Shown here one piece after another: positions 1 through 64,000 of a stretch of DNA of 64,000 nt. How positions within the stretch are numbered: position 1 is the stretch's first letter; each line of letters opens with the position of its first letter. The notes beneath the pieces are model-generated. The model saw only the letters and a list, made by a program, of their open reading frames with translations. It did no database searches and was not told where the DNA came from. The position numbers and the translations under genes were made by a program. Location of the stretch: NCBI RefSeq assembly GCF_056746865.1, contig NZ_CM163382.1; one strand, given 5' to 3'.

Positions 1-215
1 TGGATGCGTTACGCTCCTGATGACGTCATTTGACGTTCAACAGCATCACGGGGCCGCGCGACATTTCACGTCAGTCAGTGCTATCGCTCAGGAACAAATT
101 TTCCCGAATTGGGATATGCCCGCAAATTGCTGGTGATGTGGGGAGAATCTGGTTGAGTTCGGTAGAAATGATTTTTAGGCAGAACGCTTAAATTGTGGCG
201 TCCTGAAACGAAAAA

Positions 216-235
216 CGGACCTCCGTGGAGGTCCG
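216..235 (-). terminator. Rho-independent terminator-like hairpin (9-bp stem cggacctcc/ggaggtccg, T-run on minus strand); likely the native terminator downstream of the tRNA-Phe 3' remnant
   Basis: Perfect inverted repeat at 216-224/227-235 followed on the minus strand by TTTTTCGTTT; sits immediately 3' of the tRNA-Phe fragment. Confidence 0.5.
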
Positions 236-247
236 TTTATATGAATT

Positions 248-265
248 TGGTGCCCGGACTCGGAA
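248..265 (-). repeat. Island-junction direct repeat: 18-nt exact copy of the 3' end of tRNA-Phe (TTCCGAGTCCGGGCACCA), attR-like
   Basis: Reverse complement of 248-265 equals the 3' terminus of E. coli tRNA-Phe; only the 3' part of the tRNA is present, as expected for the distal att repeat of a tRNA-integrated island. Confidence 0.6.
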
Positions 266-513
266 TGAAACTGGTTATATAACCAATTGTTTTGTATCGA
301 CTGTTTTATCCTTGTTCTTTTTGGGGCCACCAATGAGGCCCCCATGTGCAATTCGAATTCTTTTGACGCTATAATCCCTCTTTTTTGTGCTTTGTTGTAA
401 TCATTTTGTCTGGTTCGATATGCTGAATCGCGGAATCGAAGTAACAACAAAATACAGAGATTTATAAAATACCTGGCTACCTGTGTTAGGGAGCGTTAAC
501 GCACAGATTTTGT

Positions 514-840
514 TTATGGCTGCCAGAAATGATCTGATGGTTTGTCGTCTGGCTCTGCAAGTACCCTGTTGATATCCCGGGAACCATGAACGATACGTTC
601 GATACGAACTTCAGTATCCAGTACCCTGAACAGCAGAAGGTAACGACCATACGAACAACCTCTGATCCCAGCCCCTAACTCGGGTCTTTCTCTGTAGAGT
701 ACTGGCGATTCGGCTATCAACAGACATTGTTGGTAAAGCTCTTCGGTAAAACTGATTGCACGGACAGGATTATCCTGAGCGATCCAGTCACCTATAGCTT
801 CAAGATCGTGTTCTGCTAATGGTGAAACAGTCAGTTTCAT
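514..840 (-). CDS. parE: Type II toxin, ParE/RelE family
   Basis: 108-aa ORF with ParE-like sequence; 4-bp overlap with the upstream antitoxin ORF. Confidence 0.75.
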   Translation of the reverse strand: MKLTVSPLAEHDLEAIGDWIAQDNPVRAISFTEELYQQCLLIAESPVLYRERPELGAGIRGCSYGRYLLLFRVLDTEVRIERIVHGSRDINRVLAEPDDKPSDHFWQP

Positions 841-1100
841 ATTGGCTGTTCACCTTCTGCCATCTTTTTGTATTTGTGCGTCAGTCGCCCGAATACCTCT
901 TCAGCACTTTTACTTTCACCGCTGTTGATGCCTGCGGTCACGGCGCTCTGGAGTGATTCAAGCTTTATCTGCTGTTCCCGTTCTTCCAGAGCACGAAGTC
1001 CGGCACGAATGACTTCACTTGTATTGTTATACCGACCACTTTCTATTTGTTCGCGGATAAACGTTTCAAAGTAAGGACTGAGGGATACACTGGTAGGCAT
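837..1100 (-). CDS. parD: Type II antitoxin, ParD family (ribbon-helix-helix)
   Basis: 87-aa ORF, ParD-like N-terminus (MPTSVSLSPYFETFIREQIESGRYNNTSEVIRAGLRALEE); translationally coupled to parE. Confidence 0.75.
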   Translation of the reverse strand: MPTSVSLSPYFETFIREQIESGRYNNTSEVIRAGLRALEEREQQIKLESLQSAVTAGINSGESKSAEEVFGRLTHKYKKMAEGEQPI

Positions 1101-1171
1101 GGTGATTTTCTCGCCGATTGATTACTATCAATTAATAATAGTTAATATTCGCGAATTGTAAAATACCTCTT

Positions 1172-2038
1172 TTATGCCTTGCGGCTTTTGTTCACTGTGC
1201 TTGCCAGGGCTTCCGAGTAGTGTCTGGCAATAATATCATTAAGCCTGTCAACCAGTTCTGGTTTCCTGAACGTGATGTGCGCGGAGCCCTTCTTAAAGTA
1301 TCTGATGCTGAACATCTCATCTTCATAGTCCTCTTTACCCTGAACAGACTGGATGTGGTCATCCAGATGAATGGTGATGTTTTCCCGGTTGTCGGGGATC
1401 GGTTTGCCGCTGAACAGATACAGCATTCTTTCCAGGTCGGCAAGTCGATCTGCCTGTTGCCCGGTGATAAGATGAAACCCCCACCGGTCCCACCTCACCA
1501 GGTTGTTGACGATAATTTTACTGCCAAATTTACAGGGTGAATTGTTTTCGTAATTCCAGCTCAGTCCCCTGAAAACATTGATCACCCCACGCTCAAACAC
1601 TTCATCTTTGTTCTGGTGCAGTTGTTCAAATGTGCTCAGAATGTTCGCTTCACTGATTTCCGGAAAATTATCGTATTCCAGTGACCGGTACCATGTATCA
1701 CGGGCCTGCGCATCCATTAATGACAGCATCCCGGAACGTTGCATCAGGTCACGCCAGATTTCGCGATCGAGATTGCGGGTGATGGCTTTCATTGCTGTTT
1801 CCGGTTTATCCATCAGCCAGCAGCCACAGCGAAAATCCTGTTTCATGGCCCAGTCCCGGGCGGTTTTACCTCCAATGCTTTCCGTCAGAACTGAGATTTC
1901 AGTCAGTTGCCGGATAAGTGTGTCGATTTGCAGCAGTGTACTCTTTCGTACAGCCAGAATGTGGCGGATACTGGTTGAGCAGATAACGTCCGTATGCCCG
2001 TTGACCACTTCCGGACGGGAGGCTGTGATATCAGACAT
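1172..2038 (-). CDS. DUF4942-like protein typical of CP4-type integrative elements
   Basis: 288-aa ORF; family recognised by memory of CP4-44/CP4-57 gene content; synteny downstream of the cbtA module. Confidence 0.55.
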   Translation of the reverse strand: MSDITASRPEVVNGHTDVICSTSIRHILAVRKSTLLQIDTLIRQLTEISVLTESIGGKTARDWAMKQDFRCGCWLMDKPETAMKAITRNLDREIWRDLMQRSGMLSLMDAQARDTWYRSLEYDNFPEISEANILSTFEQLHQNKDEVFERGVINVFRGLSWNYENNSPCKFGSKIIVNNLVRWDRWGFHLITGQQADRLADLERMLYLFSGKPIPDNRENITIHLDDHIQSVQGKEDYEDEMFSIRYFKKGSAHITFRKPELVDRLNDIIARHYSEALASTVNKSRKA

Positions 2039-2122
2039 AATCGATATTCCTTTTTGCAGATAAATGAAAACGCCAGCCCTGTTCAGGCTGGCGTCAGTGG
2101 AATGAAGTCTGGTGAGTAATAT

Positions 2123-2320
2123 TTACCGGTTCTGGTGCAGAAGCTGCAGATGACGAAGAGTACGGACATCCTCCCGGGCCCGTTCGATACAGGGCAACAG
2201 TGCTGCCGAATCCGTTTTATCCTCATCGTTGTCAAAGATAATTCCCGATTCGCAGTCGATATTGTCCTGCAGCCACACAATCAGAATATCCAGTGCTGTT
2301 TCCGTGGTTAATGATTTCAT
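2123..2320 (-). CDS. Small hypothetical protein, YeeW-like position
   Basis: 65-aa ORF between DUF4942 and the cbtA-associated ORF; overlapped by alternative frames, so coding status is uncertain. Confidence 0.3.
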   Translation of the reverse strand: MKSLTTETALDILIVWLQDNIDCESGIIFDNDEDKTDSAALLPCIERAREDVRTLRHLQLLHQNR

Positions 2321-2331
2321 GTTGTTCCTGG

Positions 2332-2820
2332 TTACCAGTCGAAAGTGGGCAGGTCAGGCAGGCATTCAGCGCTGGCATCCAGATGAATGAGACTGACGCC
2401 ATAACGCCGGATAAGAGTGACAACCAGACGGCGGAACGTTTTTGACAGTCCCAGGCGTTTAAGTCGCAGAACCGGGTATGACCACGCATCGGTACGTAAC
2501 AGATATCCGCTACCTGTAAAATGAATCCATTCTGATTCGCCGGTGTCATTCGTCTGATGTGACAGCGAGTACAACCAGGCATTGTCCGTTTCCGTGATAT
2601 GTGCGGTACTGCAGCGTATGCCGGTAAGGGCCGCAGATGGTGGCGTGCGCTCTGCTGATGCCCGGTCAGATTCATCAACAACACGAAGGGAGTAACCGTT
2701 ATCGCAGACCACGTTAATCAGTTCAGCGAGAGTAACACCATCGACGTCAACGACAATGCGCCCCATGTTCAGTGCCTGCACGTTAATGCTGTCGGCTTCC
2801 AGCGTCAGGGCCAGTTTCAT
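2332..2820 (-). CDS. Hypothetical protein translationally coupled to cbtA
   Basis: 162-aa ORF; its start overlaps the cbtA stop by 4 bp (2817-2820); no family recognised. Confidence 0.45.
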   Translation of the reverse strand: MKLALTLEADSINVQALNMGRIVVDVDGVTLAELINVVCDNGYSLRVVDESDRASAERTPPSAALTGIRCSTAHITETDNAWLYSLSHQTNDTGESEWIHFTGSGYLLRTDAWSYPVLRLKRLGLSKTFRRLVVTLIRRYGVSLIHLDASAECLPDLPTFDW

Positions 2821-3194
2821 TGTTTCGCCCCCGGATGTTTACCCAAGGTAATGTTATTTACCGTTCTGTAATTGTCGCGGGCCATCAGGCCGGTTGCCCG
2901 GCGGGCCCGGAGGATATCAATACTGTTTATTAACTGAGAACGGGTACAGGCGCTGAATCCCGGCTGGTCGGTACGTACCAGTGCGTATTTTTCAACGAGA
3001 AAGTTCACCGCATCGCACAGTGAAATGCCTGCCTCAATATGCTGCTCAATCACACGTTCATCAGCGAACGGTGTGTCATTCAGTGTGAGGCCGTAATGCT
3101 GGTCCAACAGTCGGGTGAGCAGTGTCTGCCAGATGGTGACGGGAGACGGGCAGCGCGATGCCTCCCGTACGTGTGTGTCAGGTAATGTTTTCAT
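2817..3194 (-). CDS. cbtA: Type IV toxin CbtA/YeeV family (cytoskeleton-binding toxin)
   Basis: Near-identity by eye to YeeV/CbtA from the internal Met (MKTLPD...HYGLTLNDTPFADERVIEQHIEAGISLCDAVNFLVEKYALVRTDQPGFSAC...); start placed at ATG 3192-3194 rather than the upstream in-frame ORF start. Confidence 0.85.
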   Translation of the reverse strand: MKTLPDTHVREASRCPSPVTIWQTLLTRLLDQHYGLTLNDTPFADERVIEQHIEAGISLCDAVNFLVEKYALVRTDQPGFSACTRSQLINSIDILRARRATGLMARDNYRTVNNITLGKHPGAKQ

Positions 3195-3240
3195 CTTAAG
3201 TTCTCTGTAACTGGTAGTGCTAAAGGTGAGATATTCGGGG

Positions 3241-3615
3241 TTATGAGGTGGTTGCGGGTGCCAGTGTCGGATAAACAGCCATATAAACGTAACCACAGCT
3301 GCCGAGGGTGTCGGCTTCGCAGGTCAGCCCTCTGGCATACAGCGTGACGGTATGCTGATGGCGGGGATTCAGTTCACCGCTGGTGAGCATGAGTTCCAGT
3401 TGTTTCATCAGCAGCGGAAAGGCCTGGTCCAGATGATACGCATCCGCGTCGCTAAACTGCCCCCTGATACCGGCGCGGTCGGCAAGGTAATGCAACTGAT
3501 TGCCCTCCTGCACCAGACGTGCCCCGAAACAGGGCGTCACGGTGCAGGGGAGCCCCCACCAGGGGCGGTCGTTGTTGTTGTCGGGATGCGTTGTCCCGGG
3601 GTGTGTGTCTGACAC
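3241..3615 (-). CDS. cbeA: Type IV antitoxin CbeA/YeeU family
   Basis: MSDTHPGTT...DRPWWGLPCTVTPCFGARLVQEGN..LHYLADRAGIRG.FSDADAYHLDQAFPLLMKQLELMLTSGELNPRHQHTVTLYA matches YeeU; immediately upstream of cbtA. Confidence 0.85.
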   Translation of the reverse strand: MSDTHPGTTHPDNNNDRPWWGLPCTVTPCFGARLVQEGNQLHYLADRAGIRGQFSDADAYHLDQAFPLLMKQLELMLTSGELNPRHQHTVTLYARGLTCEADTLGSCGYVYMAVYPTLAPATTS

Positions 3616-3694
3616 GATAAAATCCTCACAGAAAATCGGTTAAGAATGCTCCGATGGTGGCGATAATTCGGCTCATCAGAATGCCCTTTCTGAT

Positions 3695-3916
3695 TCAGTT
3701 CAGGGTAACGCTCATCAGACGGACATACGGACCAAAACTGTCCTTACGGCGTTCAGCAAACACGGCCAGCACACCGGGAATATCCTGCACTTCACGGCCG
3801 GTATACGTATCCGTGCTACCGTGCCAGCGGTATTTACCGGTACAGAACGGAAAAAGACGGGATGCAGGATGCTGTTGGTGAATACGCATGGCTTCACCAC
3901 GGGTGATGATTTTCAT
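3695..3916 (-). CDS. yeeT: YeeT-like DUF987 protein
   Basis: 73-aa ORF MKIITRGEAMRIHQQHP.SRLFPFCTGKYRWHGS...VRLMSVTLN, canonical CP4 synteny. Confidence 0.75.
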   Translation of the reverse strand: MKIITRGEAMRIHQQHPASRLFPFCTGKYRWHGSTDTYTGREVQDIPGVLAVFAERRKDSFGPYVRLMSVTLN

Positions 3917-3978
3917 AATGGGATACCTCTGAAGACAGAAGATAAAAGTGAAAACAGGTGTGATGTGGTTGTGACGGG

Positions 3979-4470
3979 TTAAAGCAGACCGTGTTCGGCA
4001 AAGGAGAATACCTGGTTGCCACCGACTATCAGATGGTCCGGCACCCGGATATCCACCAGGGCCAGCGCCTGTACCAGACGTTCAGTGATAAGCCGGTCTG
4101 CCTTACTGGGGGTGACTTCACCGGACGGGTGATTGTGCGCCAGCACCACGGCAGCGGCATTGTGGTACAGGGCACGTTTAATCACCTCCCGGGGATGGAC
4201 TTCTGTGCGGTTGATGGTGCCTGTGAAGAGGGTTTCACCCGCAATCAGCTGATTCTGGTTGTTCAGATACAGCACCCGGAACTCTTCCCGCTCCAGTCCT
4301 GCCATGTTCAGAATCAGCCATTCCCGTGCCGCATGCGTGGAGGTGAAGGCCACGCCGGGCTCATGAAGATGACGGTCCAGGGTTTTCAGGGCCCGCTGAA
4401 TGAGGCTGCGCTCGCCGGGCGTCATCGCTCCGGGCAGAAAGGAAAGCTGTTGCATTATGCTTCTCTCCAT
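3979..4470 (-). CDS. yeeS: RadC-like JAB-domain protein (YeeS/YfjY family)
   Basis: HNHPSGEVTPSKADRLITERL motif (JAMM-like HNHPSG); the start could instead be the internal ATG at 4453-4455. Confidence 0.75.
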   Translation of the reverse strand: MERSIMQQLSFLPGAMTPGERSLIQRALKTLDRHLHEPGVAFTSTHAAREWLILNMAGLEREEFRVLYLNNQNQLIAGETLFTGTINRTEVHPREVIKRALYHNAAAVVLAHNHPSGEVTPSKADRLITERLVQALALVDIRVPDHLIVGGNQVFSFAEHGLL

Positions 4471-4950
4471 TCAGTCGATGATGCGCATAATGGCGCTGCA
4501 TTCCGGATGCTGCAGGGCGTAATCCCGCAACCGATAATAATGGACCGTCATGGCATAATTCTCCGTACGACAGGCGTGATGACTGTACGTCATCAGACAG
4601 GCGGCAATGCCGGCGGCTTCCGGGCTCATTTCAGCGCGGTTACCGTTCATGACGTTAAACAGCACCCATGTTTCGTCATCATCGTCATCCGGTTCGGGTG
4701 CCATAAATGCGCCACCGTTGTTCAGGGTGTACAGATTCCAGATACCACCGCAGTAGTCTTCACACAGACGGTCCATCCAGCCGAAGACACGGGGCTCCAG
4801 GGTCACCCACTGTGGAATGAGGCCAAAATGCTGCGGCCAAAAGCTGATGCGCTGTTCATCAGGGACGAGGCTGGCAACCAACTGAGGCGGATTATTCTCT
4901 GGTGTTGTAGCTGAATAAATTGTGGGGGTATTCTGAGAAACGCTTTTCAT
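4471..4950 (-). CDS. Antirestriction protein (ArdB/KlcA-like, YfjX/YafX family)
   Basis: 159-aa ORF with acidic DDDDDE stretch; conserved position next to radC-like gene. Confidence 0.65.
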   Translation of the reverse strand: MKSVSQNTPTIYSATTPENNPPQLVASLVPDEQRISFWPQHFGLIPQWVTLEPRVFGWMDRLCEDYCGGIWNLYTLNNGGAFMAPEPDDDDDETWVLFNVMNGNRAEMSPEAAGIAACLMTYSHHACRTENYAMTVHYYRLRDYALQHPECSAIMRIID

Positions 4951-5031
4951 GAGATAACTCCTTAAATAACAAATAAAAGTGTGTTTTTCAGGAACGAAAG
5001 CTGAATGATTCCCTCACTCAGGGAAACGGCA

Positions 5032-5850
5032 TCAGCGCAGGCTCTCCAGCATCGTTTCTGCCATCACCCACAATGCGCGGTTGAGTTTAATATCGGTGTC
5101 GATGCTGTGAATGGCCCGGGTATGGATACGTTTTCCTTTTGCACTGCGACCGGAAATCCCGCCTTTCAGCATATTCTCCTGGATGGTCTGATATGCGCTC
5201 CACAGGTCCTTACCGTAATCCTCCCGGCGTCGCGGCGTCAGAATGTCGGCGGTGGTGACGGGCTGATGTTCGTCACCATAACGGTAAGTCAGTGCCGCCT
5301 GTGCCAGCGCCTGGCGTGCCGGTGGCGGCAGGACCAGCGACTGCATGGCATCACGCTTCTCCTCTATCCGGTCAAACACGCCCACCACTTCGTAAGCCCC
5401 TTCAATGACTCTGTCCACCACATTTCCCCGGTGCGGAACACGCACTTCCCCCAGAGACTGGCCACAGACGCACCCGTTCTGGCAGACGAACCTGAAGTAA
5501 CCCGGCAGCATCTGGTAGCTGGAGGTACCGTCATGAGAGTTGAGCAGAATAATTTCAGGGACATGTTCTCCGTTTATCTCTCCGGCCCGCCGCAGACGCA
5601 GCATGTGTTTGGTATATTCCCGGCGGCTCTGGTCGCGCACACGGGTCTGGCAGGCGAAGAACGGCTGAAAGCCTTCCCGCTGCAGATTTTCCAGGACGGT
5701 AATGGTGGGAATGTACGCATACCGTTCACTGCGGGAGGTGTGCCGGTCTTCTCCAAAAATACTCGGGACGTGGTACATCAGTTCTTCGCGTGTCAGTGGG
5801 CGCTCCCGACGGATCTGATTTACATGACCAAAACGACTGGCTAATTGCAT
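5032..5850 (-). CDS. DUF932 protein (YafZ/YfjQ-neighbour family)
   Basis: 272-aa ORF; family recognised by sequence memory and synteny. Confidence 0.55.
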   Translation of the reverse strand: MQLASRFGHVNQIRRERPLTREELMYHVPSIFGEDRHTSRSERYAYIPTITVLENLQREGFQPFFACQTRVRDQSRREYTKHMLRLRRAGEINGEHVPEIILLNSHDGTSSYQMLPGYFRFVCQNGCVCGQSLGEVRVPHRGNVVDRVIEGAYEVVGVFDRIEEKRDAMQSLVLPPPARQALAQAALTYRYGDEHQPVTTADILTPRRREDYGKDLWSAYQTIQENMLKGGISGRSAKGKRIHTRAIHSIDTDIKLNRALWVMAETMLESLR

Positions 5851-5939
5851 ACTTTGCTCCTTATGAATGAATTAGCGGTATAAACGAAAAAGCCGCGTCT
5901 CCCGGAGAAGACGCGGCCTGATGGATGAAATGAAGACGT

Positions 5940-6173
5940 TTATTGCCTGAGAATTCCCTCACTGGCGAGATACGAATTTAGCTGTTTTCCGGCATCAGGT
6001 TCAAAATTCCAGCACCGCCAGCGTAGCTGCCCTTCGGCATTGCGGATAACCAGCCGGAAATGCGTTCCCTGGTCATCTTCAATAAGCACATTGCGGTAAG
6101 CTGTTGTGACGGCAACCGCCTGTTCGCGTGAGAAAGGGCCTTCGGGCAATAAAACAGGGTGGCAGTCCGACAT
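5940..6173 (-). CDS. DUF905-like small protein (YkfF family)
   Basis: 77-aa ORF in the conserved CP4 slot. Confidence 0.5.
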
Positions 6174-6178
6174 ACCGA

Positions 6179-6856
6179 CTATTTTCCGATAAATTCAACG
6201 CTGGCGCTGGTGGCATTACCGTCAGCACCAACCGTGACGGTCACTTTGTCGTACGCACGGTCTTCAGGATTGAATACTTCAAACTCAACCTTATTGCCTT
6301 TTACTTCGTAAGAGCCAAAATCAGCGGTTTCTGTTGTTTCCTCGTCATATTCCCGGGCGTATGCCTGCCGGGCAGCCTGCAGGACGGAATCTTTATTAAT
6401 AGTGGTCGTCTGTTTCGGGGAAAAACCGGCAAGTGATGTGACAAATTTCGGACAGACCTTCAGCATATCACCGCGGGTGAATTCCATTCGTACACCAAAT
6501 GCCTGTAAAACGGACACATCACGCTCTGCTATGGAGTGAACGGCTTTTTTGACCATTTCCGGCGCCTGTCCGATTTCCACCTCAACAGCCCTGAATCCCG
6601 TCTGCTGATTACACATTTGTGATGTGGGGATCAGGTTACCGTTAATACTGATACGGCTGCCCAGGAGCGTCTGTACACCATTCGGGCATCCCTGCATCAG
6701 GCCAGTAATACCAATCGTGCCATTTTTCAGCATTACCAGCGCCTGACCATCTTCCGTCATGGTCTGACACCAGCCGTTTTTGACAGCCCAGTTGCCGGCG
6801 GAGGCGGAGAATGATGCCACAGTGAACAGCAGGGGAAAAAGAGCTCTGGTATTCAT
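6179..6856 (-). CDS. Exported hypothetical protein with signal peptide
   Basis: Start placed at internal Met ([20 protein letters not shown]...), a classic signal peptide; upstream in-frame extension lacks signal-peptide character. Confidence 0.5.
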
Positions 6857-7003
6857 GACTGACCTCTGAAATGAACGTACGGTGTTATTGATAATGATGG
6901 AAGGTATGCAGTGACTGTTCAGGGAATGACGTAGCCGTATATTTAGTTTTCTGTTCAACATATTGTCTCCATACCTGTCGGGACGGCTTTGGCAGGCCGG
7001 CGA

Positions 7004-7684
7004 TCACAGGTTAAAGGTGTTGATAAGTTTATGGATGAAAGAGAAATGTGGCAGGGCGGAGATAAAACGCTCTTCAGCGACCAGACTGTGGATGTGGCCT
7101 CTCCGTTCAAACCGTTCTGATGTCAGGCTGACTGATTTGATATCTGCCAGAGGAAAGACCTGCAGTTTTCCCTTCTGTAACGCGATCAGATACCAGCTAC
7201 CGCTGTAATAAATGAGCCGGCAGGGCTCCAGTGACGGATACCATCGCTCAGTCATCAGAGAGATGTGGATACACTGTCTTATTGCCAGGATGAGTTGCGA
7301 GAAACACTCGGGGAACGTTGCAGTGATATCCGGCGCCGGTAGCCAGATAAGGCAGGGAGAGGGCTCCTGGTTGTCGGTAAGACAGGTTATCAGTCGTCCG
7401 TTCCGGAGCGGAAGTATCCGTGCGATCCCGGTATTCTGTATAAAAGAAAGCATTTCAGGGATCGCACCTGGGCTGCTCTGTCGTCTGAGACTGTACCGGC
7501 CATTTCTGTACTCTAAGTCCAGGTGAACCAGACGCTGATGAAAATCGCGCTGTAAAGTACGTTCTGTAACGCCAAATTCATCTGACAGTGTTTTTAGTGA
7601 CAGAGATTCTCCGGCCATCAGTCGGCTGATAATGAGTGATAAGCGAACCGCCAGGCGATCATGCCGGGAACGATTATCAGACAT
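7004..7684 (-). CDS. HTH/WYL-domain transcriptional regulator (YfjR-like)
   Basis: 226-aa ORF with N-terminal HTH (LSLKTLSDEFGVTERTLQRDF) and C-terminal WYL-like region (YYSGSWYLIA). Confidence 0.6.
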   Translation of the reverse strand: MSDNRSRHDRLAVRLSLIISRLMAGESLSLKTLSDEFGVTERTLQRDFHQRLVHLDLEYRNGRYSLRRQSSPGAIPEMLSFIQNTGIARILPLRNGRLITCLTDNQEPSPCLIWLPAPDITATFPECFSQLILAIRQCIHISLMTERWYPSLEPCRLIYYSGSWYLIALQKGKLQVFPLADIKSVSLTSERFERRGHIHSLVAEERFISALPHFSFIHKLINTFNL

Positions 7685-7886
7685 AGATGTGCACTCCGTA
7701 AGAAAACATCTTTTATTTCATGATGTTATTATGCATCATGATGTTGAAAGGATGTGTCGCATCCGGATAATCAGGAATAAAATGCAGCAGAAAAAATATT
7801 CTTTTAATTATCTGATTTTTAAGCATGATTTCATAAAAAGAAGAATGCTTGTTAATCCAGCGACACATCCTGTCGGCGTGAGTGTG

Positions 7887-8771
7887 TCAGAACAGACGAT
7901 CCCACAGTGTGACCAGCAAGTGGATAATGCGGTCCCGGGCCTTACGCAGAAGCTGTAACATCCAGGCCGGAAAGCTGAATTGGGCAACGGCAGCGTCAAA
8001 GCTTTTCCCGATGGCGTCACCAAAAGTTTGTTGTGCGTGTTTCCGGGCCTGTTCAGAGCGGTTTTCCCCCCGGATATGTGAATAAACTGCGCTGGTTGCC
8101 TGTGGTGGCAGTGCGTGGATCATCAGCGACACCAGTGCCGGAAGATTCCAGCCGACAGGTGCGGCAACGGAGAGTACCGGAAATGATGACGGGAACAGGG
8201 TTGCCACCCGGGCTGTTACTGTCGCCAGTGAGAGTTCCTGCTGACGGGACGGGCATTTTTCTGTGTCGTTCCATTCTTCAGCAGGAAACACGCGATCGGC
8301 ATGGCTGAGAACAAACAGAAAACGCGAGGGATCTGCACCTTCATTCAGTAAAAACTGATGCATGGCAATATCAGCAGCATACGCACGTTCATCAGCCCGC
8401 AGGATCCAGATAATCAGATCCAGTTCCGGCAGTAACTGACGGTAAAGCTCCCGGTATTCCTGATCATGCTGCGGTGTCTCACCAATGCCGGGCATATCGA
8501 CCAGCGTCATTCTGCGTTCACCGAGCTGCAGGGTAAGACGATGAGCCTGGCGGGTGCAGCCGTTCAGGGGATGCGTGGCGCAGATACGGGACTGAAAAAT
8601 GGCATTACACAGACTGCTTTTGCCGGTGCCGGATTTACCCATAATGCCAATTACGGGCTCGTAATGAATAACACCGTGGAGATGTTCAAGGATTTTCTGG
8701 CGAATTTCTTCAGGAAGAAACGTCAGATATGATTTTACTTGTGCAGAGAGGGAAGAATGGCTGAATGACAT
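7887..8771 (-). CDS. YfjP/YeeP-family GTPase
   Basis: P-loop GIMGKSGTGKSS and G3-like motif DMPGIGE in a 294-aa ORF. Confidence 0.75.
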   Translation of the reverse strand: MSFSHSSLSAQVKSYLTFLPEEIRQKILEHLHGVIHYEPVIGIMGKSGTGKSSLCNAIFQSRICATHPLNGCTRQAHRLTLQLGERRMTLVDMPGIGETPQHDQEYRELYRQLLPELDLIIWILRADERAYAADIAMHQFLLNEGADPSRFLFVLSHADRVFPAEEWNDTEKCPSRQQELSLATVTARVATLFPSSFPVLSVAAPVGWNLPALVSLMIHALPPQATSAVYSHIRGENRSEQARKHAQQTFGDAIGKSFDAAVAQFSFPAWMLQLLRKARDRIIHLLVTLWDRLF

Positions 8772-8955
8772 ACCGGTATCCTGTTGATTTCGCTGAACCG
8801 GATCACACTAATCCGGTTTATCATTCAGGTAATATGGACGTGAAAAATGATGGAATGTCTGAATTACGGACATGATTGTTAAAGTGTAATGGAGTATGAA
8901 GTGAGTTTTTCCGAACGGGAACTAATGACATACTGCGGTTTCAGGAGATGAGAGG

Positions 8956-10086
8956 ATGACCGGACGTAAAAACAAATGTGTCAGAAAAAATTGTAACAAT
9001 CAGGTTTTCTCAGTAAAAATGGCAGTGGAGAAAAGACTGTGCAGAAAACATTATGAGAGGTTTTGTGAGCTCAAAAAAAGAAGAGAGCAAAATCCTGTTC
9101 ACAGATTAAATGAAGCATTGCCAAGAAAGATAAAAGGACCAAAAAGTAAGAAAAAATTAGTAAAAGAAAGAGAAATCATTAACAGCAGAAAAAAACATAA
9201 ACAGGAGCAGGGACCATCGCTGACTGAACTTAATAAAAAAGTTCGTGAGATACTGAAAACTCCTGCATGGAGAACGCTGGAAACGAGAATTCGAAGAAAC
9301 GGAATCACATTTAAGTCAAAAGCAGAGTTAGATGCGCTTTCTGAACTTTATGCAATTTATTCATGGGTTTCATATTGCAAACGGGGCGATAATTATTCTG
9401 TGTGGTTTTTGAATTGTCCGGATGTAAATATAAACCTTCATGTGTGCGAATGCCGGTCTTCTGAAAGCGATTGTTATCTGCCATCTCGTTTTATTATTCT
9501 TCCAGCTCCATTAAGGCAAAAAGTAAAAAGAAAATACTCGGCTAATTCGTCTGGGGTACCAGGACATAATGATTCAAAAAGTCTTTATAAGACAGTTTTG
9601 TCTGTTTGTGGTGGGAAAAGAGAAACCGAATTGTTCTTTTATTCACTGCCAGTAAAGACTAATCATCATCCTTACTGGATTAAAAGTGGTGTGGTTAAAA
9701 GATTTCCTCCTGTTTTTGGTTTGTTGTTTTATGAACAGGAAAGATTAACAGGAGGTGTTTTTCGTTATGTGTTGATAAGGTTTTATAATACTTTTAAGGA
9801 GAATTTGTTTTTTGTTGAGATTGTCTCGTGCTGTTTTCTTGTTGAGCTTTTTCATGATATTGATTCGTTTTTTATAAATCAACGATTAAGTAAGCTGGAA
9901 AGTTTTATAGATAAGTGGAGGGAGGGTAAAGAAATCTGGATAAAAGCATATCTACAACTGATACATAATACATTGGGAATAACTGAAACAGAAAAACTCG
10001 TCAATCTATATAATTCATTTTTTACTGATAAAGTGGTTATCTGGGATGAATCAGTAAAAAAAGTTAAGTGGATTTATGAGAAATAG
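8956..10086 (+). CDS. Hypothetical protein, 376 aa, Cys/Lys-rich N-terminus, no recognisable family; visibly AT-rich foreign gene
   Basis: Long stop-free ORF in AT-rich DNA (unlikely by chance), RBS aggag upstream of ATG; N-terminal C-x6-C...C-x2-H-x4-C and a lysine-rich tract; aromatic-rich C-terminal half. Confidence 0.55.
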   Translation: MTGRKNKCVRKNCNNQVFSVKMAVEKRLCRKHYERFCELKKRREQNPVHRLNEALPRKIKGPKSKKKLVKEREIINSRKKHKQEQGPSLTELNKKVREILKTPAWRTLETRIRRNGITFKSKAELDALSELYAIYSWVSYCKRGDNYSVWFLNCPDVNINLHVCECRSSESDCYLPSRFIILPAPLRQKVKRKYSANSSGVPGHNDSKSLYKTVLSVCGGKRETELFFYSLPVKTNHHPYWIKSGVVKRFPPVFGLLFYEQERLTGGVFRYVLIRFYNTFKENLFFVEIVSCCFLVELFHDIDSFFINQRLSKLESFIDKWREGKEIWIKAYLQLIHNTLGITETEKLVNLYNSFFTDKVVIWDESVKKVKWIYEK

Positions 10087-10619
10087 TACCATTTAACTGA
10101 AAGCCACCATAACGTCTTTTTGACTACATCCATGATAATGAGTCTCATTTTGATTTCGTTTTTTTTGTTTCGGGAAATTTTCCGAACATCAGTGATAATG
10201 AGGGTTTTGTTGTTTTTGTTTCTGCAATGTTTGAGGGCTGTTCCTGGAGATGATTCGTTGCTTGTGAGCAAGAGGTGGTCCGCTTTACTGGACAAGTTTT
10301 GCATTTGTTGAGTGGTGAAATGGAAGTAAAAAGAGCCCCTTTCTGGCAATGACTGAAAAAGTCAGTAGCGTGTGACAGTAAAAACTAACATAAAGTGATT
10401 ATCGTATGATTATGACAATGACTTATAACTTTTATGAAAAGAACAACAGAAACTATGAAACCATAGCAGATTCCTGAGACCATGTTTTCTGAGGTAGAGA
10501 AAATAATTCAAGAGTAAACCAGTTTGTTTTTTGGTCAGTAAAGAACCATGCCTGATGTGAAAACGGGTAATCAACATTCAGTCTGCATGAATGTCTGAGA
10601 ATGTTGCTAATGTCGGTAT

Positions 10620-10760
10620 GATACTATATACACGTATTTTACTAAGTATTTTTACTAAGCATTTCAGTAAGTGTTTTACCAGACATACACGTGTTTTCAT
10701 AAACAGCCCTATAAGTGTTTTCATTAAGCATTGCTGTACACATTGCTTTGTCTGAAACAC
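10620..10760. repeat. Iteron-like short direct repeats (ACACGTATTTT / AGTAAGTGTTTT / ACACGTGTTTTC / ATAAGTGTTTTC) in AT-rich noncoding DNA
   Basis: At least four closely spaced copies of a TGTTTT/TATTTT-cored motif read directly in the sequence. Confidence 0.4.
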
Positions 10761-11601
10761 ATCCAGTTTAGTAAATCTTTACGTTAGCTAAAATCAGTTT
10801 AAAGCTGCTGTAAAACCTTTCTGTTTAAGCAATCAATCTGCTATTCGATTTTACTGATGTTGCGTTTAACCTTTTCTGAGTTTTTGTGTTTTTAGTCGTT
10901 AACCTGAGACAAGTGTCTTTACGTAAAAACGCAAATCCGACTGAGATAACCTGGTGTGATTTACGGTGTGCTTGCGACGATTTTGTTAAATGGTTCTATG
11001 GATGATTTTGTGACGATGAGATTGATGAGATGATTAACTGGCCCTGGTGTTTTTTCTCAGTGCAAGGTGATTATCTTCATCATAAGGCTCTTTTCAGAAA
11101 AAGCGTGATGATTGGTTCTGGTGTTTTGATTCAGATGAGATTTACGTTATCGATGGTTAATCGTTTTTATGGTGTGTTGAAAAGTAACGTTTTCACGATA
11201 AGAAAATCGATTCTGATATTGGTGAACTTTGTTCTTGTGGCAGGGTTATCTGTAAACAGGTTTTAAGTGCGCTATTCGGCTCTGTGATTGAGTTGTGTGG
11301 TTAAGCTGTAGGTTTTGGTGTTGTTGTTGATTTACAGCGCCAGAAAGCGTTCTGATTGCGTTTTTGATGTTTTGTTTGCACGTTCTGTTGATCCGTTTCC
11401 CTTCAGGCTTTGTAGTTTTTAAAAACCATTTATGCCGTTGTTGTGTGTTTTATCCTGCGTGTAGGTTTATCTTTTCTTCGTGGGGGATTCATTCTGTTTT
11501 AATCAGGAGCCATTGGCGTTGCTCAATGGCGGGATGCCGTAAAGTTTTACCGCAGTGATTAATGATGTGAAGTCAATCCAAATCAACGGAGATCTCTCAT
11601 C

Positions 11602-12333
11602 ATGAATCAACCAATACACAATGCTTACTGGTTATCCCGTTTTGAAAGTATTCTCAACAGTGCCCTGGCGCAACACCGTGCCGTCTCGTTAATCCGGGTG
11701 GATTTACGTTTCCCTGAGTATATGCCTGCCACCATCATGGATACCGATTTAGATTCAGCGGTGATTTCTCGTTTTTTTGCATCCCTGAAAGCAAAAATTC
11801 AGGCTTACCAGCGACATAAACGACGTGCCAACAAGCGTGTGCGTGCAACCACTCTGCGTTATTTCTGGTGTCGGGAGTTTGGCAAGGAAAAAGGCAGGAA
11901 ACATTATCACGTGATATTACTGCTCAACAAAGATACCTGGTGCTCGCCAGGGGATTTCACCGTTCCTTCTTCGCTGGCGACACTGATCAAGCTGGCATGG
12001 TGTAGTGCTCTGCATCTTGAGCCCTGGCAGGGTAATGGACTGGTTCATTTTTCCAGGCGGACGCCTTTCCGTAAACCGACATCATCTGATGCTCGCCCTT
12101 CTTCCGATGATACGCCTTTGTCGGGTGGATGTTCTGATACCAGGAAGGCTTCAGACAAAAAGCCGGGTGAAGCCGCTGTTCTCTGGATCAAGCGTGGTGA
12201 TGTGGAAGCGCTGCAGAAAGCCCGGAACAGAGCCAGTTATCTCGTGAAATATGAGACGAAGCAGCATGACGGTTCCGGGCAACGTAATTATGGTTGCAGT
12301 CGTGGGCCGGGGCGTCTGCTGGATGGCAGGTGA
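11602..12333 (+). CDS. Inovirus Gp2-like protein (YagK/YfjJ family) of CP4-type elements
   Basis: N-terminus MNQPIHNAYWLSRFESILNSALAQHRAVSLIRVDLRFPE recognised from memory of the YagK family; RBS ggag 12 nt upstream. Confidence 0.55.
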   Translation: MNQPIHNAYWLSRFESILNSALAQHRAVSLIRVDLRFPEYMPATIMDTDLDSAVISRFFASLKAKIQAYQRHKRRANKRVRATTLRYFWCREFGKEKGRKHYHVILLLNKDTWCSPGDFTVPSSLATLIKLAWCSALHLEPWQGNGLVHFSRRTPFRKPTSSDARPSSDDTPLSGGCSDTRKASDKKPGEAAVLWIKRGDVEALQKARNRASYLVKYETKQHDGSGQRNYGCSRGPGRLLDGR

Positions 12334-12689
12334 GCCCTGTAAAACGACATCCGGTGTCTGAGCTTATGCTACAGGACGTTGGCTGACGCCCTTAGCTCGT
12401 TTTCTGAAAAAGTCGTCCTGAAGTCATGCAACGGTATTTTTCTCTGCTTTCGCTCCTGGAAACACTCCGTCGGTAAAACCTTACTGTCCTGCTTAATGAT
12501 GTGAACCGAAGTCAACGGAGAGCATTCATTCTGAACCTGCATCCGGTGTTCTGTCCCTTGTCGGTTACCTGATCTTCCCGTTCTGCCGCGGTTTTTCACT
12601 TATTCCATCAACCCCATACGCAAGCCATAACACGTCAGCGCATCCACGGGCAGGACGCGTTGTGGGCTGCGTATAACGGAACATATCTT

Positions 12690-13262
12690 ATGAATGCTAT
12701 CCCTTATTTCGACTATAGCATGGCGCCCTTCTGGCCATCTTATCAGAACAAAATCATCGGCGTTCTCAACCGTGTGTTGCGCGAGCAGTCCTGCTCCCGA
12801 ATACGGCGGATCCTGCTTCGTCTGCCGGGGGAACATGGCAACATCTTCAGCGACAGAAAAACCTGGTTCGGTATGGCCTTTATCGAAACCGTCAGTGCGC
12901 TGATGAATGCAACACCCGGACGCGACCTCTGCTGGCTCCTGACACGTCATCCTGAAAAACCGGAATACCACGTGGTGCTGTGCGTCAGACAGGAATATTT
13001 CGACGGCCCTGAGCTGGACCGGTTGATTCTGGATGCCTGGAGCAACGTACTGGGCTTCGCGTCACCGGGTGAAGCAGCACCGTACCAGAAACAGATAACC
13101 CGGGATGTGGTGCTGGACAGTTGTTCACCGGACTGCGAAGAGAGACTCAAAGAGCTGATATGGGCGTTCAGTGATTTCGCCCGCGATCGTCGTGGTGTGC
13201 GCGATCCGGAAGCCCGTTACCTCGCCGGTAATCCCTGGTATCCCGTAGCAGGCCAGCTCTGA
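12690..13262 (+). CDS. Second YagK/YfjJ-family-like protein (paralogous module)
   Basis: 190-aa ORF from ATG 12690; similar leader element upstream (TTAATGATGTGAA...CAACGGAGA); family call is tentative. Confidence 0.4.
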   Translation: MNAIPYFDYSMAPFWPSYQNKIIGVLNRVLREQSCSRIRRILLRLPGEHGNIFSDRKTWFGMAFIETVSALMNATPGRDLCWLLTRHPEKPEYHVVLCVRQEYFDGPELDRLILDAWSNVLGFASPGEAAPYQKQITRDVVLDSCSPDCEERLKELIWAFSDFARDRRGVRDPEARYLAGNPWYPVAGQL

Positions 13263-13330
13263 AAGCTCAGCTCAGCAGATTCACCCGCATTTGCCCAACA
13301 TTCATAAATCTCACAGAGGACATTCTGACC

Positions 13331-13567
13331 ATGTTGACCTCAATGACAGGTCACGACAGCGTATTGCTGCGTGCCGACGATCCCCTGATCGACATGAACT
13401 ACATCACCAGCTTCACTGGTATGACCGACAAATGGTTTTACAAGCTGATCAGTGAAGGCCATTTCCCTAAACCCATCAAACTGGGGCGCAGCAGCCGCTG
13501 GTACAAAAGTGAAGTGGAGCAGTGGATGCAGCAACGAATCGAGGCATCACGAGGGGCAGCAGCATGA
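13331..13567 (+). CDS. alpA: AlpA-family phage/integrative-element transcriptional regulator
   Basis: 78-aa ORF with AlpA-like core (YITSFTGMTDKWFYKLISEGHFPKPIKLGRSSRWYKSEVEQWM). Confidence 0.8.
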   Translation: MLTSMTGHDSVLLRADDPLIDMNYITSFTGMTDKWFYKLISEGHFPKPIKLGRSSRWYKSEVEQWMQQRIEASRGAAA

Positions 13568-13767
13568 AACGTGTTGTAATGCCGGTACGCTGGCAATGTG
13601 CAAAATACCAGCGTTGGTATTGTGGAAATCAGCCCTGTCCCTGGTGCTGGCGACCTGCTGCCCCCGTCTGTCATTCCTCGTTCTTCGCTGTAACAGGCAT
13701 CGTACCGGTCTCGGCGTGCTTTCCTGCGTACCGACACCGGTTCAGCAACATTCAAGGGGATCAAATC

Positions 13768-14304
13768 GTGCAAATAACCGAAACCGTACTTTCAGAGCCG
13801 GTGGAAATCCGGCGTTTTATTCAGCAGGCGGTGGATCACTGGCCGCGTCTGCTGGCCGTCCACTTCACACTCCATTCGGCAGAAGGAAACATCAACGGAC
13901 AACAGATTCATGCATTCTGTACTTCCTTTTATGAACGTATTACTGAGCGTAATCACACGACCAGTCCATCATCGCCGGTGGTATTACGCTGGTTGCGGGA
14001 ACAACATGGAGGAGCAACAATGCGATGCCTGTTGCTGCTCAGCCAGACGAGTATTTGTCACCCGCGAGCCAGTGTCACAGTTGATGAACAATGTTCGCAA
14101 GTGGTGGATTTACTGCAGCAGACCTGGCGGGGGATGGATACGGGCGGACAATGTCGGGTGGAAAGGTGTTTTCAGGCTGCCCGGGGTGATACATCCGGCC
14201 AGTATATTGCGTTAAAAACAGTTGCATTGTCTCTGGGGTTACCGGTTGTGACCGGTATTACCCATCGCCCGGTACAGCGCTGTACATTGATTACAGCTCA
14301 GTGA
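13768..14304 (+). CDS. Hypothetical protein (GTG start) downstream of alpA; a degenerate paralog lies at 42410-43010
   Basis: RBS agggga plus GTG conserved in both copies, while the upstream DNA differs by indels (so the longer 13522 ORF is unlikely to be the real start). Confidence 0.45.
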   Translation: MQITETVLSEPVEIRRFIQQAVDHWPRLLAVHFTLHSAEGNINGQQIHAFCTSFYERITERNHTTSPSSPVVLRWLREQHGGATMRCLLLLSQTSICHPRASVTVDEQCSQVVDLLQQTWRGMDTGGQCRVERCFQAARGDTSGQYIALKTVALSLGLPVVTGITHRPVQRCTLITAQ

Positions 14305-14321
14305 ACAGCGCTGTTGTGCAG

Positions 14322-14833
14322 TCAACGAGGTTTTCTGTCTTTTCGTCGGTCATTCAGCATCATTAAACGGGTCTCTGCCTCTTTCTGTTCCTGTGGTGTC
14401 ACTTCCCCGCACGGCTGACCGTTCAGGTTGTAACGGGCGCCACCTGCTATTAACGCACGGTAATAGCGCGGAGACTGCACATAAGACGCCACTGCTGCAT
14501 GTAATGTACCAGCGCCAAACGCCAGTTCTCGGATGGCGATATCCTGTATCAGGTCGTCAGGTATCCCCACTTTAAGTGGTTTTGTTTTTTTCCCGGTTGA
14601 ATGACTCAGGCCAGAGTTCCACAAGACGAATAATGCGCTTACGGTTTTTGCTCTGGCGTTTTGTCATGTCGCCACGGTGTTTTATCAGCAGGTTTCTGTT
14701 TATCGTTCAACTGTGGTATCTGGTCACCGGCCTTCATTTTGTATGCTGTGTCCGTTTTATCCTGCAGCGGCGTTGCCGGTGATTTACTGAAAATACCCTG
14801 CGGTTTACGGTTAATGGTCAGAGTTACCATCAA
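14322..14833 (-). other. Two short minus-strand ORFs (100 aa and 64 aa), possibly one frameshifted gene; unknown function
   Basis: ORFs 14322-14624 and 14639-14833 in different frames; no family recognised. Confidence 0.2.
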
Positions 14834-15188
14834 TTTTGTTACCTCGCGCTGTCAATGGAAGTAGTACCTCATCCGATATCTGAAAATGTTTTCCGGTGGA
14901 TGTTACAGCGAATTTCATGTAAGACATGTTGTTGTCGGTATTGTTCAGTACTGTGCGTTGTGAGCGTATTCGTTATCAGACAGAGGGGCAGGGAACAAAT
15001 GGCGTAAACGGACATCTCAGTGCCTGAGAAACAGTACAGGTCAGGCCATCATGGCCTGCAAACAGAGCCCTGGCGACCCCGTGGCCGAAAACGAAACAAT
15101 AACCCGCGCGCAGTGCGAGGAATCCGGATGTGAAGCAATCAGCAGGTAATATTAATGGCAGGACCAGCAGGTTCTTTAAACAAACGAA

Positions 15189-15952
15189 GGTGGTGACTCC
15201 AATTAGTAGAACATATATTTTTCGATAAAGGCACCGATGACTTTTTCATGAAGTTCTACAGAGCGCGAGAAACAGATAGTTCTGCGGGCCAGACGTTTGA
15301 TTCGGGTTCTCAGAGGTAGATGTTGCGCTCAATGCGCTGAGTAAAAATCTTACCAGTCAGATGCTTCTCCTTCGGTAACTCTCTGGTGTAACTACCCCAT
15401 TCGTCAGTGGTCAACATACCGATGGTAAAAGGGCAAGCAGCGCCAGCAATTCACGACAGGTTTAATCAGTCCGTAGGCCAAAAGTGTAGGCCAGAACGCC
15501 ACCAGTTTTCGTGTTGTACGTGTACCAGAGCCAGTGCTGTCGCGCTTTACTGCCGACAAAACTCCATTGCTCATCAAGTTCGCAGATGAGTGCCATATCA
15601 GCATGAGCGACCGGGTATGACGTTATTCTTCGTGGCGAGAGTTTTTTAAAGTCCGGATGACAGTATTAATGCCGATTTTCAGCGTACGGGCAGTATCGCG
15701 AACTCCGGCACCGTTGAAAGCCATTTCAGTGATTTGCTCTTTAACTCCCGGTTTACGGGCCTCGTAACGGTAAGTGAGCTGAAGCACTCGATGACAGTCA
15801 CGGCAGCGAAATCGATCATGTCCTTTGGGTTCTTCCCGTGACGGTAAACCTGAACGGACTGGCAACAGGAGCAATGAAGGTTAACTGTGACCATGAAAGA
15901 ACCTTAAAAGTGGCTATTATACTCCTAATTCAACTAATTGGAGTCATTACCG
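15189..15952 (-). mobile_element. insA: IS1-family element (divergent), full length with about 23-bp terminal inverted repeats; insA recognisable, insB degraded
   Basis: IRs GGTGGTGACTCCAATTAGTAGAA (15189) and reverse complement of ...TTCAACTAATTGGAGTCATTACC (15952); InsA-like ORF 15623-15874 (QLTYRYEARKPGVKEQITEMAFNGAGVRDTARTLKIGINTVIRTLKNS). Confidence 0.7.
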
Positions 15953-15962
15953 TATTCATAAT

Positions 15963-16130
15963 GGATTAGGTTCAGCAGTTGCTGAAGTGCTTGTAGAAAC
16001 TTGTCCTGTGCCCATGCGTCGGGTGGGGGTTAAAGAGCGGTATGGCCAGGTTGAAACTCAGGACTTTTTACAGAGAGAGTACGGGTTAACCGCGCAAGCT
16101 ATTGTGGCGGCAGCCAGAGAGCTATTGTAA
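15963..16130 (+). pseudogene. 3'-terminal fragment of a gene, possibly transketolase-family C-terminal region, truncated by the IS1 element
   Basis: In-frame peptide GLGSAVAEVLVETCPVPMRRVGVKERYGQVETQDFLQREYGLTAQAIVAAARELL ending at TAA 16128-16130, with no upstream start. Confidence 0.3.
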
Positions 16131-16394
16131 TTCATGGAGTTTGTTTACCATTCTGTTTTTCTTAAAAGTGAGTGTCTGTGCGGTCACTAAACTCGGTAAT
16201 AAAGCAGTTCATTGCAGGATAAGAAGCGTTTGGTTGTGTCGTTTTACCGTAAGAACCGACCGCCGTATGTATCCATTAAGCCAGTATTGGTAACGTAGGT
16301 GCCCACCTTTTCAAACTGGTGGGCGCCTGTTATGGAGCAAAAACATTATCCGCAGAACCCCGCAGATCATTTTCAAATGAGTTAAACTTCAAAT

Positions 16395-16506
16395 GGTTAA
16401 ACTGGCTTTGCAACCAGGAGCCTCTGTTGCCCGTATTGCCCGGGAACACGATATCAATGATAACCTCCTGTTCAAATGGCTCAGACTCTGGCAGAACGTA
16501 AGGTAA
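16395..16506 (+). pseudogene. IS3-family transposase OrfA fragment
   Basis: Peptide KLALQPGASVARIAREHDINDNLLFKWLRLW is the conserved IS3-family OrfA HTH region. Confidence 0.45.
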
Positions 16507-17329
16507 AGGGAGATGAAAAAGGCAATAGCAGAACTGAGTGACAGTGAAACCATTCTGGCGTACAGGGTTGGATGGTGAAACTGATAAAAAAACCCTCTGA
16601 AAATTCTGTCAGAGGGTGTAGTCAAAAATGGTAGATATTTACGATGCAGTAATGCTTTCACTCCGGTAATTAATTTCCGTGATTAACTGCTTTCGATCAA
16701 TAAAGGAATTGCAAAAGTGTGATCTTGTTCACGACATCGTGGATGATAATATGCCTGATGTCTGAATCCGGAAACAGTGCTCTGGCGGGTTTCATGTGAA
16801 GTTGACGGATAAAAAATCCGCACGACCAGACAGACGTGCGGTTTACGAAATTCGTAACAAGAGGCTTTTCTACGGATCACGTGGTGCGTGCCACGTGAAA
16901 TTTTTGTAGCGCAAAATGTGCAATGTGTAAATACAAGGAAGGAAAAAAGTTAAATTGGTAGAAGTCCATGCCTGCCACATGTACGTCTGCATTCCTCGTT
17001 TTGAACAGAATTCTCACCAGACATCGTGAATTTCTCATTCAATCATCAGAGATATTAACCAGGATTTTTATTGTTTTGTGATATCAGCAGTGCAGGTATA
17101 CAGACGTTAAAGTAATCAGGTTTATTATAACCACCTTTACAAAGTTGTATATGTTTATAATTTAATGATTTTAATGCCAGTCGTTTTCTGCTGCTTAAAT
17201 TGAGGTCGCATATTATACACAATAATATTCTTAGCATTATTAAATTAATAAGAGAGGATTCTTATCACTGTATTTTTGCTCCGCACTACCGTTCTGGCTG
17301 GTGAAGTAATAATACAGGAGAATAACAGA

Positions 17330-18871
17330 ATGCTTAAAAGACGTGATGCTTTTTTAAAGAAAAGCGCGCTGGCAGTGAGTGTGGCCCTGCTGCTCTCGGC
17401 TCAGGCTCAGGCTGTTTTGACAGGGCCTGTTGATGGTAATTCTTCCAGCTTACTGATTGGAGAAAACTCTTTTATTACGAATTTAACTGGTACAGTTAAT
17501 AACACTTTCCTTTTGGGAGGTGGCGCTTTTAACCTGGATTCACCAGGAAGTCTTCAGTTTGGCTCTTTTTCGGAAGTGTATAATTCTCCACACAGTGTCA
17601 CCCTGGGAAGGGATGCCGGTCAGGCTGAGTCAAAATATGGTGTTGCCATAGGTAAGAGCGCTGAGGTATTTAATTCACAGCATAGTGTTGCTATTGGGGG
17701 ATGGGCTGGAATAGAAAATTCTTCAGGCTCTGTAGCTCTGGGCCATGGCTCACAGGTGTCGGGAGAAAATAACGTGGTATCTGTTGGTGCCGGGCCTGAG
17801 GGATATGGAAAGAGTGTCAAAGGAGCACCGGAAACCCGCCGGATTATAAATGTGTCTGATGGTATCAATAACACAGATGCAGCGACGGTAGGGCAACTGA
17901 ATGAACGATTTGATGATGCACAGGTCTTTTTGTTGCAGACGAATGAAAGAATTGACGAGACAGATAAACGTCTTTCAACAGTTCATGCTGAACTCAGCAG
18001 GGATATTATTGCAGGCACATCGGCAGCGGTGACGTATACAGATGTAACAGCGCTTGCACTTCAGGATGAGATAAAGGATGGGACGAACAAAGTACGTGAT
18101 GAGTTGAAATCACAGGGAGACAGTCTGCGTGGTGAGATAGGCGGTGTATACAGAGATGCCCGTGCTCATACTGACAGTCAGGTCACAGCAGTACGTGATG
18201 AACTGAAGGCAGAGGGAGACAGTCTGCGCGGTGAGATAGGCGGTGTATACAGAGATGCCCGTGCTCATACTGACAGTCAGGTCACAGCAGTACGTGATGA
18301 ACTCAGCAGGGATATTATTGCAGGCACATCGGCAGCGGTGGCGTATACGGATGCATCTTCTCTTGCTCTTCAGGATGAAATAAAAGAAAAAGCGGATGAA
18401 ACAGTTCAGGTTTCCCGGGCTTATACAGATAAAAGTGTACGGGATGCCCGTAAAGAAGCGAAAAGCCAGGCAGAACATCTCAGCGATGTGCTTGTGAAGA
18501 ACAGGGCGCAGACGGATGCAGCAATAGCCTCAAATACAGCAGCGATAAGGAATAACAGTCATCGTCTGGATTTGACGGAAGCCTGGCAGAAGATGGCGAC
18601 AGAGAGAATGAATAATATGCAGGAGCAGATTAAAGAGAACCGGAAGGAGTTAAGGGAGAGTGCAGCCCAGAGCGCGGCACTGGCCGGTCTTTTCCAGCCA
18701 TACAGTGTTGGAAAATTTAACGCGACAGCAGCCGTTGGTGGTTACCGTGATGAGCAGGCCATTGCGGTGGGCGTGGGCTACCGTTTCACAGAGAATGTGG
18801 CAGGAAAAGTTGCAGTTGCTGCAGGTGGGTCATCCGCATCGTGGAATGCTGGTGTGAATTTTGAGTTCTGA
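17330..18871 (+). CDS. Trimeric autotransporter adhesin, YadA-like (possibly Eib/Saa-like), 513 aa
   Basis: Signal peptide ([28 protein letters not shown]), head repeats (GVAIG, SVAIGG, SVALGH), neck motif [11 protein letters not shown], coiled-coil stalk with repeats, C-terminal anchor ending NAGVNFEF. Confidence 0.8.
18092..18289 (+). repeat. Two near-identical 99-bp tandem repeats within the adhesin stalk (33-aa units), plus a third partial unit
   Basis: Units start at 18092 and 18191 and differ at only a few positions; a further roughly 45-bp direct repeat at 17984-18036 and 18296-18348. Confidence 0.85.
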
Positions 18872-18892
18872 CAGGTCAGGATTTAGATATCT

Positions 18893-20265
18893 GTCCCGGG
18901 GGGAGTCCCCATAAGCGCTAACTTAAGGGTTGTGGTATTACGCCTGATATGATTTAACGTGCCGATGAATTACTCTCACGATAACTGGTCAGCAATTCTG
19001 GCCCATATTGGTAAGCCCGAAGAACTGGATACTTCGGCACGTAATGCCGGGGCTCTAACCCGCCGCCGCGAAATTCGTGATGCTGCAACTCTGCTACGTC
19101 TGGGGCTGGCTTACGGCCCCGGGGGGATGTCATTACGTGAAGTCACTGCATGGGCTCAGCTCCATGACGTTGCAACATTATCTGACGTGGCTCTCCTGAA
19201 GCGGCTGCGGAATGCCGCCGACTGGTTTGGCATACTTGCCGCACAAACACTTGCTGTACGCGCCGCAGTTACGGGTTGTACAAGCGGAAAGAGATTGCGT
19301 CTTGTCGATGGAACAGCAATCAGTGCGCCCGGGGGCGGCAGCGCTGAATGGCGACTACATATGGGATATGATCCTCATACCTGTCAGTTCACTGATTTTG
19401 AGCTAACCGACAGCAGAGACGCTGAACGGCTGGACCGATTTGCGCAAACGGCAGACGAGATACGCATTGCTGACCGGGGATTCGGTTCGCGTCCCGAATG
19501 TATCCGCTCACTTGCTTTTGGAGAAGCTGATTATATCGTCCGGGTTCACTGGCGAGGATTGCGCTGGTTAACTGCAGAAGGAATGCGCTTTGACATGATG
19601 GGTTTTCTGCGCGGGCTGGATTGCGGTAAGAACGGTGAAACCACTGTAATGATAGGCAATTCAGGTAATAAAAAAGCCGGAGCTCCTTTTCCGGCACGTC
19701 TCATTGCCGTATCACTTCCTCCCGAAAAAGCATTAATCAGTAAAACCCGACTGCTCAGCGAGAATCGTCGAAAAGGACGAGTAGTTCAGGCGGAAACGCT
19801 GGAAGCAGCGGGCCATGTGCTATTGCTAACATCATTACCGGAAGATGAATATTCAGCAGAGCAAGTGGCTGATTGTTACCGTCTGCGATGGCAAATTGAA
19901 CTGGCTTTTAAGCGGCTCAAAAGTTTGCTGCACCTGGATGCTTTGCGTGCAAAGGAACCTGAACTCGCGAAAGCGTGGATATTTGCTAATCTACTCGCCG
20001 CATTTTTAATTGACGACATAATCCAGCCATCGCTGGATTTCCCCCCCAGAAGTGCCGGATCCGAAAAGAAGAACTAACTCGTTGTGGAGAATAACAAAAA
20101 TGGTCATCTGGAGCTTACAGGTGGCCATTCGTGGGACAGTATCCCTGACAGCCTACAAAACGCAATTGAAGAACGCGAGGCATCGTCTTAACGAGGCACC
20201 GAGGCGTCGCATTCTTCAGATGGTTCAACCCTTAAGTTAGCGCTTATGGGGGAGTCCCCCGGGAT
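18893..20265 (+). mobile_element. IS4-family insertion sequence with about 38-bp terminal inverted repeats
   Basis: IRL cccggggggagtccccataagcgctaacttaagggttg (18893-) and IRR caacccttaagttagcgcttatgggggagtcccccggg (-20265); transposase ORF 18959-20077 has the IS4 YREK signature (Y-RL-R-WQI-E-LAFKRL-K). Confidence 0.7.
18959..20077 (+). CDS. IS4-family DDE transposase
   Basis: 372-aa ORF, YREK motif, bounded by the element IRs. Confidence 0.7.
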   Translation: MPMNYSHDNWSAILAHIGKPEELDTSARNAGALTRRREIRDAATLLRLGLAYGPGGMSLREVTAWAQLHDVATLSDVALLKRLRNAADWFGILAAQTLAVRAAVTGCTSGKRLRLVDGTAISAPGGGSAEWRLHMGYDPHTCQFTDFELTDSRDAERLDRFAQTADEIRIADRGFGSRPECIRSLAFGEADYIVRVHWRGLRWLTAEGMRFDMMGFLRGLDCGKNGETTVMIGNSGNKKAGAPFPARLIAVSLPPEKALISKTRLLSENRRKGRVVQAETLEAAGHVLLLTSLPEDEYSAEQVADCYRLRWQIELAFKRLKSLLHLDALRAKEPELAKAWIFANLLAAFLIDDIIQPSLDFPPRSAGSEKKN

Positions 20266-20281
20266 ATAATGAGGTACAGAG

Positions 20282-20737
20282 ATGCTGGATATAATCCTGG
20301 CGACGAGAGATATTTATTTTGAAAAAGCCCTGCGAGAGGTATTTGGAACCGTAAGCAGTCGAATCAGATATATAGAAGATGCCATATCAGACAGAAGAAG
20401 GGTGCAGTCAGGCAGGTCATTCAGATATTATTTTGTATTCTGTGATGATGAGTATACAGATATTGTTCGTATTCTTTTTACCGGAGAGGCCTGCTGTATT
20501 CTGAATAAGTCGATGCTGAATCTGAGAGCGGCCGGAGGTGTGTTGACGCTGGAAGAGCGCAGAGCGGTACTGAACCGGTATTACAGAGGTTTAAGTATTG
20601 CGGAGATTACAGAAGAGACGGGGCAGAATGACAAGACGGTATACGGTCATCTTCGTCGTGCACTGCAGCGGTCTGGATTCCGGAAGGGGCGTTTTATAAA
20701 GGGGAGAGAAGCGGCGGGGGATTCAGGTGTTGAATAA
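20282..20737 (+). CDS. Orphan LuxR/GerE-type HTH regulator with atypical N-terminus
   Basis: C-terminal LTLEERRAVLNRYYRGLSIAEITEETGQNDKTVYGHLRRALQR resembles a LuxR-type HTH; RBS gaggt upstream. Confidence 0.5.
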   Translation: MLDIILATRDIYFEKALREVFGTVSSRIRYIEDAISDRRRVQSGRSFRYYFVFCDDEYTDIVRILFTGEACCILNKSMLNLRAAGGVLTLEERRAVLNRYYRGLSIAEITEETGQNDKTVYGHLRRALQRSGFRKGRFIKGREAAGDSGVE

Positions 20738-21011
20738 TGTATCTTATATTGTGATATCGGTGCTGCTGCTGTTATTTTTTGTTGTATTTGTGACGAATGG
20801 TTAAGAATAAAACATGAGTTGGTGATTATCAGGACAGGTTGCTTGTATATGAAGATAACAAAGGCGGCATTTATTTTTGCGCTGTCAGTGTGGAGTGTTG
20901 CTGTGATATGTCTTTTATTATTTGTACTGGTTGTTCTGGGATAGCCATAGTGAAATAAAAAGCTGTCTGAATTAAATTATTTTGAACACATATTTTAATT
21001 CTGCACTAAAT

Positions 21012-22329
21012 TCAGAATGACCCTGTAAATAATTCTGTGTAACTGCCGCCGTATTAAAGGTGCTCGCTAAGGCGGTCACCGAACTCGATAATAAAACGGC
21101 TCATTGCCAGCCGCCAGTTCTGGATTGGCATACTCCATTTTTTGACGCCGACTGTATCGCCAGATAAATCACTTTTCGCACCGAGTCGTCCGTTGGGAAC
21201 ACCTTGCGCTTCTTTATCGCCTGCCGAATGACACTGTTCAGCGATTCGATGGCATTCGTCGTGTAGATGGCCTTGCGGATATCCGGTGGGTAACCGAAGA
21301 AGGTGTTGAGATTTTCCCAGTGTGTGCGCCAGCTCTTGCTGATTTGCGGGTATTTTTCATCCCAGACGCCTGCAAACTTATCCAACGCCATCAACGCCGT
21401 TTCCTCTGTCGGGGCCTGATATACCGCTTTCAGCCCGCTGGTGACGGCTTTGTAATCCTTCCACGACACGAATTTCAGGCTGTTGCGCACCATATGGATG
21501 ATGCAGAGCTGAATATGCGTCTGCGGGTACACGCTATTTATCGCTTCCGGGAAGCCTTTCAGGCCGTCCACGAAGGCGATAAGGATATCGTTCAGGCCGC
21601 GATTTTTCAGTTCCGTCAGTACATTCAGCCAGAACTTTGCACCTTCATTTTCGGCCAGCCACATATCCAGCAGCTCTTTCTGACCGTCGGTATTGATGCC
21701 CAGCGCGAGGAACACCGCTTTGTTAATGACACTCCCGCTGTGACGAACCTTAACCACAATACAGTCAAGATAAACAATGGGATACAGTGCATCCAACGGT
21801 CGGTTTTGCCATTCAGAGACCTGTTCTTTAACCGCATCGGTCACTTTGGATATCAGCGTGGGCGAGACATCGGCGTCGTACATTTCTTTGAAGGCTGAGG
21901 TAATTTCGCGGGTAGTCATCCCTCTGGCATACAGCGCCAGGATCTGGTTGTCCATGCCGGTAATGCGGGTCTGATTTTTCTTCACCAGTTGTGGTTCGAA
22001 GGTATTTTCACGGTCACGCGGCGTGTTAAGTTCGATCTCGCCATCATCGCACAATACCGTTTTTGACGAGTAGCCATTACGGGTATTAGAGCCTGATTTA
22101 GGAGCATTTTTCTCATGACCTAGATGGTCAGTCAGTTCTGCATTGAGCGCCGTTTCGACGGTAAGCTTTGTCAACATGCGTGAAAACTGGTTGAGGTCGG
22201 CTTCGGTTTTAAGGCCTTTGGCCAGTTCAGCCGCAAGGACTTTAAGTTTCTTTTCGTCCATCGTTTGCCTGTCTCCGTTGTTGGAGTGAACATATCAAAA
22301 ACAGGCAATTACACAATTTTAATTACAGT
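21012..22329 (-). mobile_element. IS256-family insertion sequence with imperfect terminal IRs and 9-bp target duplication (ttcagaatg)
   Basis: IRs ACCCTGTAAATAATTCTGTGTAACTGCC (left) and reverse complement of GGCAATTACACAATTTTAATTACAGTCTC (right); flanks recreate a sequence found uninterrupted at 46537-46690. Confidence 0.65.
21047..22261 (-). pseudogene. IS256-family (mutator-type) transposase, frameshifted near its 3' end
   Basis: Protein is IS256-like throughout; the expected C-terminus (SKKWSMPIQNWRLAMSRFIIEFGDRL...) is readable in another frame after a poly-A tract at about 21140. Confidence 0.65.
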
Positions 22330-22469
22330 CTCTTCAGAATGGGTAATCAGTGACCGTCCTGACGGTCACTTTAAAGAAAATGCATATTACACAGAATGGT
22401 AAACAGGCTCAACATAGAGCTTGAAGGTAGTTGTTGCCTTGTAATAAAATGTGTGATTCATAGACATCG

Positions 22470-23058
22470 TTTCAATTTTCTCAGTTCAAGTTCAGGCTTG
22501 TAATTCTGTTCCTGTATATGCTCTTCATTGGGCTGATAGTTTGCATGAACGGCATCGGAGTATGGTGTTTTCTCAGCAAGTTCAAAGTAGCGTTCCATCG
22601 GAGTTTTACCGTTGTGAGCGCTATGAGGACGTTCCCTGTTATAGTAATGCTACCATTCTGCTAGCAATCCCTTCAGGTCATCAGCAGAAAGATCTACGGT
22701 AGCGTAAAACTCAGCTTTGTCTGTCTTTTGGGAACGTCCAACCTTTATTACATCAGGCGACAACTACCTTGAAAAACGCCGTTACTCACCGATCCCCTTC
22801 ACGGTAATACGCACTATTGCCAGTGAGATTGAATGAAGTCGTTTTAACTCGCTTTGAATACGTCTTGCACCCAGATTTCGCTGAGAACGTAACTTCCAGA
22901 ATCAGAGCGACTTCGCAAGTGCTGGTTTTCGTTGATGGTGAACGCTTGGAGCGACGGCTGTAGCTTTCCAGACCAGCGATGCCCTGAGCCAGATATCTGC
23001 GCCACCATTTACACAATGTGGGCCGAGAAGTGCCACAGTGACGGCATACAAATGTCAA
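22470..23058 (-). pseudogene. IS481/IS3-like transposase remnant (HTH fragment plus integrase-core C-terminus with in-frame TAG)
   Basis: N-terminal fragment CKWWRRYLAQGIAGLESYSRRSKRSP and C-terminal fragment HYYNRERPHSAHNGKTPMERY separated by stops. Confidence 0.4.
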
Positions 23059-23101
23059 CGACGGATGAAAAGTGGCTCTTACGCAACCTGGATGGAGATT
23101 T

Positions 23102-24119
23102 TCATGCCAGTGGACTCATGACCCTCTGCCTGAGTAGTTCAAATCCGGCTCGACCATACATCTGGCCTTTCAGCATTTTTAGTCGATTTACATGACTTTC
23201 GACAACCCCCATTATTCCAGCGACTGCTGATTGCCTCACATATAGCCGCAGCATCAGCTGCCATCCTTGCAGCCACGCGCCGAAGTTACCACTTTCTCGT
23301 TGCTCTTTTAACCACTCCCTCCATGGGGCCAGAAGTCCTCGCTCTGGAGGCCGGGTTGACATTTCAGGGAATGTTCCTGAACACACCCAGAGACTGACTG
23401 TCACACGTGATAAGCCTGTAATACGGGATATTTCCCCTGAACCCACATCCCTTGTTATGTAGTGCCATAACCTCTGTCCAACGCTGATGCCGTTTTTGGC
23501 GGGTTTGCTGTTTAAGGCGTTCCGGACGACGGAGCGATGCTACAGGCACAGACAGTACTGGCTTAGGTGATTTCTTTGGTGACAACCCACTGGCAACAAG
23601 ACGTATCAGAGGCATCTGTCTGTACATCATTCGTTCAGGCGCATCGCCAATATTTTTTAGCAGGTGCCATCGATCAGCTATCTGTCTGGCCTGAGGTGCA
23701 CCTTCACGTGCTGCTGTCGCATAGACTCCGCCACGGTCACGTGAGACAACCTGTATTTCCGGATATTTTCTGAACCAGGTCGCCAGCGTACTCTGATCGC
23801 AACCGGGAAGCAGGACGAGGGGACGGTGAGTATCAAGATTGACGATTAACGTGCCGTAATGGTGGCCCCGATGCCACGCCCACTCATCAATACCGACATG
23901 AGGCGCGCCCGACTGTTTCGTCTCCGGGGTATTAATAACCCTGCGAAGAAGAGTATCAGCACTGCAACGTAGCCCCACTGCCGTTGCTGCCTGTTTCCCG
24001 GCCTCACCTCCGGCTATTAATCCCGGTTGACGTTGTAAATTTTGTAACGCCTGTGAATACTGCTGATGTGAACTGTGAAGGGAGGCTGAGACTCGGCAAA
24101 ATTTTTCGTTAACAGGCAA
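23102..24119 (-). pseudogene. DDE transposase remnant, ISL3-like, in two overlapping frames
   Basis: Motifs DRWHLLKNIGDA and VNRLKMLKGQMYGRAGFELLRQRV; frameshift between ORFs 23102-23446 and 23364-24119. Confidence 0.45.
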
Positions 24120-24545
24120 GGGTTATGGCAGCACCAGAGTAAGATGCGTCTGGGCTGAGCAGGGTAAGTGCTGTATCTGGAGGCGATGGCATCTATGAAC
24201 TGAGTAGCTGTGCTTAAGGTATTCAACACATAGTGCTGTTTTGCATTTTCCGGGGAGATGGAGGGTTATATACCGTCAGAGCTAATAACTTCTTGACCGT
24301 ATTGCCATCAGCAAAGTAACCGTAGAAATCTCTTAAGTGAGTGTATTAAGTTACCCATAACTTAAAACGGCTTCACTGGTAAGCCTCATACATTTTCTTT
24401 CACTCAAGTTGTGGAAGCCCTCTTTCGTCGAACCGTTCGTTATAAATGCAAAAGATGTATGCTGACCCTCTCAAAGCCGAAATCATACAGAGTTTATGGA
24501 AAAGTGGTGAACCAGTCGCGTCGAAAGTAGATTGAGCTCATATCA

Positions 24546-25739
24546 TTACTTGCTTTTGCAGCAGCGCCAGATAAATACAGTCACCATGCTAAATAATACA
24601 GCGGCAAATAATGCCATCACAATCAGTGCTATTGCGACACCTGTTTTCGACACCAATGGTACCAACAACGCGCAAAGCCCATAGCCAAGTGTGTGACTGC
24701 AAGCGAGCCAGCCCGCGCCTGCGCCGTCGGCCAGCTTATCATTCAGTAAAAGTTGATAAGCGGGGGTTGCCAGAGCAGCTCCAAATGACAGCACTGCACA
24801 GCCTAGGTAAAACAACCATAGCTGTTCAGCGAGCATGATAGCCAGACCACTACTCATCAACACCCCGGCACTCAGGAGCAGAGCCACTGGAGTCAGGCGC
24901 TGTGGACGGAGTACCACGAACTGCGCGATAAGCGCAGCTATTGCGGACAGCCCCAACAACCACGCTACCTGTTGGCTAATAGTGGTGGTATCAGTGGCGA
25001 ACTGGCGAGTAAGGGCTGGAGAAAGTCCAAGCTGCATCATGCTCATTGCCGCAGCCAGTAACATTGCGCAAAGCAGATAAGGCAGGAAATCCCGCTTCAG
25101 GCTGACGCTCTTGCGCTCCGGTGTGGGCTGTGGTGGTGTGCCGGGCAACCGCAGAAGCATCACCAGTGCCAGCGCTGGCGCTGCCATCAGCATCCACACT
25201 GGCGCCAGAGGGTGAATGACCAACATTGCCGCCGCGCACAGCGGCCCGAATAGCCTGCCGCAGCTCAGGCCGGAGCTGATGGTTGCCAGAGCGGCCATGC
25301 GATTCCCATCTCCCGCTCTCTGCAATGCCCAGACCTGACAGGCTGGCACCATTGCTGACACGGTCAGACCGTAGACGATCCGGGCGATGATTAATATTCC
25401 CAACCCCACCGCTTTTGTTACGGCACCGGTAGCCATCAGCACGCTTCCCAGCCCAAGCAGGGTAAAGCTTACGCCATATCCTCCCAGAGCCCACAGCACC
25501 ACAGTCTTACTGCCAGTAAGGGAAATTTGCTTTCCCCACCATGGGGAAGATGGCAGAAACAGCATTGAGCCCAGCATCAGCAGGGCAGCCCATACAGACA
25601 GACTCAGATTTGTCTGTATGACCAGAACAGGGAGTACAACCAGCAGACCGTTCTGTCCGATACCGAGAAGACCGGCACTGAACGCCAGTGGCCAGCAGGA
25701 CAGGGTTTTTTGGGGCGTATCTTCGATCTTAGATGACAT
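24546..25739 (-). CDS. shiF: MFS transporter ShiF (aerobactin-locus associated)
   Basis: 397-aa multi-TM ORF divergently placed upstream of iucA, as in known aerobactin loci. Confidence 0.8.
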   Translation of the reverse strand: MSSKIEDTPQKTLSCWPLAFSAGLLGIGQNGLLVVLPVLVIQTNLSLSVWAALLMLGSMLFLPSSPWWGKQISLTGSKTVVLWALGGYGVSFTLLGLGSVLMATGAVTKAVGLGILIIARIVYGLTVSAMVPACQVWALQRAGDGNRMAALATISSGLSCGRLFGPLCAAAMLVIHPLAPVWMLMAAPALALVMLLRLPGTPPQPTPERKSVSLKRDFLPYLLCAMLLAAAMSMMQLGLSPALTRQFATDTTTISQQVAWLLGLSAIAALIAQFVVLRPQRLTPVALLLSAGVLMSSGLAIMLAEQLWLFYLGCAVLSFGAALATPAYQLLLNDKLADGAGAGWLACSHTLGYGLCALLVPLVSKTGVAIALIVMALFAAVLFSMVTVFIWRCCKSK

Positions 25740-25813
25740 TGTAATGTTTCAACACCATGTATTAATTGTGTTTATTTGTAAAATTAATTTTTCTGACAAT
25801 AACATTTCTCATT

Positions 25814-25832
25814 GATAATGATAATCATTATT
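25814..25832 (+). promoter_or_regulatory. Fur box in the iucA promoter
   Basis: GATAATGATAATCATTATT matches the Fur consensus GATAATGATAATCATTATC at 18 of 19 positions, about 40 bp upstream of iucA. Confidence 0.85.
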
Positions 25833-25874
25833 GACATAATTGTTATTATTTTACTGTGTAGGAGCTGTTTGATT

Positions 25875-27599
25875 ATGATCCTGCCCTCTGAAAAATCCGC
25901 CACAGATGTGGCTGCGCAGTGCTTCCTGAATGCCTTGATTCGTGAAACCAAAGACTGGCAACTGGCGGAATACCCGCCAGACGAATTGATTATCCCGCTG
26001 GACGAACAGAAGTCGCTCCATTTCAGAGTGGCTTATTTCTCCCCAACCCAGCATCACTGCTTTGCATTTCCTGCTCATCTGGTCACGGCATCAGGCAGTT
26101 ATCCTGTCGATTTTACCACTCTCTCCCGGCTTATTATTGACAAGCTCCGGCATCAACTTTTTCTGCCAGTTCCCCTCTGCGAAACTTTCCACCAACGCGT
26201 GCTGGAAAGCTACGCCCATACGCAACAGACAATTGATGCCCGCCATGACTGGGCCATCCTGCGTGAGAAAGCGTTGAATTTTGGCGAGGCTGAGCAGGCA
26301 CTGCTGACAGGACACGCTTTCCACCCTGCACCTAAGTCTCATGAACCGTTTAACCGCCAGGAAGCTGAACGATACCTGCCTGACATGGCACCTCACTTCC
26401 CGCTGCGGTGGTTTTCGGTGGATAAAACGCAAATCGCTGGTGAAAGTCTGCATCTTAACCTTCAACAGCGGTTGACGCGATTTGCCGCAGAAAATGCGCC
26501 CCAGTTACTCAACGAATTAAGTGACAATCAATGGCTGTTCCCGCTGCACCCGTGGCAGGGAGAATATCTTTTGCAGCAGGTGTGGTGCCAGGCACTTTTT
26601 GCTAAAGGACTTATCAGAGACTTAGGCGAGGCCGGCACGTCGTGGCTGCCGACCACCTCTTCCCGCTCCCTCTACTGTGCTACCAGCCGCGATATGATCA
26701 AGTTCTCCCTGAGCGTTCGGCTGACCAACTCCGTCCGTACTCTGTCTGTGAAAGAGGTGGAGCGAGGAATGCGCCTGGCACGTCTGGCGCAAACCGACGG
26801 CTGGCAGATGCTACAGGCCCGCTTCCCTACTTTCCGGGTAATGCAGGAGGACGGCTGGGCCGGGCTGCGCGATCTTAACGGCAACATCATGCAGGAAAGT
26901 TTGTTTTCCCTGCGTGAAAACCTGCTGCTGGAGCAGCCGCAAAGCCAGACCAACGTTCTGGTTTCCCTGACTCAGGCCGCACCGGATGGCGGTGATTCGC
27001 TGCTGGTTTCGGCGGTAAAACGCCTGAGCGATCGCCTCGGTATCACTGTGCAACAGGCCGCCCACGCATGGGTCGATGCTTACTGTCAGCAGGTGCTGAA
27101 GCCTCTGTTTACGGCTGAAGCGGATTACGGCCTGGTGCTGCTGGCGCATCAGCAAAATATTCTTGTGCAGATGCTTGGGGATCTGCCGGTCGGATTTATT
27201 TACCGTGACTGCCAGGGCAGCGCGTTTATGCCTCACGCGACAGAGTGGCTCGATACCATTGACGAGGCGCAGGCGGAAAATATTTTCACCCGTGAGCAGT
27301 TGCTGCGCTATTTCCCTTATTACCTGCTGGTTAACTCCACTTTTGCCGTAACTGCTGCGCTGGGTGCTGCCGGGCTGGACAGCGAAGCGAATCTGATGGC
27401 TCGTGTACGAACATTGCTGGCTGAAGTGCGTGACCAGGTGACTCATAAAACCTGTCTCAACTATGTTCTGGAAAGTCCGTACTGGAACGTAAAAGGTAAC
27501 TTTTTCTGTTATCTGAACGATCATAACGAGAACACCATCGTTGACCCTTCGGTGATCTATTTTGATTTCGCTAACCCGCTGCAGGCTCAGGAGGTCTGA
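25875..27599 (+). CDS. iucA: Aerobactin synthetase IucA
   Basis: IucA/IucC-family protein; start at ATG 25875 with RBS ggag (the upstream in-frame extension is AT-rich leader). Confidence 0.9.
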   Translation: MILPSEKSATDVAAQCFLNALIRETKDWQLAEYPPDELIIPLDEQKSLHFRVAYFSPTQHHCFAFPAHLVTASGSYPVDFTTLSRLIIDKLRHQLFLPVPLCETFHQRVLESYAHTQQTIDARHDWAILREKALNFGEAEQALLTGHAFHPAPKSHEPFNRQEAERYLPDMAPHFPLRWFSVDKTQIAGESLHLNLQQRLTRFAAENAPQLLNELSDNQWLFPLHPWQGEYLLQQVWCQALFAKGLIRDLGEAGTSWLPTTSSRSLYCATSRDMIKFSLSVRLTNSVRTLSVKEVERGMRLARLAQTDGWQMLQARFPTFRVMQEDGWAGLRDLNGNIMQESLFSLRENLLLEQPQSQTNVLVSLTQAAPDGGDSLLVSAVKRLSDRLGITVQQAAHAWVDAYCQQVLKPLFTAEADYGLVLLAHQQNILVQMLGDLPVGFIYRDCQGSAFMPHATEWLDTIDEAQAENIFTREQLLRYFPYYLLVNSTFAVTAALGAAGLDSEANLMARVRTLLAEVRDQVTHKTCLNYVLESPYWNVKGNFFCYLNDHNENTIVDPSVIYFDFANPLQAQEV

Positions 27600-28547
27600 A
27601 TGTCTGGGGCAAACATTGTTCACAGCGGATATGGACTGCGCTGTGAAAAACTCGACAAGCCTCTGAATCTTGGCTGGGGGCTGGACAATAGCGCGGTGTT
27701 GCACTGGCCCGGGGAGCTGCCAACAGGATGGCTGTGCGACGCGCTGGATCAGATATTTATCGCCGCACCACAACTTTCAGCAGTGGTTCTTCCCTGGTCC
27801 GAATGGTGTGAGGAGCCACAGGCGCTGACGCTTTTCGGACAGGTACAAAGCGACATTATCCATCGTTCCGCTTTCTGGCAGTTACCGTTATGGCTGAGTT
27901 CTCCGGCAAACCGGGCCTCCGGTGAAATGGTTTTTGATGCAGAGCGTGAGATTTATTTCCCGCAGCGCCCCCCCCGTCCGCAGGGTGAAGTTTATCGTCG
28001 TTACGATCCACGCATTCGCAGGATGCTGAGTTTCCGCATTGCCGATCCCGTTTCTGATGCAGAACGTTTCACTCGCTGGATGAACGATCCGCGCGTTGAG
28101 TATTTCTGGGAGCAAAGTGGCTCACTGGAGGTACAGATCGCCTATCTGGAACGCCAGCTCACCAGTAAACATGCATTCCCGCTGATTGGTTGTTTCGACG
28201 ATCGGCCGTTCAGTTATTTCGAAATCTACTGGGCGGCGGAAGACCGCATTGGTCGCCACTATTCGTGGCAGCCCTTTGACCGTGGCCTGCATCTGCTGGT
28301 TGGTGAACAGCAATGGCGCGGAGCCCACTATGTGCAAAGCTGGCTGCGCGGGGTGACACATTACCTGCTGCTGAATGAGCCACGTACGCAGCGCACAGTA
28401 CTGGAGCCACGCACCGATAACCAGCGCCTGTTCCGCCATCTTGAGCCTGCGGGATACCGGACAATTAAAGAGTTCGACTTCCCACATAAACGCTCGCGCA
28501 TGGTGATGGCGGATCGTCATCACTTCTTCACGGAGGTCGGTCTGTAA
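27600..28547 (+). CDS. iucB: N6-hydroxylysine acetyltransferase IucB
   Basis: 315-aa ORF in canonical operon position. Confidence 0.9.
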   Translation: MSGANIVHSGYGLRCEKLDKPLNLGWGLDNSAVLHWPGELPTGWLCDALDQIFIAAPQLSAVVLPWSEWCEEPQALTLFGQVQSDIIHRSAFWQLPLWLSSPANRASGEMVFDAEREIYFPQRPPRPQGEVYRRYDPRIRRMLSFRIADPVSDAERFTRWMNDPRVEYFWEQSGSLEVQIAYLERQLTSKHAFPLIGCFDDRPFSYFEIYWAAEDRIGRHYSWQPFDRGLHLLVGEQQWRGAHYVQSWLRGVTHYLLLNEPRTQRTVLEPRTDNQRLFRHLEPAGYRTIKEFDFPHKRSRMVMADRHHFFTEVGL

Positions 28548-30289
28548 TGAATCACAAAGACTGGGATTTGGTCAACCGCCGCTTGGTGGCAAAAATGTTG
28601 TCTGAGCTGGAGTATGAGCAGGTTTTCCACGCGGAATCTCAGGGCGATGACCGCTACTGCATTAACCTGCCGGGAGCACAATGGCGCTTCATCGCTGAAC
28701 GTGGTATCTGGGGCTGGCTCTGGATTGATGCTCAAACTCTGCGCTGCGCGGACGAGCCAGTACTGGCTCAGACGCTGCTGATGCAGCTAAAGCAGGTACT
28801 GTCAATGAGCGATGCAACCGTTGCTGAGCATATGCAGGATTTGTATTCCACGCTGCTGGGCGACCTGCAACTGCTGAAAGCCCGTCGCGGGCTGAGCGCC
28901 AGTGACCTGATTAATCTTAGTGCCGACCGCCTGCAATGCCTGCTGAGCGGTCATCCTAAATTCGTTTTTAATAAAGGTCGCCGTGGCTGGGGTAAAGAGG
29001 CGCTGGAACGATATGCGCCAGAGTATGCCAACACCTTTAGACTGCACTGGCTGGCGGTAAAACGTGAACATATGATCTGGCGCTGTGATAACGAGATGGA
29101 TATTCATCAGTTGTTGACGGCCGCAATGGATCCGCAGGAGTTTGCCCGCTTCAGTCAGGTCTGGCAGGAAAACGGACTGGATCATAACTGGCTGCCGCTG
29201 CCTGTACATCCGTGGCAGTGGCAGCAAAAAATCGCCACCGACTTCATCGCTGATTTTGCCGAAGGCAGGATGGTGTCTCTCGGCGAGTTTGGCGACCAGT
29301 GGCTCGCCCAGCAGTCGCTGCGTACCCTGACCAACGCCAGTCGCCGGGGTGGGCTGGATATCAAGCTGCCGCTGACCATCTACAACACCTCATGCTACCG
29401 GGGGATTCCTGGCAGATACATCGCTGCCGGACCACTGGCTTCACGCTGGCTACAACAGGTTTTTGCGACCGACGCTACCCTGGTGCAAAGCGGTGCAGTG
29501 ATCCTTGGTGAACCGGCTGCAGGCTATGTCTCCCATGAAGGCTATGCCGCGCTTGCCCGGGCTCCCTATCGCTACCAGGAAATGCTTGGTGTTATCTGGC
29601 GGGAGAATCCGTGCCGCTGGCTGAAACCGGATGAAAGTCCGGTTCTGATGGCAACACTGATGGAGTGCGACGAAAACGATCAGCCGCTGGCAGGCGCATA
29701 TATAGACCGCTCCGGGCTGGACGCTGAAACCTGGCTTACGCAACTGTTCCGGGTGGTCGTGGTTCCTCTGTATCACCTGCTTTGCCGCTACGGTGTCGCG
29801 CTTATTGCACATGGACAAAATATAACGCTCGCCATGAAAAAGGGGGTTCCACAGCGTGTTCTGCTGAAAGACTTCCAGGGCGATATGCGGCTGGTGAAAG
29901 AAGAGTTCCCCGAAATGGACTCTTTGCCTCAGGAGGTTCGTGATGTTACATCCCGCCTGAGTGCGGACTACTTAATCCATGATTTGCAGACGGGTCACTT
30001 CGTGACAGTACTGCGTTTTATTTCGCCACTGATGGTTCGTCTTGGCGTACCTGAACGGCGATTTTATCAACTGCTGGCAGCAGTGTTGAGTGATTACATG
30101 AAAAAACATCCACAAATGTCAGAGCGTTTTGCGCTTTTCTCACTTTTCAGGCCACAAATCATTCGCGTGGTGCTGAACCCGGTAAAACTGACCTGGCCTG
30201 ATCTGGATGGCGGCAGCCGCATGCTGCCGAATTACCTTGAGGATCTGCAAAATCCGCTGTGGCTGGTAACTCAGGAATATGAATCATGA
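28547..30289 (+). CDS. iucC: Aerobactin synthetase IucC
   Basis: 580-aa IucA/IucC-family ORF; overlapping start/stop with neighbours. Confidence 0.9.
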   Translation: MNHKDWDLVNRRLVAKMLSELEYEQVFHAESQGDDRYCINLPGAQWRFIAERGIWGWLWIDAQTLRCADEPVLAQTLLMQLKQVLSMSDATVAEHMQDLYSTLLGDLQLLKARRGLSASDLINLSADRLQCLLSGHPKFVFNKGRRGWGKEALERYAPEYANTFRLHWLAVKREHMIWRCDNEMDIHQLLTAAMDPQEFARFSQVWQENGLDHNWLPLPVHPWQWQQKIATDFIADFAEGRMVSLGEFGDQWLAQQSLRTLTNASRRGGLDIKLPLTIYNTSCYRGIPGRYIAAGPLASRWLQQVFATDATLVQSGAVILGEPAAGYVSHEGYAALARAPYRYQEMLGVIWRENPCRWLKPDESPVLMATLMECDENDQPLAGAYIDRSGLDAETWLTQLFRVVVVPLYHLLCRYGVALIAHGQNITLAMKKGVPQRVLLKDFQGDMRLVKEEFPEMDSLPQEVRDVTSRLSADYLIHDLQTGHFVTVLRFISPLMVRLGVPERRFYQLLAAVLSDYMKKHPQMSERFALFSLFRPQIIRVVLNPVKLTWPDLDGGSRMLPNYLEDLQNPLWLVTQEYES

Positions 30290-31563
30290 AAAAAAGTGTC
30301 GATTTTATTGGTGTAGGGACAGGGCCATTTAATCTCAGCATTGCTGCGTTGTCACATCAGATCGAAGAACTGGACTGTCTCTTCTTTGATGAACATCCTC
30401 ATTTTTCCTGGCATCCGGGTATGCTGGTACCGGATTGTCATATGCAGACCGTCTTTCTGAAAGATCTGGTCAGTGCTGTTGCACCTACAAATCCCTACAG
30501 CTTTGTTAACTATCTGGTGAAGCACAAAAAGTTCTATCGCTTCCTTACAAGCAGACTACGTACAGTATCCCGTGAAGAGTTTTCTGACTACCTCCGCTGG
30601 GCTGCTGAAGATATGAATAACCTGTATTTCAGTCATACCGTTGAAAACATTGATTTCGATAAAAAACGTCGATTGTTTCTGGTGCAAACCAGCCGGGGAG
30701 AATATTTTGCCCACAATATCTGCCTTGGTACAGGAAAACAACCTTATTTACCACCCTGTGTGAAGCATATGACACAATCCTGTTTCCATGCCAGTGAAAT
30801 GAATCTTCGTCGGCCGGACCTTAGTGAAAAACGGGTAACCGTGGTTGGTGGAGGACAGAGTGGTGCAGACCTGTTCCTTAATGCATTACGCGGGGAATGG
30901 GGAGAAGCGGCGGAAATAAACTGGATCTCCCGGCGGAATAATTTTAACGCACTGGATGAGGCTGCTTTTGCTGATGAGTATTTTACACCTGAATATATTT
31001 CAGGCTTCTCCGGACTGGAGGAAGATATTCGCCATCAGTTACTGGATGAGCAGAAAATGACATCGGATGGCATCACTGCCGATTCTTTACTGACCATTTA
31101 TCGTGAGTTGTACCACCGTTTTGAAGTTCTGAGAAAACCAAGAAATATCCGTCTGCTACCCAGCCGCTCGGTAACAACTCTGGAAAGTAGTGGTCCTGGC
31201 TGGAAGTTGCTGATGGAGCATCATCTGGATCAGGGCAGGGAGAGCCTGGAAAGTGATGTGGTGATTTTCGCCACAGGTTACCGTTCTGCGTTGCCACAAA
31301 TACTTCCCTCACTGATGCCGCTGATCACCATGCACGATAAGAACACCTTTAAAGTGCGTGATGACTTCACTCTGGAATGGAGTGGCCCGAAAGAGAACAA
31401 CATCTTCGTGGTCAACGCCAGTATGCAAACCCATGGCATCGCCGAACCTCAGCTCAGCCTGATGGCATGGAGATCTGCACGTATTCTTAATCGTGTAATG
31501 GGACGTGATTTATTCGATCTCAGTATGCCGCCCGCCCTGATTCAGTGGCGCAGCGGCACCTAG
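30286..31563 (+). CDS. iucD: L-lysine N6-monooxygenase IucD
   Basis: 425-aa ORF with N-terminal FAD-binding motif GVGTGPFN. Confidence 0.9.
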   Translation: MKKSVDFIGVGTGPFNLSIAALSHQIEELDCLFFDEHPHFSWHPGMLVPDCHMQTVFLKDLVSAVAPTNPYSFVNYLVKHKKFYRFLTSRLRTVSREEFSDYLRWAAEDMNNLYFSHTVENIDFDKKRRLFLVQTSRGEYFAHNICLGTGKQPYLPPCVKHMTQSCFHASEMNLRRPDLSEKRVTVVGGGQSGADLFLNALRGEWGEAAEINWISRRNNFNALDEAAFADEYFTPEYISGFSGLEEDIRHQLLDEQKMTSDGITADSLLTIYRELYHRFEVLRKPRNIRLLPSRSVTTLESSGPGWKLLMEHHLDQGRESLESDVVIFATGYRSALPQILPSLMPLITMHDKNTFKVRDDFTLEWSGPKENNIFVVNASMQTHGIAEPQLSLMAWRSARILNRVMGRDLFDLSMPPALIQWRSGT

Positions 31564-31644
31564 GGAAAACGCAGCCGGAGGCTGCTTCTTTAACTCGCTA
31601 CACAGCATCTTTGGGCTGATTTTTTCCGCCCGTGTGGAGGAATA

Positions 31645-33846
31645 ATGATGATAAGCAAAAAGTATACGCTTTGGGCTCTCAACCCACTGCTTCTTACCAT
31701 GATGGCGCCAGCAGTCGCTCAACAAACCGATGATGAAACGTTCGTGGTGTCTGCCAACCGCAGCAATCGCACCGTAGCGGAGATGGCACAAACCACCTGG
31801 GTTATCGAAAACGCCGAACTGGAACAGCAGATTCAGGGCGGCAAAGAGCTTAAGGACGCACTGGCTCAGCTGATCCCTGGCCTTGACGTCAGCAGCCGGA
31901 GCCGCACCAACTACGGTATGAATGTGCGTGGCCGCCCGCTGGTCGTGCTGGTTGACGGCGTGCGTCTCAACTCTTCACGTACCGACAGCCGACAACTGGA
32001 CTCTATAGATCCTTTTAATATCGACCATATTGAAGTGATCTCCGGTGCGACGTCCCTGTATGGCGGCGGCAGTACCGGTGGCCTGATCAACATCGTGAGC
32101 AAAAAAGGCCAGCCGGAAACCATGAAGGAGTTTGAGGCTGGCACCAAAAGTGGCTTTAGCAGCAGTAAAGATCACGATGAACGCATTGCCGGAGCTGTCT
32201 CCGGCGGAAATGAGCATATCTCCGGACGTCTTTCCGTGGCATATCAGAAATTTGGCGGCTGGTTTGACGGTAACGGCGATGCCACCCTGCTTGATAACAC
32301 CCAGACCGGCCTGCAGTACTCCGATCGGCTGGACATCATGGGAACTGGAACGTTGAACATCGATGAATCCCGGCAGCTTCAGTTGATCACACAGTACTAT
32401 AAAAGCCAGGGCGACGACGATTACGGGCTTAATCTCGGGAAAGGCTTCTCTGCCATCAGAGGGACCAGCACGCCCTTCGTCAGTAACGGGCTGAATTCCG
32501 ACCGTATTCCCGGCACTGAGCGGCATTTGATCAGCCTGCAGTACTCTGACAGCGCTTTCCTGGGACAGGAGCTGGTCGGTCAGGTTTACTACCGCGATGA
32601 GTCGTTGCGATTCTACCCGTTCCCGACGGTAAATGCGAACAAACAGGTGACGGCTTTCTCTTCGTCACAGCAGGACACCGACCAGTACGGCATGAAACTG
32701 ACTCTGAACAGCAAACCGATGGACGGCTGGCAAATCACCTGGGGGCTGGATGCTGATCATGAGCGCTTTACCTCCAACCAGATGTTCTTCGACCTGGCTC
32801 AGGCAAGCGCTTCCGGAGGGCTGAACAACAAGAAGATTTACACCACCGGGCGCTATCCGTCGTATGACATCACCAACCTGGCGGTCTTCCTGCAATCAGG
32901 CTATGACATCAATAATCTCTTTACCCTCAACGGTGGCGTACGCTATCAGTACACTGAAAACAAGATTGATGATTTCATCGGCTACGCGCAGCAACGGCAG
33001 ATTGCCGCCGGGAAGGCTATATCCGCCGACGCCATTCCTGGCGGCTCAGTCGATTACGACAACTTCCTGTTCAACGCTGGTCTGCTGATGCATATCACCG
33101 AACGCCAGCAGGCATGGCTCAACTTCTCCCAGGGCGTGGAGCTGCCGGACCCGGGTAAATACTATGGTCGCGGCATCTATGGTGCTGCAGTGAACGGCCA
33201 TCTTCCTCTAACAAAGAGTGTGAACGTCAGCGACAGCAAGCTGGAAGGCGTGAAAGTCGATTCTTATGAGCTGGGCTGGCGCTTTACTGGCAATAATCTG
33301 CGCACCCAAATCGCGGCCTACTATTCGATTTCTGATAAGAGCGTGGTGGCGAATAAAGATCTGACCATCAGTGTGGTGGACGACAAACGCCGTATTTACG
33401 GCGTGGAAGGTGCGGTGGACTACCTGATTCCTGATACTGACTGGAGTACCGGAGTGAACTTCAACGTGCTGAAAACTGAGTCGAAAGTGAACGGTACCTG
33501 GCAGAAATACGATGTGAAGACAGCAAGCCCATCAAAAGCGACAGCCTACATTGGCTGGGCACCGGACCCGTGGAGTCTGCGAGTGCAGAGCACCACCTCC
33601 TTTGACGTGAGCGACGCGCAGGGCTACAAGGTCGATGGCTATACCATCGTCGATTTGCTTGGCAGTTATCAGCTTCCGGTGGGTACACTCAGCTTCAGCA
33701 TTGAAAACCTCTTCGACCGTGACTACACCACTGTCTGGGGGCAGCGTGCGCCACTGTACTACAGCCCGGGTTACGGCCCTGCTTCACTGTACGGCTACAA
33801 AGGCAGGGGCCGCACCTTTGGTCTGAGTTACTCAGTATTATTCTGA
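31645..33846 (+). CDS. iutA: Ferric aerobactin TonB-dependent outer-membrane receptor IutA
   Basis: 733-aa ORF, signal peptide, TonB-dependent receptor features, C-terminal aromatic residue; operon context. Confidence 0.9.
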   Translation: MMISKKYTLWALNPLLLTMMAPAVAQQTDDETFVVSANRSNRTVAEMAQTTWVIENAELEQQIQGGKELKDALAQLIPGLDVSSRSRTNYGMNVRGRPLVVLVDGVRLNSSRTDSRQLDSIDPFNIDHIEVISGATSLYGGGSTGGLINIVSKKGQPETMKEFEAGTKSGFSSSKDHDERIAGAVSGGNEHISGRLSVAYQKFGGWFDGNGDATLLDNTQTGLQYSDRLDIMGTGTLNIDESRQLQLITQYYKSQGDDDYGLNLGKGFSAIRGTSTPFVSNGLNSDRIPGTERHLISLQYSDSAFLGQELVGQVYYRDESLRFYPFPTVNANKQVTAFSSSQQDTDQYGMKLTLNSKPMDGWQITWGLDADHERFTSNQMFFDLAQASASGGLNNKKIYTTGRYPSYDITNLAVFLQSGYDINNLFTLNGGVRYQYTENKIDDFIGYAQQRQIAAGKAISADAIPGGSVDYDNFLFNAGLLMHITERQQAWLNFSQGVELPDPGKYYGRGIYGAAVNGHLPLTKSVNVSDSKLEGVKVDSYELGWRFTGNNLRTQIAAYYSISDKSVVANKDLTISVVDDKRRIYGVEGAVDYLIPDTDWSTGVNFNVLKTESKVNGTWQKYDVKTASPSKATAYIGWAPDPWSLRVQSTTSFDVSDAQGYKVDGYTIVDLLGSYQLPVGTLSFSIENLFDRDYTTVWGQRAPLYYSPGYGPASLYGYKGRGRTFGLSYSVLF

Positions 33847-33910
33847 CAGGAATTCTTTGGAAACAAAGGTATGTTGATATAAGGGCCTTCCCTGATCATG
33901 GTGGGAAGGC

Positions 33911-35145
33911 TCAAAACGCCATATTCAGTTTCCCGTAGTGGAACATCACGCCCAGCTTAAAGCGTTCCCGATTGCGGTATCCCCTGGCTTTTATCCTCAG
34001 CAGCCTGAGCTTACTGTTAAGCGCCTCCGCGTTTCCGTTTGAGACACGGTGTCGCATGGCATTCAGGATCCCATACAGCCTTTTTCCTATCGTTTTCGTG
34101 GCGTTTTTCATCATAGTAATGTCACTGTTGGCCGCCAGAGCCAGCAATCTCTCCCACTCATTACGTCTTTCCTCACTTCATGGCCTGTTCCAGATATTCT
34201 TTGCCAGCTCTTTCAGCGCCCAGCACAGGCTTGTCAGCTTCATCTGTGCACGCAGCCATATCAGCTTTTCCTGCCTGGATTCGGTCATCCATTTATCGTT
34301 GTACTGCCACAGGAAGCGGGTCCCCTTTGCCTGACGCCGACTTTCAACAGGGAGGTGTGGATGTTCATCCTGACGGATTTTATCAACTACTTCACCAAGT
34401 TGCTTTGCTACATGGAAGCGGTCGAAGGCGATTTTCTCAACCGCACAGGGTAAGTGGATACGCGCTGCTCTTATACAGCCTGCATTCATGTCCATTGAGA
34501 GCGTTTTGATAGCCAGCAACTGCCCGTCAGTAAGCGTGCGAAGATAGCCGGCGAGGCTCTCTGTGCCACGATCGTCCGTTAAGGCCAGTGCACGACCATC
34601 GCGATCGGAGATCACAGTTATATAACAATGTCCTTTTTTAAAGGCGACCTCATCCACATTCATATGACGGGCGGATAATGGCTTTTTTATCCGGGCAAGA
34701 CCTCGCTTAACTGCCCGGGTCATAATGCCGTCAACCGCATTCCAGCTGAGCTTAAGTTGTTTCCTTACAGCATCAACAGTGCTGATTTTCAGCCATGAGA
34801 GAACGAGTCGAACAGCAGCGTATACCGCCTTCCGGGGCCAGCCCAGGGAACTAGCAACGTCTGGCAGCCATGCTCCGGGCACATAATGCGGGGCACATCG
34901 GCTTCGACAATAGTGGTGAACTGGCAGATATCAAGATGACGCCATTTACGATGACGGTGATCGTGAACAGAACAGGATTTACCGCAGGTCGGACAGGCTA
35001 ACCGGGCATTTTTAGCGATTCCAACTGTGACGGTAACAGAACCGGCGTTTTCATCGAGAGAAAGATATTTAACCTGCCATGGAGCGGTCAGGTTGATAAT
35101 ATGAGCGTAGAGGGACCTTTCGTCCATGGCGGTGACCTTTGGCAA
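33911..35145 (-). pseudogene. ISL3-family transposase, split into three frames by frameshifts
   Basis: N-terminal zinc-finger (CPTCGKSCSVHDHRHRKW...CPEHGC), core DRFHVAKQLGE, C-terminal GYRNRERFKLGVMFHYG; ORFs 34789-35145, 34178-34882 and 33911-34147. Confidence 0.65.
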
Positions 35146-35430
35146 TTAAAACACCATCATCATGCCTTCAGCCACCATAACAAGGGAAAACCCTGATATA
35201 CGGCCTTAAAAAGATATTCCGTCTCCGGAACGGACTGCTCACCACTGAATAACATTATGCCTGTTTTATGTATCTTTGACTGAAATTTATCGCATATCCT
35301 CATTTCATTGCCCGTATGAAAAGGTAAGCGAAAACCTACTGCCGTAGTAGCCATTGAGTAGTATTGGTAACATAGGTGCCAACATTTCAACTGATCTGCG
35401 CTAAGATCTTGGGTATTCTATGAAAAATGT

Positions 35431-36100
35431 GGTAGTGCTTCCAATCAGTAGAACATGTTCTTTTCAATGACGGAACCGATGACTTTTTCGTTGATTTTCA
35501 CGGAACGCGAGAAGCAGATTGTTTTACGTGCCAGCCGCTTGATGCGGGTGCGGAGGGGCAGGTTGTTAAGTTCAATAGGTTGCGTGAATATTTTACCGGT
35601 CAGGTATTTCTCCTTCGTCACTTCTCTGACGTTGCAGCCCCTGTCATTGCTGGTCACTATGCCGATATAGAACGAAGTCAACAGGGCTAACAGTTCCCGA
35701 CAGGTCTCATCATTCCGTGGCCCGAAAGAATAAGCCAACACACCGCAGTTTTAGTGTTGTAAGCAGACCAGTGTTGTTGCGCCTTGCTGCCAACGAAATT
35801 TAACTGCTCATCAAGTTTCAAAGATAAGGGCAACATCAGCGTGAACGACTGGCGTAGATGTTATCCGCCGGGGCGAAAACATTTTTAATGTCCGTATGAC
35901 GGTATTGATGCCGATTTTCAGTGTTCATGGGTATCACGGACACCTGCGCCGTTATGTGCCATTTCAACGATCTGCTCCTTAACGCCGGGTTTCCTGACTT
36001 CACCAAGAGTAAGTGAGCTGGAAAACATGTTTTACATGAGCGACAACGGAAACGCTCATCTCGGGAACGTGTTCTTAACGGTTAGACTGGCCCCCCTGAA
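35431..36100 (-). mobile_element. Second IS1-family copy (degraded; one terminus unclear)
   Basis: End sequence ggtagtgcttccaatcagtagaacat parallels the IS1 copy at 15189; InsB-like ORF 35445-35741 and degraded InsA-like reading near 35900-36060. Confidence 0.55.
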
Positions 36101-36435
36101 TCACCTGCAGTTGAAGGACAGTAACAGGTTAAGTGATAACAGATGTCTGGAAATATAGAGGTAAATCCAAGGAAGTGCCACTTTTCATCCGTTGTTGACA
36201 ATACAGCAAAACTTGATGCTATTCGTACGCCCACAATGGAATGTGGATTCAAACTGAATATTCCGTTTGTTGATATGAGTGATTTGGGCAACGGTGGCAA
36301 CAAATAACTTTATACAGGAGCTGACGGTGTTTTCCTGATCATGCCGCCCATATTTTCTTCGGAGGTCGGGGACTTTCAATACCTTCCCCCGACACTCTAT
36401 GACTTCACAAGATTGTCTCCATGACTGCTATGTGC

Positions 36436-37314
36436 CTACAGATGTTGCTCTCTGGTTGTTGTACTAGTCGGGAGATCCTGTGGATCGACATTTTCCTTCG
36501 CGTGAGCATTGATGCTGGAAGCGGTAAACGTCAGGATGAATACAACCGTGAATAAGATAACAATCGTTGGTGCTGGTGCGCTGTCTATAAAAAAGGAGAG
36601 CCATACACCAGTCATTGAGACCATTACCGATATACCGAGCGCCAGCAGGAGCGCAATATGAAAGCGTTGCGTCAGGAGTACCGCAATGGCGCCAGGCGCA
36701 ATGAGCAGAGAAATGGAGAGAATGATACCTACCGCTTTCAGCGTCGCCACAATGGTCAGAGAGACCATGCACAGCAGCCCATAATGCAGCCATCTCGTAT
36801 GCAAACCGCTTACCTGCGCCTGTTGATAATCAAAGCTGAACAGCAAAAAATCCCGCCATTTTACGCTAATAACAAGTGTAACCAGCCCGGCAATAATCAC
36901 CGTCTGGATTATATCGCCGATGGTTACCCCGAGCATGTCGCCGAAAAGAATATGGTCAAGATGTACGTCGGGTTTGACTGCAATATACAAGATCAGACCT
37001 GCGGCAAACATGCCAGAAAAAACAATCCCCATCACTGTATCTTGCTTGATTCGGCTGTTGTCTTTCAGGTATCCCGTCGCCACCGCGCAGAATACTCCGG
37101 CGACGAATGCTCCTCCCGCCAGAGGAAAACCCAGTATCCACGCAAGCACGATACCAGGAAAAACCGCATGACTCATCGCGTCTCCCATCAGTGCCCAACC
37201 TTTCAGGACCAGAAAGACCGACAGCAGCGCACAGGGTATGGAAACTACCAGTGAAATCAGCAGTGCGTGACTCATAAAGGTGAACTGCAGTGGCTCCAGT
37301 AATAATGCCATCAT
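36436..37314 (-). CDS. sitD: Mn/Fe ABC transporter permease SitD
   Basis: Multi-TM permease, last gene of sitABCD. Confidence 0.85.
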   Translation of the reverse strand: MMALLLEPLQFTFMSHALLISLVVSIPCALLSVFLVLKGWALMGDAMSHAVFPGIVLAWILGFPLAGGAFVAGVFCAVATGYLKDNSRIKQDTVMGIVFSGMFAAGLILYIAVKPDVHLDHILFGDMLGVTIGDIIQTVIIAGLVTLVISVKWRDFLLFSFDYQQAQVSGLHTRWLHYGLLCMVSLTIVATLKAVGIILSISLLIAPGAIAVLLTQRFHIALLLALGISVMVSMTGVWLSFFIDSAPAPTIVILFTVVFILTFTASSINAHAKENVDPQDLPTSTTTREQHL

Positions 37315-38168
37315 GAGCGATCCTCCAGCACCTTATGCGCACGCTGACGATTTGCCAAAAGCCCATGGGTGGGTGCAAAGACAAATGCTAAAAGAAACAG
37401 CAGTGTCTGCGCCACCACGATGATTCCACCTGTCGCTCCGTCCAGAAAGTAACTGACCCACGCGCCGAGGAAACTGGTTACACTGCCAATAGTTACAGCA
37501 ATCACGAGCAGGCGGGGAAAACGATCGGTTAACAACCATGCTGTTGCGCCAGGGGTCACTACCAGACAGATCACCAGAAAAGCCCCAACCGTTTGCAATG
37601 CTGCAACGGTCGATACCGCCAGCAGTGTGAAGAAGAGGATTTTTAATCTTCCTGGATATAATCCAATAGCACGGGCGTGATTTTCGTCGAAAAAGGTCAC
37701 CATAAGATCTTTCCATTTGAAAAAGAGCACTATGACTGAGACAATGCCAATGATAGTGAGTTGCAGGATATCCGCCGGAGCGATTGCCAGAATATTGCCC
37801 AGGACGATGGTCTGAATATTTACGGATGTCGGGTTTAATGACACCATAAACAGCCCCAGGCCAAAAAAGGACGAGAAGATCAGGCCGATGATGGCATCTT
37901 CTTTTAAGCGAGTGCGTTGGTTAAGAAACAGCATGCTGCCCGCAGCCAGTCCACCGGAAAAGAAGGCCCCCAGAGAAAACGGAAGCCCCAGCATATATGC
38001 CCCCGCAACACCCGGGACGATAGAGTGCGACAGCGCATCGCCAATCAGCGACCAGCCTTTTAGCATCAGATAGCATGACAGGAAAGCGCAGAGACCGCCG
38101 ACCATCGCCGCGACCCACATCGCATTGAGCATATATTCATAGCTGAAGGGTTCCAGTAGCACGTTCAT
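37311..38168 (-). CDS. sitC: Mn/Fe ABC transporter permease SitC
   Basis: 285-aa multi-TM permease; overlapping stops/starts. Confidence 0.85.
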
Positions 38169-38992
38169 CTTTCTTCCCTCTGCACCGCTGATGGTCGATA
38201 AGCCACAAAGGGGCGTTCATCGTCAGTAATAATGCTTTCTTCCGAGCCTTTAAGTGTGACATGGCGTAGTACGCCGCTAAAAGCCAGCTCCAGGTTCTCG
38301 GCTGTAAAAGTGGTGTCTGTCGGCCCGCTTGCCAGGACGGTGCCTTTGACCATGACCGTATAATCGCAAAATGTCGTGACGGATCCGAGATTGTGCGTTG
38401 AGACAAGCATCGTTTTGCCTTCCGCGCGTAACTCCCTCAACAGGCTGATGATTTTGGCTTCGGTTTTCACATCAACGCCGGTAAAAGGTTCATCCAGCAG
38501 GATCACATCACCCTGCTGTGCAATCGCTCTCGCCAGAAAGACGCGTTTCTTTTGTCCACCGGAAAGCTCGCCGATTTGTCGATGGCGAAAATCTACCATA
38601 TCGACACGTTCCAGCGCATCGGTGACAACCTGACGATCCCTCTTATTGGCTATACGCAACATACCCATATGCCCATAGCGGCCCATCATCACCACATCTT
38701 CCACCAGTACAGGAAAGGACCAGTCCACTTCTTCTGACTGCGGGACGTAGGCAATCAGGTTTTTCTGCAGAGCCTGCCGCGTGGGAATACCCAGAACAGA
38801 TATCTTTCCGGTAGTCAGACGCACGAATCCCATAATCGCTTTAAATAACGTCGATTTTCCGGAACCGTTTACCCCAACCAGAGCGGCAATAGATCCGCCT
38901 GGTACTGTGAAGGATGCATCGCGCAGTGCTGTGTGCCCGTTACGCCAGGTGACAGTAACGCCATTAACGACAATACCCGCAGATTGCATCAT
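38165..38992 (-). CDS. sitB: Mn/Fe ABC transporter ATP-binding protein SitB
   Basis: Walker [10 protein letters not shown] and ABC signature LSGGQKKRV. Confidence 0.9.
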
Positions 38993-39906
38993 TACTTCTC
39001 CCTTTTCCCGGCTTTAATTCCCTGCACCAGCGTACTGGTAGTAACCTTCAGAAGGTCGATATACGTAGGTACCGGGCCGTTTTCTGTGCTCAGGGAATCG
39101 ACATAGAGCACACCGCCGTAGTGTGCGCCGGTTTCACGCGCAACCTGACGCGCTGGTTTATCGGAAACCGTACTCTCACTAAATACCGCTGGGATATTAT
39201 TTTTCTTCACTATATCAACCACTTTACGTACCTGCTGGGGTGTTCCTTGTTGATCGGCATTTATCGGCCACAGATAAAGCTCTTTTAGCCCCAAATCGCG
39301 TGCGAGATAAGAAAAAGCCCCTTCACTGGTGACCATCCATCTTTTATTCTCAGGGAGTTCAGCAATCTGCTTACGCAGGGGGGCAAGGGTTTGGGTAATC
39401 TTGGCTTTATAAGTATCGGCATTACGTTGGTATGTTTTTGCATTTGCCGGATCGTATTTTATCAACGCATCACGAATATTATCGACGTAAATCAAAGCAT
39501 TATCTGGTGACATCCAGGCATGAGGGTTAGGTTTTCCCTCGTAGGGGCCTTCGGTGATCCCTACTGGCGTCACACCCGAAGAGACAATCACTTCTGGAAC
39601 ACCATTGAGATGCTGGTAAAAGCGCTGGAACCACAATTCCAGATTCATTCCATTGGCGAGAATCAGTTGTGCCCCCTGCGCACGTTTAATATCGCCAGGG
39701 GTAGGCTGATACTCATGAATTTCCGCACCGGGCTTGGTTATGGATGAGACTTCTGCAACATCTCCAGCCACGTTTTTGGCCATATCTGCGATGATGGTAA
39801 ATGTTGTAATGACCTTGAATTTTTCAGTTGCACTCGCCTGAAATGCGATCGAGCAGGTGAGGGCGAGGAACCCCAAGAGCATGGTTAATTTTTTTATTGA
39901 GTGCAT
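38992..39906 (-). CDS. sitA: Mn/Fe ABC transporter periplasmic binding protein SitA
   Basis: 304-aa ORF with signal peptide; first gene of the operon. Confidence 0.9.
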
Positions 39907-39938
39907 AATTCAGTACCTATAGTGAGCAAAATTAGAAC

Positions 39939-39960
39939 AAACATAGCAACGGCTATGTTT
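39939..39960 (-). promoter_or_regulatory. MntR-box-like palindrome upstream of sitA
   Basis: AAACATAGC-aacg-GCTATGTTT inverted repeat about 30 bp upstream of the sitA start. Confidence 0.6.
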
Positions 39961-39982
39961 TATAGCATAATCTATACAAATG

Positions 39983-40000
39983 CAAATGGTTATCATTAAT
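39983..40000 (-). promoter_or_regulatory. Fur-box-like sequence upstream of sitA
   Basis: AAATGGTTATCATTAATG has partial match to the Fur consensus; weaker than the iucA box. Confidence 0.4.
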
Positions 40001-40239
40001 GTATTTGTTTGTAAGTGATGAGATGCTCTTCCTCTCCTTCACGACAGCCTTCAATTACGCCATGATGGATAAACTGTAACCATAAAAGGAGAAATGTACT
40101 GAACACATCCTGCCCTGTTAAGAGAGGTGCACTGTGATGGATGAAGGGTAAAATTGTCTGCTGTGGAGCCTCTCAGATTTCCGGCATCATAGTGCCCAAT
40201 ACGGGATGCAAAAGCGCCCTCAGACTGGCGACTCCACAA

Positions 40240-41287
40240 ATGAAATATACACCGGTTGGCGTTGATATCGCAAAGTATCTGATTCAGGTTCACTTCATCA
40301 ATGAGTACACGGGCGAAGTGGTGGACAAGCAGCTACGTAGCAAGGATTTTCTGACGTTCTTCAGCAACCGGGAACCCTGTCTGATAGGTATGGAGGCTTG
40401 TGGAGGCTCCCAACATTGGGCGAGGGAACTGGAAAAAACTGGGACACAAAGTTCGGCTGTTGCAAGCTCGCTTCGTTAAAGCATTCGTCATGGGCAACAA
40501 AAATGATGTGATGGATGCGCGTGCTATCTGGATGGCGGTACAGCAGCCCAGTAAAGATATCGCTGTTAAAACGGAAGAGAAGCAGTCAGTTCTGGTCCTG
40601 CACCGTTCGCGCAGACAACTGGTGAAGTTCAGAACCTCGCATATTAATACCCTTGGCACGCTCCTCGAGTTTGGTGAAATCCTCCACAAAGATTGGACAG
40701 CGATGGACAGAAAGCTACCGACAGCCCTAGAGCGAATGAAGACGAACCTGCCGCCGTATCTCATCACTGTGCTTGAATACCAGTACAACAGACTGAGTGA
40801 GCTGGGCATGCAGATAGATGGCCTTGATAAACAGATTAACAGCGTGGCACGGCAGAGCGAAAACTGTAAGCGCCTAATGGAAATCCCCGGTGTGGGGCCG
40901 TTAATCGCTACGGCGGTGGTCGCCACCATGGGCGAGGCCTCAGCATTTAAATCCGGACGTGAGTTTGACGCTTATGTCTGTCTGGTGCCGAAGCAGACGG
41001 GGTCCGCTGGGAAGGTTCGCATGCTGGGGATAAGCAAACGTGGGGATACCTACCACCGGACATTATTTATCCATGGGGCAAGGGCGGCAGCATTGCTTAC
41101 CAAAGAACCCGGCCCATGGATCACGGAGCTGAAAAAACGGCAGCCGACAGGTGTAATGCCGATCAGTTTAGGAGCAGTTGACCGATCCAGGGTCTGTTTA
41201 AGAATCCTGAAACGCTCACTCGTTTCCGGATTTTTGTGCACAGAAAAACCCCAGCTAGGCTGGGGGCCGGAAAGCTTTCAGCTTTGA
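40240..41287 (+). pseudogene. IS110-family transposase, frameshifted
   Basis: N-terminal MKYTPVGVDIAKY... in ORF 40141-40479 continues in ORF 40400-41287 after a frame change; the C-terminal part is IS110-like. Confidence 0.6.
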
Positions 41288-41376
41288 GCCAGTTATTAAA
41301 ACCCCTTTTGATTTGTTAAAACACCTTGCGGTCTGGCAACTGCAAGTGTCAAACAAGAAATCAAAAGGGGGTCCCA

Positions 41377-41616
41377 ATGGGGAACGAAAAGAGCTTAGCG
41401 CATACCCGATGGAACTGTAAATATCACATAGTTTTTGCGCCAAAATACCGAAGAAAAGTGTTCTACAGAGAGAAGCGTAAAGCAACAGGCAGTATTTTGA
41501 GAAAGCTGTGTGAGTGGAAAAGTGTACGGATTCTTGAAGCTGAGTGCTGTGCAGATCATATCCATATGCTTGTGGAGATCCCGCCCAAAATGAGCGTATC
41601 CGGCTTTATGGGATAG
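41377..41616 (+). pseudogene. tnpA: IS200 TnpA (Y1 HUH transposase) 5' fragment, truncated
   Basis: MGNEKSLAHTRWNCKYHIVFAPKYRR.VFYREKR...ILEAECCADHIHMLVEIPPKMSVS, then abrupt junction with IS256-like sequence. Confidence 0.75.
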
Positions 41617-42347
41617 ACGGCATTAATCGCTTCCGGGAAGCCTTTCAGGCCGTCCACGAAGGCGATAAGGATATCGTTCAGGCCGCGATTTTTCAGTTCC
41701 GTCAGTACATTCAGCCAGAACTTTGCACCTTCATTTTCGGCCAGCCACATATCCAGCAGCTCTTTCTGACCGTCGGTATTGATGCCCAGCGCGAGGAACA
41801 CCGCTTTGTTAATGACACTCCCGCTGTGACGAACCTTAACCACAATACAGTCAAGATAAACAATGGGATACAGTGCATCCAACGGTCGGTTTTGCCATTC
41901 AGAGACCTGTTCTTTAACCGCATCGGTCACTTTGGATATCAGCGTGGGCGAGACATCGGCGTCGTACATTTCTTTGAAGGCTGAGGTAATTTCGCGGGTA
42001 GTCATCCCTCTGGCATACAGCGCCAGGATCTGGTTGTCCATGCCGGTAATGCGGGTCTGATTTTTCTTCACCAGTTGTGGTTCGAAGGAACCATCACGAT
42101 CAGGTGGAGTACGTAATTCCATCGGCCCGTCGGTAGTGGTGACGGTTTTCGTGGAATAGCCATTACGGAAGTTGGTTCCCGATTTGGTCTGATTTTTTTC
42201 ATGTCCCAGATGGTGAGTCAGTTCAGCGTTGAGAGCTGCCTCAACACTTATTTTCTTGAGCAGGCGATCGAACTGACTGAGATCTTCAGGGGTTTTGAGA
42301 TTTTTGGCCAGTTCGTTAGCCAGAGCCTGCAATTGTGTGTCGTCCAT
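41617..42347 (-). pseudogene. Truncated IS256-family transposase copy with a divergent N-terminal 100 aa
   Basis: Identical to the 21047-22261 copy from QLVKKNQTRITGMDNQ onward but divergent before it; 3' end cut at the IS200 junction. Confidence 0.6.
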
Positions 42348-42409
42348 AATTTAGCTTTCATTTGATGTTGAATTGAACAGATCAAAATCAGGCAATTACA
42401 TAAATCTAT

Positions 42410-43010
42410 GTACAGGCTCAATGCCGGCGCTGGTATTGTAGAAATCAATCCTGCCCCTGATGTCGGAGATACTCTCGTTAACCTTCCTGATTGTATCCTC
42501 TGCTCAGTCAATGGGTTGCCAATGGGGGCACCCTTTCCTGACTGATTCGTCATTTCATTCTTATTGTATGTTACTGGCATTACACCAGTGCTGGCATACT
42601 TTCCTGCGTGTCTGCACCGGTTTGACAAAATTCAACAGGGATAAAATAGTGCAGGAAACTGAAGCATTACTTGCAGAGCCGGGAGACATCCGGCGTTTTA
42701 TTCAACAGGCAGTGGATCACTGGCCGCATTTTCTGATTGTCCACTTCACACACAATTCGACAGAAGGAAACATCAACGGACAACAGATTCATGCATTCTG
42801 AACTTCCTTTTATGAACGTATTACTGAACGTAATCACACTGACAGTCCATCCTCGCCGGTGGTATTACGCTGGTTGCGTGAACAACATGAAGGAACAACA
42901 ATACCTGTTGCTGCTCAGCCATGTGGTGGCATGCAGCGGCACTTTAAGCAGCACAGGGCACTTTGAACTGCTCCGGGAATCCTGGAGACTAAACTCCCTG
43001 AGAAAGAGGT
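42410..43010 (+). pseudogene. Degenerate paralog of the alpA-downstream gene (13600-14304), frameshifted
   Basis: DNA and peptide similarity (DIRRFIQQAVDHWP, HFT...TEGNINGQQIHAF, LPFMNVLL, RRWYYAGC) with frame changes. Confidence 0.5.
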
Positions 43011-43267
43011 AAACAGGATGAGTATGATTCACAATTGGGGTAATTTGTTCCATTGCCTCAAATGCTGGCTGTACGCCACAGACTCTGCGTGTCTGGGTTA
43101 GCCAGTATGAGCGGGATACAGGGGCGCTTCACACATAACATTCCTTCTAATTTGCATAATTAATTACACTGATAGTCACATTCAATAACTATCATAAGCT
43201 ATCATCTGGCTGACTGTTATTTCGCAACAGTTATTGAGTAAATCTTTAACCTGTTAACAGAGGGTTT

Positions 43268-43792
43268 ATGAAACGTAAACTTATTGCCTTTGTGATTCTG
43301 GCTACATCATCCTGTGGATATGCAGCCACCAAAGATGTAACAATGAATCTTGTTGATAGTGACGGAAAAGAGCGAAATATTGGTAAAATAACCATCCAGA
43401 AGACACCCTACGGGCTGCTGTTCACCCCTGATCTTCACTCCTTACCCGCCGGCATTCATGGTTTTCATGTACATGAAAACGCAAGTTGTGCTCCTGCCCT
43501 GAAAGATGGAAAAACTGTCGCTGCTTTATCTGCAGGTGGTCACTTTGACCCGGAAAAAACAGGGAAGCATCTCGGTCCATGGTCTCCTGATGGCCACCTA
43601 GGTGATCTCCCTGCGCTTTATGTCACTCATGACGGAAAAGCAACCTACCCGGTGCTTGCGCCAAGACTATCTGAATTAAAGGAGCTCGATGGCCGTTCGC
43701 TAATGCTCCACGCAGGAGGTGATAATCATGATGACCATCCTGAACCTCTAGGTGGCGGTGGTGCAAGAATTGCCTGTGGTATCATCCCATAA
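43268..43792 (+). CDS. sodC: Periplasmic Cu,Zn superoxide dismutase SodC
   Basis: Signal peptide plus Cu/Zn-binding histidine cluster (GFHVHE, GGHFDP) and C-terminal [12 protein letters not shown]. Confidence 0.85.
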
Positions 43793-43920
43793 TCAATCAG
43801 GTAAGGGATATCCTCCCTTACCCTTAATCTTCCCTGGCGGCATGTGCATATCTTTCAGTTACTGTGAGATACCTGTATTACGGTGTCTTTTTAGCTCACA
43901 GAAATATCAGACAGCCCGTT

Positions 43921-44145
43921 TCAGTGTTTTATTACCTTAATCTTTTTACGGCATTCTTCAGCTCTTGCGCATGCTATTTTTTCACCTGTTTCATAACATT
44001 GCTGGCAGCCTAATCCAAATTTCATCGCCATATCATAACCTTCCCGAAAACCTCGGAACCACGCGTTACGAAGGTATTCATCATATTCCCCGTAGTCAAT
44101 AATAACCATTTTATTTTCATGGGATTTTCCGGTATTCTCACTCAT
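43921..44145 (-). CDS. Small hypothetical protein, 74 aa, Cys-containing
   Basis: ATG at 44143-44145 preceded by RBS gaggt; sequence MSENTGKSHENKMVIIDYGEYDEYLRNAWFRGFREGYDMAMKFGLGCQQCYETGEKIACARAEECRKKIKVIKH; no family recognised. Confidence 0.4.
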   Translation of the reverse strand: MSENTGKSHENKMVIIDYGEYDEYLRNAWFRGFREGYDMAMKFGLGCQQCYETGEKIACARAEECRKKIKVIKH

Positions 44146-44959
44146 TTTCGATACCTCAATGCTTACAACAGAAAAGTATACTTTTACGAAGTTCGCCTTT
44201 GCAGGACTATATAAAGTTATCACTGGATGCAAGAGCCGGAAATCATGTATATCAGGATCAACTTTGTAATTCAATAACATATTATCCAGTGAAAAAGTAA
44301 GTATATTTAAGCTGGGGAAGGAGAAGGGGGACTTAATTTGATATTTTCATCAATAATATTATTTTACCTCCTCCATTATTCATTCAGGCCTGGTTCCGGG
44401 CGTAATTCCGATTTCTCTGTTGAAGCGATGCATTTATATTTAAATATTCACCTGTCATTGAATTTTATTTGAAATAGGAGAAAATCTCCTCCTGTACTAC
44501 AGATAACCCGGAATGTTCCTCGAAAGAAAATTCTGGCGCAGAATTCACGCCCGGTTCTGTTCAACATCATGCAGGATAACGATACCGAAACGTTAAACTC
44601 TGGCAATTCTCGTGTTATACACAGGCAGGAGTGATTACTACGGTAAGAATTGCTGAAAAGGGGAGAACACTGAAGGCCTTATTCGCGAAGAATAAAGGAG
44701 ACATTTCATGTAAATTATTATCAGAGATAACCTTCTCCAGGCGCTTTTGTTCGCTTCCTGAATTGCTACCTGATACATATTTACGGGATGCCAGCCTGGT
44801 GACTATAACTCCGAAAAGACCGATTATTGTATTGCGTGCATCCGGCATGTTTACAATGTACGCTGGTATCTAACGGAGTCTGACACAGATGCACGCAGGT
44901 GTATATTTTAACGTAATTATCCGGAAGGAACAGTATATTTTAATGCGGGAGTTGCATGA

Positions 44960-45734
<775 letters not shown>

Positions 45735-45740
45735 CTAGCT

Positions 45741-45777
<37 letters not shown>

Positions 45778-46149
45778 TAATTACACTGTGGGTTGACGCC
45801 GGAAGAATCAGAGAACAGATACCGTTCTTACTGTAAAACGTGGCTAATATTAATTGAGCACTGCAGTGTTCAGAGCACAAAGAAGAAAAAAGATGTGTGC
45901 GAATGCCTGTAATGTGTTAAAAGAATGTTCCGCGTTTCCGGTACGCTTTTCGTAACTAACAATGCAGGGTGACGTAACGCTGGTTGTGCCGGAAACGCGT
46001 CCCTCCCCCTATCTTTCCTGTTTGGATTTGCCCCTATATTTCTGGATTATCCGACAAAACCGGCGTGAAGTATTACTCTCGTCGCCCAGCACCATAAGGA
46101 TAACGCCCATAAAATCATGAAACTTTTCTTCCAGATTGGATACAATCAG

Positions 46150-46482
46150 GCCGTATCCCGTATTACAGGCTTATCACGTGTGACAGTCAGTCTCTGGGTG
46201 TGTTCAGGAACATTCCCTGAAATGTCAACCCGGCCTCCAGAGCGAGGACTTCTGGCCCCATGGAGGGAGTGGTTAAAAGAGCAACGAGAAAGTGGTAACT
46301 TCGGCGCGTGGCTGCAAGGATGGCAGCTGATGCTGCGGCTATATGTGAGGCAATCGGCAGTCGCTGGAATAATGGGGGTTGTCGAAAGTCATGTAAATAG
46401 ACTAAAAATGCTGAAAGGCCAGATGTATGGTCGAGCCGGATTTGAACTACTCAGACAGAGGGTCATGAGTCCACTGGCATGA
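46150..46482 (+). pseudogene. Duplicate of the ISL3-like transposase C-terminal fragment seen at 23102-23446
   Basis: Identical peptide ...SRITGLSRVTVSLWVCSGTFPEMSTRPPERG...VNRLKMLKGQMYGRAGFELLRQRVMSPLA. Confidence 0.5.
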
Positions 46483-46536
46483 AAATCTCCATCCAGGTTG
46501 CGTAAGAGCCACTTTTCATCCGTCGTCGATATCTGG

Positions 46537-46690
46537 GATAGCCATAGTGAAATAAAAAGCTGTCTGAATTAAATTATTTTGCACATATATTTTAATCCTG
46601 CACTGAATTAAGAATGGGTAATCAGTGACTGCTTGGACGGTCACTTTTAAGAGAAGGCATTAACAGAGAATGGTAAACAGGCTCAATATA
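46537..46690 (+). repeat. Uninterrupted copy of the sequence that flanks both sides of the IS256-family element at 21012-22329
   Basis: 46537-46602 matches 20936-21011 and 46603-46690 matches 22330-22420 with few mismatches. Confidence 0.7.
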
Positions 46691-47143
46691 TTATGTTGTT
46701 GGCACTACAGATGAATGATGGGATGATATTTTCCAATCCTTTCCATCCCACTCATAAGCGAAACTATAGCGTGCTGAAACTTGTTTTTTATCTTCAAAAG
46801 TAAACGTGTAATTCCCTGTATCAAGAGCCATATTGCATCCAATGCGAATAGTTCTGAAGTTTATTTCTCCAACAGGTTTTTTTTTCAAAAAATGCTCAAA
46901 ATAGTCAACTCTTTCTGCATCTGTAATCCTAATTTTTTTTGATACTGTGGGCAGTAAGATCGCATCACTTAAATAGTTATCAGCAACCTTCTTGGCATCA
47001 CCTGTTTTTAATGATTCATTCCAGCGATCGAATAACCTTTCAATGTCTTTACTATCTACCCGAATACACTTAACATTATCTACGTCACTTGCCCACGACG
47101 CTCCAGAAAACAGACACAGAATTAAAATATTTATTTTTTTCAT
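46691..47143 (-). CDS. Secreted hypothetical protein, possibly NTF2/SnoaL-like fold; AT-rich gene
   Basis: Signal peptide MKKINILILCLFSGASWA; 150 aa; fold guess is from general sequence character only. Confidence 0.4.
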   Translation of the reverse strand: MKKINILILCLFSGASWASDVDNVKCIRVDSKDIERLFDRWNESLKTGDAKKVADNYLSDAILLPTVSKKIRITDAERVDYFEHFLKKKPVGEINFRTIRIGCNMALDTGNYTFTFEDKKQVSARYSFAYEWDGKDWKISSHHSSVVPTT

Positions 47144-47385
47144 AACTCCTCCTGATCAGCCTGAAACTTTTTTAAAGTTTAATCATATTAATACAGTGCA
47201 ACTATTTGATAGTAAAAACGATGTTCTCTATTTTGTTAATAGATACTTCCTATTGTGTATATATTATGAGATTATTAAGAATAATACTCTCTGGGTCGTA
47301 GAGACAGGGTATAAGTCACAGGCTGGTGTGGTTCGGATGTTCTTGCCCCCTCAATATCAGACTGCTATTGTATCTTAAGTTAACG

Positions 47386-47739
47386 TTATCCGCTGACGTC
47401 GATATTCCCGTGGTGAGAGATAACCTAACGCACTATGCGGATGGTTTTCATTGTAATGCTCGAACGCCTCTGCAAGGTTATGCAATGCCGTTATTACATT
47501 CAGTTTCGGCATGAACGCGATGTAGTCTTCATTCACGTTTTCACGAACCTTTCTGCCATTCTATTGCTCTGAGGGCTACTGACTGCCGTCGTGCAGGGCT
47601 CCAGATTCAACTCTCTGGCGAATTGCCGTGTTTCATGAGCCGTATAAGCCGAACCGTTATCCGTCCGCCACTGGATTGCTCGTTCCGGTCCTTTATCGCC
47701 AAAGCGTTTTTCTATCGCTCCTAACATCACATCCTGCAC
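47386..47739 (-). pseudogene. IS3-family OrfB (integrase core) C-terminal fragment
   Basis: [45 protein letters not shown] and downstream [14 protein letters not shown]. Confidence 0.55.
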
Positions 47740-48503
47740 TGTCGGCTTTATCGTAACCTCCCGTACTGGTCACGGGCAGACTGTTCATCATGTTAAACCC
47801 AGCCGCTGTCAGATCATGCACCGGCCGGATGGCGGGCTGACCTGCCCCGCCGCGCTGCTGCCCGCCAATCCATTTCTTACCTTCCTTCCCGGTGGCCTGA
47901 CGTCCGGCCTCGTCCCCTTTCACCGCATCACCGTCACCGCTGTTCACCACCTTCTTGTACTCTTCCAGCATCGCTGGCCTGCGTCCATTTGCTGCGATCA
48001 GAAAAGTCCATCATCCGTTTTGCCATGTTCTGGCAGTTCAGTTACGCCTTGTCGAAAGCCACATTCGCCTGCAGCACACCGTTGGTGATCATGTCGTACA
48101 GGCCGGGGTTGGCACGCTGTATCACCATCGCCGGCAGACTGGCAGCGGCGCCGGTCGCCCCCTAAATCACATCCCCCATCAGATTTTTAAAGCCGTCGGT
48201 CAATCCGTTAAGATGATTACCCACCGTGGTCTTCAGGTCAAAGTTGCCGCACATCAGATCGCTGCTCCAGCCCAGGTCCATACCCAGCTTCTGCATGTTG
48301 CTGCGCGTGGCCAACTGTGAGATCACCGAGCCGCCACCCAGCGTATAGAACAGTTTGTCGGATACGGCGCCATCCACGGATTTCCCGTAACCGAACGTGC
48401 TGTCATTCAGTTTCGGCAGGGAAAGAAGATCAGCCATCGCCGGAATACTGCAGTACAGCATCACACTCAGTGCCACCATACCTGTTTTCATCTTCATCAT
48501 CAT
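47740..48503 (-). pseudogene. Exported protein of a conjugative-element operon (weak TraH-like guess), interrupted by in-frame TAG at 48159-48161 and truncated by the IS3 fragment
   Basis: Signal peptide MMMKMKTGMVALSVMLYCSIPAMA; reading frame continues past TAG (GATGAAASLPAMVIQRANPGLYDMITNGVLQANVAFDKA); family assignment is weak. Confidence 0.3.
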
Positions 48504-48509
48504 GGTTCC

Positions 48510-48872
48510 TTAAAAATTCGTACTGCCAAGGAATCGCTGCCCGCGCTTTTCGAAGCAGCTGTAAGGCTGCCACAGTGCAAAGGCTGCATTACCGTTCTCC
48601 GCCGCCTGGTGTTCACCATCCGGGAAAACGGCACAGGAACGCGACACTGACGGCGTCAGTCGCTGCCATTTGTGATTGCGGGTGCCGGTGTTTTCCTCCA
48701 CCGCCTCCGGGGGCCAGTAGCCGTCACGTTTCACGCCCTTAACCTCCCTGTAGACATGCGACTCCCCCATCCGCGTGATAATGTCGGCCACCCGCTGAGC
48801 CCCCACCGCCGCGGCCCGGTCATCATCGCTCTGCATCACAAAACCACTCCGGTGATAAACGCTCCCCCACAT
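48510..48872 (-). CDS. Hypothetical protein in the same operon remnant
   Basis: 120-aa ORF between two signal-peptide genes; no family recognised. Confidence 0.3.
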   Translation of the reverse strand: MWGSVYHRSGFVMQSDDDRAAAVGAQRVADIITRMGESHVYREVKGVKRDGYWPPEAVEENTGTRNHKWQRLTPSVSRSCAVFPDGEHQAAENGNAAFALWQPYSCFEKRGQRFLGSTNF

Positions 48873-48953
48873 GTTTTTATCGGCCTAGCTGCCAATCTCG
48901 CGTTTGCCGGGAACCTGTGCCTCTGGATACAGGGATTCAGGTAATCCCGTTCG

Positions 48954-49484
48954 CTAGACGATGCTGTCCAGGGTACTGAGGAAATAGGCCATGGCCGGTG
49001 TCACCGGTGAATCACAGCTGAATCCGGGTACCATCCCGCCGATAAGCTGTGTGGCCGGATGACCCAGCGCATCTGCATATTTGAAACGAATTGCTGAACG
49101 GCGCTTCCCCTGTATTTTCATATCCGCCGGATTTCCCCCGCCGGCACTCAGCCCGGACAGGCCGTCAGTGATGGCATTCTCCGGGCCACCTGCGGTCCGG
49201 CTGACCAGCGACATCTCTTTCCAGGGATTACCACCCGGTGCCGTATAGGTGGAAATAACCACTTCCGGGATGAAATGTGTCACCTTCACGGAAATTCTGA
49301 CCGTACAGCCAGACGCGCTGCAGTAAAGCCAGTAACAAATCCCGCTGACACGCCAGCTGATATAGTCCGGTGCCGCAGTACTGGCGATAATGCTGGCGGT
49401 GTTCAGTGATACAGACGCCAGGGGCAGTGATGCCACACTCAGTAACAGCACGCCGGTACGCAGACGACATTTCAGGGACATCAT
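48954..49484 (-). CDS. Exported hypothetical protein, cysteine-containing, conjugative-element-like
   Basis: Signal peptide; start ATG overlaps the upstream gene stop (ATGA coupling at 49481-49484). Confidence 0.4.
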   Translation of the reverse strand: MMSLKCRLRTGVLLLSVASLPLASVSLNTASIIASTAAPDYISWRVSGICYWLYCSASGCTVRISVKVTHFIPEVVISTYTAPGGNPWKEMSLVSRTAGGPENAITDGLSGLSAGGGNPADMKIQGKRRSAIRFKYADALGHPATQLIGGMVPGFSCDSPVTPAMAYFLSTLDSIV

Positions 49485-49876
49485 GGCTGCACTCCTCCCT
49501 CAGCACGGATTTTCCCGGCCATCACCACATCCATGGTGCCGTAAACCACCTCACTGTCATCAAACACCACGGCAGGGTATTTCTTCACGCCCAGCGACTA
49601 GGCATGTGCCACATCGCGGTAATGACCGGCCAGTTCCGCCTGCATCGTCTGCCATTCGGGAGACTTCATACGTACCCTGACCACCGATTCAGCCTCACCC
49701 GCATCAGCAGGCAACAGGCCCCAAAAGCGGCTCTGAAGCTGCTCAGGCGCATCCAGCAGAACCACCCTGACACCATCAGGAGGATTAACGGGAAGATGCT
49801 GAGAATCGGTATAAATTGTTGTGCCGGCAGACGCTGCCAGCGGCAGGAAAAACAGGGAACAGAAAATCCGGTACAT
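49481..49876 (-). pseudogene. Exported thioredoxin-fold-like protein (TrbB/DsbA-like guess) with in-frame TAG at 49598-49600
   Basis: Signal peptide MYRIFCSLFFLPLAASA; frame continues after TAG for 39 codons to a TGA that overlaps the next start. Confidence 0.35.
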
Positions 49877-50071
49877 CGTACACCTCAGTCAGATATTATC
49901 TGACTGACAGCGTGCGAAGAAAGCGCTCATTTATCAGCAATAAATTAAAAACGGGATTAAAAAATTACGGTGGGATCCGGGGAAGTGTATCTGCCAAGCA
50001 TAACAGACAGTCTGTGATTATACCCGGCCTTTCACAAAGCCGGGGAACTGATTCATACCAAGTGGTGATTT

Positions 50072-50323
50072 TCAACAATAAGTATAATGAGGTTGTCCCG
50101 GCACCGGTGGCAGTGGTTCGAGATAGACGTCATCAACAAAAACACAGGGGAATTTTTCAACTGCACATCCAGCACGCTCAGACATTACCTTCAGACTGAT
50201 ACCATGTTTCTCAGCATCAATAAAGAGGACATCTGCCCCTGTTTCATCCCGGAGATTTGTCGCATGATGCATGATCCGGTGTACTGAAGGACATGTTTTG
50301 TAACCAAAAACACATATACGCAT
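50072..50323 (-). CDS. Small glutaredoxin/thioredoxin-like protein (tentative)
   Basis: MRICVFGYKTCPSV... resembles a glutaredoxin-type N-terminus; start taken at internal Met. Confidence 0.35.
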   Translation of the reverse strand: MRICVFGYKTCPSVHRIMHHATNLRDETGADVLFIDAEKHGISLKVMSERAGCAVEKFPCVFVDDVYLEPLPPVPGQPHYTYC

Positions 50324-50809
50324 GTTGCACCTCCTGATCACTGGTTGACGCCGATAATAAAACAATAATGTGAGCGTAAAAAATGCACCTCATACCACAT
50401 TTCTGTAAAAGGCTCTGGCTATCACTGCAAAAAGCAAAATCTTAATTCCAGCATCACTTGTTACTCTCATTCCGTCACTTATATTTACCCACATGGCGAT
50501 GTATTTAATTACTGCCCATAAGAATAAAAGCCGCTGGCGGATTATTTCTTTATTACCCGGATGCGGTCACAAGCCCACACATCGTCAACTACCTGCCGGT
50601 AATATTAACTGTCAGAAGAACGCATACATCCGGATGTTTACAGAGTCGCGCGCCTGGTCACAGGTGACAACAGAAGTATGCCATACTAAAGGAGTAAACG
50701 GCGGGTCACTGGTGATCAAACACCTGCATCGTGTGTTGCTGCCACTGCCCTCAGGTGACAGAGGCAGCATCTTTACGTATTATAATGCGTTATATCGGGT
50801 TTGTTGTTA

Positions 50810-52897
50810 TCAGAACTGATAGTTCAGCGACATCCAGTAATTTCTCTCAGGTATCACATAACCCGTTGTCGATGCCCCCGTCTGGAAGTAATCACCCGCA
50901 TAAAGCGTACCACTGCCGGCACGATACAGACTTACGTCACTGTAATCCTTGTTAAGCACATTATTCACCGCTGCATTCAGCATCAGTGCATCCGTCACTT
51001 TCCACGACATGCCCGCATCCAGTACCGTCCAGGCTTTCAGATATTCACCTTTCTCATCATACACTTTCTTCTGTACAGCTGAGAGTGACGAATAATTCTG
51101 GGTGAAACGTGGCGTTTTCCCGCGGTAACGGGCACCCAGCCATGATGTCACCTCTTCAGTAATCTGCCAGTTCAGTTTCGCATTCACCATATGCTCAGGG
51201 GTGTAACTCAGTGGTGCACCTTTATTATCCCCATCCCGTTGTTCACTCTGCGTCCAGGTATAATTCAGAGACAGAGTCACATCCTCTGACAACAGAGGCA
51301 GTGTGCCGGCAAATTCCACGCCCTGAGTCCTAGCCTTTCCGCTGTTTGTGTAGCTGCGGGTATTATCATCAATGGAATAAGATACGATCTTGTTGGAGAA
51401 TTCTGTCATAAAGCCCGTGATATTGGCGTTCAGACCGGCATGATTATCGTAATACACGCCCGCTTCATAACTGACACTCTCCTCCGGCTTCAGGTCCGGG
51501 TTACCGAGAAGATTCGTACGCCCCTGACCGGACACACCGCTGATCCCCTTATGTAACTGCCCCATGCTGGGCGCCTTATATCCCGTGGTCACCCCACCTT
51601 TCAGCGTCCACGCATCAGTCACATCCCAGACCATATATGCCCGGGGACTGAAGTGTCCTCCGAACACCTCATAGCGTTCATAGCGGCTACCCGCAGTCAG
51701 TGCAAATGCATCCGTGATATACCACTCATCCTCAACAAATGCCGACCAGCTTTTCTGACGGAAGGTTTCACCAGTACTGGCGAGAACAACCCCGTCTTTC
51801 ATGGAGGAGTTCTGATACTCACCACCGACGGTAACCTTGTGTGATTCCCCCAGAGGTGCAAACAGTAATGAGCTCAGGATAAGATTCGACTCCTTAAGCT
51901 CCCTCGGCTGGCCGGCAAGCCCCCATTTATCACGCTGCAGTACGCTACGTACAAGCTGACGGCCTTTATTTTCCGTCTCATTCCAGTTCAGAGATGACTT
52001 CCAGGCTCCGAAGGTGAATGTATGATCATAGCCTGCTGAAATTTTATTACGCTCATAGCGCAGGGTGCGATCATAACCGCCCGTCAGACTGCCCAGCTGG
52101 CCATCTCGGTTATCATAACGCTGCCGGGCGATATCCATATCAATCCAGAGTACATCCTTGTCCGTCGCTTTCCAGTCAAGACGACCACCTGCATTATAAT
52201 TCTGTGATTCCGTGGGATAAGGGATACGCGTAGCTGAGGTGTCGCTCAGTGATGTGACCGATGAGCCCTGACGCTGCTGTGTGCTGCCACGTACCTGAAG
52301 GCTGAGTGAATCATCCACAAGGGGACCGCTGCTCCAGAAATTAAACTGGCTGCTGTTCCCCCATTTGTTACTTTCCTGCAGGTTCAGCCCGGCATTAACC
52401 GAAGAGCGCCATTTGTCTGCATTCTTTTTGGTGATGATATTCACCACGCCCCCCATGGCATCAGAGCCGTACAGAGTGGACATGGGGCCCCTGATAATCT
52501 CAATACGTTCGATGGCGGCCAGAGGTGGCATAAAACCCGTATTCATGGCAGCATAACCGTTTGGGGTTACGTCACTGCTCCCGCCCTGACGGACACCATC
52601 GATCAGTATCAGCGTATAACTGGCAGGCATTCCGCGGATGCTGATTTCGAGCCCACCTGTTTTACCCGTACCGCTTTCAACATCCACCCCCTCTACGGAT
52701 CTCAGTGCCTCCCCCAGATCATGATACTGGCTGGATCGCAAATCCTCCTGGCTGATCACTGAAACACTCGCAGCTGCACTGGTTAATTTTTTTTCATAGC
52801 CAGACGCCGTGACTACCATCACATCTTCCGCAGCCATACTGCTGACTGAAAACCCGAGACAAGGGATGGCTACTGAAGCCAGAGTGGTTACTCGCAT
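50810..52897 (-). CDS. iha: TonB-dependent outer-membrane receptor/adhesin, Iha-like (IrgA homolog adhesin)
   Basis: 695-aa ORF, signal peptide, plug and barrel features, C-terminal ...WMSLNYQF; close resemblance by memory to Iha; RBS ggagag. Confidence 0.75.
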   Translation of the reverse strand: MRVTTLASVAIPCLGFSVSSMAAEDVMVVTASGYEKKLTSAAASVSVISQEDLRSSQYHDLGEALRSVEGVDVESGTGKTGGLEISIRGMPASYTLILIDGVRQGGSSDVTPNGYAAMNTGFMPPLAAIERIEIIRGPMSTLYGSDAMGGVVNIITKKNADKWRSSVNAGLNLQESNKWGNSSQFNFWSSGPLVDDSLSLQVRGSTQQRQGSSVTSLSDTSATRIPYPTESQNYNAGGRLDWKATDKDVLWIDMDIARQRYDNRDGQLGSLTGGYDRTLRYERNKISAGYDHTFTFGAWKSSLNWNETENKGRQLVRSVLQRDKWGLAGQPRELKESNLILSSLLFAPLGESHKVTVGGEYQNSSMKDGVVLASTGETFRQKSWSAFVEDEWYITDAFALTAGSRYERYEVFGGHFSPRAYMVWDVTDAWTLKGGVTTGYKAPSMGQLHKGISGVSGQGRTNLLGNPDLKPEESVSYEAGVYYDNHAGLNANITGFMTEFSNKIVSYSIDDNTRSYTNSGKARTQGVEFAGTLPLLSEDVTLSLNYTWTQSEQRDGDNKGAPLSYTPEHMVNAKLNWQITEEVTSWLGARYRGKTPRFTQNYSSLSAVQKKVYDEKGEYLKAWTVLDAGMSWKVTDALMLNAAVNNVLNKDYSDVSLYRAGSGTLYAGDYFQTGASTTGYVIPERNYWMSLNYQF

Positions 52898-52946
52898 ATC
52901 TTCTCTCCGATTATATTAATCAGAGAGAAGATAAACAAACGCAAGA

Positions 52947-52963
52947 GATAATGAGAATGATTT
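52947..52963 (-). promoter_or_regulatory. Fur-box-like sequence upstream of iha
   Basis: GATAATGAGAATGATTT about 50 bp upstream of the iha start. Confidence 0.55.
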
Positions 52964-53221
52964 GCTTTTGGTTTTTACATAAAAAAGCAAAAAATTACAA
53001 AATATTACATAAGGTTCTACTATACCCCGAATTTCAGTTGAGGACGTTCTTTTCTCTAGGGGAAAGTAACGGATAGCAATCGTTGACGATCCATATCGGA
53101 TTTTTGCACTATGGGTATTTATCCAATCTTTATCAGTTTCTTGTCCTTGGATATGTTAATCATACACTATCGGATATTTCGTACATCAGACAGGTGAATA
53201 TAATTAATAATGAGGAGTTTT

Positions 53222-53494
53222 ATGGACAATAGAACAATTACTCTGCAGGAATTACTCGAGTACATGTCAATGCTTCGAGACGACATGAATGCTCTCACGG
53301 TTGCATTTTCATATCTGGCTTCATCGCTTCCTAAGGAACAGATGATACAAATACTGGCATTCATTCATTTTGAATCAAATAATTCCAGATGGTCTTCAGA
53401 ACAGCAGAAATCTTTCAAATGGCTAGCATCACTACTGGAGGGCTGTTATACAGTTCACACAAACATTTTTGATATACCATCAAAGAACCACTAG
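53222..53494 (+). CDS. Hypothetical protein, 90 aa, AT-rich
   Basis: RBS aggag 5 nt upstream of ATG 53222; no family recognised. Confidence 0.35.
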   Translation: MDNRTITLQELLEYMSMLRDDMNALTVAFSYLASSLPKEQMIQILAFIHFESNNSRWSSEQQKSFKWLASLLEGCYTVHTNIFDIPSKNH

Positions 53495-53817
53495 TACATT
53501 ATGATACATTCCCTCTGAAATATATTTCTACTTTGAGCGCCTCTGACTTTATGAGGCGCTTTGTCCAGCAAACCAAACATACTCGCTGGAAACAGAGTAA
53601 AGTATTATTATCCCCGATACATCTATATTTTACAACAGCGCATCCATATATTAATTAACGATGCAGTTAAGTTCCCCATTCTACCCAATTTACTGTTTTT
53701 GTTGTTTGAAAGAAGACTCTCATTAAGTGAGAGCCATCTGTAAGTATCCCGCATAATCGCTCCATTCATATTTAGAGATCATCCGGAATAATCAATCTGA
53801 TAACGAAGAAAATCGCT

Positions 53818-53943
53818 ATGCGTAAAGCCCGTATTACTGAGTATTAGATCATCGCTGTAATTAAATCGGTTGAAACCGGACGAACAATTAAAGATGTTTG
53901 TCGGGAAGCCGGTATTTCTGAAGCCACTTACTACATCTATTGA
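53818..53943 (+). pseudogene. IS3-family OrfA fragment with in-frame TAG
   Basis: MRKARITEY-stop-IIAVIKSVETGRTIKDVCREAGISEATYYIY is an HTH OrfA-like peptide. Confidence 0.45.
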
Positions 53944-54158
53944 CTACCTCAGTTTTGCAAGCACTGATTCTGGTTTTGGATTGTTGCTTACATCTATCCG
54001 GCATCAGGAAAACCTGTGCCCAAATAGGGAATCCACACACAATCGCCTCTACAACTGGACGACCTCTGAGGCCAGTACAAAAATCAGGTTCCGATTGTGC
54101 AGGTGCAACCCGTCACCATTTCTCAGTACGCTGCAACTTTTGCTGAAAGAGATTAACT

Positions 54159-54386
54159 TCACACTGCCTGATATTCTGTATCATTTATCAGCATCGACCA
54201 GATTATTCTCGCGTATTTGTTAGCAATCTCCACAGTAGTTTTATTAAATTCGCGACTCTCCTTTAACTGCTTAACCCACTGATTTAGGTATACATCATTA
54301 TTATTCGTAGCAACTCTAACGACAGCACGGACGCCATGAATAAAAAGTGTTTGCAGATGCTTGTCGCCTTTTTTCGTTATATTCAT
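54159..54386 (-). pseudogene. IS110-family transposase C-terminal fragment
   Basis: GDKHLQTLFIHGVRAVV...ANKYARIIWSML matches the IS110-family C-terminal region. Confidence 0.45.
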
Positions 54387-54627
54387 GAGAACTTACCTGC
54401 AGCAACTCTAGTGCAGGCATGGAAGCAGACCAAGCCATGCAGCACAGTGACGATCATTCTTAAATTCAGTGCCTTTGCCAATAATAACAGCAACAACGCT
54501 CGTGACAATTTCAGGACCAATGCCTTTAGCTTTTGCAATACGCTGACAGCATTCAGATTGCCTGGACAGGTCTCTATTTATTTATCAAAAAAGTTTATAC
54601 TACGACCGAGATCGTTAAAGAGATCAT

Positions 54628-55786
54628 CTAAATAGCTGCGCCTAATACCACTACACTTTTGCCAGCCCATGTTTGCCTCCGGGGAACGGGCTGATGGTTT
54701 CCATAAAATGGCGAATTTTTTTCAACAGTTGCCACATTGAGCGGCACTGATGATTACGCGTTATTGTGTCGTGAAGTGCCTGCCATAGCCGTTCAACATG
54801 ATTCACCCATGGCAAGTAAACCGGCTGATAAATGACCCTGAACTTCGGGTTCTCCTTCAACCAGCGCTGTGTTTCCCGGCTTTTGTGGATAATGTAGTTG
54901 TCCACGATCAGTGTGATGGTTTTCACCCGAAGGTATGTCGCTTTAAGCCGCTTCAGCAGGCTGATGAACAGCGCCGAACTTTTGCTGTTGCCGCCCACAT
55001 AGCTGACTTTACCTGTCCCGCTGTGCAGCGCTCCGGCCAGATCATATTTTTCATTCTGTCCCGGCGTGACCACCCGTTTTTGCTGTCCGCGCAGTTGCCA
55101 GTCCGCACCGATTTTGGGATTAAGATGGATATCCACTTCATCTTCATAAAAGACCGGATGCTCTGTGCTGCATTCGTCCAGTGCTTTATGGATTGCTGCC
55201 ATCTTTTCATCTTTATGCGGGTCACGGATACGCAGAGTTGGCGCAGCCCTTCGCCACACAATCCCCGCAGACGGCAACCAGCGGCGAACGGTTCCGGCAT
55301 TTAACTGGCAATCGGTTATCTCATTGATTTTTATTGCCAGCAGTTCTGTACTCCAGCGTGAACGCTGGTAGCCAAAGTCGCCGGGAGAATGTTTTACCAG
55401 CTCACGTAACAGTGTGCAGATATGCTCAAACGACCAGAGACGGGCTCGCCCGGCAGGTAATGATTTCAGTCCCTCAACACCCGACTGCGTGAACCAGTTA
55501 ATCCAACATCCAACAGAGGAACGGGCGCAGCAGAGCGTTCTGGCAACGTCGCTGACACGGTCGCCCCGGTGCAGCATCAGCATGGCAGTCAGTCTGCGGG
55601 CATAATTTTTATCGTGTGTTTTATGGATGGCTTTCTGCATCAGGCGTCGTTCGTCACGGGAAATTGGTGCTATGATCGGCATTGCTCAGTCCGGTTGGTG
55701 ATTTGTTTTGATTTGGCGATTGATCAGATCGCACAATCCAGGCTGAGCTCCCTCAAAGTGATCTACTATTCCGCGCAGCTATTTAG
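54628..55786 (-). mobile_element. IS630-family insertion sequence (about 1.16 kb) with terminal inverted repeats
   Basis: Ends CTAAATAGCTGCGC (54628) and GCGCAGCTATTTAG (55786); intact 343-aa transposase inside. Confidence 0.8.
54651..55682 (-). CDS. IS630-family transposase
   Basis: 343-aa ORF with IS630-like N-terminal HTH and DDE region. Confidence 0.8.
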   Translation of the reverse strand: MPIIAPISRDERRLMQKAIHKTHDKNYARRLTAMLMLHRGDRVSDVARTLCCARSSVGCWINWFTQSGVEGLKSLPAGRARLWSFEHICTLLRELVKHSPGDFGYQRSRWSTELLAIKINEITDCQLNAGTVRRWLPSAGIVWRRAAPTLRIRDPHKDEKMAAIHKALDECSTEHPVFYEDEVDIHLNPKIGADWQLRGQQKRVVTPGQNEKYDLAGALHSGTGKVSYVGGNSKSSALFISLLKRLKATYLRVKTITLIVDNYIIHKSRETQRWLKENPKFRVIYQPVYLPWVNHVERLWQALHDTITRNHQCRSMWQLLKKIRHFMETISPFPGGKHGLAKV

Positions 55787-56027
55787 TTCCGCTATCGTTC
55801 TGCACATACAAGCTCTTAACCCGTTTATGCATCCTCAAGGCTCAGCAGAATAGCTGTCAGCGCCAATGATATAAGACAGTAATGGGGATGCGGACGATTT
55901 CCTGGACTCTCAGGAGATGAAACATGTTTACTGAAGAAGAAAAAATCCGCGCCATTGAGCTTTATTTCAAATATGTGACCCGTCCTGAATAGCGTTGACA
56001 CGTTCCTACTTAAATCCGGAGAACGTA

Positions 56028-57017
56028 ATGATGACTTAGCTCAAACGCACCCAACGTGATTATCCTCTATCCTTTAAAATAGCTGTTGTTGAGCAGGTTG
56101 AAAAAGGCGAGATGACTTATAAACAGGCCCAGCAGCGGTATGGCATTCAGGGGCGCTCCACCGTTCTTGTCTGGTTACGTAAATATCCTGGACTTCCTGA
56201 GCTGGTGAAGAGGAAACTGCCTGTGACTCAGACAACTATCCCGCTCACACCCGAGCAAAGAATCAGGGAACTTGAAACGTAGCTTGAGCTGGCGAACCAG
56301 AAAGCTACGTTTTTTGAGTCAGTTATCAATGTCCTGAAAAATGATTACGGGGTGAGTATCGTAAAAAGCGGCCCGGCAAGTCCTCGCGCAAAGTCCGGTC
56401 CCCAAAATAACTGTGACGCGTGCAGTCTGTTCCTGGGACACAGCAGACAGGCATGGTATCAGGACAATGCAAGGCGCAGAAAACGGCAGGAACATCATGC
56501 TCAGGTTCTTGATTTTGTTGCCCGTGTCAGATGTCGTCAGCCCCGAATCGGTGCGCGTAAGCTGCACTATCTGCTGAACACTCAGGCCGATAAAAGGCTG
56601 AATATCGGGCGAGACCGCCTGTTTAACCTGCCCGATGAATACCGACTCCTGGTGCCAGTAAAACGGTCATATCACAAAACTACCAACAGCCATCATCGCT
56701 TCTACCGACATCCAAACCTGCTTAAACCAGGCCCTGAACAGGTTACTGCTCTTGAACCAGAACAGGTCCGGGTCGCCGATATTACTTACCTTCCACTGCG
56801 CAATAGTTCGGCCTATCTGAGTCTGGTCACCGATGCCTGCTCCAGAAAAATTATGGGCTACCATGTTGGGGAAAACCTGCAGACAGAAAATGTGGTAAAA
56901 GCGTTCAGACAGGTGCTGAAGCTGAGAAAAACGACGAGTCCCCTGGTGCATCATTCTGGCAGGGGCTGCAATACTGTTCAGCGCTCTATCAGTCAGTTCA
57001 TGAAAGAAATGAAATAA
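56028..57017 (+). pseudogene. IS3-family transposase remnant with in-frame TAG stops and a 3' frameshift
   Basis: TAG at 56037 and 56280 inside an otherwise continuous frame; OrfB-like core (DITYLPLRNSSAYLSLVTDACSRKIMGYHVG...LVHHSGRG); C-terminus (AIYNHERPHLALKYKTPYDVHQAFY) in another frame to about 57245. Confidence 0.55.
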
Positions 57018-57485
57018 CCTGTTCAATGACTGATGGTTATGACTGCTACCAGCATTGGCTGAGTGAATAAATGGTACCCTGAAAAATGAGTTTTTACTCT
57101 CGCGTCCTGCAGACCTGGCTCAGGCCCGGGAAATGGTCCAAGAGTCCGTGGCAATTTATAACCATGAGCGGCCACACCTGGCTCTGAAATACAAAACGCC
57201 CTATGACGTTCATCAGGCGTTTTACAGACAGAAAAGTGTCAACTTATACCAAGACTAGTCAATGGTAAGAAGCTGGCTCCCGTCGTACGCGAACTGGGCT
57301 ACCCTTCGAAAAGAAATCTGCGGCGTTGGATCCGTTCATAGGAATCAGGTGGCGGAGCAAAAGAATCCATTCGCCATAAGCCCCGTTACACAGATGAGCA
57401 AAAACAAGTTGCCGTTGAACATTATCTTAACCACGGCTGCTGCCTAGCGTTTACCAGTAGAACTCTGGGTTATCCCTGTACCGAT

Positions 57486-57878
57486 GTGCTCGCTCGCTGG
57501 GTTAATGAACGTTACCCCGGCAGACGACGTATATTTACCAGTAAGACCAGTCCGGTTGCGCCCTTTGAACCAGAAGTCAAACGTCAGGCTGTCATGGCAT
57601 TCTGTACACGACAAATATCAGCCAGTGAAATCTCTAGGCGTATTGGTGTCAGTCGTGCGGTATTGTATAAATGGAAAGATGAAATTATCGGCAACAGTGC
57701 TTACCAGACTATGCGTAAACATAACGAACCTTCCCTAGAGGCAGAACGCGATGCGTTGCGGGAGGAAGTCGCCCGACTGAATCAGGAAATACGCCGCCGG
57801 CAGATGGAACTGGATATTCTGAAAAAAGCGGAGAAAATCATAAAAAATCTATGGTCACCCCCGTTTTTGCTACACTGA
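57486..57878 (+). pseudogene. IS3-family OrfA-like fragment
   Basis: HTH (SASEISRRIGVSRAVLYKWKDE) followed by leucine-zipper-like REEVARLNQEIRRRQMELDILKKAEKI. Confidence 0.45.
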
Positions 57879-58122
57879 TTTTTGATTAATGGTGGGCTTG
57901 CTTAAATCTATCCGGCGTCTCTGTGGACAAGGAGACCCGCGCCTCGATGAGTTCCGCACCTGATAATCCTAAAAAGACCCTCGGCTTCAGTGAGCCATTT
58001 TTTCTGTCAGGTTTTTAATCAGGTCTATTTGCCGTTCATGTCATCAATAATCAGTCTTCGCAAAACCAGACAGGTAACTTGTATCGTAAGCGTGCAGCAA
58101 GAACCGTATTGACGGGGATGTG

Positions 58123-59661
58123 TTATTCAGTCGGCAGTGCTACGCGCCAGGGGAGCAGTTCGCCGACCCGGTTTATCGGCCAGTCGGCTATGACGTCAAG
58201 GACATAGCGGAGGTAGCTTTCTGGCTCCACTCCGTTCAGTTTGCACGTCCCGATCAGGCTGTACAGCAGCGCTCCCCGCTCTCCTCCATGATCCGAACCG
58301 AAGAACAGGTAGTTTTTGCGGCCCAGACTGACCATCCGCAACGCATTTTCAGCGATGTTATTGTCCGCCTCAGCCCAGCCATCATCTGCATAGTACGTCA
58401 GCGCCGGCCACTGGTTCAGGGCGTATGCGAACGCTTTCGCCAGTTCTGAGTGTCGCGACAGGGTTTTCATCTTTTCACGCAGCCAGCTTTCCAGGGATTT
58501 CAGCAGCGGTTTCGTTTTCAACTGACGTTCGGCAAGGCGCTGCTCCGCCGTCATTCCCCTTATCTCTGCCTCGATGGCGTACAGTTCGCCGATCCGTTTC
58601 AGCGCTTCCTCCGTCAGGGCTGACGGGGTGCGAACGTGCACATCGTGGATTTTACGGCGGGCGTGAGCCCAACAGGCGGCTTCCGTTATCCGGCCATCCC
58701 GGTACAGCTCGTTGAACCCGGCGTATGCATCCGCCTGCAGTACACCACTGAACCCCGCAAGATGGGTCTGCGGATGGATGCCTTTTCTGTCCGGGCTGTA
58801 AGCGAACCACACCGCCGGCGCCAGCGTTGACCCGGCGTTACGGTCGTCACGAACGTAGGTCCATAACCGCCCGGTCTTCGTTTTCTTATTGCCTGGCAAC
58901 AGCACCGGGACAGGCGTGTCATCAGCATGGAGCTTACCGTCAGTCAGCACATAGTCCTGAAGCGCTTCTTCCAGCGGTGACAGTAGCCGGCAGCATGCAT
59001 CCACCCAGCCCGACAGCAGTGAACGACTCAGCTCCACGCCCTGGCGGCCGTACATTTCAGACTGGCGGTACAGCGGGGTGTGCTCTGCATACTTTGAGAT
59101 CAGCACGCGGGCCAGCAGCCCCGGTCCTGCGATACCCCGCTCGATGGGCCGTGAAGGCGCGGGGGCCTGCACGATGGCATCGCACTGAGTACAGGCATGC
59201 TTTTCACGTACAGTCCGGATAACCCGGAAGGCGCTGCGCATCAGCTCCAGCTGTTCGGCGGCATCCTCACCCAGATAGCTCAGCGAGCCTCCACATTCCG
59301 GGCAGCATGACGCTGCCGGCAGCAGCCGTTTTTCATCGCGGGGGAGTGATTCGGGGAACGGTTTGCGGGTGCGGGTTTGACGCAGCGGGCGCTGCACGGC
59401 CGGGTCGTCAACCCGACCGGTAAGGGTATCACTTTCTTTCTGAAGTGCCTTCAGGTCAGCTTCCATCTGTGCGATACGACGGGAGACTTTTTCCGAGCGG
59501 CTGCCGAAGTTCATCCGGCGCAGCTTATCCAGCTGTGCCTGCAGATGGTCTATTTCGCGTTCACGCTCGTTCAGCTTTTCCTGCAGGGCACGGTTCAGCG
59601 CCTCCTGTTCGGCAAGGAGACGTTTCAGTGCATTGATATCGTCAGGAAGTGAGCTGCTCAT
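58123..59661 (-). CDS. tnpC: IS66-family transposase TnpC
   Basis: 512-aa ORF with N-terminal coiled coil, zinc-finger CPECGG...CTQC and DDE region. Confidence 0.85.
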
Positions 59662-59709
59662 ACCGGGTATATTACCAGGCTCATTCAGCGTCGACCAGGA
59701 TAAAGAGGC

Positions 59710-60057
59710 TTACAACATAGTCAGGGACGTAAGCAGTCTTTTAGGCTGCCGCCAGTCGATACCTTCCAGCAGCATCGCCAGCTGTGCCGGTGTGAGGAAC
59801 ACTTTGCCATCCCGGGCTGACGGCCAGGCGAAGCGGCCGCGCTCCAGCCGTTTGGTCAGCAGACACAGTCCATCGCCGGTAGACCAGAGGAGCTTTACCT
59901 GACTGCCATTACGCCCACGGAAGATAAAAACGTGACCTGACATCGGATCGTCTTTCAGCGTCGTCTGCACCTTTGCCGCCAGGCCGTTGAAGCCGTTTCT
60001 CATATCGGTGATGCCAGCGACCAGCCAGATCTTTGTCCCTGATGGTAATGGGATCAA
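59710..60057 (-). CDS. tnpB: IS66-family accessory protein TnpB
   Basis: 115-aa ORF in canonical position. Confidence 0.8.
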   Translation of the reverse strand: MIPLPSGTKIWLVAGITDMRNGFNGLAAKVQTTLKDDPMSGHVFIFRGRNGSQVKLLWSTGDGLCLLTKRLERGRFAWPSARDGKVFLTPAQLAMLLEGIDWRQPKRLLTSLTML

Positions 60058-60458
60058 CGTTTGAGCTCCCGTATCAGCAGGTTCAGGATATTTTCACTGA
60101 TGGCACCATTCAGACGGAGTGATCCGTGCCGGAACGTCACTTCACAGCTGATATTGAGTGATTCAGGTGTCGCAGTAGCTACAGGTTGTGACCGGGGGGA
60201 GGTTGTAGGGACAACATCTTCGGCATCAAGTGTTATCGGGAGCAGCTCAGGCACGTTGTTTTCTGTTGTTGAAGGAGGACGTAGTTTTCCTTCGCGCCAG
60301 TACTGGCGCCACTTGAACAGCAAATTATCGTTGATCCCATGCTCACGAGCGAGTTGCGCTACGGAGATCTCTGGTCGATGCGAGAGTTCAACCATTTTGA
60401 TTTTGAACTCAACGGGATAATTAGGGCTTTTTTTACGCACTGCGGTTAATGATTTCAT
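60054..60458 (-). CDS. tnpA: IS66-family OrfA (TnpA, HTH)
   Basis: 134-aa ORF; 4-bp overlap with tnpB. Confidence 0.8.
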   Translation of the reverse strand: MKSLTAVRKKSPNYPVEFKIKMVELSHRPEISVAQLAREHGINDNLLFKWRQYWREGKLRPPSTTENNVPELLPITLDAEDVVPTTSPRSQPVATATPESLNISCEVTFRHGSLRLNGAISENILNLLIRELKR

Positions 60459-60569
60459 GGATAGCGTCCACCATATTTGGTGTCCACTATTCTCTCAGGA
60501 ATTTCAGGATCTGCCAGACGGTGCTGAGACGACGCTTACCTTGTATCTTATTTTTTAAAATAAGCTAAT

Positions 60570-61556
60570 TGAGTTTTGTCAGTATCTATATCAGGCCTGA
60601 TATTCTTTGTGCAGAGCAGTGATTGCCCAGGCTATTCGGGCCAGTTTATTTGCCAGAGCGCAGGCGACAATATTTGAATGCTTATTGTCGAGTTGCTTTT
60701 GAACCCATTCAGCAACTCTGCCCTATTGATGCTCCAGCCGCATCATGAACGAGCGGGCGTACAGAACAAGTAACCGACTCGTTTGCTGATCCCCAGCAGC
60801 ATTGATTTACCACCGGTACTGTATTGTCGGGGAACAAGTCCTGTGGATGCTGCAAAATCCCTACTGCACGAAAATTGTTTACCATCACCAAGCTGGGATG
60901 ATAGCAGGCTGGCCGTCATCGGCCCAACACCGGGGATTGTCATGATTCGTTGCACAGTAGCGTCAGCTTTGATTGACTGGTTTAACTCTGATTCCAGTTC
61001 TGTTATTTGCTCAATACGATAAAGATAGTGAGCATGTAATTTCATCAGCAAGCGACTCAGATATTCAGGTATTTCGTGTTCAGCTAACGCCAGAGATAAC
61101 CATTTTATTGCGGCATCCCCTGTCGGCAGTCTGATTCCAAATTCCAGCAAGAAACCGTGGATCTGGTTGTTTTTTTTCACCTTATCTCTGATGAGCGATT
61201 CTCTGACCCGATGTAATGCCCTCATTGCCTGCTGGGTTTCTGTTCTGGGCTGGACAAAACGCATTGATGGTCGTGAAGCCGCTTTGCATATGGCTTCTGC
61301 ATCAATAAAATCATTCTTATTACCTTTGACAAACGGACGCACGAATTACGGAGAGATAAGTTTTTCTTCATGACCGATGTCGCTGATACGCCGGGCCATA
61401 AAATGCGTACCAGCGCAGGCTTCCATAACAACTACTGAGGATGGACATGTTGCCAGAAACTGCATCAGCTTCGTACGCGTAAACTTTTTACGCAAAAGCG
61501 CATTGCCAGATTTATCTTGACAATGAATATGGAAAGAATGTTTACCGAGATCGATA
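60570..61556 (-). pseudogene. IS110-family transposase with nonsense codons (TAA at codon 2 and near 61347) and a C-terminal frameshift; IS66 inserted at its end
   Basis: N-terminal ...NVALIGIDLGKHSFHIHCQDKSGN; central VKGNKNDFIDAEAICKAASRPSMRFV; C-terminal VACALANKLARIAWAITAL in another frame. Confidence 0.55.
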
Positions 61557-61627
61557 CCAATAAGCGCAACGTTTTACATGATGGTGCCCTCTAAAATAAC
61601 CCACCCTGTCAGCGTACCGCTCACAGG

Positions 61628-62532
61628 GTGGGGGTGACCATCTCATTAGACCCGGGCATCAGTATCAGTCACCTAAACAACAGAGAAAAAACAAATATCG
61701 CTGATGCCCTGAGACAAACATATCCCCTGACAGAATTACTGCATGTTCTGGGGCTTGCCCGTAGCAGTTATTTTTATCACCGGGCTGCACTGAAAGCCGG
61801 TGATAAATACGCCACGATACGTACGATGCTGACAGATATAGTTAACAGTAATTACCAGTGTTATGGCTATCGTCGCCTGCATGCGATGCTCAGGCATGAG
61901 GGGGTCAGCTATCAGAAAAGGTTGTAAGCAGACTTATGGTGAAGGAACAGCTTGTCGTCAGCCGTAACCGTCGTCGCCGCTACAGCTCATATTGCGGAGA
62001 AATCGGACCGGATCCGGATAACCTTATCGCCAGAGATTTTAAGGAGGACCAACCTAATCAGAAATGGCTGACAGATATAACGGAGTTCCAGCTTCCTGCA
62101 GGAAAAGTCTGGCTGTCACAGGTGGTGGACTGCTTCGATGGAAAAGTTGTGAGCTGGTCTCTCAGTACACGCCCCGACGCAGAACTGGTTAACGCTATGC
62201 TGGATAACGCTGTCAAAACGTTAAATGCTGGCGAACGACCGATGATACACAGTGGCAGAGGTGGGCATTATCGCTGGCCAGGCTGGCTGGAAAGAGTTAA
62301 TGCCGCAGGTCTTATTCACTCAATGTCCCGTAAGGATGATGCCGCATGCGAAGGCTTTTTCGGCAGACTGAAAACGGAAATGTATTATGGGCGTAAATGG
62401 TCGGGCATCATGCCGGAAAAGTTCATGCAGCATGTGGATGCTTACATCAGAGGGTATAACGAGCGGCGTATAAAATTATCGCTGGGTGAAGACAGCCCTG
62501 AAATGTACCGCCAACAATGTAGGCTGGAATAA
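61628..62532 (+). pseudogene. IS3-family OrfB (integrase core) in two frames
   Basis: ORFs 61628-61927 and 61936-62532 with DDE-region motifs (WLTDITEF, HSGRGGHY, MYRQQCRLE). Confidence 0.55.
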
Positions 62533-63049
62533 TAAAGAAGTCCAGGAAATCGTCCGCATCCCCAAAACGGCCAATAATCTTGGCGTTGACATAGCACGAC
62601 GATCTCTTGAAACTACCGCGCCGATAGTTATTCCCCAATCAAGCAACAGTCCCCTGATTTGACAAACGGTCACATTAACAATATGCTGCCTTGCCCGGTG
62701 CAAAGCGTAGATATCCTGTTGTTCCGAGCTTTTTGGAGGCATGAACAGCATTGTCGGTTACATCAGAAGCACTGCGATGGCCTGTGCATCATTACCGTCA
62801 TTTTTTGCCCACAGACAAAGGGAGTTACATACTGTGGGTTGAGGACCTTTACGTTATGCCCCAGTTTTTTAAATTCACTCTGCCAGTAAAATTCCCATGT
62901 GGATGCCCTACATCAATTAGGAAGGCCGGAATATTCGCCACTATTTGGAGTAATTCTTTTCGGCCAATACGTTTTGAATAAACCGGATTACCGACCTAAT
63001 TTAACCCGCAGAGCTGAAAGATATTTTTATCCAGATCAATACCTAGGAA

Positions 63050-63830
63050 TACGATATTCATTGTGATTCCCCTGCTGAGTGAGTGCATTTCGTACAGTTA
63101 ACCGCAAAAGGAGGGGGTACTCCATTCCATGAACTGGAAGCCCAGATACGATGCATAGAGTCACCTGATATTAAAAAGAACGAGGATCTTGAGGACGAGA
63201 ACCGACGTCCAAAACAGATGCTTGCCGACCTTAGCCTAGAGAACCGGCATTGAAAGACATTATCGAAAAAAGCTTTAAAACCAGCCTGTAAGCGTGAGCT
63301 TGTTACTCATCAGATAACGACATTTGGACTCAGTGTCCATCAGGCCTGCCGGAGTCTGAACCAGAGCAGAACGGTTTCCCATTACCGTCCGGATACCACG
63401 TGGTACGACCCCGTTATTGTGGTGGTGCAGGCAGTGGACGAGCGATATCCTCGATACGGTTTTTCAAAACTTTTTCAGGTTCTGAGGCAGCAGGTTCGCG
63501 GCAAATCGCAGTTATCCGGTCATGCTGCGCATAGATAATGGTTCGGAATTTATCTCTCTAACGCTGGCTGAATGGGCTGATATACACGCAGTAAAACGGG
63601 AGTTTATCCAGCCGGGTAAGCTGACGTAGAACGCTTTTATTGGGCGTTTTAACAGGACACACCGTACAGAAATACTCGATTTTTATCTGTTCAGAACGCT
63701 GAATGAAGTTCTAGAAATTACGGAGAAATGGTTATCAGAATATAGCTATGAACGCACACATGAATCACTGAACAATAAGACGCTGGAAGAATATCGACGA
63801 CACCATTATTTGACCAAGATATAAAAATGC
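63050..63830 (+). pseudogene. IS3-family transposase debris
   Basis: Fragments PKQMLADLSLENRH and LNEVLEITEKWLSEYSYERTHESLNNKTLEEYRR in multiple frames. Confidence 0.45.
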
Positions 63831-64000
63831 ATGGAATTAAAACGGGGCATATTTATATATGAATAACACAACTATATCGCTAAGGTAAAGGTGTATCCAA
63901 ACGGAGAATACAGCACTAACAGCATATATTCATCCAAATTAATAAAATATGACCGAGAACATAGAATATTAAACATTTTTAAATTATGCTTTTCTCGCTA

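Follow-up and report, generated by a model that had tools for sequence, protein, structure and literature searches.

Sites matching MntR and Fur operators at the predicted core promoter of sitABCD in an Escherichia coli genomic island

The closest described counterparts of the promoter discussed here are those of sitABCD in Salmonella and Shigella and that of mntH in Escherichia coli K-12. The Salmonella enterica sitABCD promoter is reportedly the subject of Ikeda et al. 2005 (J Bacteriol 187:912) and the Shigella flexneri sit promoter that of Runyen-Janecky et al. 2006, and Patzer and Hantke are said to have found in 2001 that K-12 mntH is dually repressed by Fe-Fur and Mn-MntR. Reviews state that Mn-MntR represses both mntH and sitABCD, and that Fur does so too (PMC3852070, PMC9315381, PMC8264917). 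For sitABCD, dual Fur/MntR repression is experimentally established in Salmonella and reported in Shigella, by the primary work that PMC3852070 cites. In Salmonella, a sitA-lacZ fusion responds to deletion of fur and to deletion of mntR, and sigma S becomes dispensable for wild-type expression only if both genes are deleted (PMC8970401). A further point of reference is Bacillus subtilis MntR, for which cryo-EM (Shi et al. 2025) revealed cooperative arrays on 18-bp sites lying 1 bp apart; the MntR sites of E. coli mntS have a spacing identical to that of the B. subtilis arrays (PMC11882963).

Because dual repression of sitABCD by Fur and MntR is published, finding MntR and Fur sites in front of an E. 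coli sitA is already known. It is correct, and it is ordinary. Since reviews and the Salmonella fusions alike state repression by MntR and Fur, the interpretation that an initial annotation of this DNA had put forward, dual manganese and iron control as reported for sit operons, is the established one, and what we see at the locus fits it (PMC3852070, PMC9315381, PMC8970401). The modest addition made here is a pairing of MntR sites at a fixed spacing of 19 bp, and even the second of these sites, B, may already be described in Ikeda 2005 or in RegPrecise.

The locus sits in a window of 64,000 nucleotides, by which we mean the whole stretch of DNA that was analyzed. Its sequence occurs unchanged in the chromosome of E. 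coli ECCNB12-2 (NZ_CP033635.1), a chicken isolate from China, and it holds a genomic island with the aerobactin genes iucABCD-iutA, the sitABCD operon, sodC and many broken insertion sequences. The features that matter for the argument are these, from the distal end of the operon to the DNA upstream of it.

36436-37314, minus strand: sitD, whole, 94% identical to a reference allele over 281 amino acids
37311-38168, minus strand: sitC, whole
38165-38992, minus strand: sitB, whole, scoring 586.6 bits against the NF011630 equivalog model (cutoff 393)
36436-38992, minus strand: the sitB-sitC-sitD block as a unit, the remainder of the operon after sitA
38992-39906, minus strand: sitA, with its ATG at 39906; annotated as SitA (Pfam PF01297), the periplasmic Mn/Fe-binding protein of an ABC importer
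39939-39960, minus strand: candidate MntR-type operator A, a perfect AAACATAGC-N4-GCTATGTTT, at about -8 to +14 of the predicted promoter
39959-39967, minus strand: predicted extended -10 element TGcTATAAA (hexamer 39964-39959), the best consensus score within 39907-40080
39960-39977, minus strand: candidate MntR-type operator B, degenerate, overlapping the predicted spacer and -10 element
39981-39986, minus strand: predicted -35 element TTTGCA, 4/6 matches, with a 16-bp spacer to the -10 element
39982-40000, minus strand: Fur-like box ATTAATGATAACCATTTGC, 14/19 against GATAATGATAATCATTATC, overlapping the predicted -35 element
40001-40083, no strand assigned: segment separating the sit promoter from the IS110-like remnant; the resemblance to all other sit alleles breaks off at its proximal edge
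40084-41287: IS110-family transposase pseudogene adjoining the sit promoter; homology to the insertion sequence begins at 40084-40092

All four sit genes have whole reading frames, and the RefSeq annotation attaches no pseudogene flag to any of them. SitA shares 97% identity with the main SitA cluster of E. coli; both SitA and SitC match metal ABC families, with scores below the curated cutoffs. Taken together, the four whole genes should encode a complete Mn/Fe ABC importer of the SitABCD/YfeABCD type. Of 5426 complete E. coli genomes, 2355 have a sit promoter, be it chromosomal or on a plasmid, and 5421 have mntR; the allele carried by the window occurs in 53 records of complete genomes. The 94 bases that precede the start codon, read on the sitA strand, are ATTAATGATAACCATTTGCATTTGTATAGATTATGCTATAAAACATAGCCGTTGCTATGTTTGTTCTAATTTTGCTCACTATAGGTACTGAATT-ATG, and it is with these bases that most of what follows is concerned.

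The palindrome nearest to sitA had been called near-perfect. It is in fact perfect. Its arms lie at 39939-39947 (AAACATAGC) and 39952-39960 (GCTATGTTT) on either side of the spacer AACG, with all 18 of the 18 specified bases matched, and it ends 33 bp upstream of the ATG, overlapping the best consensus -10 element and the predicted +1. When up to three mismatches to AAACATAGC-N4-GCTATGTTT are allowed, this remains the single match in the 64 kb, where dinucleotide shuffles lead one to expect 0.03. The half-sites and the 4-bp length of the spacer are identical to those of the MntR box of K-12 mntH (AAACATAGCaaagGCTATGTTT), which bears out the MntR-type identity first proposed for the palindrome. 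The likeness to mntH goes further, in that both promoters have a Fur-like box upstream of the MntR box and both elements near the start codon. The two differ in that mntH has one full palindrome and sit two, and in what they serve, an NRAMP transporter at mntH and an ABC importer at sit. A scan of K-12 for the core ATAGC-N4-GCTAT finds sites in the promoter regions of mntH, mntS and mntP, the latter two of which we take to be the remaining members of the MntR regulon beside mntH.

Operator A also behaves as a conserved element. It is invariant among the chromosomal E. coli alleles compared, while their sequence farther upstream varies, and it stays at the same place before sitA whether uspF, IS1 or IS110 lies upstream. 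The sitA homologues of other Enterobacterales have MntR-type palindromes upstream that match 13 to 18 of the 18 specified bases; at alphaproteobacterial, Pseudomonas and other non-enterobacterial sitA loci the best score of the motif is just 9-12/18. A literature search on the motif string returned unrelated matches only. By motif, operator A qualifies as a putative operator for the enterobacterial, DtxR-family MntR. As a separate observation, the alphaproteobacterial sitA loci (L023-L084, at about 1330-1470) lack ATAGC-N4-GCTAT, and many of them have a GCAAATGCAAATCATTTGC-like palindrome upstream. Such palindromes are consistent with the Mur/Fur-type manganese control of rhizobial sitABCD, which PMC3212961 mentions by way of the papers it cites.

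The transcription start of sitA is predicted near 39952. With the promoter placed in this way, the Fur box would lie over the -35 element, site B over the spacer and the -10 element, and site A over the start. Operators over the -35 element, the -10 element and the start are the usual layout for repressors that block RNA polymerase. The distance between the -35 and -10 elements is 15 to 17 bp across sit alleles. A standard promoter scan returns just an unrelated 9/12 match, at 40121-40093; it does not call the predicted sit promoter because the last base of the -10 element is A.

A palindrome in front of a gene can be read in another way, as something that acts in RNA: a hairpin within the leader of sitA, an intrinsic terminator or an attenuator, and not an operator for a protein. 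The scan for such structures does flag the sequence as terminator-like, with a 9-bp stem, a 4-nt loop and then GTTCTAATTT, and the stem is present in the minimum-free-energy fold of the leader. That fold is not unusual, though (z = -1.6; 14 of 200 shuffled sequences fold equally well), the stem has just three G-C pairs among its nine, and other bases break up the T-run. An Rfam search of the leader gave no match, and a review describes sit as being without a riboswitch-like leader (PMC9315381). The predicted start, moreover, falls inside the palindrome, so the full stem would go untranscribed. What is conserved from genus to genus is the sequence ATAGC/GCTAT with a free spacer, which is more than mere pairing, and the same motif stands at the mntH, mntS and mntP promoter regions of K-12, as expected of a protein site; its constant position before sitA under three different upstream neighbors points the same way. 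We regard an RNA role as very improbable and treat the palindrome as a candidate MntR operator.

There is a second palindrome, which the initial annotation overlooked (it also left unstated that sitA is on the minus strand). The core of operator B, ATAGC-ATAA-TCTAT, occupies 39962-39975 on the plus strand and agrees at 9 of 10 core positions; against the full 22-bp consensus it scores just 9/18. A core score of 9/10 is reached by only three sites in the 64 kb, and A and B are two of them. Their centers, at 39949.5 and 39968.5, are 19 bp apart with B upstream of A, which is the same as two 18-bp sites lying 1 bp apart.

This arrangement is widespread. We aligned 24 sit promoters, six of them E. 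coli alleles and 18 from loci of other named genera (Enterobacter, Lelliottia, Shimwellia, Pluralibacter, Citrobacter, a Klebsiella-named isolate, Cedecea, Erwinia and Pantoea); Salmonella was absent from the best 80 loci of the genome scan and from the best 120 protein matches. The 24 align without gaps as a Fur-like box followed by ATAGC-N4-GCTAT-N5-ATAGC-N4-GCTAT, and the 19-bp spacing of A and B is fixed in every one of them, across about 18 Enterobacterales lineages. What the sequences show is that the window has the sites, that these agree with known operators, and that their arrangement, in order and in spacing, is kept across genera.

The same 19-bp pairing is present in the K-12 mntS promoter. 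Adjacent MntR sites with a 19-bp period are thus common to sit, to mntS (rybA) and to the mneP/mneS arrays of B. subtilis (PMC11882963), and at mntS both sites overlap the promoter, as is predicted for sit. The B. subtilis arrays are unlike sit in having four weak sites that activate efflux genes, whereas the two sites at sit would repress an importer. Measured against the definition of a cooperative MntR array in PMC11882963, the A/B pair has the right spacing, and the E. coli protein keeps only some of the interface residues. In our alignment, Tyr22 of B. subtilis MntR, the key residue for dimer-dimer cooperativity in that protein (PMC11882963), corresponds to Glu54 of E. coli MntR, and Glu55 to Ile87; Asp27 and Gly59 are conserved, as Asp59 and Gly91. 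With Tyr22 aligned to Glu54, cooperative binding by E. coli MntR is not assured. That the sit promoter across the Enterobacterales is a two-dimer MntR operator rather than a single-site one is a tentative proposal that we put forward as a possibility and no more firmly than that. Were two dimers to bind cooperatively, sit would respond more steeply to manganese than mntH does, and its response could vary from allele to allele. The paired sites in any case link sit regulation to a recently solved cooperative mode of MntR binding.

Differences between alleles are not hard to find at these two sites. The plasmid allele L088 (p14EC007b) has a mismatched site A (ATAGT) and a perfect site B core; the chromosomal alleles (L002, L085-L087) have a perfect site A and a degenerate B (ATAGG, ATAGA or ATTGC). 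A further plasmid allele, L003 (P707_1), was set beside the chromosomal ones in the same comparison. In E. coli, then, which of the two sites is strong and which is weak appears to be reversed between chromosomal and ColV-type plasmid alleles, with L088 as the sole record inspected among the approximately 980 in its 80-90% identity class.

Farther upstream comes the separate AT-rich, Fur-like box that had been reported for this promoter. It is there, and the interval first given for the region, 39939-40000, brackets palindrome A and the Fur box exactly. At a score of at least 14/19 against GATAATGATAATCATTATC, just six sites occur among the 64,000 positions of the window, so that one would turn up in the 100 bp before sitA with a probability of about 1%; among background 51-bp windows, fewer than 0.1% reach 14/19. 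The alignment of sit promoters adds to this. In 22 of the 24 the best Fur match keeps one register and one orientation and stops 5-10 nt short of palindrome B; 17 of the 24 score at least 13/19, a level attained by 0.4% of the background 51-bp windows taken from these loci.

The box can also be connected to an experiment. For Salmonella sitA the Fur site has been predicted as CAAATAAGAATTATTTTC (PMC3212961 supplement), and this sequence is contained in the aligned Citrobacter sequences in the same register as the window box. In Salmonella, sitA is derepressed 53.8-fold in a fur mutant (PMC3212961). By its alignment with CAAATAAGAATTATTTTC, the box of the window is therefore tied to a promoter whose control by Fur is experimental. 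The window and the Salmonella/Shigella systems share the operon, both repressors and, through the Citrobacter sequences, the register of the Fur box. They differ in that the window carries an E. coli island allele with another Fur-box sequence, and in that unrelated DNA and an IS110 remnant have taken the place of what lay upstream of its box. A consensus match above background, together with a conserved position, marks 39982-40000 as a putative Fur box.

Could both motifs simply be chance matches in AT-rich intergenic DNA, with no regulatory role? Short AT-rich consensus sequences do find matches often, and the six window sites at 14/19 illustrate as much for Fur. The expectation for the palindrome is just 0.03 matches, however; the palindrome is invariant in chromosomal E. 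coli alleles despite the varying sequence farther upstream; and both motifs hold their positions across about 18 lineages. As far as sequence analysis goes, these conservation data refute a coincidence, to which we give next to no credence. The region before sitA is instead, very probably, the core promoter and operator of sitABCD, repressed by the two metal sensors MntR and Fur.

How intact is it? The initial annotation had called the regulatory region intact despite the debris of insertion sequences around it, and this stands for the core and for the whole frames of sitA to sitD. It does not stand for the DNA beyond. Set against any other E. coli sit allele, the window loses its homology at about 39999-40003, where the Fur box has its distal edge (box positions 1-2), and it is without about 150 bp of upstream sequence that chromosomal and plasmid sit alleles have in common. 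The Fur box itself, at 14/19, is the weakest among the E. coli alleles compared: the other chromosomal alleles reach 17/19 and those on plasmids 15/19. The T run that separates it from palindrome B is also shorter, by 1 bp, than that of the other chromosomal alleles.

Loss of homology within the first two positions of the box, the lower score and the shortened T run are what one would bring forward for the reading that the window allele has kept MntR control and that its Fur control is weakened or lost, the box being a degraded remnant at a rearrangement junction. Other findings speak against it. The change in the GATAAT core, to a C at its last base (GATAAC), occurs also in the sit promoters of Enterobacter and Lelliottia, at 14-15/19, and the predicted Salmonella site reaches just 13/19 (scored on the Citrobacter sequences), yet sitA is strongly repressed by Fur there. 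The center of the window box, TGATAAC-C-ATTTGCA, still has 11 of 14 matches to the 7-1-7 Fur motif by manual count, and the allele persists in its 53 complete genome records. We consider weakened or lost Fur control unlikely, and it is the sole rival worth testing. For the window allele we infer a Fur box that works, if perhaps with less strength than elsewhere, beside its MntR sites. The core has been retained, we would say; full Fur control and overall intactness are matters that sequence cannot prove.

Several smaller observations belong to this junction. The 150 bp or so upstream of the Fur box are homologous between a chromosomal and a plasmid allele (L002 4202-4400 and L003 4202-4400), despite their different neighbor genes. 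A 72-bp piece of the window, 40017-40088, resembles unannotated plasmid DNA. In the IS110 remnant the N terminus of the transposase lies near 40255, leaving a non-coding left end of about 170 nt. The non-coding left end of IS110 elements is where the guide (bridge) RNA is located; the Rfam match in this left end is weak and not significant (E = 0.087). An OxyR-like motif scores 11/20 in the E. coli sit upstream regions, which is background, and 13/20 at K-12 mntH, another point on which sit and mntH differ. With the sit upstream regions at background, there is no evidence of an OxyR site having been lost with the missing upstream DNA.

Insertion sequences have come closer still in another strain. 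In E. coli AF4 (L089, NZ_OZ547143.1, locus at about 276-475), an IS5 sits at CTAG directly upstream of site B and removes the Fur box and the -35 element, a naturally disrupted sit promoter. The sit operon of AF4 might be driven from within IS5.

The regulation that we propose for the sit promoter of the window is as follows. When manganese is sufficient, Mn-MntR dimers would bind palindrome A over the predicted transcription start, and a second MntR dimer would probably bind the weaker palindrome B, over the -10 element. When iron is sufficient, Fe-Fur would bind the box overlapping the -35 element. Either repressor would block RNA polymerase at the sit promoter, so the operon would be on only when the metals are scarce.

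All this has little significance beyond annotation. The island of a chicken E. coli carries a sit operon that is probably still responsive to metal limitation, and a retained response is of some relevance, given the part that SitABCD plays in the virulence of avian and extraintestinal E. coli according to those papers that PMC3852070 cites on the point.

The same island offers a second Fur operator for comparison. A Fur box, GATAATGATAATCATTATT, scores 18/19 at 25814-25832 of the window, 43 nt upstream of the iucA start (25875); it belongs to the six window sites that score 14/19 or better and is presumably the classical operator of the aerobactin promoter. Like the sit box, it lies upstream of an uptake operon for iron; it differs in being near consensus, whereas the sit box, at 14/19, is combined with MntR sites. 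Downstream, iucD (30286-31619) is annotated as frameshifted in the RefSeq record, so either this strain may be impaired in making aerobactin or the assembly may contain a mistake. Amid the fragments of insertion sequences in the island lie a gene for a sodC-family superoxide dismutase (43268-43792) and a pseudogene for a group II intron reverse transcriptase (46365-47873). Divergent from iucA, a gene for an MFS transporter starts at about 25739.

Follow-up and report, generated by a model that had tools for sequence, protein, structure and literature searches.

The window, by which the whole 64,000-nt stretch of DNA that was analysed is meant, carries on its minus strand an ORF that runs from an ATG at 44145–44143 to a TGA at 43923–43921 and encodes a product of 74 amino acids with four cysteines (MSENTGKSHENKMVIIDYGEYDEYLRNAWFRGFREGYDMAMKFGLGCQQCYETGEKIACARAEECRKKIKVIKH). 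This ORF is convergent with sodC, with 128 nt separating the two stop codons, and is preceded by a Shine-Dalgarno sequence, GAGGT (Table 1). Position, length, the presence of cysteines and GAGGT are exactly as given in the preliminary description of this DNA; the convergence with sodC and the AT-rich surroundings which it had reported were confirmed as well (39–40% G+C, namely 38.7% for the ORF and 40.1% for the stretch 43793–45070, against 48.9% for the whole window). The same CDS is called by PGAP as WP_001470144.1. The exact 74-aa sequence is present on at least 996 contigs and in UniProt as A0A0X5F841 ("Uncharacterized protein"), and the existence of the gene is thus already on record as hypothetical, while no paper in the literature mentions the protein accessions. 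The neighbouring gene was identified as sodC by matches to PF00080 (Sod_Cu, E = 6e-32) and to the NCBIfam SodC equivalog NF007628 (218 bits, cut-off 165). The SodC proteins nearest to it among species representatives, those of Serratia, Limnobaculum and Pseudomonas, are just ~66% identical to the SodC of this island, which is distinct from the K-12-type gene.

The surrounding DNA is a mosaic island of the ExPEC/APEC type, with features at 24546–33846, 36436–39906, 46691–47143 and 50810–52897. Its content includes iucABCD-iutA (with a 397-aa ORF upstream), sitABCD, an oxidoreductase of the SgcJ/EcaC family, ICE remnants and iha, and these genes are separated by many decayed IS elements (IS1, IS3, IS110, IS256, IS630 and IS66). 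Between the 5′ flank of the small gene and an IS3 remnant lies an unannotated stretch of ~760 bp (44312–45070) without a counterpart in Klebsiella, which holds only overlapping ORFs of 77–80 aa on both strands (44615–44873). At the edge of the IS3-family remnant a sub-threshold Rfam match to the Hfq-binding sRNA isrC was also noted (45062–45144, plus strand; 30.8 bits against a gathering threshold of 39, E = 7e-4).

Table 1. Features of the sodC region, with positions in the window
Feature	Position	Strand	Remarks
Larger module in E. coli: sodC with the small gene and IS3 remnants	42963..46153		Recurs in unrelated chromosomal contexts
Conserved 5′ flank of sodC	43132..43267 (136 nt)	plus	Shares 87% identity with Klebsiella; the common block has its left edge here
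sodC, periplasmic Cu,Zn superoxide dismutase	43268..43792	plus	Constant neighbour of the small gene
G+C-rich hairpin between the convergent genes	43799..43823	both	Terminator-like; stem of 10 pairs (minus) or 9 pairs (plus)
Compound stem-loop, intergenic	43859..43904		Inner hairpin GAGATACC..GGTGTCTTTTT followed by a T-run
Small-protein CDS	43921..44145	minus	74 aa + TGA; RefSeq WP_001470144.1, "hypothetical protein"
Conserved 5′ flank of the small gene	44146..44311 (166 nt)	minus	Shares 80% identity with Klebsiella, up to the limit of homology at 44311
Shine-Dalgarno GAGGT	44153..44157	minus	7 nt before the ATG; read from the sequence
Perfect 14-bp palindrome AAAAGTATACTTTT	44172..44185		Within a 24-nt block that does not differ between E. 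coli and Klebsiella
Candidate promoter	44246..44274	minus	By eye: −35 TTGAAT (44274–44269), 17-nt spacer, extended −10 TGaTATACA (44254–44246)

When the stretch 43793–45070 was subjected to 1000 dinucleotide shuffles, an ATG-initiated ORF of at least 74 aa was obtained in 32% of them, falling to 3.6% where an SD-like tetramer was also required. Since about a third of the shuffles reach the same length, ORF length alone is no evidence of a gene, and the case for a real gene therefore rests on the comparison with other genomes. This comparison also bears on the start codon. Several GenBank and Logan calls (EMD03552.1 and P0001 being examples) give a 119-aa version initiated at an upstream ATG (window 43921–44280, minus strand). 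In Klebsiella this upstream extension is disrupted by a 1-nt indel at ~44201, and GAGGT is retained there (the copy in the third lineage described below has AAGG, 8 nt upstream), so that the ATG at 44145 is taken as the conserved start. The 119-aa reading is rejected on account of the frame-breaking indel, and the longer GenBank versions are probably mis-starts.

Relatives of the protein were sought with phmmer among 1.84 billion representatives and with word-indexed searches among 5.8 billion proteins, and a family of three lineages emerged, namely E. coli, one Klebsiella and one metagenomic lineage. Among 5426 complete E. coli genomes, 124–125 carry the gene (~2%), all at least 99% identical, and many of the carriers are poultry or human extra-intestinal isolates. 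Strains ECCNB12-2, EC6563 and SEPT362 are examples of carriers. Scanning of contigs with a family profile gave no match in one-per-species representatives of 100,044 species and none in the viral contigs of IMG/VR, while the JGI metagenome contigs yielded E. coli-type copies only. A match of the query core to P0009, a 382-aa protein with a seven-fold tandem repeat (E = 2e-6), runs via a repeated C..C....YETG-like segment and was treated as spurious, being of low complexity and 24% identity.

On a Klebsiella pneumoniae contig (L002/L003), a 74-aa homologue with 81% amino acid identity is encoded, and there too it is convergent with sodC. The DNA homology between the window and this contig spans 43132 to 44311 and stops at both ends, the flanks being unrelated. 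Within it the identity amounts to 88.6% for sodC and to 85.8%, free of gaps, for the ORF; the intergenic spacer and the 5′ flank of the ORF are 76 and 80% identical, with one indel in each. Synonymous divergence is about equal in the two genes (dS 0.43 for the ORF and 0.46 for sodC). The 32 substitutions in the ORF, which include no indels, correspond to a dN/dS of 0.24 (0.15 over codons 25–74), with synonymous changes enriched (Fisher p = 1.8e-4); 14 or fewer amino acid changes resulted in just 0.09% of simulations in which 32 substitutions were placed at random. Each of the other five frames contains 1–13 stops in both the E. coli and the Klebsiella sequence.

Of all the searches, only the exhaustive phmmer scan picked up the third homologue (P0008, 75 aa), a Kluyvera-like copy on the metagenomic contig L004. 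Its identity amounts to 55% over the whole protein and to ~70% within the core (residues 18–66). Synonymous sites are saturated in this comparison (pS 0.91), with a pN of 0.25 that falls to 0.15 in the core, which is the signature of long-term purifying selection on the protein. Neither indels nor stops occur in the small ORF across the three lineages, and no Rfam family overlaps it. By this comparative evidence the 74-codon ORF is a true gene for a small protein. The conserved start and Shine-Dalgarno sequence and the PGAP annotation agree with the purifying selection, which bears out the preliminary description of the ORF as a well-initiated real small gene; the check on conservation which that description had proposed found the ORF to be kept across homologous regions.

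A chance ORF in AT-rich, IS-scarred DNA, its conservation reflecting recent transfer or a non-coding element, is regarded as very improbable. Such a reading can point to the frequency of equally long ORFs in shuffles of the region, to the near identity of all E. coli copies (at least 99%) and to the three E. coli polymorphisms seen (E10K, Y18C and E20D), which are all non-synonymous and all located in the variable N-terminus. However, it does not sit well with the dN/dS of 0.24 (p ~2e-4), with the retention of ~70% of core residues despite saturated synonymous sites, with three lineages free of indels and stops beside five other frames that carry 1–13 stops, with the conserved Shine-Dalgarno sequence and lack of Rfam overlap, or with the core pLDDT of ~97 that AlphaFold2 reached from just four sequences. 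On these comparisons it is largely refuted.

The stretch common to E. coli and Klebsiella (43132–44311) comprises exactly sodC and the small gene. Between the two convergent genes, the G+C-rich hairpin is nearly unchanged in Klebsiella. The inner hairpin of the second stem-loop, GAGATACC..GGTGTCTTTTT with its T-run, looks like a plus-strand terminator for sodC; Klebsiella has a hairpin at the equivalent of 43859–43904 as well, with different bases. In all three lineages a mobile sodC is located no more than 1 kb from the small gene, and in the 80 nearest species-representative sodC loci no relative of the small gene was found within 3 kb. Comparison of the three lineages shows that the small gene has been co-inherited and has co-diverged with the mobile sodC as a two-gene cassette. 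The cassette measures ~1.2 kb: each of the two genes brings its own 5′ flank, the terminator hairpins are shared, and IS elements have moved the unit between chromosomal islands and plasmids of Enterobacteriaceae.

Within E. coli, the larger module of Table 1 adjoins sitABCD/iuc-iutA in the window and in a second locus (L001), and dptFG in two others (L010 and L099). The Klebsiella copy adjoins a FecCD-type ABC transporter. In two loci (L010 and L018) an IS5 insertion at the equivalent of 43935–43940 supplants the small gene's last four codons, so that the product is the 78-aa WP_029392418.1; the cassette with this IS5-altered copy lies beside dptF/dptG (Dnd-type restriction) and not beside sit/iuc. 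The IncF plasmids found in E. albertii and E. coli (L006/L007, equivalent to 43204–44016) carry an intact sodC together with a small gene that an IS3 has cut at window position 44016, removing its first 42 codons. Since these plasmids keep an intact sodC with an IS3-cut small gene, sodC does not need the small gene. It should also be noted that the IncF plasmid copies are located near an autotransporter gene and genes for plasmid replication and maintenance.

In the metagenomic lineage (L004/L005) the order of genes is sodC (minus), an IS3 fragment, the small gene (plus) and katG (plus). Despite the rearrangement and the IS3 fragment, sodC and the small gene remain within 752 bp of each other in L004, and the order is that which a circular permutation or a tandem copy of the convergent pair would give. 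The katG gene (L004, 2070–4348) encodes a protein 90% identical to Kluyvera KatG. Homology to a Kluyvera chromosome is limited to katG and 107 nt upstream of it, the usual neighbours metF, eamA and gldA (normal context metF-eamA-katG-gldA) are absent, and the end of the contig resembles Enterobacter and Kosakonia plasmids. Because katG is out of its normal context and the contig end is plasmid-like, this locus is a mosaic, probably mobile and seemingly plasmid-borne cluster, in which the small gene stands between the genes of two antioxidant enzymes. A glutaredoxin-like reading of an 83-aa ORF downstream of katG found no support.

A four-sequence alignment was used for structure prediction with AlphaFold2, which gave a mean pLDDT of 79, a pTM of 0.63 and a pLDDT of ~97 over residues 30–60. 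The predicted fold is a two-helix hairpin, with helices at residues 18–42 and 47–73 joined by a turn at F43–G46, preceded by an N-terminus (about residues 1–17) that is predicted to be disordered, over residues 1–13 in the model, and is fast-evolving. The model puts a CxxC motif (C47, C50) where helix 2 begins, within its first turn and immediately behind the hairpin turn. C47, C50 and C65, the last also on helix 2, are invariant in all three lineages, and C59 is replaced by Tyr in the third. Other invariant residues are Y21-D22, R26, A28-W29, R31-G-F-R-E-G-Y37 and M39-A40 on the helix-1 side, and F43-G-L45, C47-Q-Q-C50, E52-T-G-E-K56, A58, A60-R-A62 and C65 in the turn and helix 2. As the core is ~70% identical anyway, the conservation of the three cysteines is statistically uninformative. 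The residues G54, A58, A62, C47, C50 and C65 follow a periodicity of 3.6 residues and so lie, judging from sequence and predicted secondary structure, on one face of helix 2, which presumably packs against the aromatic face of helix 1. A dimer modelled with an artificial linker from the same four-sequence alignment was weak (pTM 0.52, helix pLDDT falling to ~85, the five models ranging from 35 to 61); its sole predicted beta-bridge joins residues 46 and 145 (= 46′), the G46 of each copy, such that the two CxxC-bearing turns touch in this model. The protein has neither a signal peptide nor a hydrophobic segment and is presumably cytoplasmic.

The preliminary description had recognised no family, and this held: no match was obtained in Pfam, NCBIfam, PHROG or PADLOC, or in the PDB by sequence profile at E up to 10, and a PDB fold comparison of the predicted structure gave no specific match. 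The L004 homologue alone matches DUF7574 (PF24459), with 15.1 bits (E = 0.023), below the gathering threshold of 27 bits; the other three members do not match. Hha/YmoA was rejected, with no Pfam match and an hhalign probability of 0.08% against Hha. The cysteine motifs of ZAS proteins (H-x3-C-x2-C) and Wbl proteins (C-xn-C-x2-C-x5-C) are not fitted by the spacing C-x2-C-x8-C-x5-C found here, and residue 43 is Phe and not His. The CHCH twin-Cx9C proteins (Cox17-like) require two Cx9C motifs, one per helix, and two inter-helix disulfides, whereas the small protein has its Cys 47, 50, 59 and 65 together on helix 2, with Tyr in place of C59 in the third lineage. The only surviving resemblance, an architectural one, is to the zinc hook of Rad50, in which the apex of a hairpin of antiparallel helices bears a CxxC and two hooks share one Zn. 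The sequence of helix, tight turn, CxxC and helix is reproduced in the AlphaFold model, that is, in a prediction; the Rad50 hook differs in forming one part of a coiled-coil protein of great length without sequence relationship to the small protein, which has in addition an invariant third Cys 15 residues further on.

The preliminary description had put forward an immunity, regulatory or stress-related role. Of these, immunity was not borne out: the conserved block contains no toxin, bacteriocin or partner ORF, and PADLOC and PHROG gave no match. A toxin-antitoxin or immunity pair was likewise rejected, as the block 43132–44311 has only sodC and the ORF, and the upstream ORF is frame-broken in Klebsiella. 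The stress-related role is supported in so far as context goes, namely by the co-divergence with mobile sodC in three lineages and the displaced katG in one of them. A regulatory role is conceivable.

With regard to regulation, the sole exact copy of the palindrome AAAAGTATACTTTT in the window is that upstream of the small gene, where it could possibly serve as an operator or 5′ UTR element. The candidate promoter further upstream, from which transcription would start at ~44239, was not called by a consensus promoter scan, its −10 lacking the final T, and its blocks are conserved in Klebsiella (TATAAA there). Fur-box-like matches of 13/19 occur upstream of sodC (43171–43189) and upstream of the small gene (44241–44259, overlapping the candidate −10); these are marginal, a score of 13/19 being reached by 5% of random 171-nt windows. 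The cassette with these boxes is located among iron-uptake genes. A shared operator for both genes was rejected, as AAAAGTATACTTTT is absent upstream of sodC, the best match there having three mismatches and lying inside the sodC CDS.

That the small protein is a DNA-binding (auto)regulator of the cassette, sensing metal or redox state in the manner of CsoR, RcnR or FurA and acting at AAAAGTATACTTTT, is considered improbable. The identical 24-nt block with its palindrome, 27 nt upstream of the ATG, and the three invariant Arg on helix 1 would suit such a regulator, and mycobacteria offer a precedent in furA-katG, where katG is preceded by the gene of a small regulator. With CsoR/RcnR/FrmR and with ZAS proteins of the RsrA type the protein has in common that it is small, all-helical and cytoplasmic, with conserved Cys near a helix N-terminus, and is encoded beside stress genes. 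However, the palindrome was not seen in L004 and does not precede sodC, and two-helix hairpins are not among the folds recognised as binding DNA. No DNA-binding Pfam family was matched, PF02583 (CsoR/RcnR/FrmR) included; hhalign gave a probability of 0.05% against RcnR, and the CsoR/RcnR/FrmR protomer has three helices with Cys/His W-X-Y-Z ligands, where the model of the small protein has two helices.

It is proposed, tentatively and at somewhat less than even likelihood, that the small protein is a cysteine-dependent accessory of the mobile antioxidant cassette. In this proposal it would act in the cytoplasm through its cysteines, as a switch that responds to thiol redox state or to metal (Zn/Cu), and might dimerise tip-to-tip in zinc-hook fashion. 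The near-invariant surface LRNAWFRGFREGY / QQCYETGEK would bind a cellular partner, and this binding would tune the expression or the metal supply of the neighbouring enzymes. We infer every step of this function, and none of the sequence and fold matches supports any specific mechanism. Because SodC is periplasmic and the small protein has no signal peptide, any link between the two must be indirect. The Salmonella SodCII is reportedly supplied with copper by a route of CueP together with CopA/GolT, and as an accessory factor helping a periplasmic Cu,Zn-SOD to acquire metal, CueP would be a conceptual parallel; it is, however, larger, periplasmic and unrelated in sequence. A more specific form of the proposal would make the protein the first of a new family of ~70-aa "hook" micro-proteins, dimerised by metal or disulfide at the CxxC tip and forming a metal or redox switch in the cytoplasm for an acquired periplasmic Cu,Zn-SOD (and KatG) cassette that would gate copper/zinc supply or enzyme expression during the host oxidative burst; this form is thought unlikely.

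The main rival, rated just as likely at a little under an even chance, is a real gene functionally unrelated to SodC. The small gene would then be hitchhiking orphan cargo of the mobile element, its product binding some host target, for instance the ribosome, a nucleoid protein, RNA polymerase or a function connected with phages or plasmids, and it would adjoin sodC only because genes 128 bp apart are copied together; the adjacency in three lineages could be simple inheritance of one 1.2-kb piece. Hitchhiking is consistent with convergent genes that are not in an operon, with products in different compartments, with truncated copies coexisting with intact sodC on IncF plasmids, with the absence of the family from the 80 other sodC loci and the 100,044 species-representative genomes, and with the uninformative conservation of the three cysteines. 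It also finds some encouragement in a weak local resemblance of RNAWFRGFREG to RSQWLGGWREA of RMF (R-x-x-W-x-x-G-[FW]-R-E), both being basic two-helix proteins of 55–75 aa. This likeness was rejected as a family assignment: no member matches RMF/CrpP (PF04957) in Pfam or NCBIfam even at E up to 10, hhalign against K-12 RMF gave a probability of 8% over 13 aligned columns only, RMF is absent among the PDB fold matches listed, and the motif lies in helix 2 of RMF but in helix 1 of the small protein. What argues against hitchhiking and for the proposed accessory role is that both genes have remained together, intact and selected, even where synonymous divergence is saturated and a rearrangement has left an IS fragment between them, and that the third context adds a second antioxidant gene, the displaced katG.

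In a loose sense the small protein is another lineage-restricted small cargo protein, and no specific family membership is claimed for it. What is new is the evidence that the gene is real, its correct start codon, the fold prediction and the cysteine triad, together with the definition of the cassette of sodC and the small gene and of its mobility. The present result is a modest one, in that a "hypothetical protein" becomes an evolutionarily validated gene with three invariant cysteines to mutate, and it offers a respectable, if not surprising, lead for those working on small proteins or on metal and redox biology. In Salmonella and E. coli O157, additional sodC genes gained by horizontal transfer are recognised as contributing to virulence or fitness, and the sodC variant described here is located in ExPEC/APEC islands with aerobactin, sit and iha as well as on IncF plasmids. 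Should the small protein be a dedicated partner of this cassette, it would provide a new handle on the regulation or metallation of acquired periplasmic SODs and would add a characterised member to the poorly explored small proteins of bacteria.

Follow-up and report, generated by a model that had tools for sequence, protein, structure and literature searches.

The 64,000-nucleotide stretch of contig NZ_CM163382.1 (RefSeq assembly GCF_056746865.1) that was analyzed, hereafter "the window", carries on its minus strand a complete 150-aa ORF lying within an AT-rich block between the remnants of two transposase genes, and the features of this locus can be given as follows:

46117..46482, plus strand: left boundary, remnant of an ISL3-family transposase (C-terminal end), a pseudogene (NF033550, E 4.2e-9, profile positions 275-368 of 370)
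46483..46690, minus strand: downstream AT-rich region, defined by composition, with a weak hairpin (AGTGAC-N10-GTCACT) and no T-run
46691..47143, minus strand: CDS of a probable iota-class carbonic anhydrase (CA) precursor (ORF list: ATG start, 150 aa, complete)
46694..47089, minus strand: mature chain, residues 19-150 (132 aa, about 15.3 kDa), a single NTF2-like/CaMKII-AD (COG4875-type) domain
46709..46720, minus strand: HHSS motif, His142-His143-Ser144-Ser145, the iota-CA signature (from the translation)
46835..46837, minus strand: Cys103 codon, proposed disulfide partner of Cys26 (from covariation)
46889..46903, minus strand: Tyr81-Phe82-Glu83-His84-Phe85, with Tyr81 equivalent to catalytic Tyr124 (Anabaena) and Tyr77 (diatom)
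46946..46948, minus strand: Thr66 codon within the invariant LLPT motif, equivalent to catalytic Thr106 (Anabaena all2909) and Thr62 (Thalassiosira pseudonana)
47066..47068, minus strand: Cys26 codon, proposed disulfide partner of Cys103 (invariant in alignment A1, i.e., that of close homologues)
47090..47143, minus strand: signal peptide MKKINILILCLFSGASWA, residues 1-18 (from the translation), with a predicted SPase I cut after Ala18
47146..47153, minus strand: Shine-Dalgarno sequence AGGAGGAG, read from the sequence, 2 bases 5' of the ATG
47154..47374, minus strand: upstream AT-rich native region, about 35% GC by composition, the presumed promoter site
47375..47767, minus strand: right boundary, remnant of an IS3-family transposase (C-terminal part), frameshifted (integrase-core matches in 47375-47739: rve_3 E 6.6e-9, rve E 1.6e-8; RefSeq)

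The 150-aa ORF is a real gene and no chance ORF, because 323 homologues are found at E ≤ 1e-5 and a solved structure is matched at E 1e-30; an identical copy is named "SgcJ/EcaC family oxidoreductase" by RefSeq (WP_029400372.1). The initial annotation had the ORF coordinates exactly right without stating the strand, which is minus, and its claim of a low-GC, foreign composition is borne out by a gene of 34.9% GC (GC3 27.8%) vs. 48.9% for the window, with the whole 892-bp block surrounding it (46483-47374) being at 35.4%. The mRNA 5' of the start reads ...CAGGAGGAGTT-ATG and the Shine-Dalgarno sequence is strong, while a scan of 46450-47450 returned no consensus sigma-70 promoter call and no recognizable canonical intrinsic terminator on the coding strand, promoter calls on the plus strand of the same interval being no commoner than in shuffled sequence. 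The isolation of the gene between IS fragments, as had also been claimed, holds, with the ISL3-family fragment to the left (RefSeq: "transposase, frameshifted, incomplete") and the IS3-family one to the right, the latter matching, by itself, thousands of E. coli records and 401 plasmids.

The N-terminus shows the organization expected of a Sec-type signal peptide, namely, an MKK n-region, a hydrophobic core of INILILCLF (maximum Kyte-Doolittle 9-mer 2.97), and an SGASWA c-region with small residues at -3 and -1, no lipobox being present and the predicted cleavage junction falling between MKKINILILCLFSGASWA and SD. Ala18 is an invariant column within the otherwise variable N-terminus in the alignment of close homologues, the same n/h/c architecture is common to 108 of the 117 full-length close homologues by simple criteria, and residues 1-20 are at low pLDDT in the AlphaFold model; N-terminal signal peptides have been reported for bacterial iota-CAs as well (PMC7191908, PMC8132391). 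The signal peptide first proposed for this protein is thereby upheld, and a periplasmic location following cleavage after Ala18 is predicted. Two cysteines of the mature chain, Cys26 and Cys103, occur together in 80 domains and singly in just four (Cys26 alone in three of these), and this covariation across the family suggests a periplasmic disulfide between them; in Dickeya solani, mutation of dsbA lowers the abundance of a two-Cys family member three-fold (PMC8775594, Table 1).

The fold of the 150-aa protein is an NTF2-like cone according to Pfam and structural-search matches, so what had been offered as a mere guess turned out to be right. Pfam CaMKII_AD is matched at E 5.3e-13 and PDB 3H51 at E 1e-30 (about 45-50% identity across residues 30-149), TIGR02246 (SgcJ/EcaC), a "subfamily"-type and hence broad NCBIfam model, scores 42.8 bits (above its curated cut-off of 33.95), and a profile built from 30 close homologues matches all three repeats of the Bigelowiella iota-CA 7C5X (Bn86287) at E 3.9e-11. 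Multi-repeat relatives resembling the diatom LCIP63 are among the best matches, and homologues carry the Pfam family "MICAH" (PF27546) in precomputed tables, a literature search on which returned nothing relevant. By eye, Arg125 alone aligns with one of the three cavity arginines of CaMKII hubs (10.1101/536094), a likeness that was not used as evidence.

Residues 141-145 read S-H-H-S-S, and xHHSS is found in 262 of the 270 relatives retrieved, HHSS/(H)HHSS being the consensus motif of iota-CAs (PMC6776030, PMC7191908, PMC8425729, PMC8132391). His143 and Ser145 correspond to Anabaena His197 and Ser199, Phe82 and Phe85 match Phe78 and Phe81 of the diatom enzyme, the phenylalanines proposed for its CO2 site, and the spacing (Tyr at +15, His at +77, and Ser at +79 from the Thr) is the same as in domain 1 of tp-iota-CA (PMC8395977). 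Thr66, Tyr81, Phe82, Phe85, and Ser145 are invariant, and His143 nearly so, in alignment A1; when counted over 229 domains (150 clusters at 50% identity), these pocket residues are conserved at about 95-99% (non-gap domains with the residue: Thr66 202/213, Tyr81 210/214, Phe82 201/214, Phe85 207/213, His143 197/199, Ser145 196/197). The query, moreover, agrees with the consensus at 29/29 columns conserved at ≥85% in the wider family. Degeneration of the E. coli allele was considered and rejected, since its nine deviations from columns that its clade conserves at ≥90% all fall where the wider family varies, while the family-wide conserved columns all match.

Several known systems lend themselves to comparison. 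The structure 3H51 is that of Xanthomonas campestris NP_636218 ("XcaCA"), a putative CaMKII association domain of the SgcJ/EcaC family, which has been treated as the X. campestris iota-CA and has served as the modelling template for BteCA-iota (PMC7191908, PMC8425729), its iota-CA label being by inference and a putative bicarbonate having been reported in its cavity (PMC8425729); it lacks the Cys26/Cys103 pair and has RLLDDDS where the E. coli protein has RIGCN. BteCA-iota of Burkholderia territorii, compared here by its description, is alike in being a single-domain protein (about 160 aa) with a signal peptide, the SgcJ/EcaC label, and (H)HHSS, modelled on 3H51, yet has HHHSS and a 25-residue signal peptide vs. 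SHHSS and 18 residues in the E. coli protein; its published cleavage-site motif, ASA-QN, did not turn up in any of the proteins retrieved. It is the only kinetically characterized bacterial iota-CA of the COG4875 type (PMC7191908) and is reported to be Zn-dependent; kinetics for single-domain bacterial COG4875 proteins thus come from one enzyme and one group, and both the metal requirement and the metal site of this type are disputed, up to the very existence of the site being questioned (PMC8425729). The same COG4875 domain is found in LCIP63/tp-iota-CA of T. pseudonana (PMC6776030, PMC8395977), in which the Thr/Tyr/Phe/Phe/His/Ser residues at 62/77/78/81/139/141 are spaced identically to 66/81/82/85/143/145 of the E. 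coli protein; LCIP63, however, has four tandem domains, is chloroplast-targeted and low-CO2-induced, and has a reported preference for Mn2+, whereas a single domain and a signal peptide of bacterial type make up the E. coli protein. Anabaena all2909 (7C5V) and Bigelowiella Bn86287 (7C5X) belong to another subfamily, the metal-free COG4337 type (PMC8132391), which differs by an insertion (Thr-to-Tyr spacing of 17-18 vs. 15) and shows detectable sequence similarity to the E. coli protein in the C-terminal half only.

We put the probability that the gene encodes a single-domain iota-class CA of the COG4875/CaMKII-AD type at roughly three in four; judging by its sequence, the 150-aa protein would be a typical representative of an established enzyme class with a predicted CO2 hydratase activity, and this points to the database name "SgcJ/EcaC oxidoreductase" being a mislabel of an iota-CA. 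The "unknown function" initially assigned to it does not stand, as iota-CAs are a described class and "Ecoli_iota, 150 residues", annotated as SgcJ/EcaC and uncharacterized, is already present in Table 1 of PMC7321114; an iota-CA in E. coli is, accordingly, known from the literature and is no new kind of system.

For such an enzyme, the precursor would be exported via the Sec pathway and cut after Ala18, with the 132-residue mature protein predicted to fold in the periplasm into an NTF2-like cone, probably stapled, as the covariation implies, by a DsbA-made Cys26-Cys103 disulfide, and probably homodimeric by homology to 3H51 and BteCA-iota. Thr66, Tyr81, and Ser145, together with His143, may activate water in the cone cavity, and the activated water would attack CO2 held against Phe82/Phe85, giving HCO3- and H+, a catalytic mechanism taken over from mutational work on the Anabaena and Bigelowiella enzymes, with which the E. 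coli protein shares the residues. Otherwise, only cytoplasmic beta and gamma carbonic anhydrases are known from E. coli, and the accessory gene would therefore add periplasmic CO2/bicarbonate interconversion, presumably trapping CO2 as bicarbonate and/or buffering the periplasmic pH.

The genomic surroundings of the homologues bear on what else the protein might do. A survey of five homologue loci, the two closest homologues, and 86 loci in GTDB species genomes (degenerate-pattern scan) revealed no universal partner gene, bicarbonate transporter, or other CO2-related conserved neighbour, and synteny in these loci is clade-local only (yfeH-like + add in Pectobacterium/Dickeya, a PTS operon in Buttiauxella), catalase genes being found next to homologues in Rhizobium (katG) and Pseudomonas lundensis (katB-ankB). 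The largest neighbour "cluster" (19 loci) was disregarded as consisting of generic histidine-kinase-like or spurious high-GC ORFs, and tblastn found no counterpart in the window to the 200-aa Crp-like protein encoded beside the Enterobacter and Pantoea homologues. Through the homologue links to catalase genes and DsbA, the "periplasmic stress protein" of the initial annotation might loosely be entertained. Another reading, according to which the protein is an NTF2-like small-molecule enzyme or binder unrelated to CO2 (e.g., an oxidoreductase, an isomerase/dehydratase, or a carboxylate binder resembling the CaMKII-hub cavity) and the iota-CA label has been mis-assigned to the clade, is, in our estimation, rather unlikely: the cut-off of TIGR02246, "SgcJ/EcaC family oxidoreductase", is indeed passed, many chemistries are found on NTF2-like folds (PMC3924330), a redox-stress role might follow from the adjoining catalase genes, and the bacterial COG4875 enzymology stems from a single laboratory, but no experimental basis for the "oxidoreductase" name was found in the literature consulted, the family having been described as one of unknown function (PMC8425729), with SgcJ itself being 13% identical. 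Furthermore, the Thr, Tyr, His, and Ser residues that mutagenesis of all2909 and Bn86287 has shown to be essential or important are all conserved in the 150-aa protein along with HHSS, CA activity in members of the class has been reported by three independent groups (PMC6776030, PMC7191908, PMC8132391), and the ligand reported in the 3H51 cavity is a putative bicarbonate (PMC8425729), all of which argue for the iota-CA assignment.

The gene is carried by 51 of the 5426 complete E. coli genomes (about 1%), always chromosomally and, in every carrier, within a decayed genomic island; iha is among the genes of this island, most of which, those of an ICE included, are pseudogenes according to the RefSeq annotation. 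Carrier isolates are mainly from poultry and human extra-intestinal sources, and the island is inserted at ynjA in the carrier strain ECCNB12-2 (NZ_CP033635) but at another place in SMS-3-5. It is, then, neither a common housekeeping periplasmic protein nor IS-derived, the two findings that the initial annotation had named as contrary to its view. A DNA search of PLSDB plasmids did not find the gene, the sole matching part being the IS3 fragment. The best relatives outside E. coli are 70-71% identical proteins, and the donor search found no relative exceeding about 70% identity outside E. coli, all of the 86 GTDB-species loci (environmental and plant-associated Enterobacterales, Pseudomonas, Rhizobium, Herbaspirillum, and Streptomyces) being at ≤68%. 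The gene was probably acquired horizontally from an as yet unsampled donor of low GC, and it now forms a stand-alone AT-rich piece of 0.9 kb, flanked by IS fragments, within a decayed ICE-derived island with iha.

Such a setting raises the question of whether the gene might be an intact but functionless passenger, i.e., stranded cargo that is silenced (e.g., by H-NS) or promoterless and kept merely through recent acquisition. AT-rich genes are typical H-NS targets. The two flanking transposase fragments, the pseudogenes making up most of the island, and the coding-strand scan devoid of a promoter or terminator would all agree with it; E. coli copies are all ≥99.8% identical, too close for purifying selection to be demonstrated, and several shortened alleles are in circulation (the SMS-3-5 allele is cut to 74 aa by an IS1 insertion, and a 93-aa form is present on 90 contigs). 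Nevertheless, most of the 51 carrier genomes have the ORF at full length and the exact protein is found on at least 999 contigs, the strong Shine-Dalgarno sequence has been kept along with the gene's own AT-rich DNA for about 230 bp upstream, and the coding sequence, matching at every family-conserved column, shows no sign of decay, which makes a functionless passenger unlikely.

Far less probable still is that the protein serves virulence or adhesion as a secreted factor of the iha island (the initial annotation had put forward a secreted effector): the island is horizontally acquired and its carriers come mainly from the sources listed above, yet the classical, cleavable Sec signal peptide predicts the periplasm and not host delivery, leaving the "secreted effector" unsupported, no secretion-system signal is present and no intact secretion apparatus lies nearby (the ICE genes being pseudogenes), and the homologues, with their enzyme-like pocket residues conserved, are widespread in bacteria of soil, plants, and water and are not restricted to pathogens. 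A CaMKII-hub-like oligomerization scaffold forming large rings can practically be dismissed, for although the CaMKII association domain is the best Pfam match, CaMKII hubs are among the fold matches, and rings of 14-20 subunits are known for some hub-like proteins of bacteria (10.1101/536094), these ring formers share about 50% identity with human CaMKII hubs vs. 10-14% for the 150-aa protein (structural alignment), which consists of one exported domain and lacks an attached kinase or any further domain, and 3H51 and BteCA-iota are dimers (PMC8425729).

If the protein is an iota-CA, as we favour, database labels such as "SgcJ/EcaC family oxidoreductase" and "DUF4440" stand at odds with the evidence for an iota-class carbonic anhydrase, and the statement of CA-inhibitor papers that the "E. 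coli genome encodes beta-, gamma- and iota-CAs" requires correction as far as the species as a whole is concerned: the gene is accessory and island-borne, and CA-inhibition models should therefore specify the strain. An active enzyme would be the sole periplasmic CA in E. coli and would offer a non-essential handle on periplasmic CO2 hydration in an enteric bacterium. Going further, one might picture the island iota-CA as E. coli's only periplasmic CA acting as a lineage-specific fitness factor of the poultry/extra-intestinal iha-island lineages, for example, by retaining CO2 at ambient air, buffering the periplasmic pH, or modulating bicarbonate-dependent peroxide chemistry (this third role being hinted at by the independent homologue links to catalase genes), a notion that we regard as speculative and rather improbable as a whole. 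Were it true, periplasmic CO2/bicarbonate chemistry would, together with a qnrB2-linked paralogue on multidrug-resistance plasmids, be a horizontally traded trait of Enterobacteriaceae.

This paralogue, WP_003833285.1, is a 150-aa "SgcJ/EcaC" gene product encoded next to qnrB2 in ISCR1 complex class 1 integrons (e.g., pJIE137), and it is 67% identical to the window protein, which it matches in length, signal peptide, Cys pair, and motifs. Its gene would likewise be a mobile stand-alone iota-CA gene in Enterobacteriaceae, E. coli plasmids included, but is plasmid/integron-borne and less AT-rich, whereas that of the window is chromosomal only; a second 150-aa iota-CA would enter E. coli solely on qnrB2 plasmids. 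The source of the WP_003833285.1 gene is the chromosome of the Citrobacter freundii complex, the protein being 99.3% identical to the C. portucalensis copy adjoining qnrB.

The open reading frame reported by the initial annotation lies exactly at 46691..47143, and its description as an AT-rich gene for an exported protein, placed between IS fragments, agrees with the features of the region:

46117-46482, C-terminal remnant of an ISL3-family transposase, left edge of the AT-rich stretch
46691..47143, minus strand, predicted iota-carbonic anhydrase (iota-CA) coding sequence, ATG start, 150 codons (ORF listing)
from 47375, frameshifted IS3-family integrase-core fragments, right edge of the AT-rich stretch
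48162-49900, minus strand, remnants of an integrating conjugative element (ICE); ORF 48162-48503 matches TIGR03755 over its first 67 positions only
about 29250-64000 (2851-37601 in locus L001), island next to ynjA, a tyrosine integrase at its start, mostly IS elements and pseudogenes

The RefSeq annotation of the IS flanks in identical copies agrees with this layout. The GC content of the gene is 34.9% (GC3 27.8%) vs. 48.9% for the window, and the AT-richness is equal over the whole 892-bp stretch (46483-47374). The reading frame is intact, a strong Shine-Dalgarno sequence, as read from the sequence, abuts the start codon (AGGAGGAG-TT-ATG), and the signal-peptide-like N-terminus (MKKINILILCLFSGASWA|SDVD) has all three Sec regions and small residues at -3 and -1, with Ala18 being an invariant column within the otherwise variable N-terminus of the close-homologue alignment; the same architecture is seen in 108 of the 117 full-length close homologues, and the structure model is of low confidence at residues 1-20.

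The mature part belongs to the CaMKII association domain family (Pfam PF08332, E 5.3e-13), matches to SnoaL_3 and DUF4440 being weaker, and its predicted fold is NTF2-like, as had been guessed at the outset. The decisive lead to the family identity came from comparing the close-homologue profile with the PDB, where it matched 3H51 (Xanthomonas campestris) and the Bigelowiella "iota-carbonic anhydrase" 7C5X in each of its three repeats (E 3.9e-11), the latter match running through the C-terminal strands that end in HHSS. The founder of the iota class, LCIP63 of the diatom Thalassiosira pseudonana, consists of repeated CaMKII-AD-like (COG4875) domains, and its bacterial homologues, annotated as "SgcJ/EcaC oxidoreductase", have the C-terminal (H)HHSS motif in common with it (PMC6776030); no experimental basis for the "oxidoreductase" name was found in the literature on the family. 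Hydration of CO2, with a kcat of 3e5 per second, has been shown for BteCA-iota, a single-domain Burkholderia territorii protein that has a signal peptide and was modelled on 3H51 (PMC7191908).

Metal-free CAs are known from Anabaena and Bigelowiella, namely the related COG4337 proteins, in whose crystal structures a cone-shaped cavity is occupied by bicarbonate or iodide, and mutagenesis shows one Thr and one Tyr to be essential, and the His and the second Ser of HHSS to be important (PMC8132391). The equivalents in the diatom enzyme, together with two phenylalanines, are Thr62, Tyr77, Phe78, Phe81, His139 and Ser141 (PMC8395977), and the same six residues are found at exactly equal spacing in the E. 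coli protein (Thr66, Tyr81, Phe82, Phe85, His143 and Ser145). Among 229 domains taken from the query and from the representatives of the 150 top-ranking clusters in a library of 1.84 billion proteins, these positions are conserved in about 95-99%, the query equals the consensus at 29/29 columns with a conservation of at least 85%, and the xHHSS motif is present in 262/270 retrieved relatives. Every sequence-level defining feature of the iota class that was tested is present in the E. coli protein. From the pocket residues and their spacing, their conservation and the HHSS motif, we conclude, at the level of sequence, that the gene encodes a putative COG4875-type iota-class carbonic anhydrase precursor, and with the class signature and the pocket residues kept, "unknown function" no longer describes it.

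Sec export with cleavage after Ala18 would yield a 132-residue, 15.3-kDa periplasmic protein, probably a dimer on the pattern of 3H51 and BteCA-iota, in whose cavity CO2 and H2O would be converted to HCO3- and H+. By the mechanism that structures and mutants of the Anabaena and Bigelowiella enzymes led their authors to propose, the water would be activated by the hydroxyl groups of Thr66, Tyr81 and Ser145, and Phe82 and Phe85 would form the CO2 site; whether Zn2+, Mn2+ or no metal takes part is disputed across the whole COG4875 type (PMC8425729). As the CAs reported for E. coli are otherwise of the cytoplasmic beta and gamma classes, with none of the alpha class (PMC7321114, PMC9341340), we infer that the protein would supply periplasmic CO2/bicarbonate interconversion.

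In ECCNB12-2, the integrase adjoining ynjA starts an island in which IS elements and pseudogenes form a mosaic. It also contains the ICE remnants TIGR03755/6/7, and its few intact genes, those for a YebF-family protein, cytochrome b562, PhoX, Iha, an AmiC paralogue and the iota-CA itself, largely have exported or envelope products. The ynjA-adjacent island also has small genes of the PerC and ProQ/FinO families, the TIGR03756 and TIGR03757 genes adjoining the TIGR03755 match are pseudogenes with internal stops (RefSeq, identical copies), and the GC content rises abruptly to 56-60% at the ICE remnants vs. 35% in the iota-CA block. E. coli SMS-3-5 carries this module (iota-CA, IS3 fragment, ICE remnants and iha) at a different chromosomal site, adjoining alpha-galactosidase and sucrose-type genes, where an IS1 insertion has left 74 codons of the iota-CA gene (7671-8199 of locus L014); other truncated alleles are in circulation, including a 93-aa form on 90 contigs. 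Such alleles, the decay of the island and the fact that no promoter was found might suggest that the gene is a silent passenger, yet no decay is seen in the coding sequence itself, and we consider this improbable. An effector role, as proposed initially, and a hub-scaffold role have essentially no support, a strict CaMKII hub being rejected on the lack of a kinase domain, a structural alignment of only 10-14% identity and close relatives that are dimers.

The gene is carried by 51/5426 complete E. coli genomes, chromosomally in every case, many of the carriers stemming from chickens and humans; the E. coli copies are all at least 99.8% identical, the identical protein sequence is on record for at least 999 contigs, and a DNA-level search of PLSDB found the gene on no plasmid. 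The nearest relatives outside E. coli (Enterobacter, Providencia, Yersinia, Serratia and Lelliottia among them) are 65-71% identical, and none closer occurs among the 86 genuine family members recovered by a degenerate-pattern scan of 100,044 species (one genome per species). The homologues are mostly stand-alone genes that tend to exceed their host loci in AT content, and neither a universally conserved neighbour nor a linked bicarbonate transporter was found around them in the retrieved loci, including those of the 86-locus scan.

The E. coli iota-CA is already known rather than new: "Ecoli_iota, 150 residues", annotated as SgcJ/EcaC, has been listed as discovered and uncharacterised (PMC7321114), and "the E. 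coli genome encodes beta-, gamma- and iota-CAs" was stated later (PMC9341340). The gene is an accessory one (about 1% of complete genomes) and no property of E. coli as a species, and the published entry is ambiguous, since a second 150-aa iota-CA can occur in E. coli.

What is new is that the mature chain's two cysteines, Cys26 and Cys103, covary; both are invariant among close homologues. In the wider family, both are present in 80 domains, Cys26 alone in 3, Cys103 alone in 1 and neither in 34, the remaining domains being gapped at position 26; Streptomyces members have neither, and 3H51, unlike the E. coli protein, lacks a cysteine at the Cys103 position. This pattern fits a structural disulfide that would be made in the periplasm. 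A putative Dickeya solani ortholog, of the same family by annotation ("CaMKII-AD / SgcJ-EcaC"), extracytoplasmic and likewise with 2 Cys, shows a three-fold lower abundance when dsbA is mutated (PMC8775594, Table 1). The cysteine-free Streptomyces homologues (L049, L062, L066, L089), which have long Ala-rich signal peptides and an NHHSS motif, are consistent with the pair as an adaptation to the periplasm of Gram-negative bacteria. In Herbaspirillum homologues (L031, L092), a lipobox (LILTAC or LILTGC) suggests lipoprotein versions.

Homologues also match PF27546 "MICAH", a recent Pfam family (precomputed Pfam column), on which nothing was traced in the literature. The best-scoring library relatives at the 50%-identity level (P0121-P0139) are built of several repeats, as many as six iota-CA domains standing in tandem within 954 aa, an architecture resembling that of the algal LCIP63. 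Relatives of the window's protein are encoded by 494 PLSDB plasmids (Klebsiella 137, Ralstonia 130, Rhizobium 62, Enterobacter 56, Pantoea 52, Escherichia 13), and several retrieved loci show recurrent neighbours:

L015 6956-7408, gene of paralogue WP_003833285.1, IncN plasmid pJIE137
L016 2849-3301, the same gene, second plasmid locus (L072 2896-4034 serving as comparison for both)
L002 6750-7355, minus strand, Crp-like gene (about 200 aa) convergent with the iota-CA gene, Enterobacter plasmid
L008 6669-7265, minus strand, Crp-like gene (about 200 aa) convergent with the iota-CA gene, Pantoea
L006 3772-6447, katB-ankB and, 60 bp further along the same strand, the iota-CA gene, Pseudomonas lundensis
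L050 2332-4617, one of ten such Rhizobium loci, katG (KatG-like catalase-peroxidase) convergent to the iota-CA gene

WP_003833285.1 (150 aa, 67% identical to the E. coli protein, whose motifs and Cys pair it shares) is encoded 42 bp from qnrB2 within ISCR1 complex class 1 integrons of IncN and other plasmids, for example pJIE137 and a 5.7-kb Enterobacter plasmid; a chromosomal gene beside qnrB in Citrobacter portucalensis is 99.3% identical to it, so that the paralogue must have reached resistance plasmids as a passenger of qnrB2. The Crp-like neighbours, whose two copies are 52% identical and match cNMP-binding and winged-helix HTH_46 domains weakly, have no counterpart in the window. Catalase genes neighbour the homologues in two unrelated lineages (P. 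lundensis and Rhizobium), which may link periplasmic CO2/bicarbonate chemistry with peroxide stress.

Follow-up and report, generated by a model that had tools for sequence, protein, structure and literature searches.

The minus strand of the window, by which is meant the whole 64-kb stretch of DNA that was analysed, carries three pseudogenes between positions 47761 and 49876 that are very probably the non-functional leftover of the mating-pair-formation module of an ICEEc2/ICEEc8-like integrative conjugative element (ICE). The module is of the MPF_G type, which is also described as the ICEclc/SPI-7/pKLC102 type. The remnant very probably has no activity today and is a marker of how the iha allele of the window arrived. 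As a molecular fossil it points to this divergent allele having arrived as the cargo of an ICEEc2/ICEEc8-type ICE and not as the classical TAI or GI-pheV iha. Identical sequence is already annotated by RefSeq in dozens of E. coli genomes, with PGAP calling the genes pseudogenes, and the finding is therefore real, ordinary and already known.

Family assignment and layout of the remnant

Profile searches assigned all three exported proteins to conjugation families specific to ICEs. The product of the pseudogene at 49481–49876 matched TIGR03757 with 115.2 bits against a cut-off of 73.2 (E = 1.6e-33) and Pfam DUF1525 (2.6e-30). The full-length pseudogene at 48510–49484, encoding a TraU-like (IceU-like) periplasmic conjugation protein, matched positions 1–297 of the 298 in TIGR03756 with 371.6 bits against a cut-off of 188.35 (E = 2.8e-111). 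The pseudogene at 47761–48503 is the 5' half of a TIGR03755-family gene, covering residues 1–247 of 472 with a signal peptide at the start; its N-terminal part matched profile positions 1–137 with 192.6 bits (E = 1e-56), and the remainder, in a shifted frame, matched positions 135–200 (1.2e-21). With only positions 1–200 of the 419 in the profile surviving, the score of this fragment falls short of the cut-off of 270.45. The intact 472-residue gene of the ICE in strain MS15052 scores 546.8 bits, and since the fragment shares 96.6% nucleotide identity with that full-length gene its homology is secure and the gene is truncated. Nucleotide identity to the intact MS15052 genes was 93.4% for the TIGR03757 and 96.0% for the TIGR03756 pseudogene. 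The E-values exclude a chance resemblance. The initial annotation had suggested a T4SS or ICE origin, which these searches bear out, and had called the family assignments weak, when in fact they are strong, with TIGR03757 and TIGR03756 above their curated cut-offs and TIGR03755 matched strongly in part.

The same annotation had also raised TraH, TraF and TrbB as possible families. Derivation from an F-type (MPF_F) plasmid transfer region containing TraU, TraH, TraF and TrbB would account for the Pfam TraU match of the middle gene (160.7 bits, 7e-47), but is extremely unlikely: the best and only NCBIfam matches were to the ICE-specific families TIGR03755, TIGR03756 and TIGR03757, no TraH, TraF or TrbB match was obtained with the TIGR03757 and TIGR03755 products of the window or with the intact 472-residue TIGR03755 orthologue, and the gene order follows that of ICEclc and of the pheV ICEs of E. 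coli. The module is thus of the GI/ICE type.

Four co-oriented ORFs, as first proposed, run on the minus strand from 50323 to approximately 47761. Their stop and start codons had been described as overlapping, which holds at a single junction, the ATGA at 49481–49484 between TIGR03757 and TIGR03756. The stop codon of TIGR03756 (48510–48512) is separated by 6–9 nt from the next start (48503 or 48500), and 195 nt lie between the glutaredoxin-like ORF and TIGR03757. The signal peptides predicted for three of the ORFs could be read directly from the sequence as typical Sec-type N-termini, MYRIFCSLFFLPLAASA (followed by G), MMSLKCRLRTGVLLLSVASLPLASV and MMMKMKTGMVALSVMLYCSIPAMA (followed by D), and the ICEclc orthologues are reported to be SPI-positive (PMC10018362, Table 1). 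The order DUF1525, TraU-like, TIGR03755 on one strand was the same in four E. coli ICEs and in ICEclc, so that the synteny comparison proposed at the outset gave agreement in both order and orientation with intact elements.

DNA identity to the MS15052 ICE was 95% over 47761–49956 and 93% over 50737–53011. Comparison of the whole window by blastn and tblastx with a segment of approximately 100 kb from the MS15052 chromosome that contains the ICE of about 78 kb detected no other ICE backbone in the 64 kb; the further matches to that region were limited to IS matches and a stretch proximal to the attachment site. The VirB4/TraC-like ATPase and TraG_N, which flank the module in intact ICEs, were missing from the window, as were a relaxase, a coupling protein and the remaining T4SS genes, and the three genes that are present are damaged; the window therefore lacks the complete intact set, integrase included, of a functional ICE. 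It had been left open whether the island descends from an ICE or captured part of one; a captured or retained part fits better, since these two segments are all that match the ICE. Promoter and terminator sites across 47600–53300 were no more numerous than in shuffled sequence.

Lesions, decay and distribution

Relative to the intact MS15052 ICE the three genes carry four TAG codons, one TAA codon, a +1 frameshift and a truncation. The TIGR03757 pseudogene contains a TGG to TAG change at 49598–49600 (W93), exactly where it was first noted. The TraU-like gene contains TGG to TAG at 48954–48956 (W177) and CAG to TAG at 48885–48887 (Q200), and carries the PGAP tag 'internal stop'. In the TIGR03755 fragment CAG is changed to TAG at 48162–48164 and CAA to TAA at 48042–48044, an additional A is inserted at 47975, and the 3' truncation at 47761 removes the C-terminal 48% of the protein. 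An earlier count of two interrupted genes with one TAG each was consequently too low, omitting both stops of the TraU-like gene as well as the TAA and the 1-bp insertion; the second amber codon it listed does exist but had been placed at 48159–48161. The stops in the TraU-like gene were probably overlooked because the gene was read as separate ORFs. The fragment product WP_001470070.1 is at present a 'hypothetical protein' in PGAP, and its annotation should be changed to that of a TIGR03755 pseudogene fragment.

All five nonsense changes are G:C to A:T transitions from TGG, CAG or CAA. A special meaning for the excess of TAG among the stops was considered and dropped, since ordinary transitions of this kind account for all five. 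Every lesion is derived relative to four intact ICEs. The allele of VTB97379v, at 99.6% identity, shows only part of these lesions and retains CAG at two of the TAG sites, indicating that the decay was stepwise. Approximately 59 complete E. coli genomes, isolated from a range of hosts and countries, carry the remnant at an identity of at least 99%, and in the loci inspected PGAP annotates TIGR03756 and TIGR03757 as pseudogenes with internal stops. The dN/dS ratio was 0.42 between the remnant and the intact ICE, compared with 0.19 between two intact ICEs.

These data bear on whether the genes could still encode a working periplasmic module, the amber codons being sequencing errors or suppressed in the cell. 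TAG, which accounts for four of the five premature stops, is the codon suppressed most readily, yet this explanation is hardly conceivable. The same stops occur in the roughly 59 independently sequenced complete genomes and there is an intermediate allele, which establishes the amber codons as genuine; a TAA, a frameshift and the loss of the TIGR03755 C-terminus accompany them, dN/dS is raised and the other T4SS genes are absent from the window. It is also very unlikely that the truncated N-terminal fragments, which still have their signal peptides (a 176-residue TraU-like, a 113-residue TIGR03755 and a 92-residue DUF1525 product), are kept as exported decoys against the T4SS of an incoming related ICE (exclusion), or that the rare monothiol glutaredoxin-like ORF of the spacer acts as a partner of the iha allele.

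The left boundary of the ICE remnant is an IS3-family 3' fragment at 47334–47767 on the minus strand, which encodes a frameshifted C-terminal rve/rve_3 integrase core without its N-terminus (Pfam rve_3 7e-15, rve 5e-8). At the same place in LS45 PGAP gives 'integrase core domain-containing protein, frameshifted, missing N-terminus'. The last gene of the series had been described as truncated by this IS3 fragment, and it does end against an IS3-family piece with an rve domain; however, the piece is itself truncated at its 5' end, so the junction at 47761–47767 is a deletion end-point and not an IS terminus. The fragment is approximately 91% identical to IS3-family copies on plasmids. A plasmid origin for the remnant was tried and rejected, as plasmid collections gave only IS3 fragments and one match of 75% over 655 bp to a Pantoea plasmid ('integrating conjugative element protein').

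The iha block and the adjoining spacer

The iha block (50737–53011, minus strand) contains an intact iha coding sequence at 52897–50810, encoding 695 residues, with approximately 115 bp of upstream and 70 bp of downstream sequence. The product scored 1538.7 bits against the NF010012 equivalog (cut-off 924), residues 1–695 aligning with profile positions 1–696, and PGAP lists the identical protein, WP_001266790.1, as Iha. Identity to the MS15052 ICE is 93.4% over the block and 94.7% over the coding sequence, compared with only about 86% over 50800–52985 for the iha of O157 and CFT073. By sequence the iha of the window is an ICE-type allele. Its intact reading frame and dN/dS of 0.14 are consistent with purifying selection. 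The dS relative to the MS15052 ICE was 0.17 for iha and 0.08 for the T4SS genes, and this approximately two-fold difference suggests that the two parts may differ in their recombinational history. In the MS15052 ICE a 72-bp direct repeat lies on either side of iha; both copies are absent from the window.

A 780-bp spacer (49957–50736) containing the glutaredoxin-like ORF lies between the iha block and the T4SS genes. No counterpart was detected by blastn in the ICEs of MS15052, E19035, G8 and SI-NP020, where 385 bp of unrelated backbone is found instead. Among complete E. coli genomes the spacer was limited to the remnant lineage (59 records at an identity of at least 99%), apart from a homologue of approximately 70% identity in an unrelated island.

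The ORF within it (50072–50323, minus strand) encodes 83 residues from an ATG, or 97 from a TTG at 50365, with weak similarity to glutaredoxin-1. Its scores against the GrxA models were 33.4 bits for NF008401 (cut-off 84) and 26.9 bits for TIGR02183 (cut-off 106.5), too low for assignment as a glutaredoxin, and CPSV is read where the CPYC active site would be expected. Matches in the PDB were weak only (1ego, E = 6e-4) and no Pfam domain was detected in the ORF. A homologue of 69% identity is present in a non-ICE island of GPEC1040. A collection of 5.8 billion proteins contained 13 clusters of the ORF, in which every cluster with a named source and every inspected locus was of E. coli type; the two contigs inspected from these clusters were a noisy assembly of the same remnant and a short unrelated contig. 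When 100,044 species-representative genomes were scanned for the motif of the ORF in degenerate form, there were no matches. No intact ICE with the spacer or the ORF was found in the complete E. coli genomes, the protein collection or the species-representative genomes. The ORF is cargo or filler and not a T4SS gene, and its earlier inclusion as a thioredoxin-fold-like fourth member of the module is not upheld, as it sits in a spacer absent from the intact ICEs examined.

The structure of this region raises the alternative that the island acquired the ICE fragment and the iha block separately, for example by IS-mediated shuffling. Independent juxtaposition of this kind would explain why a non-homologous spacer replaces the ICE backbone between the two parts, why homology to the ICE ends 20–40 bp into the repeats on either side of its iha, and why dS differs between them, and the island is a strongly rearranged, IS-rich mosaic. 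It is nevertheless unlikely, because iha is on the same strand and immediately upstream of TIGR03757, as in the iha-carrying ICEs, the allele is of the ICE-borne type (95% against 86% for the widespread O157/CFT073 allele), and ICE backbone still extends for 80 bp upstream of TIGR03757. A common arrival of iha and the T4SS genes on one ICE is the preferred reading.

Known relatives and proposed origin

The intact relatives share the minus-strand order VirB4/TraC-like ATPase, 128-residue ORF, cargo slot, DUF1525, TraU-like IceU, TIGR03755, 119-residue ORF and TraG_N. One E. coli ICE lineage has iha in the slot, APEC E19035 and G8 have nothing there, and SI-NP020 has other cargo. The closest relative described here, the unnamed ICE of MS15052 (NZ_CP082097, approximately 3.3145–3.3925 Mb), is about 78 kb long and located at tRNA-Phe (pheV), with a backbone annotated as uninterrupted that includes an integrase, TraI, type IVB pilus genes, TraD, the full TIGR037xx set, ParA/ParB/DnaB and TopoIII; its iha lies between the ATPase/128-residue ORF and TIGR03757. 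Near-identical ICEs are present in GPEC102, GPEC172 and FDN-4. The window resembles the MS15052 ICE in the three genes (93–97% nucleotide identity), their order and strand, and the position of iha directly upstream of TIGR03757. It differs in having only 2.2 kb of backbone, as pseudogenes, a different 780-bp segment and no 72-bp iha repeats.

Elements of the ICEEc2 type are reported to be active in clinical E. coli, and ICEEc2 itself was reportedly described by Roche et al. in 2010. ICEEc8 of an O117:H7 strain is a pheV ICE with iha (ORF52) as cargo (Montero et al., 2019; PMC6455142). As judged from the published description, ICEEc8 and ICEEc2 (pKLC102/PAGI-2 family, pheV/pheU) would belong to the same ICE family as the remnant and share its tRNA-Phe target. 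One difference is that ICEEc8 carries sigA, which was found neither in the window nor in the inspected stretches of the MS15052 ICE.

The more distant ICEclc of Pseudomonas is functional and has an identical module, consisting of the ATPase IceB4, the slot, orf57827, IceU orf56883, TIGR03755 orf55476, a 119-residue ORF and TraG_N (Daveri et al., 2023; PMC10018362). Its slot contains dsbA and radC in place of iha. The TIGR03755 and TraU-like IceU orthologues are essential for ICEclc transfer, while the DUF1525 orthologue, orf57827, a thioredoxin-like protein with a signal peptide (Table 1 of the same paper), is partly required (PMC10018362). The slot between the ATPase and DUF1525 is thus documented as a cargo site in ICEs of the ICEEc2/ICEEc8/ICEclc type.

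The window also resembles the GI-pheV-type mosaic islands of E. coli, in the portion of their description drawn on here (PMC11537424), in consisting of IS-separated modules, namely shiF-iucABCD-iutA, sit, yee and iha, and the modules around the remnant have been deleted and inverted as blocks. In that portion iha is assigned to the intP4.1 GI-pheV of strains including CFT073, and an adjacent ICE remnant is not mentioned; the CFT073 allele shares only about 86% identity with that of the window.

Under the preferred reading an iha-bearing ICE would once have been present in this lineage, probably at pheV and, as in MS15052, in tandem with the neighbouring island. Deletions and inversions mediated by IS elements would then have removed everything except the selected cargo iha and its hitch-hiking neighbours. 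A deletion has fused TIGR03755 to a truncated IS3 copy. This is the usual fate of an ICE, in which selected cargo is retained and the genes for transfer are lost to deletion and mutation. No new biology is shown and the practical consequences are small, an iha-carrying ICE having already been published as ICEEc8. The remnant can be used as a lineage marker, and the lineage that carries it, which includes SMS-3-5, is common among poultry, wild-bird and human isolates.

Conjugation genes and their intact relatives

The three larger genes of the remnant were assigned by NCBIfam to ICE-specific conjugation families. The TIGR03757 gene (131 codons, 49876-49481) scored 115.2 bits against a cut-off of 73.2 (E=1.6e-33) and the TIGR03756 gene (324 codons, 49484-48510) 371.6 bits against a cut-off of 188.35 (E=2.8e-111). 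The TIGR03755 gene (48503 to ~47761) matched profile positions 1-137 of 419 (E=1e-56), with positions 135-200 continuing in a different frame past a frameshift. Pfam matches to DUF1525 and TraU were also found; a Pfam search of the remnant products gave no TraH, TraF or TrbB domain. The initial annotation had called the family assignments weak, but the NCBIfam evidence is strong.

All features of the locus lie on the minus strand and are described 5' to 3' on that strand. An intact iha gene of 695 aa (52897-50810) is followed by a small glutaredoxin-like ORF of 83 aa (50323-50072) and, after a 195-nt gap, by the TIGR03757 gene, which overlaps the TIGR03756 gene at an ATGA; the TIGR03755 gene begins 6-9 nt further on and ends against an IS3-family fragment containing rve and rve_3 domains. 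The last ICE-homologous position is 47761 and IS3 homology extends to ~47767, in agreement with the earlier description of the last gene as cut off there. As the IS3 copy itself lacks its 5' part, the junction is a deletion end-point. Directly left of the remnant, between IS fragments, is a 150-aa ORF (46691-47143) with a signal peptide and a SnoaL/DUF4440-like fold, annotated by PGAP as an SgcJ/EcaC family oxidoreductase, which accompanies the remnant in E. coli LS45, PKF11 and VTB97379v.

The closest intact relative, at 95% identity, was the ~78 kb ICE at tRNA-Phe of E. coli MS15052. This element carries an integrase, a TraI-domain relaxase, a type IVB pilus cluster, TraD, the whole TIGR037xx T4SS set, a TraC-like ATPase, TraG_N, ParA, ParB, SPI-7-type DnaB and TopoIII, with the order ATPase, 128-aa ORF, iha, TIGR03757, TIGR03756, TIGR03755, 119-aa ORF, TraG_N. 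ICEclc has the same backbone order; its TIGR03755 and TraU-like (IceU) genes are indispensable for transfer, and there is a partial requirement for its DUF1525 gene, the predicted product of which is exported and thioredoxin-like (PMC10018362, Table 1). The gene order in the window agrees with both elements and, together with the NCBIfam families, supports the original proposal that these are T4SS conjugation components.

The window is of E. coli origin, and identical or near-identical remnant DNA was present in ~59 complete chromosomes of this species from chicken, human and wild-bird sources, as well as in strain SMS-3-5. More distant matches were ICEs in which TIGR03757, TIGR03756 and TIGR03755 are annotated uninterrupted.

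Lesions and stepwise decay

Lesions were mapped codon by codon against the MS15052 ICE genes. The TIGR03757 gene contains a TGG to TAG change at W93 (49598-49600), and the TIGR03756 gene contains TGG to TAG at W177 (48954-48956) and CAG to TAG at Q200 (48885-48887). The TIGR03755 gene has CAG to TAG at 48162-48164, CAA to TAA at 48042-48044, a 1-bp insertion at 47975 and the loss of everything past residue 247 of 472. The initial annotation, essentially correct apart from errors in coordinates and counts, had recorded only two TAG codons, where four were mapped in addition to the TAA and the insertion; its first was confirmed, and its second lies at 48162-48164 and not 48159-48161.

Sense codons occupy every lesion site in all four intact ICEs compared. 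The VTB97379v copy (NZ_CP178682, 3001-5156; 99.6% identity to the window) already has the ambers at 49598 and 48954, the TAA, the insertion and the truncation, and keeps CAG at 48885 and 48162, so that two of the four ambers have not yet formed; it shows the same remnant at an intermediate stage of decay. It follows that the stops are genuine and arose in steps. Sequencing error, the alternative raised initially, is contradicted by this intermediate allele and by the same DNA in ~59 chromosomes. The VTB97379v locus also has an IS3-family element between remnant and iha, and a 152-aa 'hypothetical protein' called by PGAP.

The dN/dS ratio was 0.42 between the remnant and the intact ICE; two intact ICEs compared with each other gave 0.19, and iha gave 0.14. 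These values fit a relaxation of constraint on the T4SS genes with constraint on iha continuing. The remnant is dead, with no likely present function. In RefSeq genomes 48162-48500 is annotated as a plain 'hypothetical protein', WP_001470070.1; this ORF covers the first 112 residues encoded by the TIGR03755 pseudogene and merits re-marking as a pseudogene fragment. In E. coli FDN-4 (NZ_CP158026, 2018-6083) an iha-carrying ICE has TIGR03755 split by an IS21-family insertion, with the inspected neighbours intact, which is an independent first inactivation step of this gene.

The iha gene and the adjoining spacer

Only 47761-49956 (95.0%) and 50737-53011 (93.4%) of the window match ICE DNA, the latter block comprising iha and short flanks. 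The window iha (50810-52897) is 94.7% identical to that of the MS15052 ICE and 93-95% identical to ~20 ICE-borne copies, compared with ~86% DNA identity to iha of O157:H7, CFT073 and ~1,600 other E. coli records, so that iha falls into two separate lineages carried by different vehicles. Its position, its strand and the type of allele all point to a source in an iha-carrying ICE. ICEEc8, at pheV of O117:H7, provides a precedent with iha as ORF52 (PMC6455142), and activity is known for ICEEc2-type ICEs at pheV and pheU. Since this precedent is published and the remnant genes are already labelled by PGAP in public genomes, the novelty of the remnant is low.

The iha position is a cargo slot among the compared ICEs: it is empty in the APEC E19035 and G8 ICEs, holds an AraC-family gene and others in the SI-NP020 ICE, and is occupied by dsbA and radC in ICEclc (PMC10018362). 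In the MS15052 ICE the ~2.3-kb iha insert lies between 72-bp direct repeats, 93% identical (22488-22559 and 24892-24963 of the extracted locus), which duplicate the 3' end of the 128-aa ORF adjoining the ATPase gene; the iha-free APEC E19035 ICE has a single copy. This pattern hints at how iha may have entered the slot. The derivation of the locus from an iha-carrying ICE has its caveats: the repeats were not found in the window, the dS of iha was two-fold higher than that of the T4SS genes, and the spacer described below is foreign to the ICE backbone. The segment GATAATGAGAATGATTT at 52947-52963, which precedes the iha start by ~50 nt and lies within the block common to all iha contexts, is a candidate Fur box, judged by resemblance to the consensus.

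Between TIGR03757 and iha, 780 unrelated bp (49957-50736) replace 385 bp of ICE backbone and contain the glutaredoxin-like ORF. Its similarity to glutaredoxin-1 is weak (GrxA models 33 and 27 bits, cut-offs 84 and 106.5; PDB 1ego, E=6e-4), with the motif CPSV instead of CPYC. The ORF is very rare, with 13 clusters in 5.8 billion proteins (source-named clusters and inspected loci being E. coli-type) and no match to its motif in 100,044 species-representative genomes. Searches of E. coli complete genomes, a large protein collection and species-representative genomes yielded no intact ICE with the spacer, and the sole homologue of the ORF (69% aa identity) sits in a non-ICE island. The ORF is therefore not a T4SS-module gene, and of the four genes first proposed as a module, the three T4SS genes stand. 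An ICE variant not yet sampled, or a recombinant, was probably the direct ancestor.

The surrounding island

Elsewhere the window consists of a mosaic island riddled with IS elements and containing a yee/CP4-44-like module, YadA-like genes, shiF-iucABCD-iutA, sitABCD and sodC. Rearrangements set this island apart from close relatives such as PKF11 and PK8276. It is of the type described for GI-pheV (PMC11537424). The ICE fragment is one of many IS-bounded modules, and tblastx of the full 64 kb gave no further ICE backbone genes. Of the two origins first offered, retention or capture of part of an ICE is the one that fits; the island is not ICE-descended as a whole.

At its left end (1-266) the window begins inside the 5' part of a P4-like integrase gene on the minus strand. 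Positions 115-266 share 91% identity with the MS15052 segment that separates a tRNA-like attachment repeat from the integrase of an island lying just past the ParA end of the ICE, which suggests tandem islands at one tRNA site. ARAGORN found no tRNA in the window, which would thus hold at most a partial tRNA 3' end.

Within 24546-39906 the shiF-like MFS gene, iucABCD-iutA (25812-33846, plus strand) and sitABCD (39906-36436, minus strand) all appear intact, with ISL3 and IS1 fragments between them. The iucD gene is an open 425-codon frame in the window and is frameshifted in PKF11.

Follow-up and report, generated by a model that had tools for sequence, protein, structure and literature searches.

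The 64-kb stretch of E. coli DNA that was analysed (hereafter the window) is a virulence island that carries iucABCD-iutA, sitABCD, iha and a gene for a YadA-like adhesin, and that ends near amiC. Close to amiC, on the margin of the island, the Hfq-binding small RNA isrN was found as a full-length Rfam match (RF01396; 63277-63419, minus strand; 138 bits against a gathering score of 44). The iha-amiC end of the island is also the locus of a 2454-bp IS66-family element, which was delimited by direct reading and by script at window positions 58086-60539 on the minus strand. Table 1 lists the element, its parts and the two older elements in which it lies. A sequence-only reading of the same DNA had given a span of 58078-60547, and this agrees with the element plus the duplicated 8-mers on both of its sides.

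Table 1. Features of the IS66-family element and of the elements that surround it in the window.
Feature	Position	Strand	Basis
IS3-family element, orfA part	57486-57842	+	Pfam HTH_Tnp_1; ORF (57486-57878) runs into the end of the IS110-type element
ISSfl8-like element, distal 243 bp of 3' non-coding region and end	57843-58085	-	contiguous alignment across the insertion point
Left copy of 8-bp target-site duplication, CTTGTATC	58078-58085	.	direct reading
ISEc22, complete	58086-60539	-	no difference over 2454 bp (100% identity) from many copies that PGAP annotates as ISEc22
Terminal inverted repeat, tnpC-proximal, GTAAGCGTGCAGCAAGAACCGT	58086-58107	.	8/8 at tip, 15/22 ungapped against the other end
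tnpC, DDE transposase, 512 aa	58123-59661	-	Pfam DDE_Tnp_IS66; coordinates match WP_000099202.1
tnpB, IS66 accessory protein, 115 aa	59710-60057	-	Pfam TnpB_IS66; identical to WP_000612626.1
tnpA, IS66 accessory helix-turn-helix protein, 134 aa	60054-60458	-	Pfam HTH_Tnp_1; identical to WP_000839181.1
Terminal inverted repeat, tnpA-proximal, ...ACGGTGCTGAGACGACGCTTAC	60518-60539	.	end comparison
Right copy of 8-bp target-site duplication, CTTGTATC	60540-60547	.	direct reading
ISSfl8-like element, remainder (43 bp of non-coding DNA at 60548-60590, transposase pseudogene ~60591-61579, 5' end with GGGGGTGACCA)	60548-61649	-	
IS3-family element, continuation (rest of orfA/orfB), decayed	61650-62532	+	ORFs 61628-61927 and 61936-62532

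All three minus-strand ORFs of the element are free of internal stops, and they follow one another on one strand in the order tnpA-tnpB-tnpC, the three-gene layout in the description of the IS66 family (PMC6778807). The tnpB gene begins with TTG, and its start shares 4 bp with the tnpA stop; a spacer of 48 bp separates tnpB from tnpC. TnpC matched the Pfam profile DDE_Tnp_IS66 (PF03050) over positions 1-283 of 284 (E 5e-107) as well as the further IS66 TnpC profiles zf-IS66, LZ_Tnp_IS66 and DDE_Tnp_IS66_C (PF13005, PF13007 and PF13817), and it scored 468 bits with the NCBIfam profile transpos_IS66 (NF033517; cut-off 180). TnpB is an Orf2-type protein of the family (TnpB_IS66, PF05717, 2-100 of 101, E 1.6e-38), and TnpA reached 82.7 bits with the NCBIfam profile IS66_ISRel24_TnpA, for which the cut-off is 74. 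With the profiles spanned approximately from end to end, and with DNA equal to that of copies annotated as non-pseudogenes, the earlier assignment to the IS66 family with three intact genes held. A promoter and terminator scan of positions 57800-60800 yielded no signal above the shuffled expectation.

The left junction of the element reads ...CAGGTAA CTTGTATC and then GTAAGCGTGCAGC..., with the boundary at 58085/58086. The right junction reads ...GACGACGCTTAC and then CTTGTATC TTATTTT..., with the boundary at 60539/60540. Between these boundaries the first bases are GTAAGCGT and the last bases are ACGCTTAC, and the two ends form an imperfect inverted repeat in which all eight positions agree at the tips (GTAAGCGT) and 15 of 22 agree in an ungapped comparison. 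Imperfect terminal inverted repeats that start with GTAAGCG are a trait of the IS66 family, and the ends of the window element are of this type. The 8-mer CTTGTATC flanks the element exactly on both sides and occurs nowhere else in the 64-kb window (script). The GTAAGCG termini and the perfect 8-bp duplication described by the sequence-only reading could thus both be read directly. A target duplication of 8 bp has been reported for IS66 (PMC6778807), and ISEc22 is known to insert with an 8-bp direct repeat (PMC4048246).

The chance of an exact 8-bp match at positions set by the ends of the element is approximately 4^-8, or 1.5e-5. A weightier reason to regard the duplication as genuine is that other genomes contain the reconstructed empty site, that is, the two flanks joined with the element removed and one copy of CTTGTATC kept. 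Strain GF43 carries this 8-mer once at the empty site, and so does the intact relative of the host element on plasmid pSTEC299_1. In addition, six other copies of the element with 100% identity were compared. Their targets are unrelated: genes for a hemagglutinin-repeat protein, a ProQ/FinO protein and a peptidoglycan endopeptidase, the phage tail gene gpJ, trbC on an F-type plasmid, and a site adjoining a C40 peptidase gene. Each of the six is flanked by a perfect 8-bp duplication, and all six duplications are distinct, so the boundaries of the element are fixed independently of the window. In these copies the coordinates of the non-pseudogene CDSs annotated by NCBI coincide exactly with the tnpA, tnpB and tnpC ORFs of the window.

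On the strength of sequence identity and length, the element at 58086-60539 is the already catalogued ISEc22 of the IS66 family, and nothing in the element itself is new. The name was adopted because NCBI annotates identical copies as 'IS66-like element ISEc22 family transposase' with tnpA and tnpB, and because the published length of ISEc22, an IS66-family element of 2454 bp (PMC5001619, Table 2), matches that of the window element, which has 100% nucleotide identity to the copies labelled by PGAP. A megablast search of 5,426 complete E. coli genomes returned many copies that are identical over all 2454 bases, 1,071 records that match at 99% or more, and a near-full-length relative in 2,191 of the genomes. 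Matches to ISEc22 were found on chromosomes and plasmids, in up to 29 places per genome. Most records in the same search (3,552) have 80-90% identity to the window element, and these are probably relatives such as ISEc8. A plasmid collection likewise contained identical copies in both E. coli and Salmonella, along with relatives in Klebsiella, Enterobacter and Citrobacter.

The site of insertion was resolved with the help of two intact comparators, ISSfl8 in O157:H7, which splits a DUF4942 gene, and a 94%-identical copy on plasmid pSTEC299_1. The reconstructed empty site aligns to both of them without a break across the insertion point, from 57843/57845 to 61648/61649, with 94.4% identity to the pSTEC299_1 copy and 83.5% to the O157:H7 ISSfl8, and this unbroken alignment places ISEc22 inside an ISSfl8-like element. 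A remnant ORF of 199 aa (60743-61342) carries the Pfam domains Transposase_20 (PF02371) and DEDD_Tnp_IS110 (PF01548), as in DEDD transposases of the IS110 family, and the closest named relative of this IS110-family pseudogene is ISSfl8, at approximately 81% identity. In tblastn searches with the intact relatives, amino acids 1-334 were covered in two frames, and the pseudogene differs from an intact relative by a 16-bp deletion and a change of frame near amino acids 264-267. Since PGAP calls the host transposase gene 'frameshifted; internal stop' also in the genomes with the empty site, the transposase was dead before ISEc22 arrived. The sequence-only reading had put the insertion at the end of an IS110-family pseudogene. 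It does lie within that element, but past the stop codon: ISEc22 sits 44 bp downstream of the stop and 243 bp from the end of the host element, in the 3' non-coding region.

The host element has subterminal inverted repeats near its ends, TGGTCACCCCC (within 57843-58085) and GGGGGTGACCA, and approximately 286 bp of non-coding DNA after the stop codon compared with approximately 70 bp ahead of the start. This layout, with repeats set in from the ends and the long non-coding region behind the transposase gene, is that of IS1111-type elements, in which the non-coding region encodes a seekRNA that is needed for transposition (PMC11187229). In the intact pSTEC299_1 relative the non-coding region (959-1241 of that locus) folds better than 200 of 200 shuffles (z = -3.16), which is consistent with a putative guide RNA of the seekRNA type; an Rfam search of the IS110-type non-coding region gave no family match. 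It is this region that ISEc22 splits into the parts 57843-58085 and 60548-60590.

The ISSfl8-like element itself lies within an IS3-family element, whose continuation PGAP describes as 'IS3 family transposase, frameshifted, missing N-terminus'. Judging from this nesting, the order of insertion is the IS3-family element, then the ISSfl8-like element and then ISEc22, and the three-level nest provides a clear relative timing of events.

To date the last of these insertions, the empty site was compared with the occupied one. At least 28 complete E. coli chromosomes contain the 839-bp empty site without a single difference. Over 9,539 bp (window positions 52000-64000 minus the IS), blastn against strain GF43 gave one mismatch and no gaps, and an 88-mer that spans the empty junction has an exact match in the same strain. 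The occupied left junction, queried as 160 bp at a coverage of at least 80%, was present in 0 of the 5,426 complete E. coli genomes; it can be described by 40-mers, for example CAGACAGGTAACTTGTATCGTAAGCGTGCAGCAAGAACCG. Given an empty site in relatives, near-identical flanks and no occupied junction, the insertion postdates the split from those relatives. As far as these genome comparisons reach, it is very recent and specific to the strain or lineage, and they suggest that ISEc22 was recently active in the source strain. ISEc22 also appears to be the latest event in the window, because it alone is missing from every comparison genome. Both the recent transposition and its place as the most recent mobile-element event had been proposed from the sequence alone, and these data support both proposals.

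Strain B771 is the sole record that covers at least 80% of window positions 52000-64000, and it was considered as a possible second carrier of the insertion. This candidate was rejected, as the IS66-family element of B771 is ISEc8, which adjoins iha at another site. ISEc8 in B771 (1739-4051 of that locus) is an independent insertion into the same island, and IS66-family elements have therefore struck this region more than once.

Taken together, we are highly confident that the locus holds a complete ISEc22 that entered by recent transposition, with an 8-bp duplication, into a dead ISSfl8-like element nested in a decayed IS3-family element. Other accounts of the same arrangement can be weighed against this one. 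The decayed IS fragments around ISEc22 would suit an old insertion, with the present copy an immobile relic that merely looks intact. An old copy, however, would have to be reconciled with zero differences over 2454 bp from a widespread copy and with a perfect duplication, as well as with flanks that show a single mismatch in 9,539 bp against a genome with the empty site and a junction that none of the 5,426 genomes shares, and we consider such an age extremely unlikely. Nor do we give much credence to the arrival of ISEc22 with a segment of the island, by homologous recombination or horizontal transfer instead of transposition in this lineage. The island is a mosaic whose arrangement varies between strains, and recombination between islands is frequent in E. 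coli, so the idea has some basis. Yet no donor with an occupied site exists among the complete genomes searched, the flanks are near-identical to those of relatives with an empty site, and the original event would still be a transposition of ISEc22 with an 8-bp duplication; on balance this route is very unlikely.

Multi-copy ISs classically give rise to assembly errors, and ISEc22, with its up to 29 places per genome, could in principle have been put at the wrong locus. A misplaced repeat would not come with an 8-mer duplicated exactly on both sides when the empty site has that 8-mer only once, and both junctions are clean to the base, which makes an artefact extremely unlikely. Recent transposition of ISEc22 into the ISSfl8-like element is thus the reading that we carry forward.

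Under that reading, ISEc22 entered by transposition with duplication of the 8-bp target CTTGTATC, and the target lay in the 3' non-coding region of the older ISSfl8-like element of the IS110/IS1111 type, whose transposase gene was a pseudogene by then. The 512-aa TnpC is expected to bind the terminal inverted repeats of GTAAGCG type and to cut the target with a stagger of 8 bp, which would account for the 8-bp duplication. TnpC is the DDE transposase in the IS66 family (PMC6778807). By analogy with IS679, the helix-turn-helix protein TnpA and TnpB, which are encoded by overlapping genes, may be required as accessory proteins. The need for TnpA and TnpB in IS679 was reportedly described by Han et al. 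in 2001. The ISEc22 copy in the window is very probably still able to transpose, because its sequence does not differ by a single base from that of copies inserted at many other sites. For activity of ISEc22 in culture, the only published sign that was found is a single transposition read in K. pneumoniae, a weak signal (PMC5001619, Table 2). No consequence of the insertion for the host cell is expected, since the target element was already dead.

A further possibility is that the landing was non-random and that ISEc22 prefers other mobile elements, in this case the guide-RNA-coding tail of an IS1111-type element. ISEc22 has also been reported inside IS3000 (PMC4048246). If such a preference were true, it would speak for competition between insertion sequences, as opposed to a neutral landing in dispensable DNA. 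Our comparison makes this improbable to a high degree: the seven duplicated 8-mers examined share no motif, and most of the other copies lie in ordinary genes.

The other IS elements of the window were surveyed as well. No second IS66-family copy or fragment was detected in the window by blastn and tblastn, which returned only a weak helix-turn-helix similarity at 16384-16494. The description of ISEc22 as the only IS in the window with all three genes intact is therefore correct, but trivially so, as it is the sole IS66-family element there, and it is not the sole IS that looks intact. The phrase 'an otherwise decayed IS nest' also needs qualification: decayed fragments are indeed present, but an IS630-family ORF in the same nest is full-length, and the local nest is thus not wholly decayed. 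This ORF (54651-55682, minus strand, 343 aa) covers positions 1-298 of 299 of its NCBIfam profile and counts as intact in the annotation of relatives; inverted-repeat-like ends, CTAAATAGCTGCGC, lie at 54628 and 55786.

A copy of IS421 (IS4 family, IS186-like) lies at ~18910-20248 and contains a full-length transposase ORF of 372 aa (18959-20077) and perfect terminal repeats (CATAAGCGCTAACTTAAGGGTT); the target is palindromic, and the copy is flanked there by a GC-rich repeat of 10 bp (GGGGAGTCCC). IS421 occupies the same site in only 4-6 of the 5,426 genomes, and strain PK8261 has IS5 in its place between the same two genes. By its sequence, this copy is apparently another intact, fairly recent IS. 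An IS256-family transposase ORF (21101-22261, minus strand, 386 aa) spans positions 1-336 of 338 of its NCBIfam profile, and the annotation of relatives gives a frameshift in the corresponding gene. Three more IS110-family transposase fragments, with 32-40% protein identity to the ISSfl8-like element, were found at 40255-41287 (plus strand), 54165-54554 (minus strand) and 62605-62888 (minus strand), which shows that different IS110-type elements have colonised the island repeatedly.

ISEc22 is abundant in the Enterobacteriaceae and already catalogued, and the significance of the present copy is mainly one of bookkeeping. Its occupied junction is a strain-specific marker that could serve in typing or in tracing the lineage. 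If several copies of ISEc22 exist, they could make the aerobactin/sit/iha virulence island more prone to rearrangement or deletion.

In comparison with known systems, the window element has the same length, sequence, three proteins and length of target duplication (8 bp) as ISEc22, the ISfinder name that is used by NCBI PGAP. Relative to known ISEc22, only the insertion site is new, as none of the 5,426 complete genomes has the occupied junction. The E. coli elements of the ISEc8/IS679 type share the tnpA-tnpB-tnpC layout, the 4-bp overlap of tnpA and tnpB and a 1539-bp tnpC with it; ISEc8 is nevertheless a different IS, whose tnpA measures 381 bp in contrast to 405 bp in the window element. 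The host element resembles ISSfl8 and the IS1111 type in that it, too, has subterminal inverted repeats and a long downstream non-coding region, whereas, unlike intact ISSfl8, the copy in the window is dead (a 16-bp deletion with a frameshift, as well as stops) and has since been divided by ISEc22.
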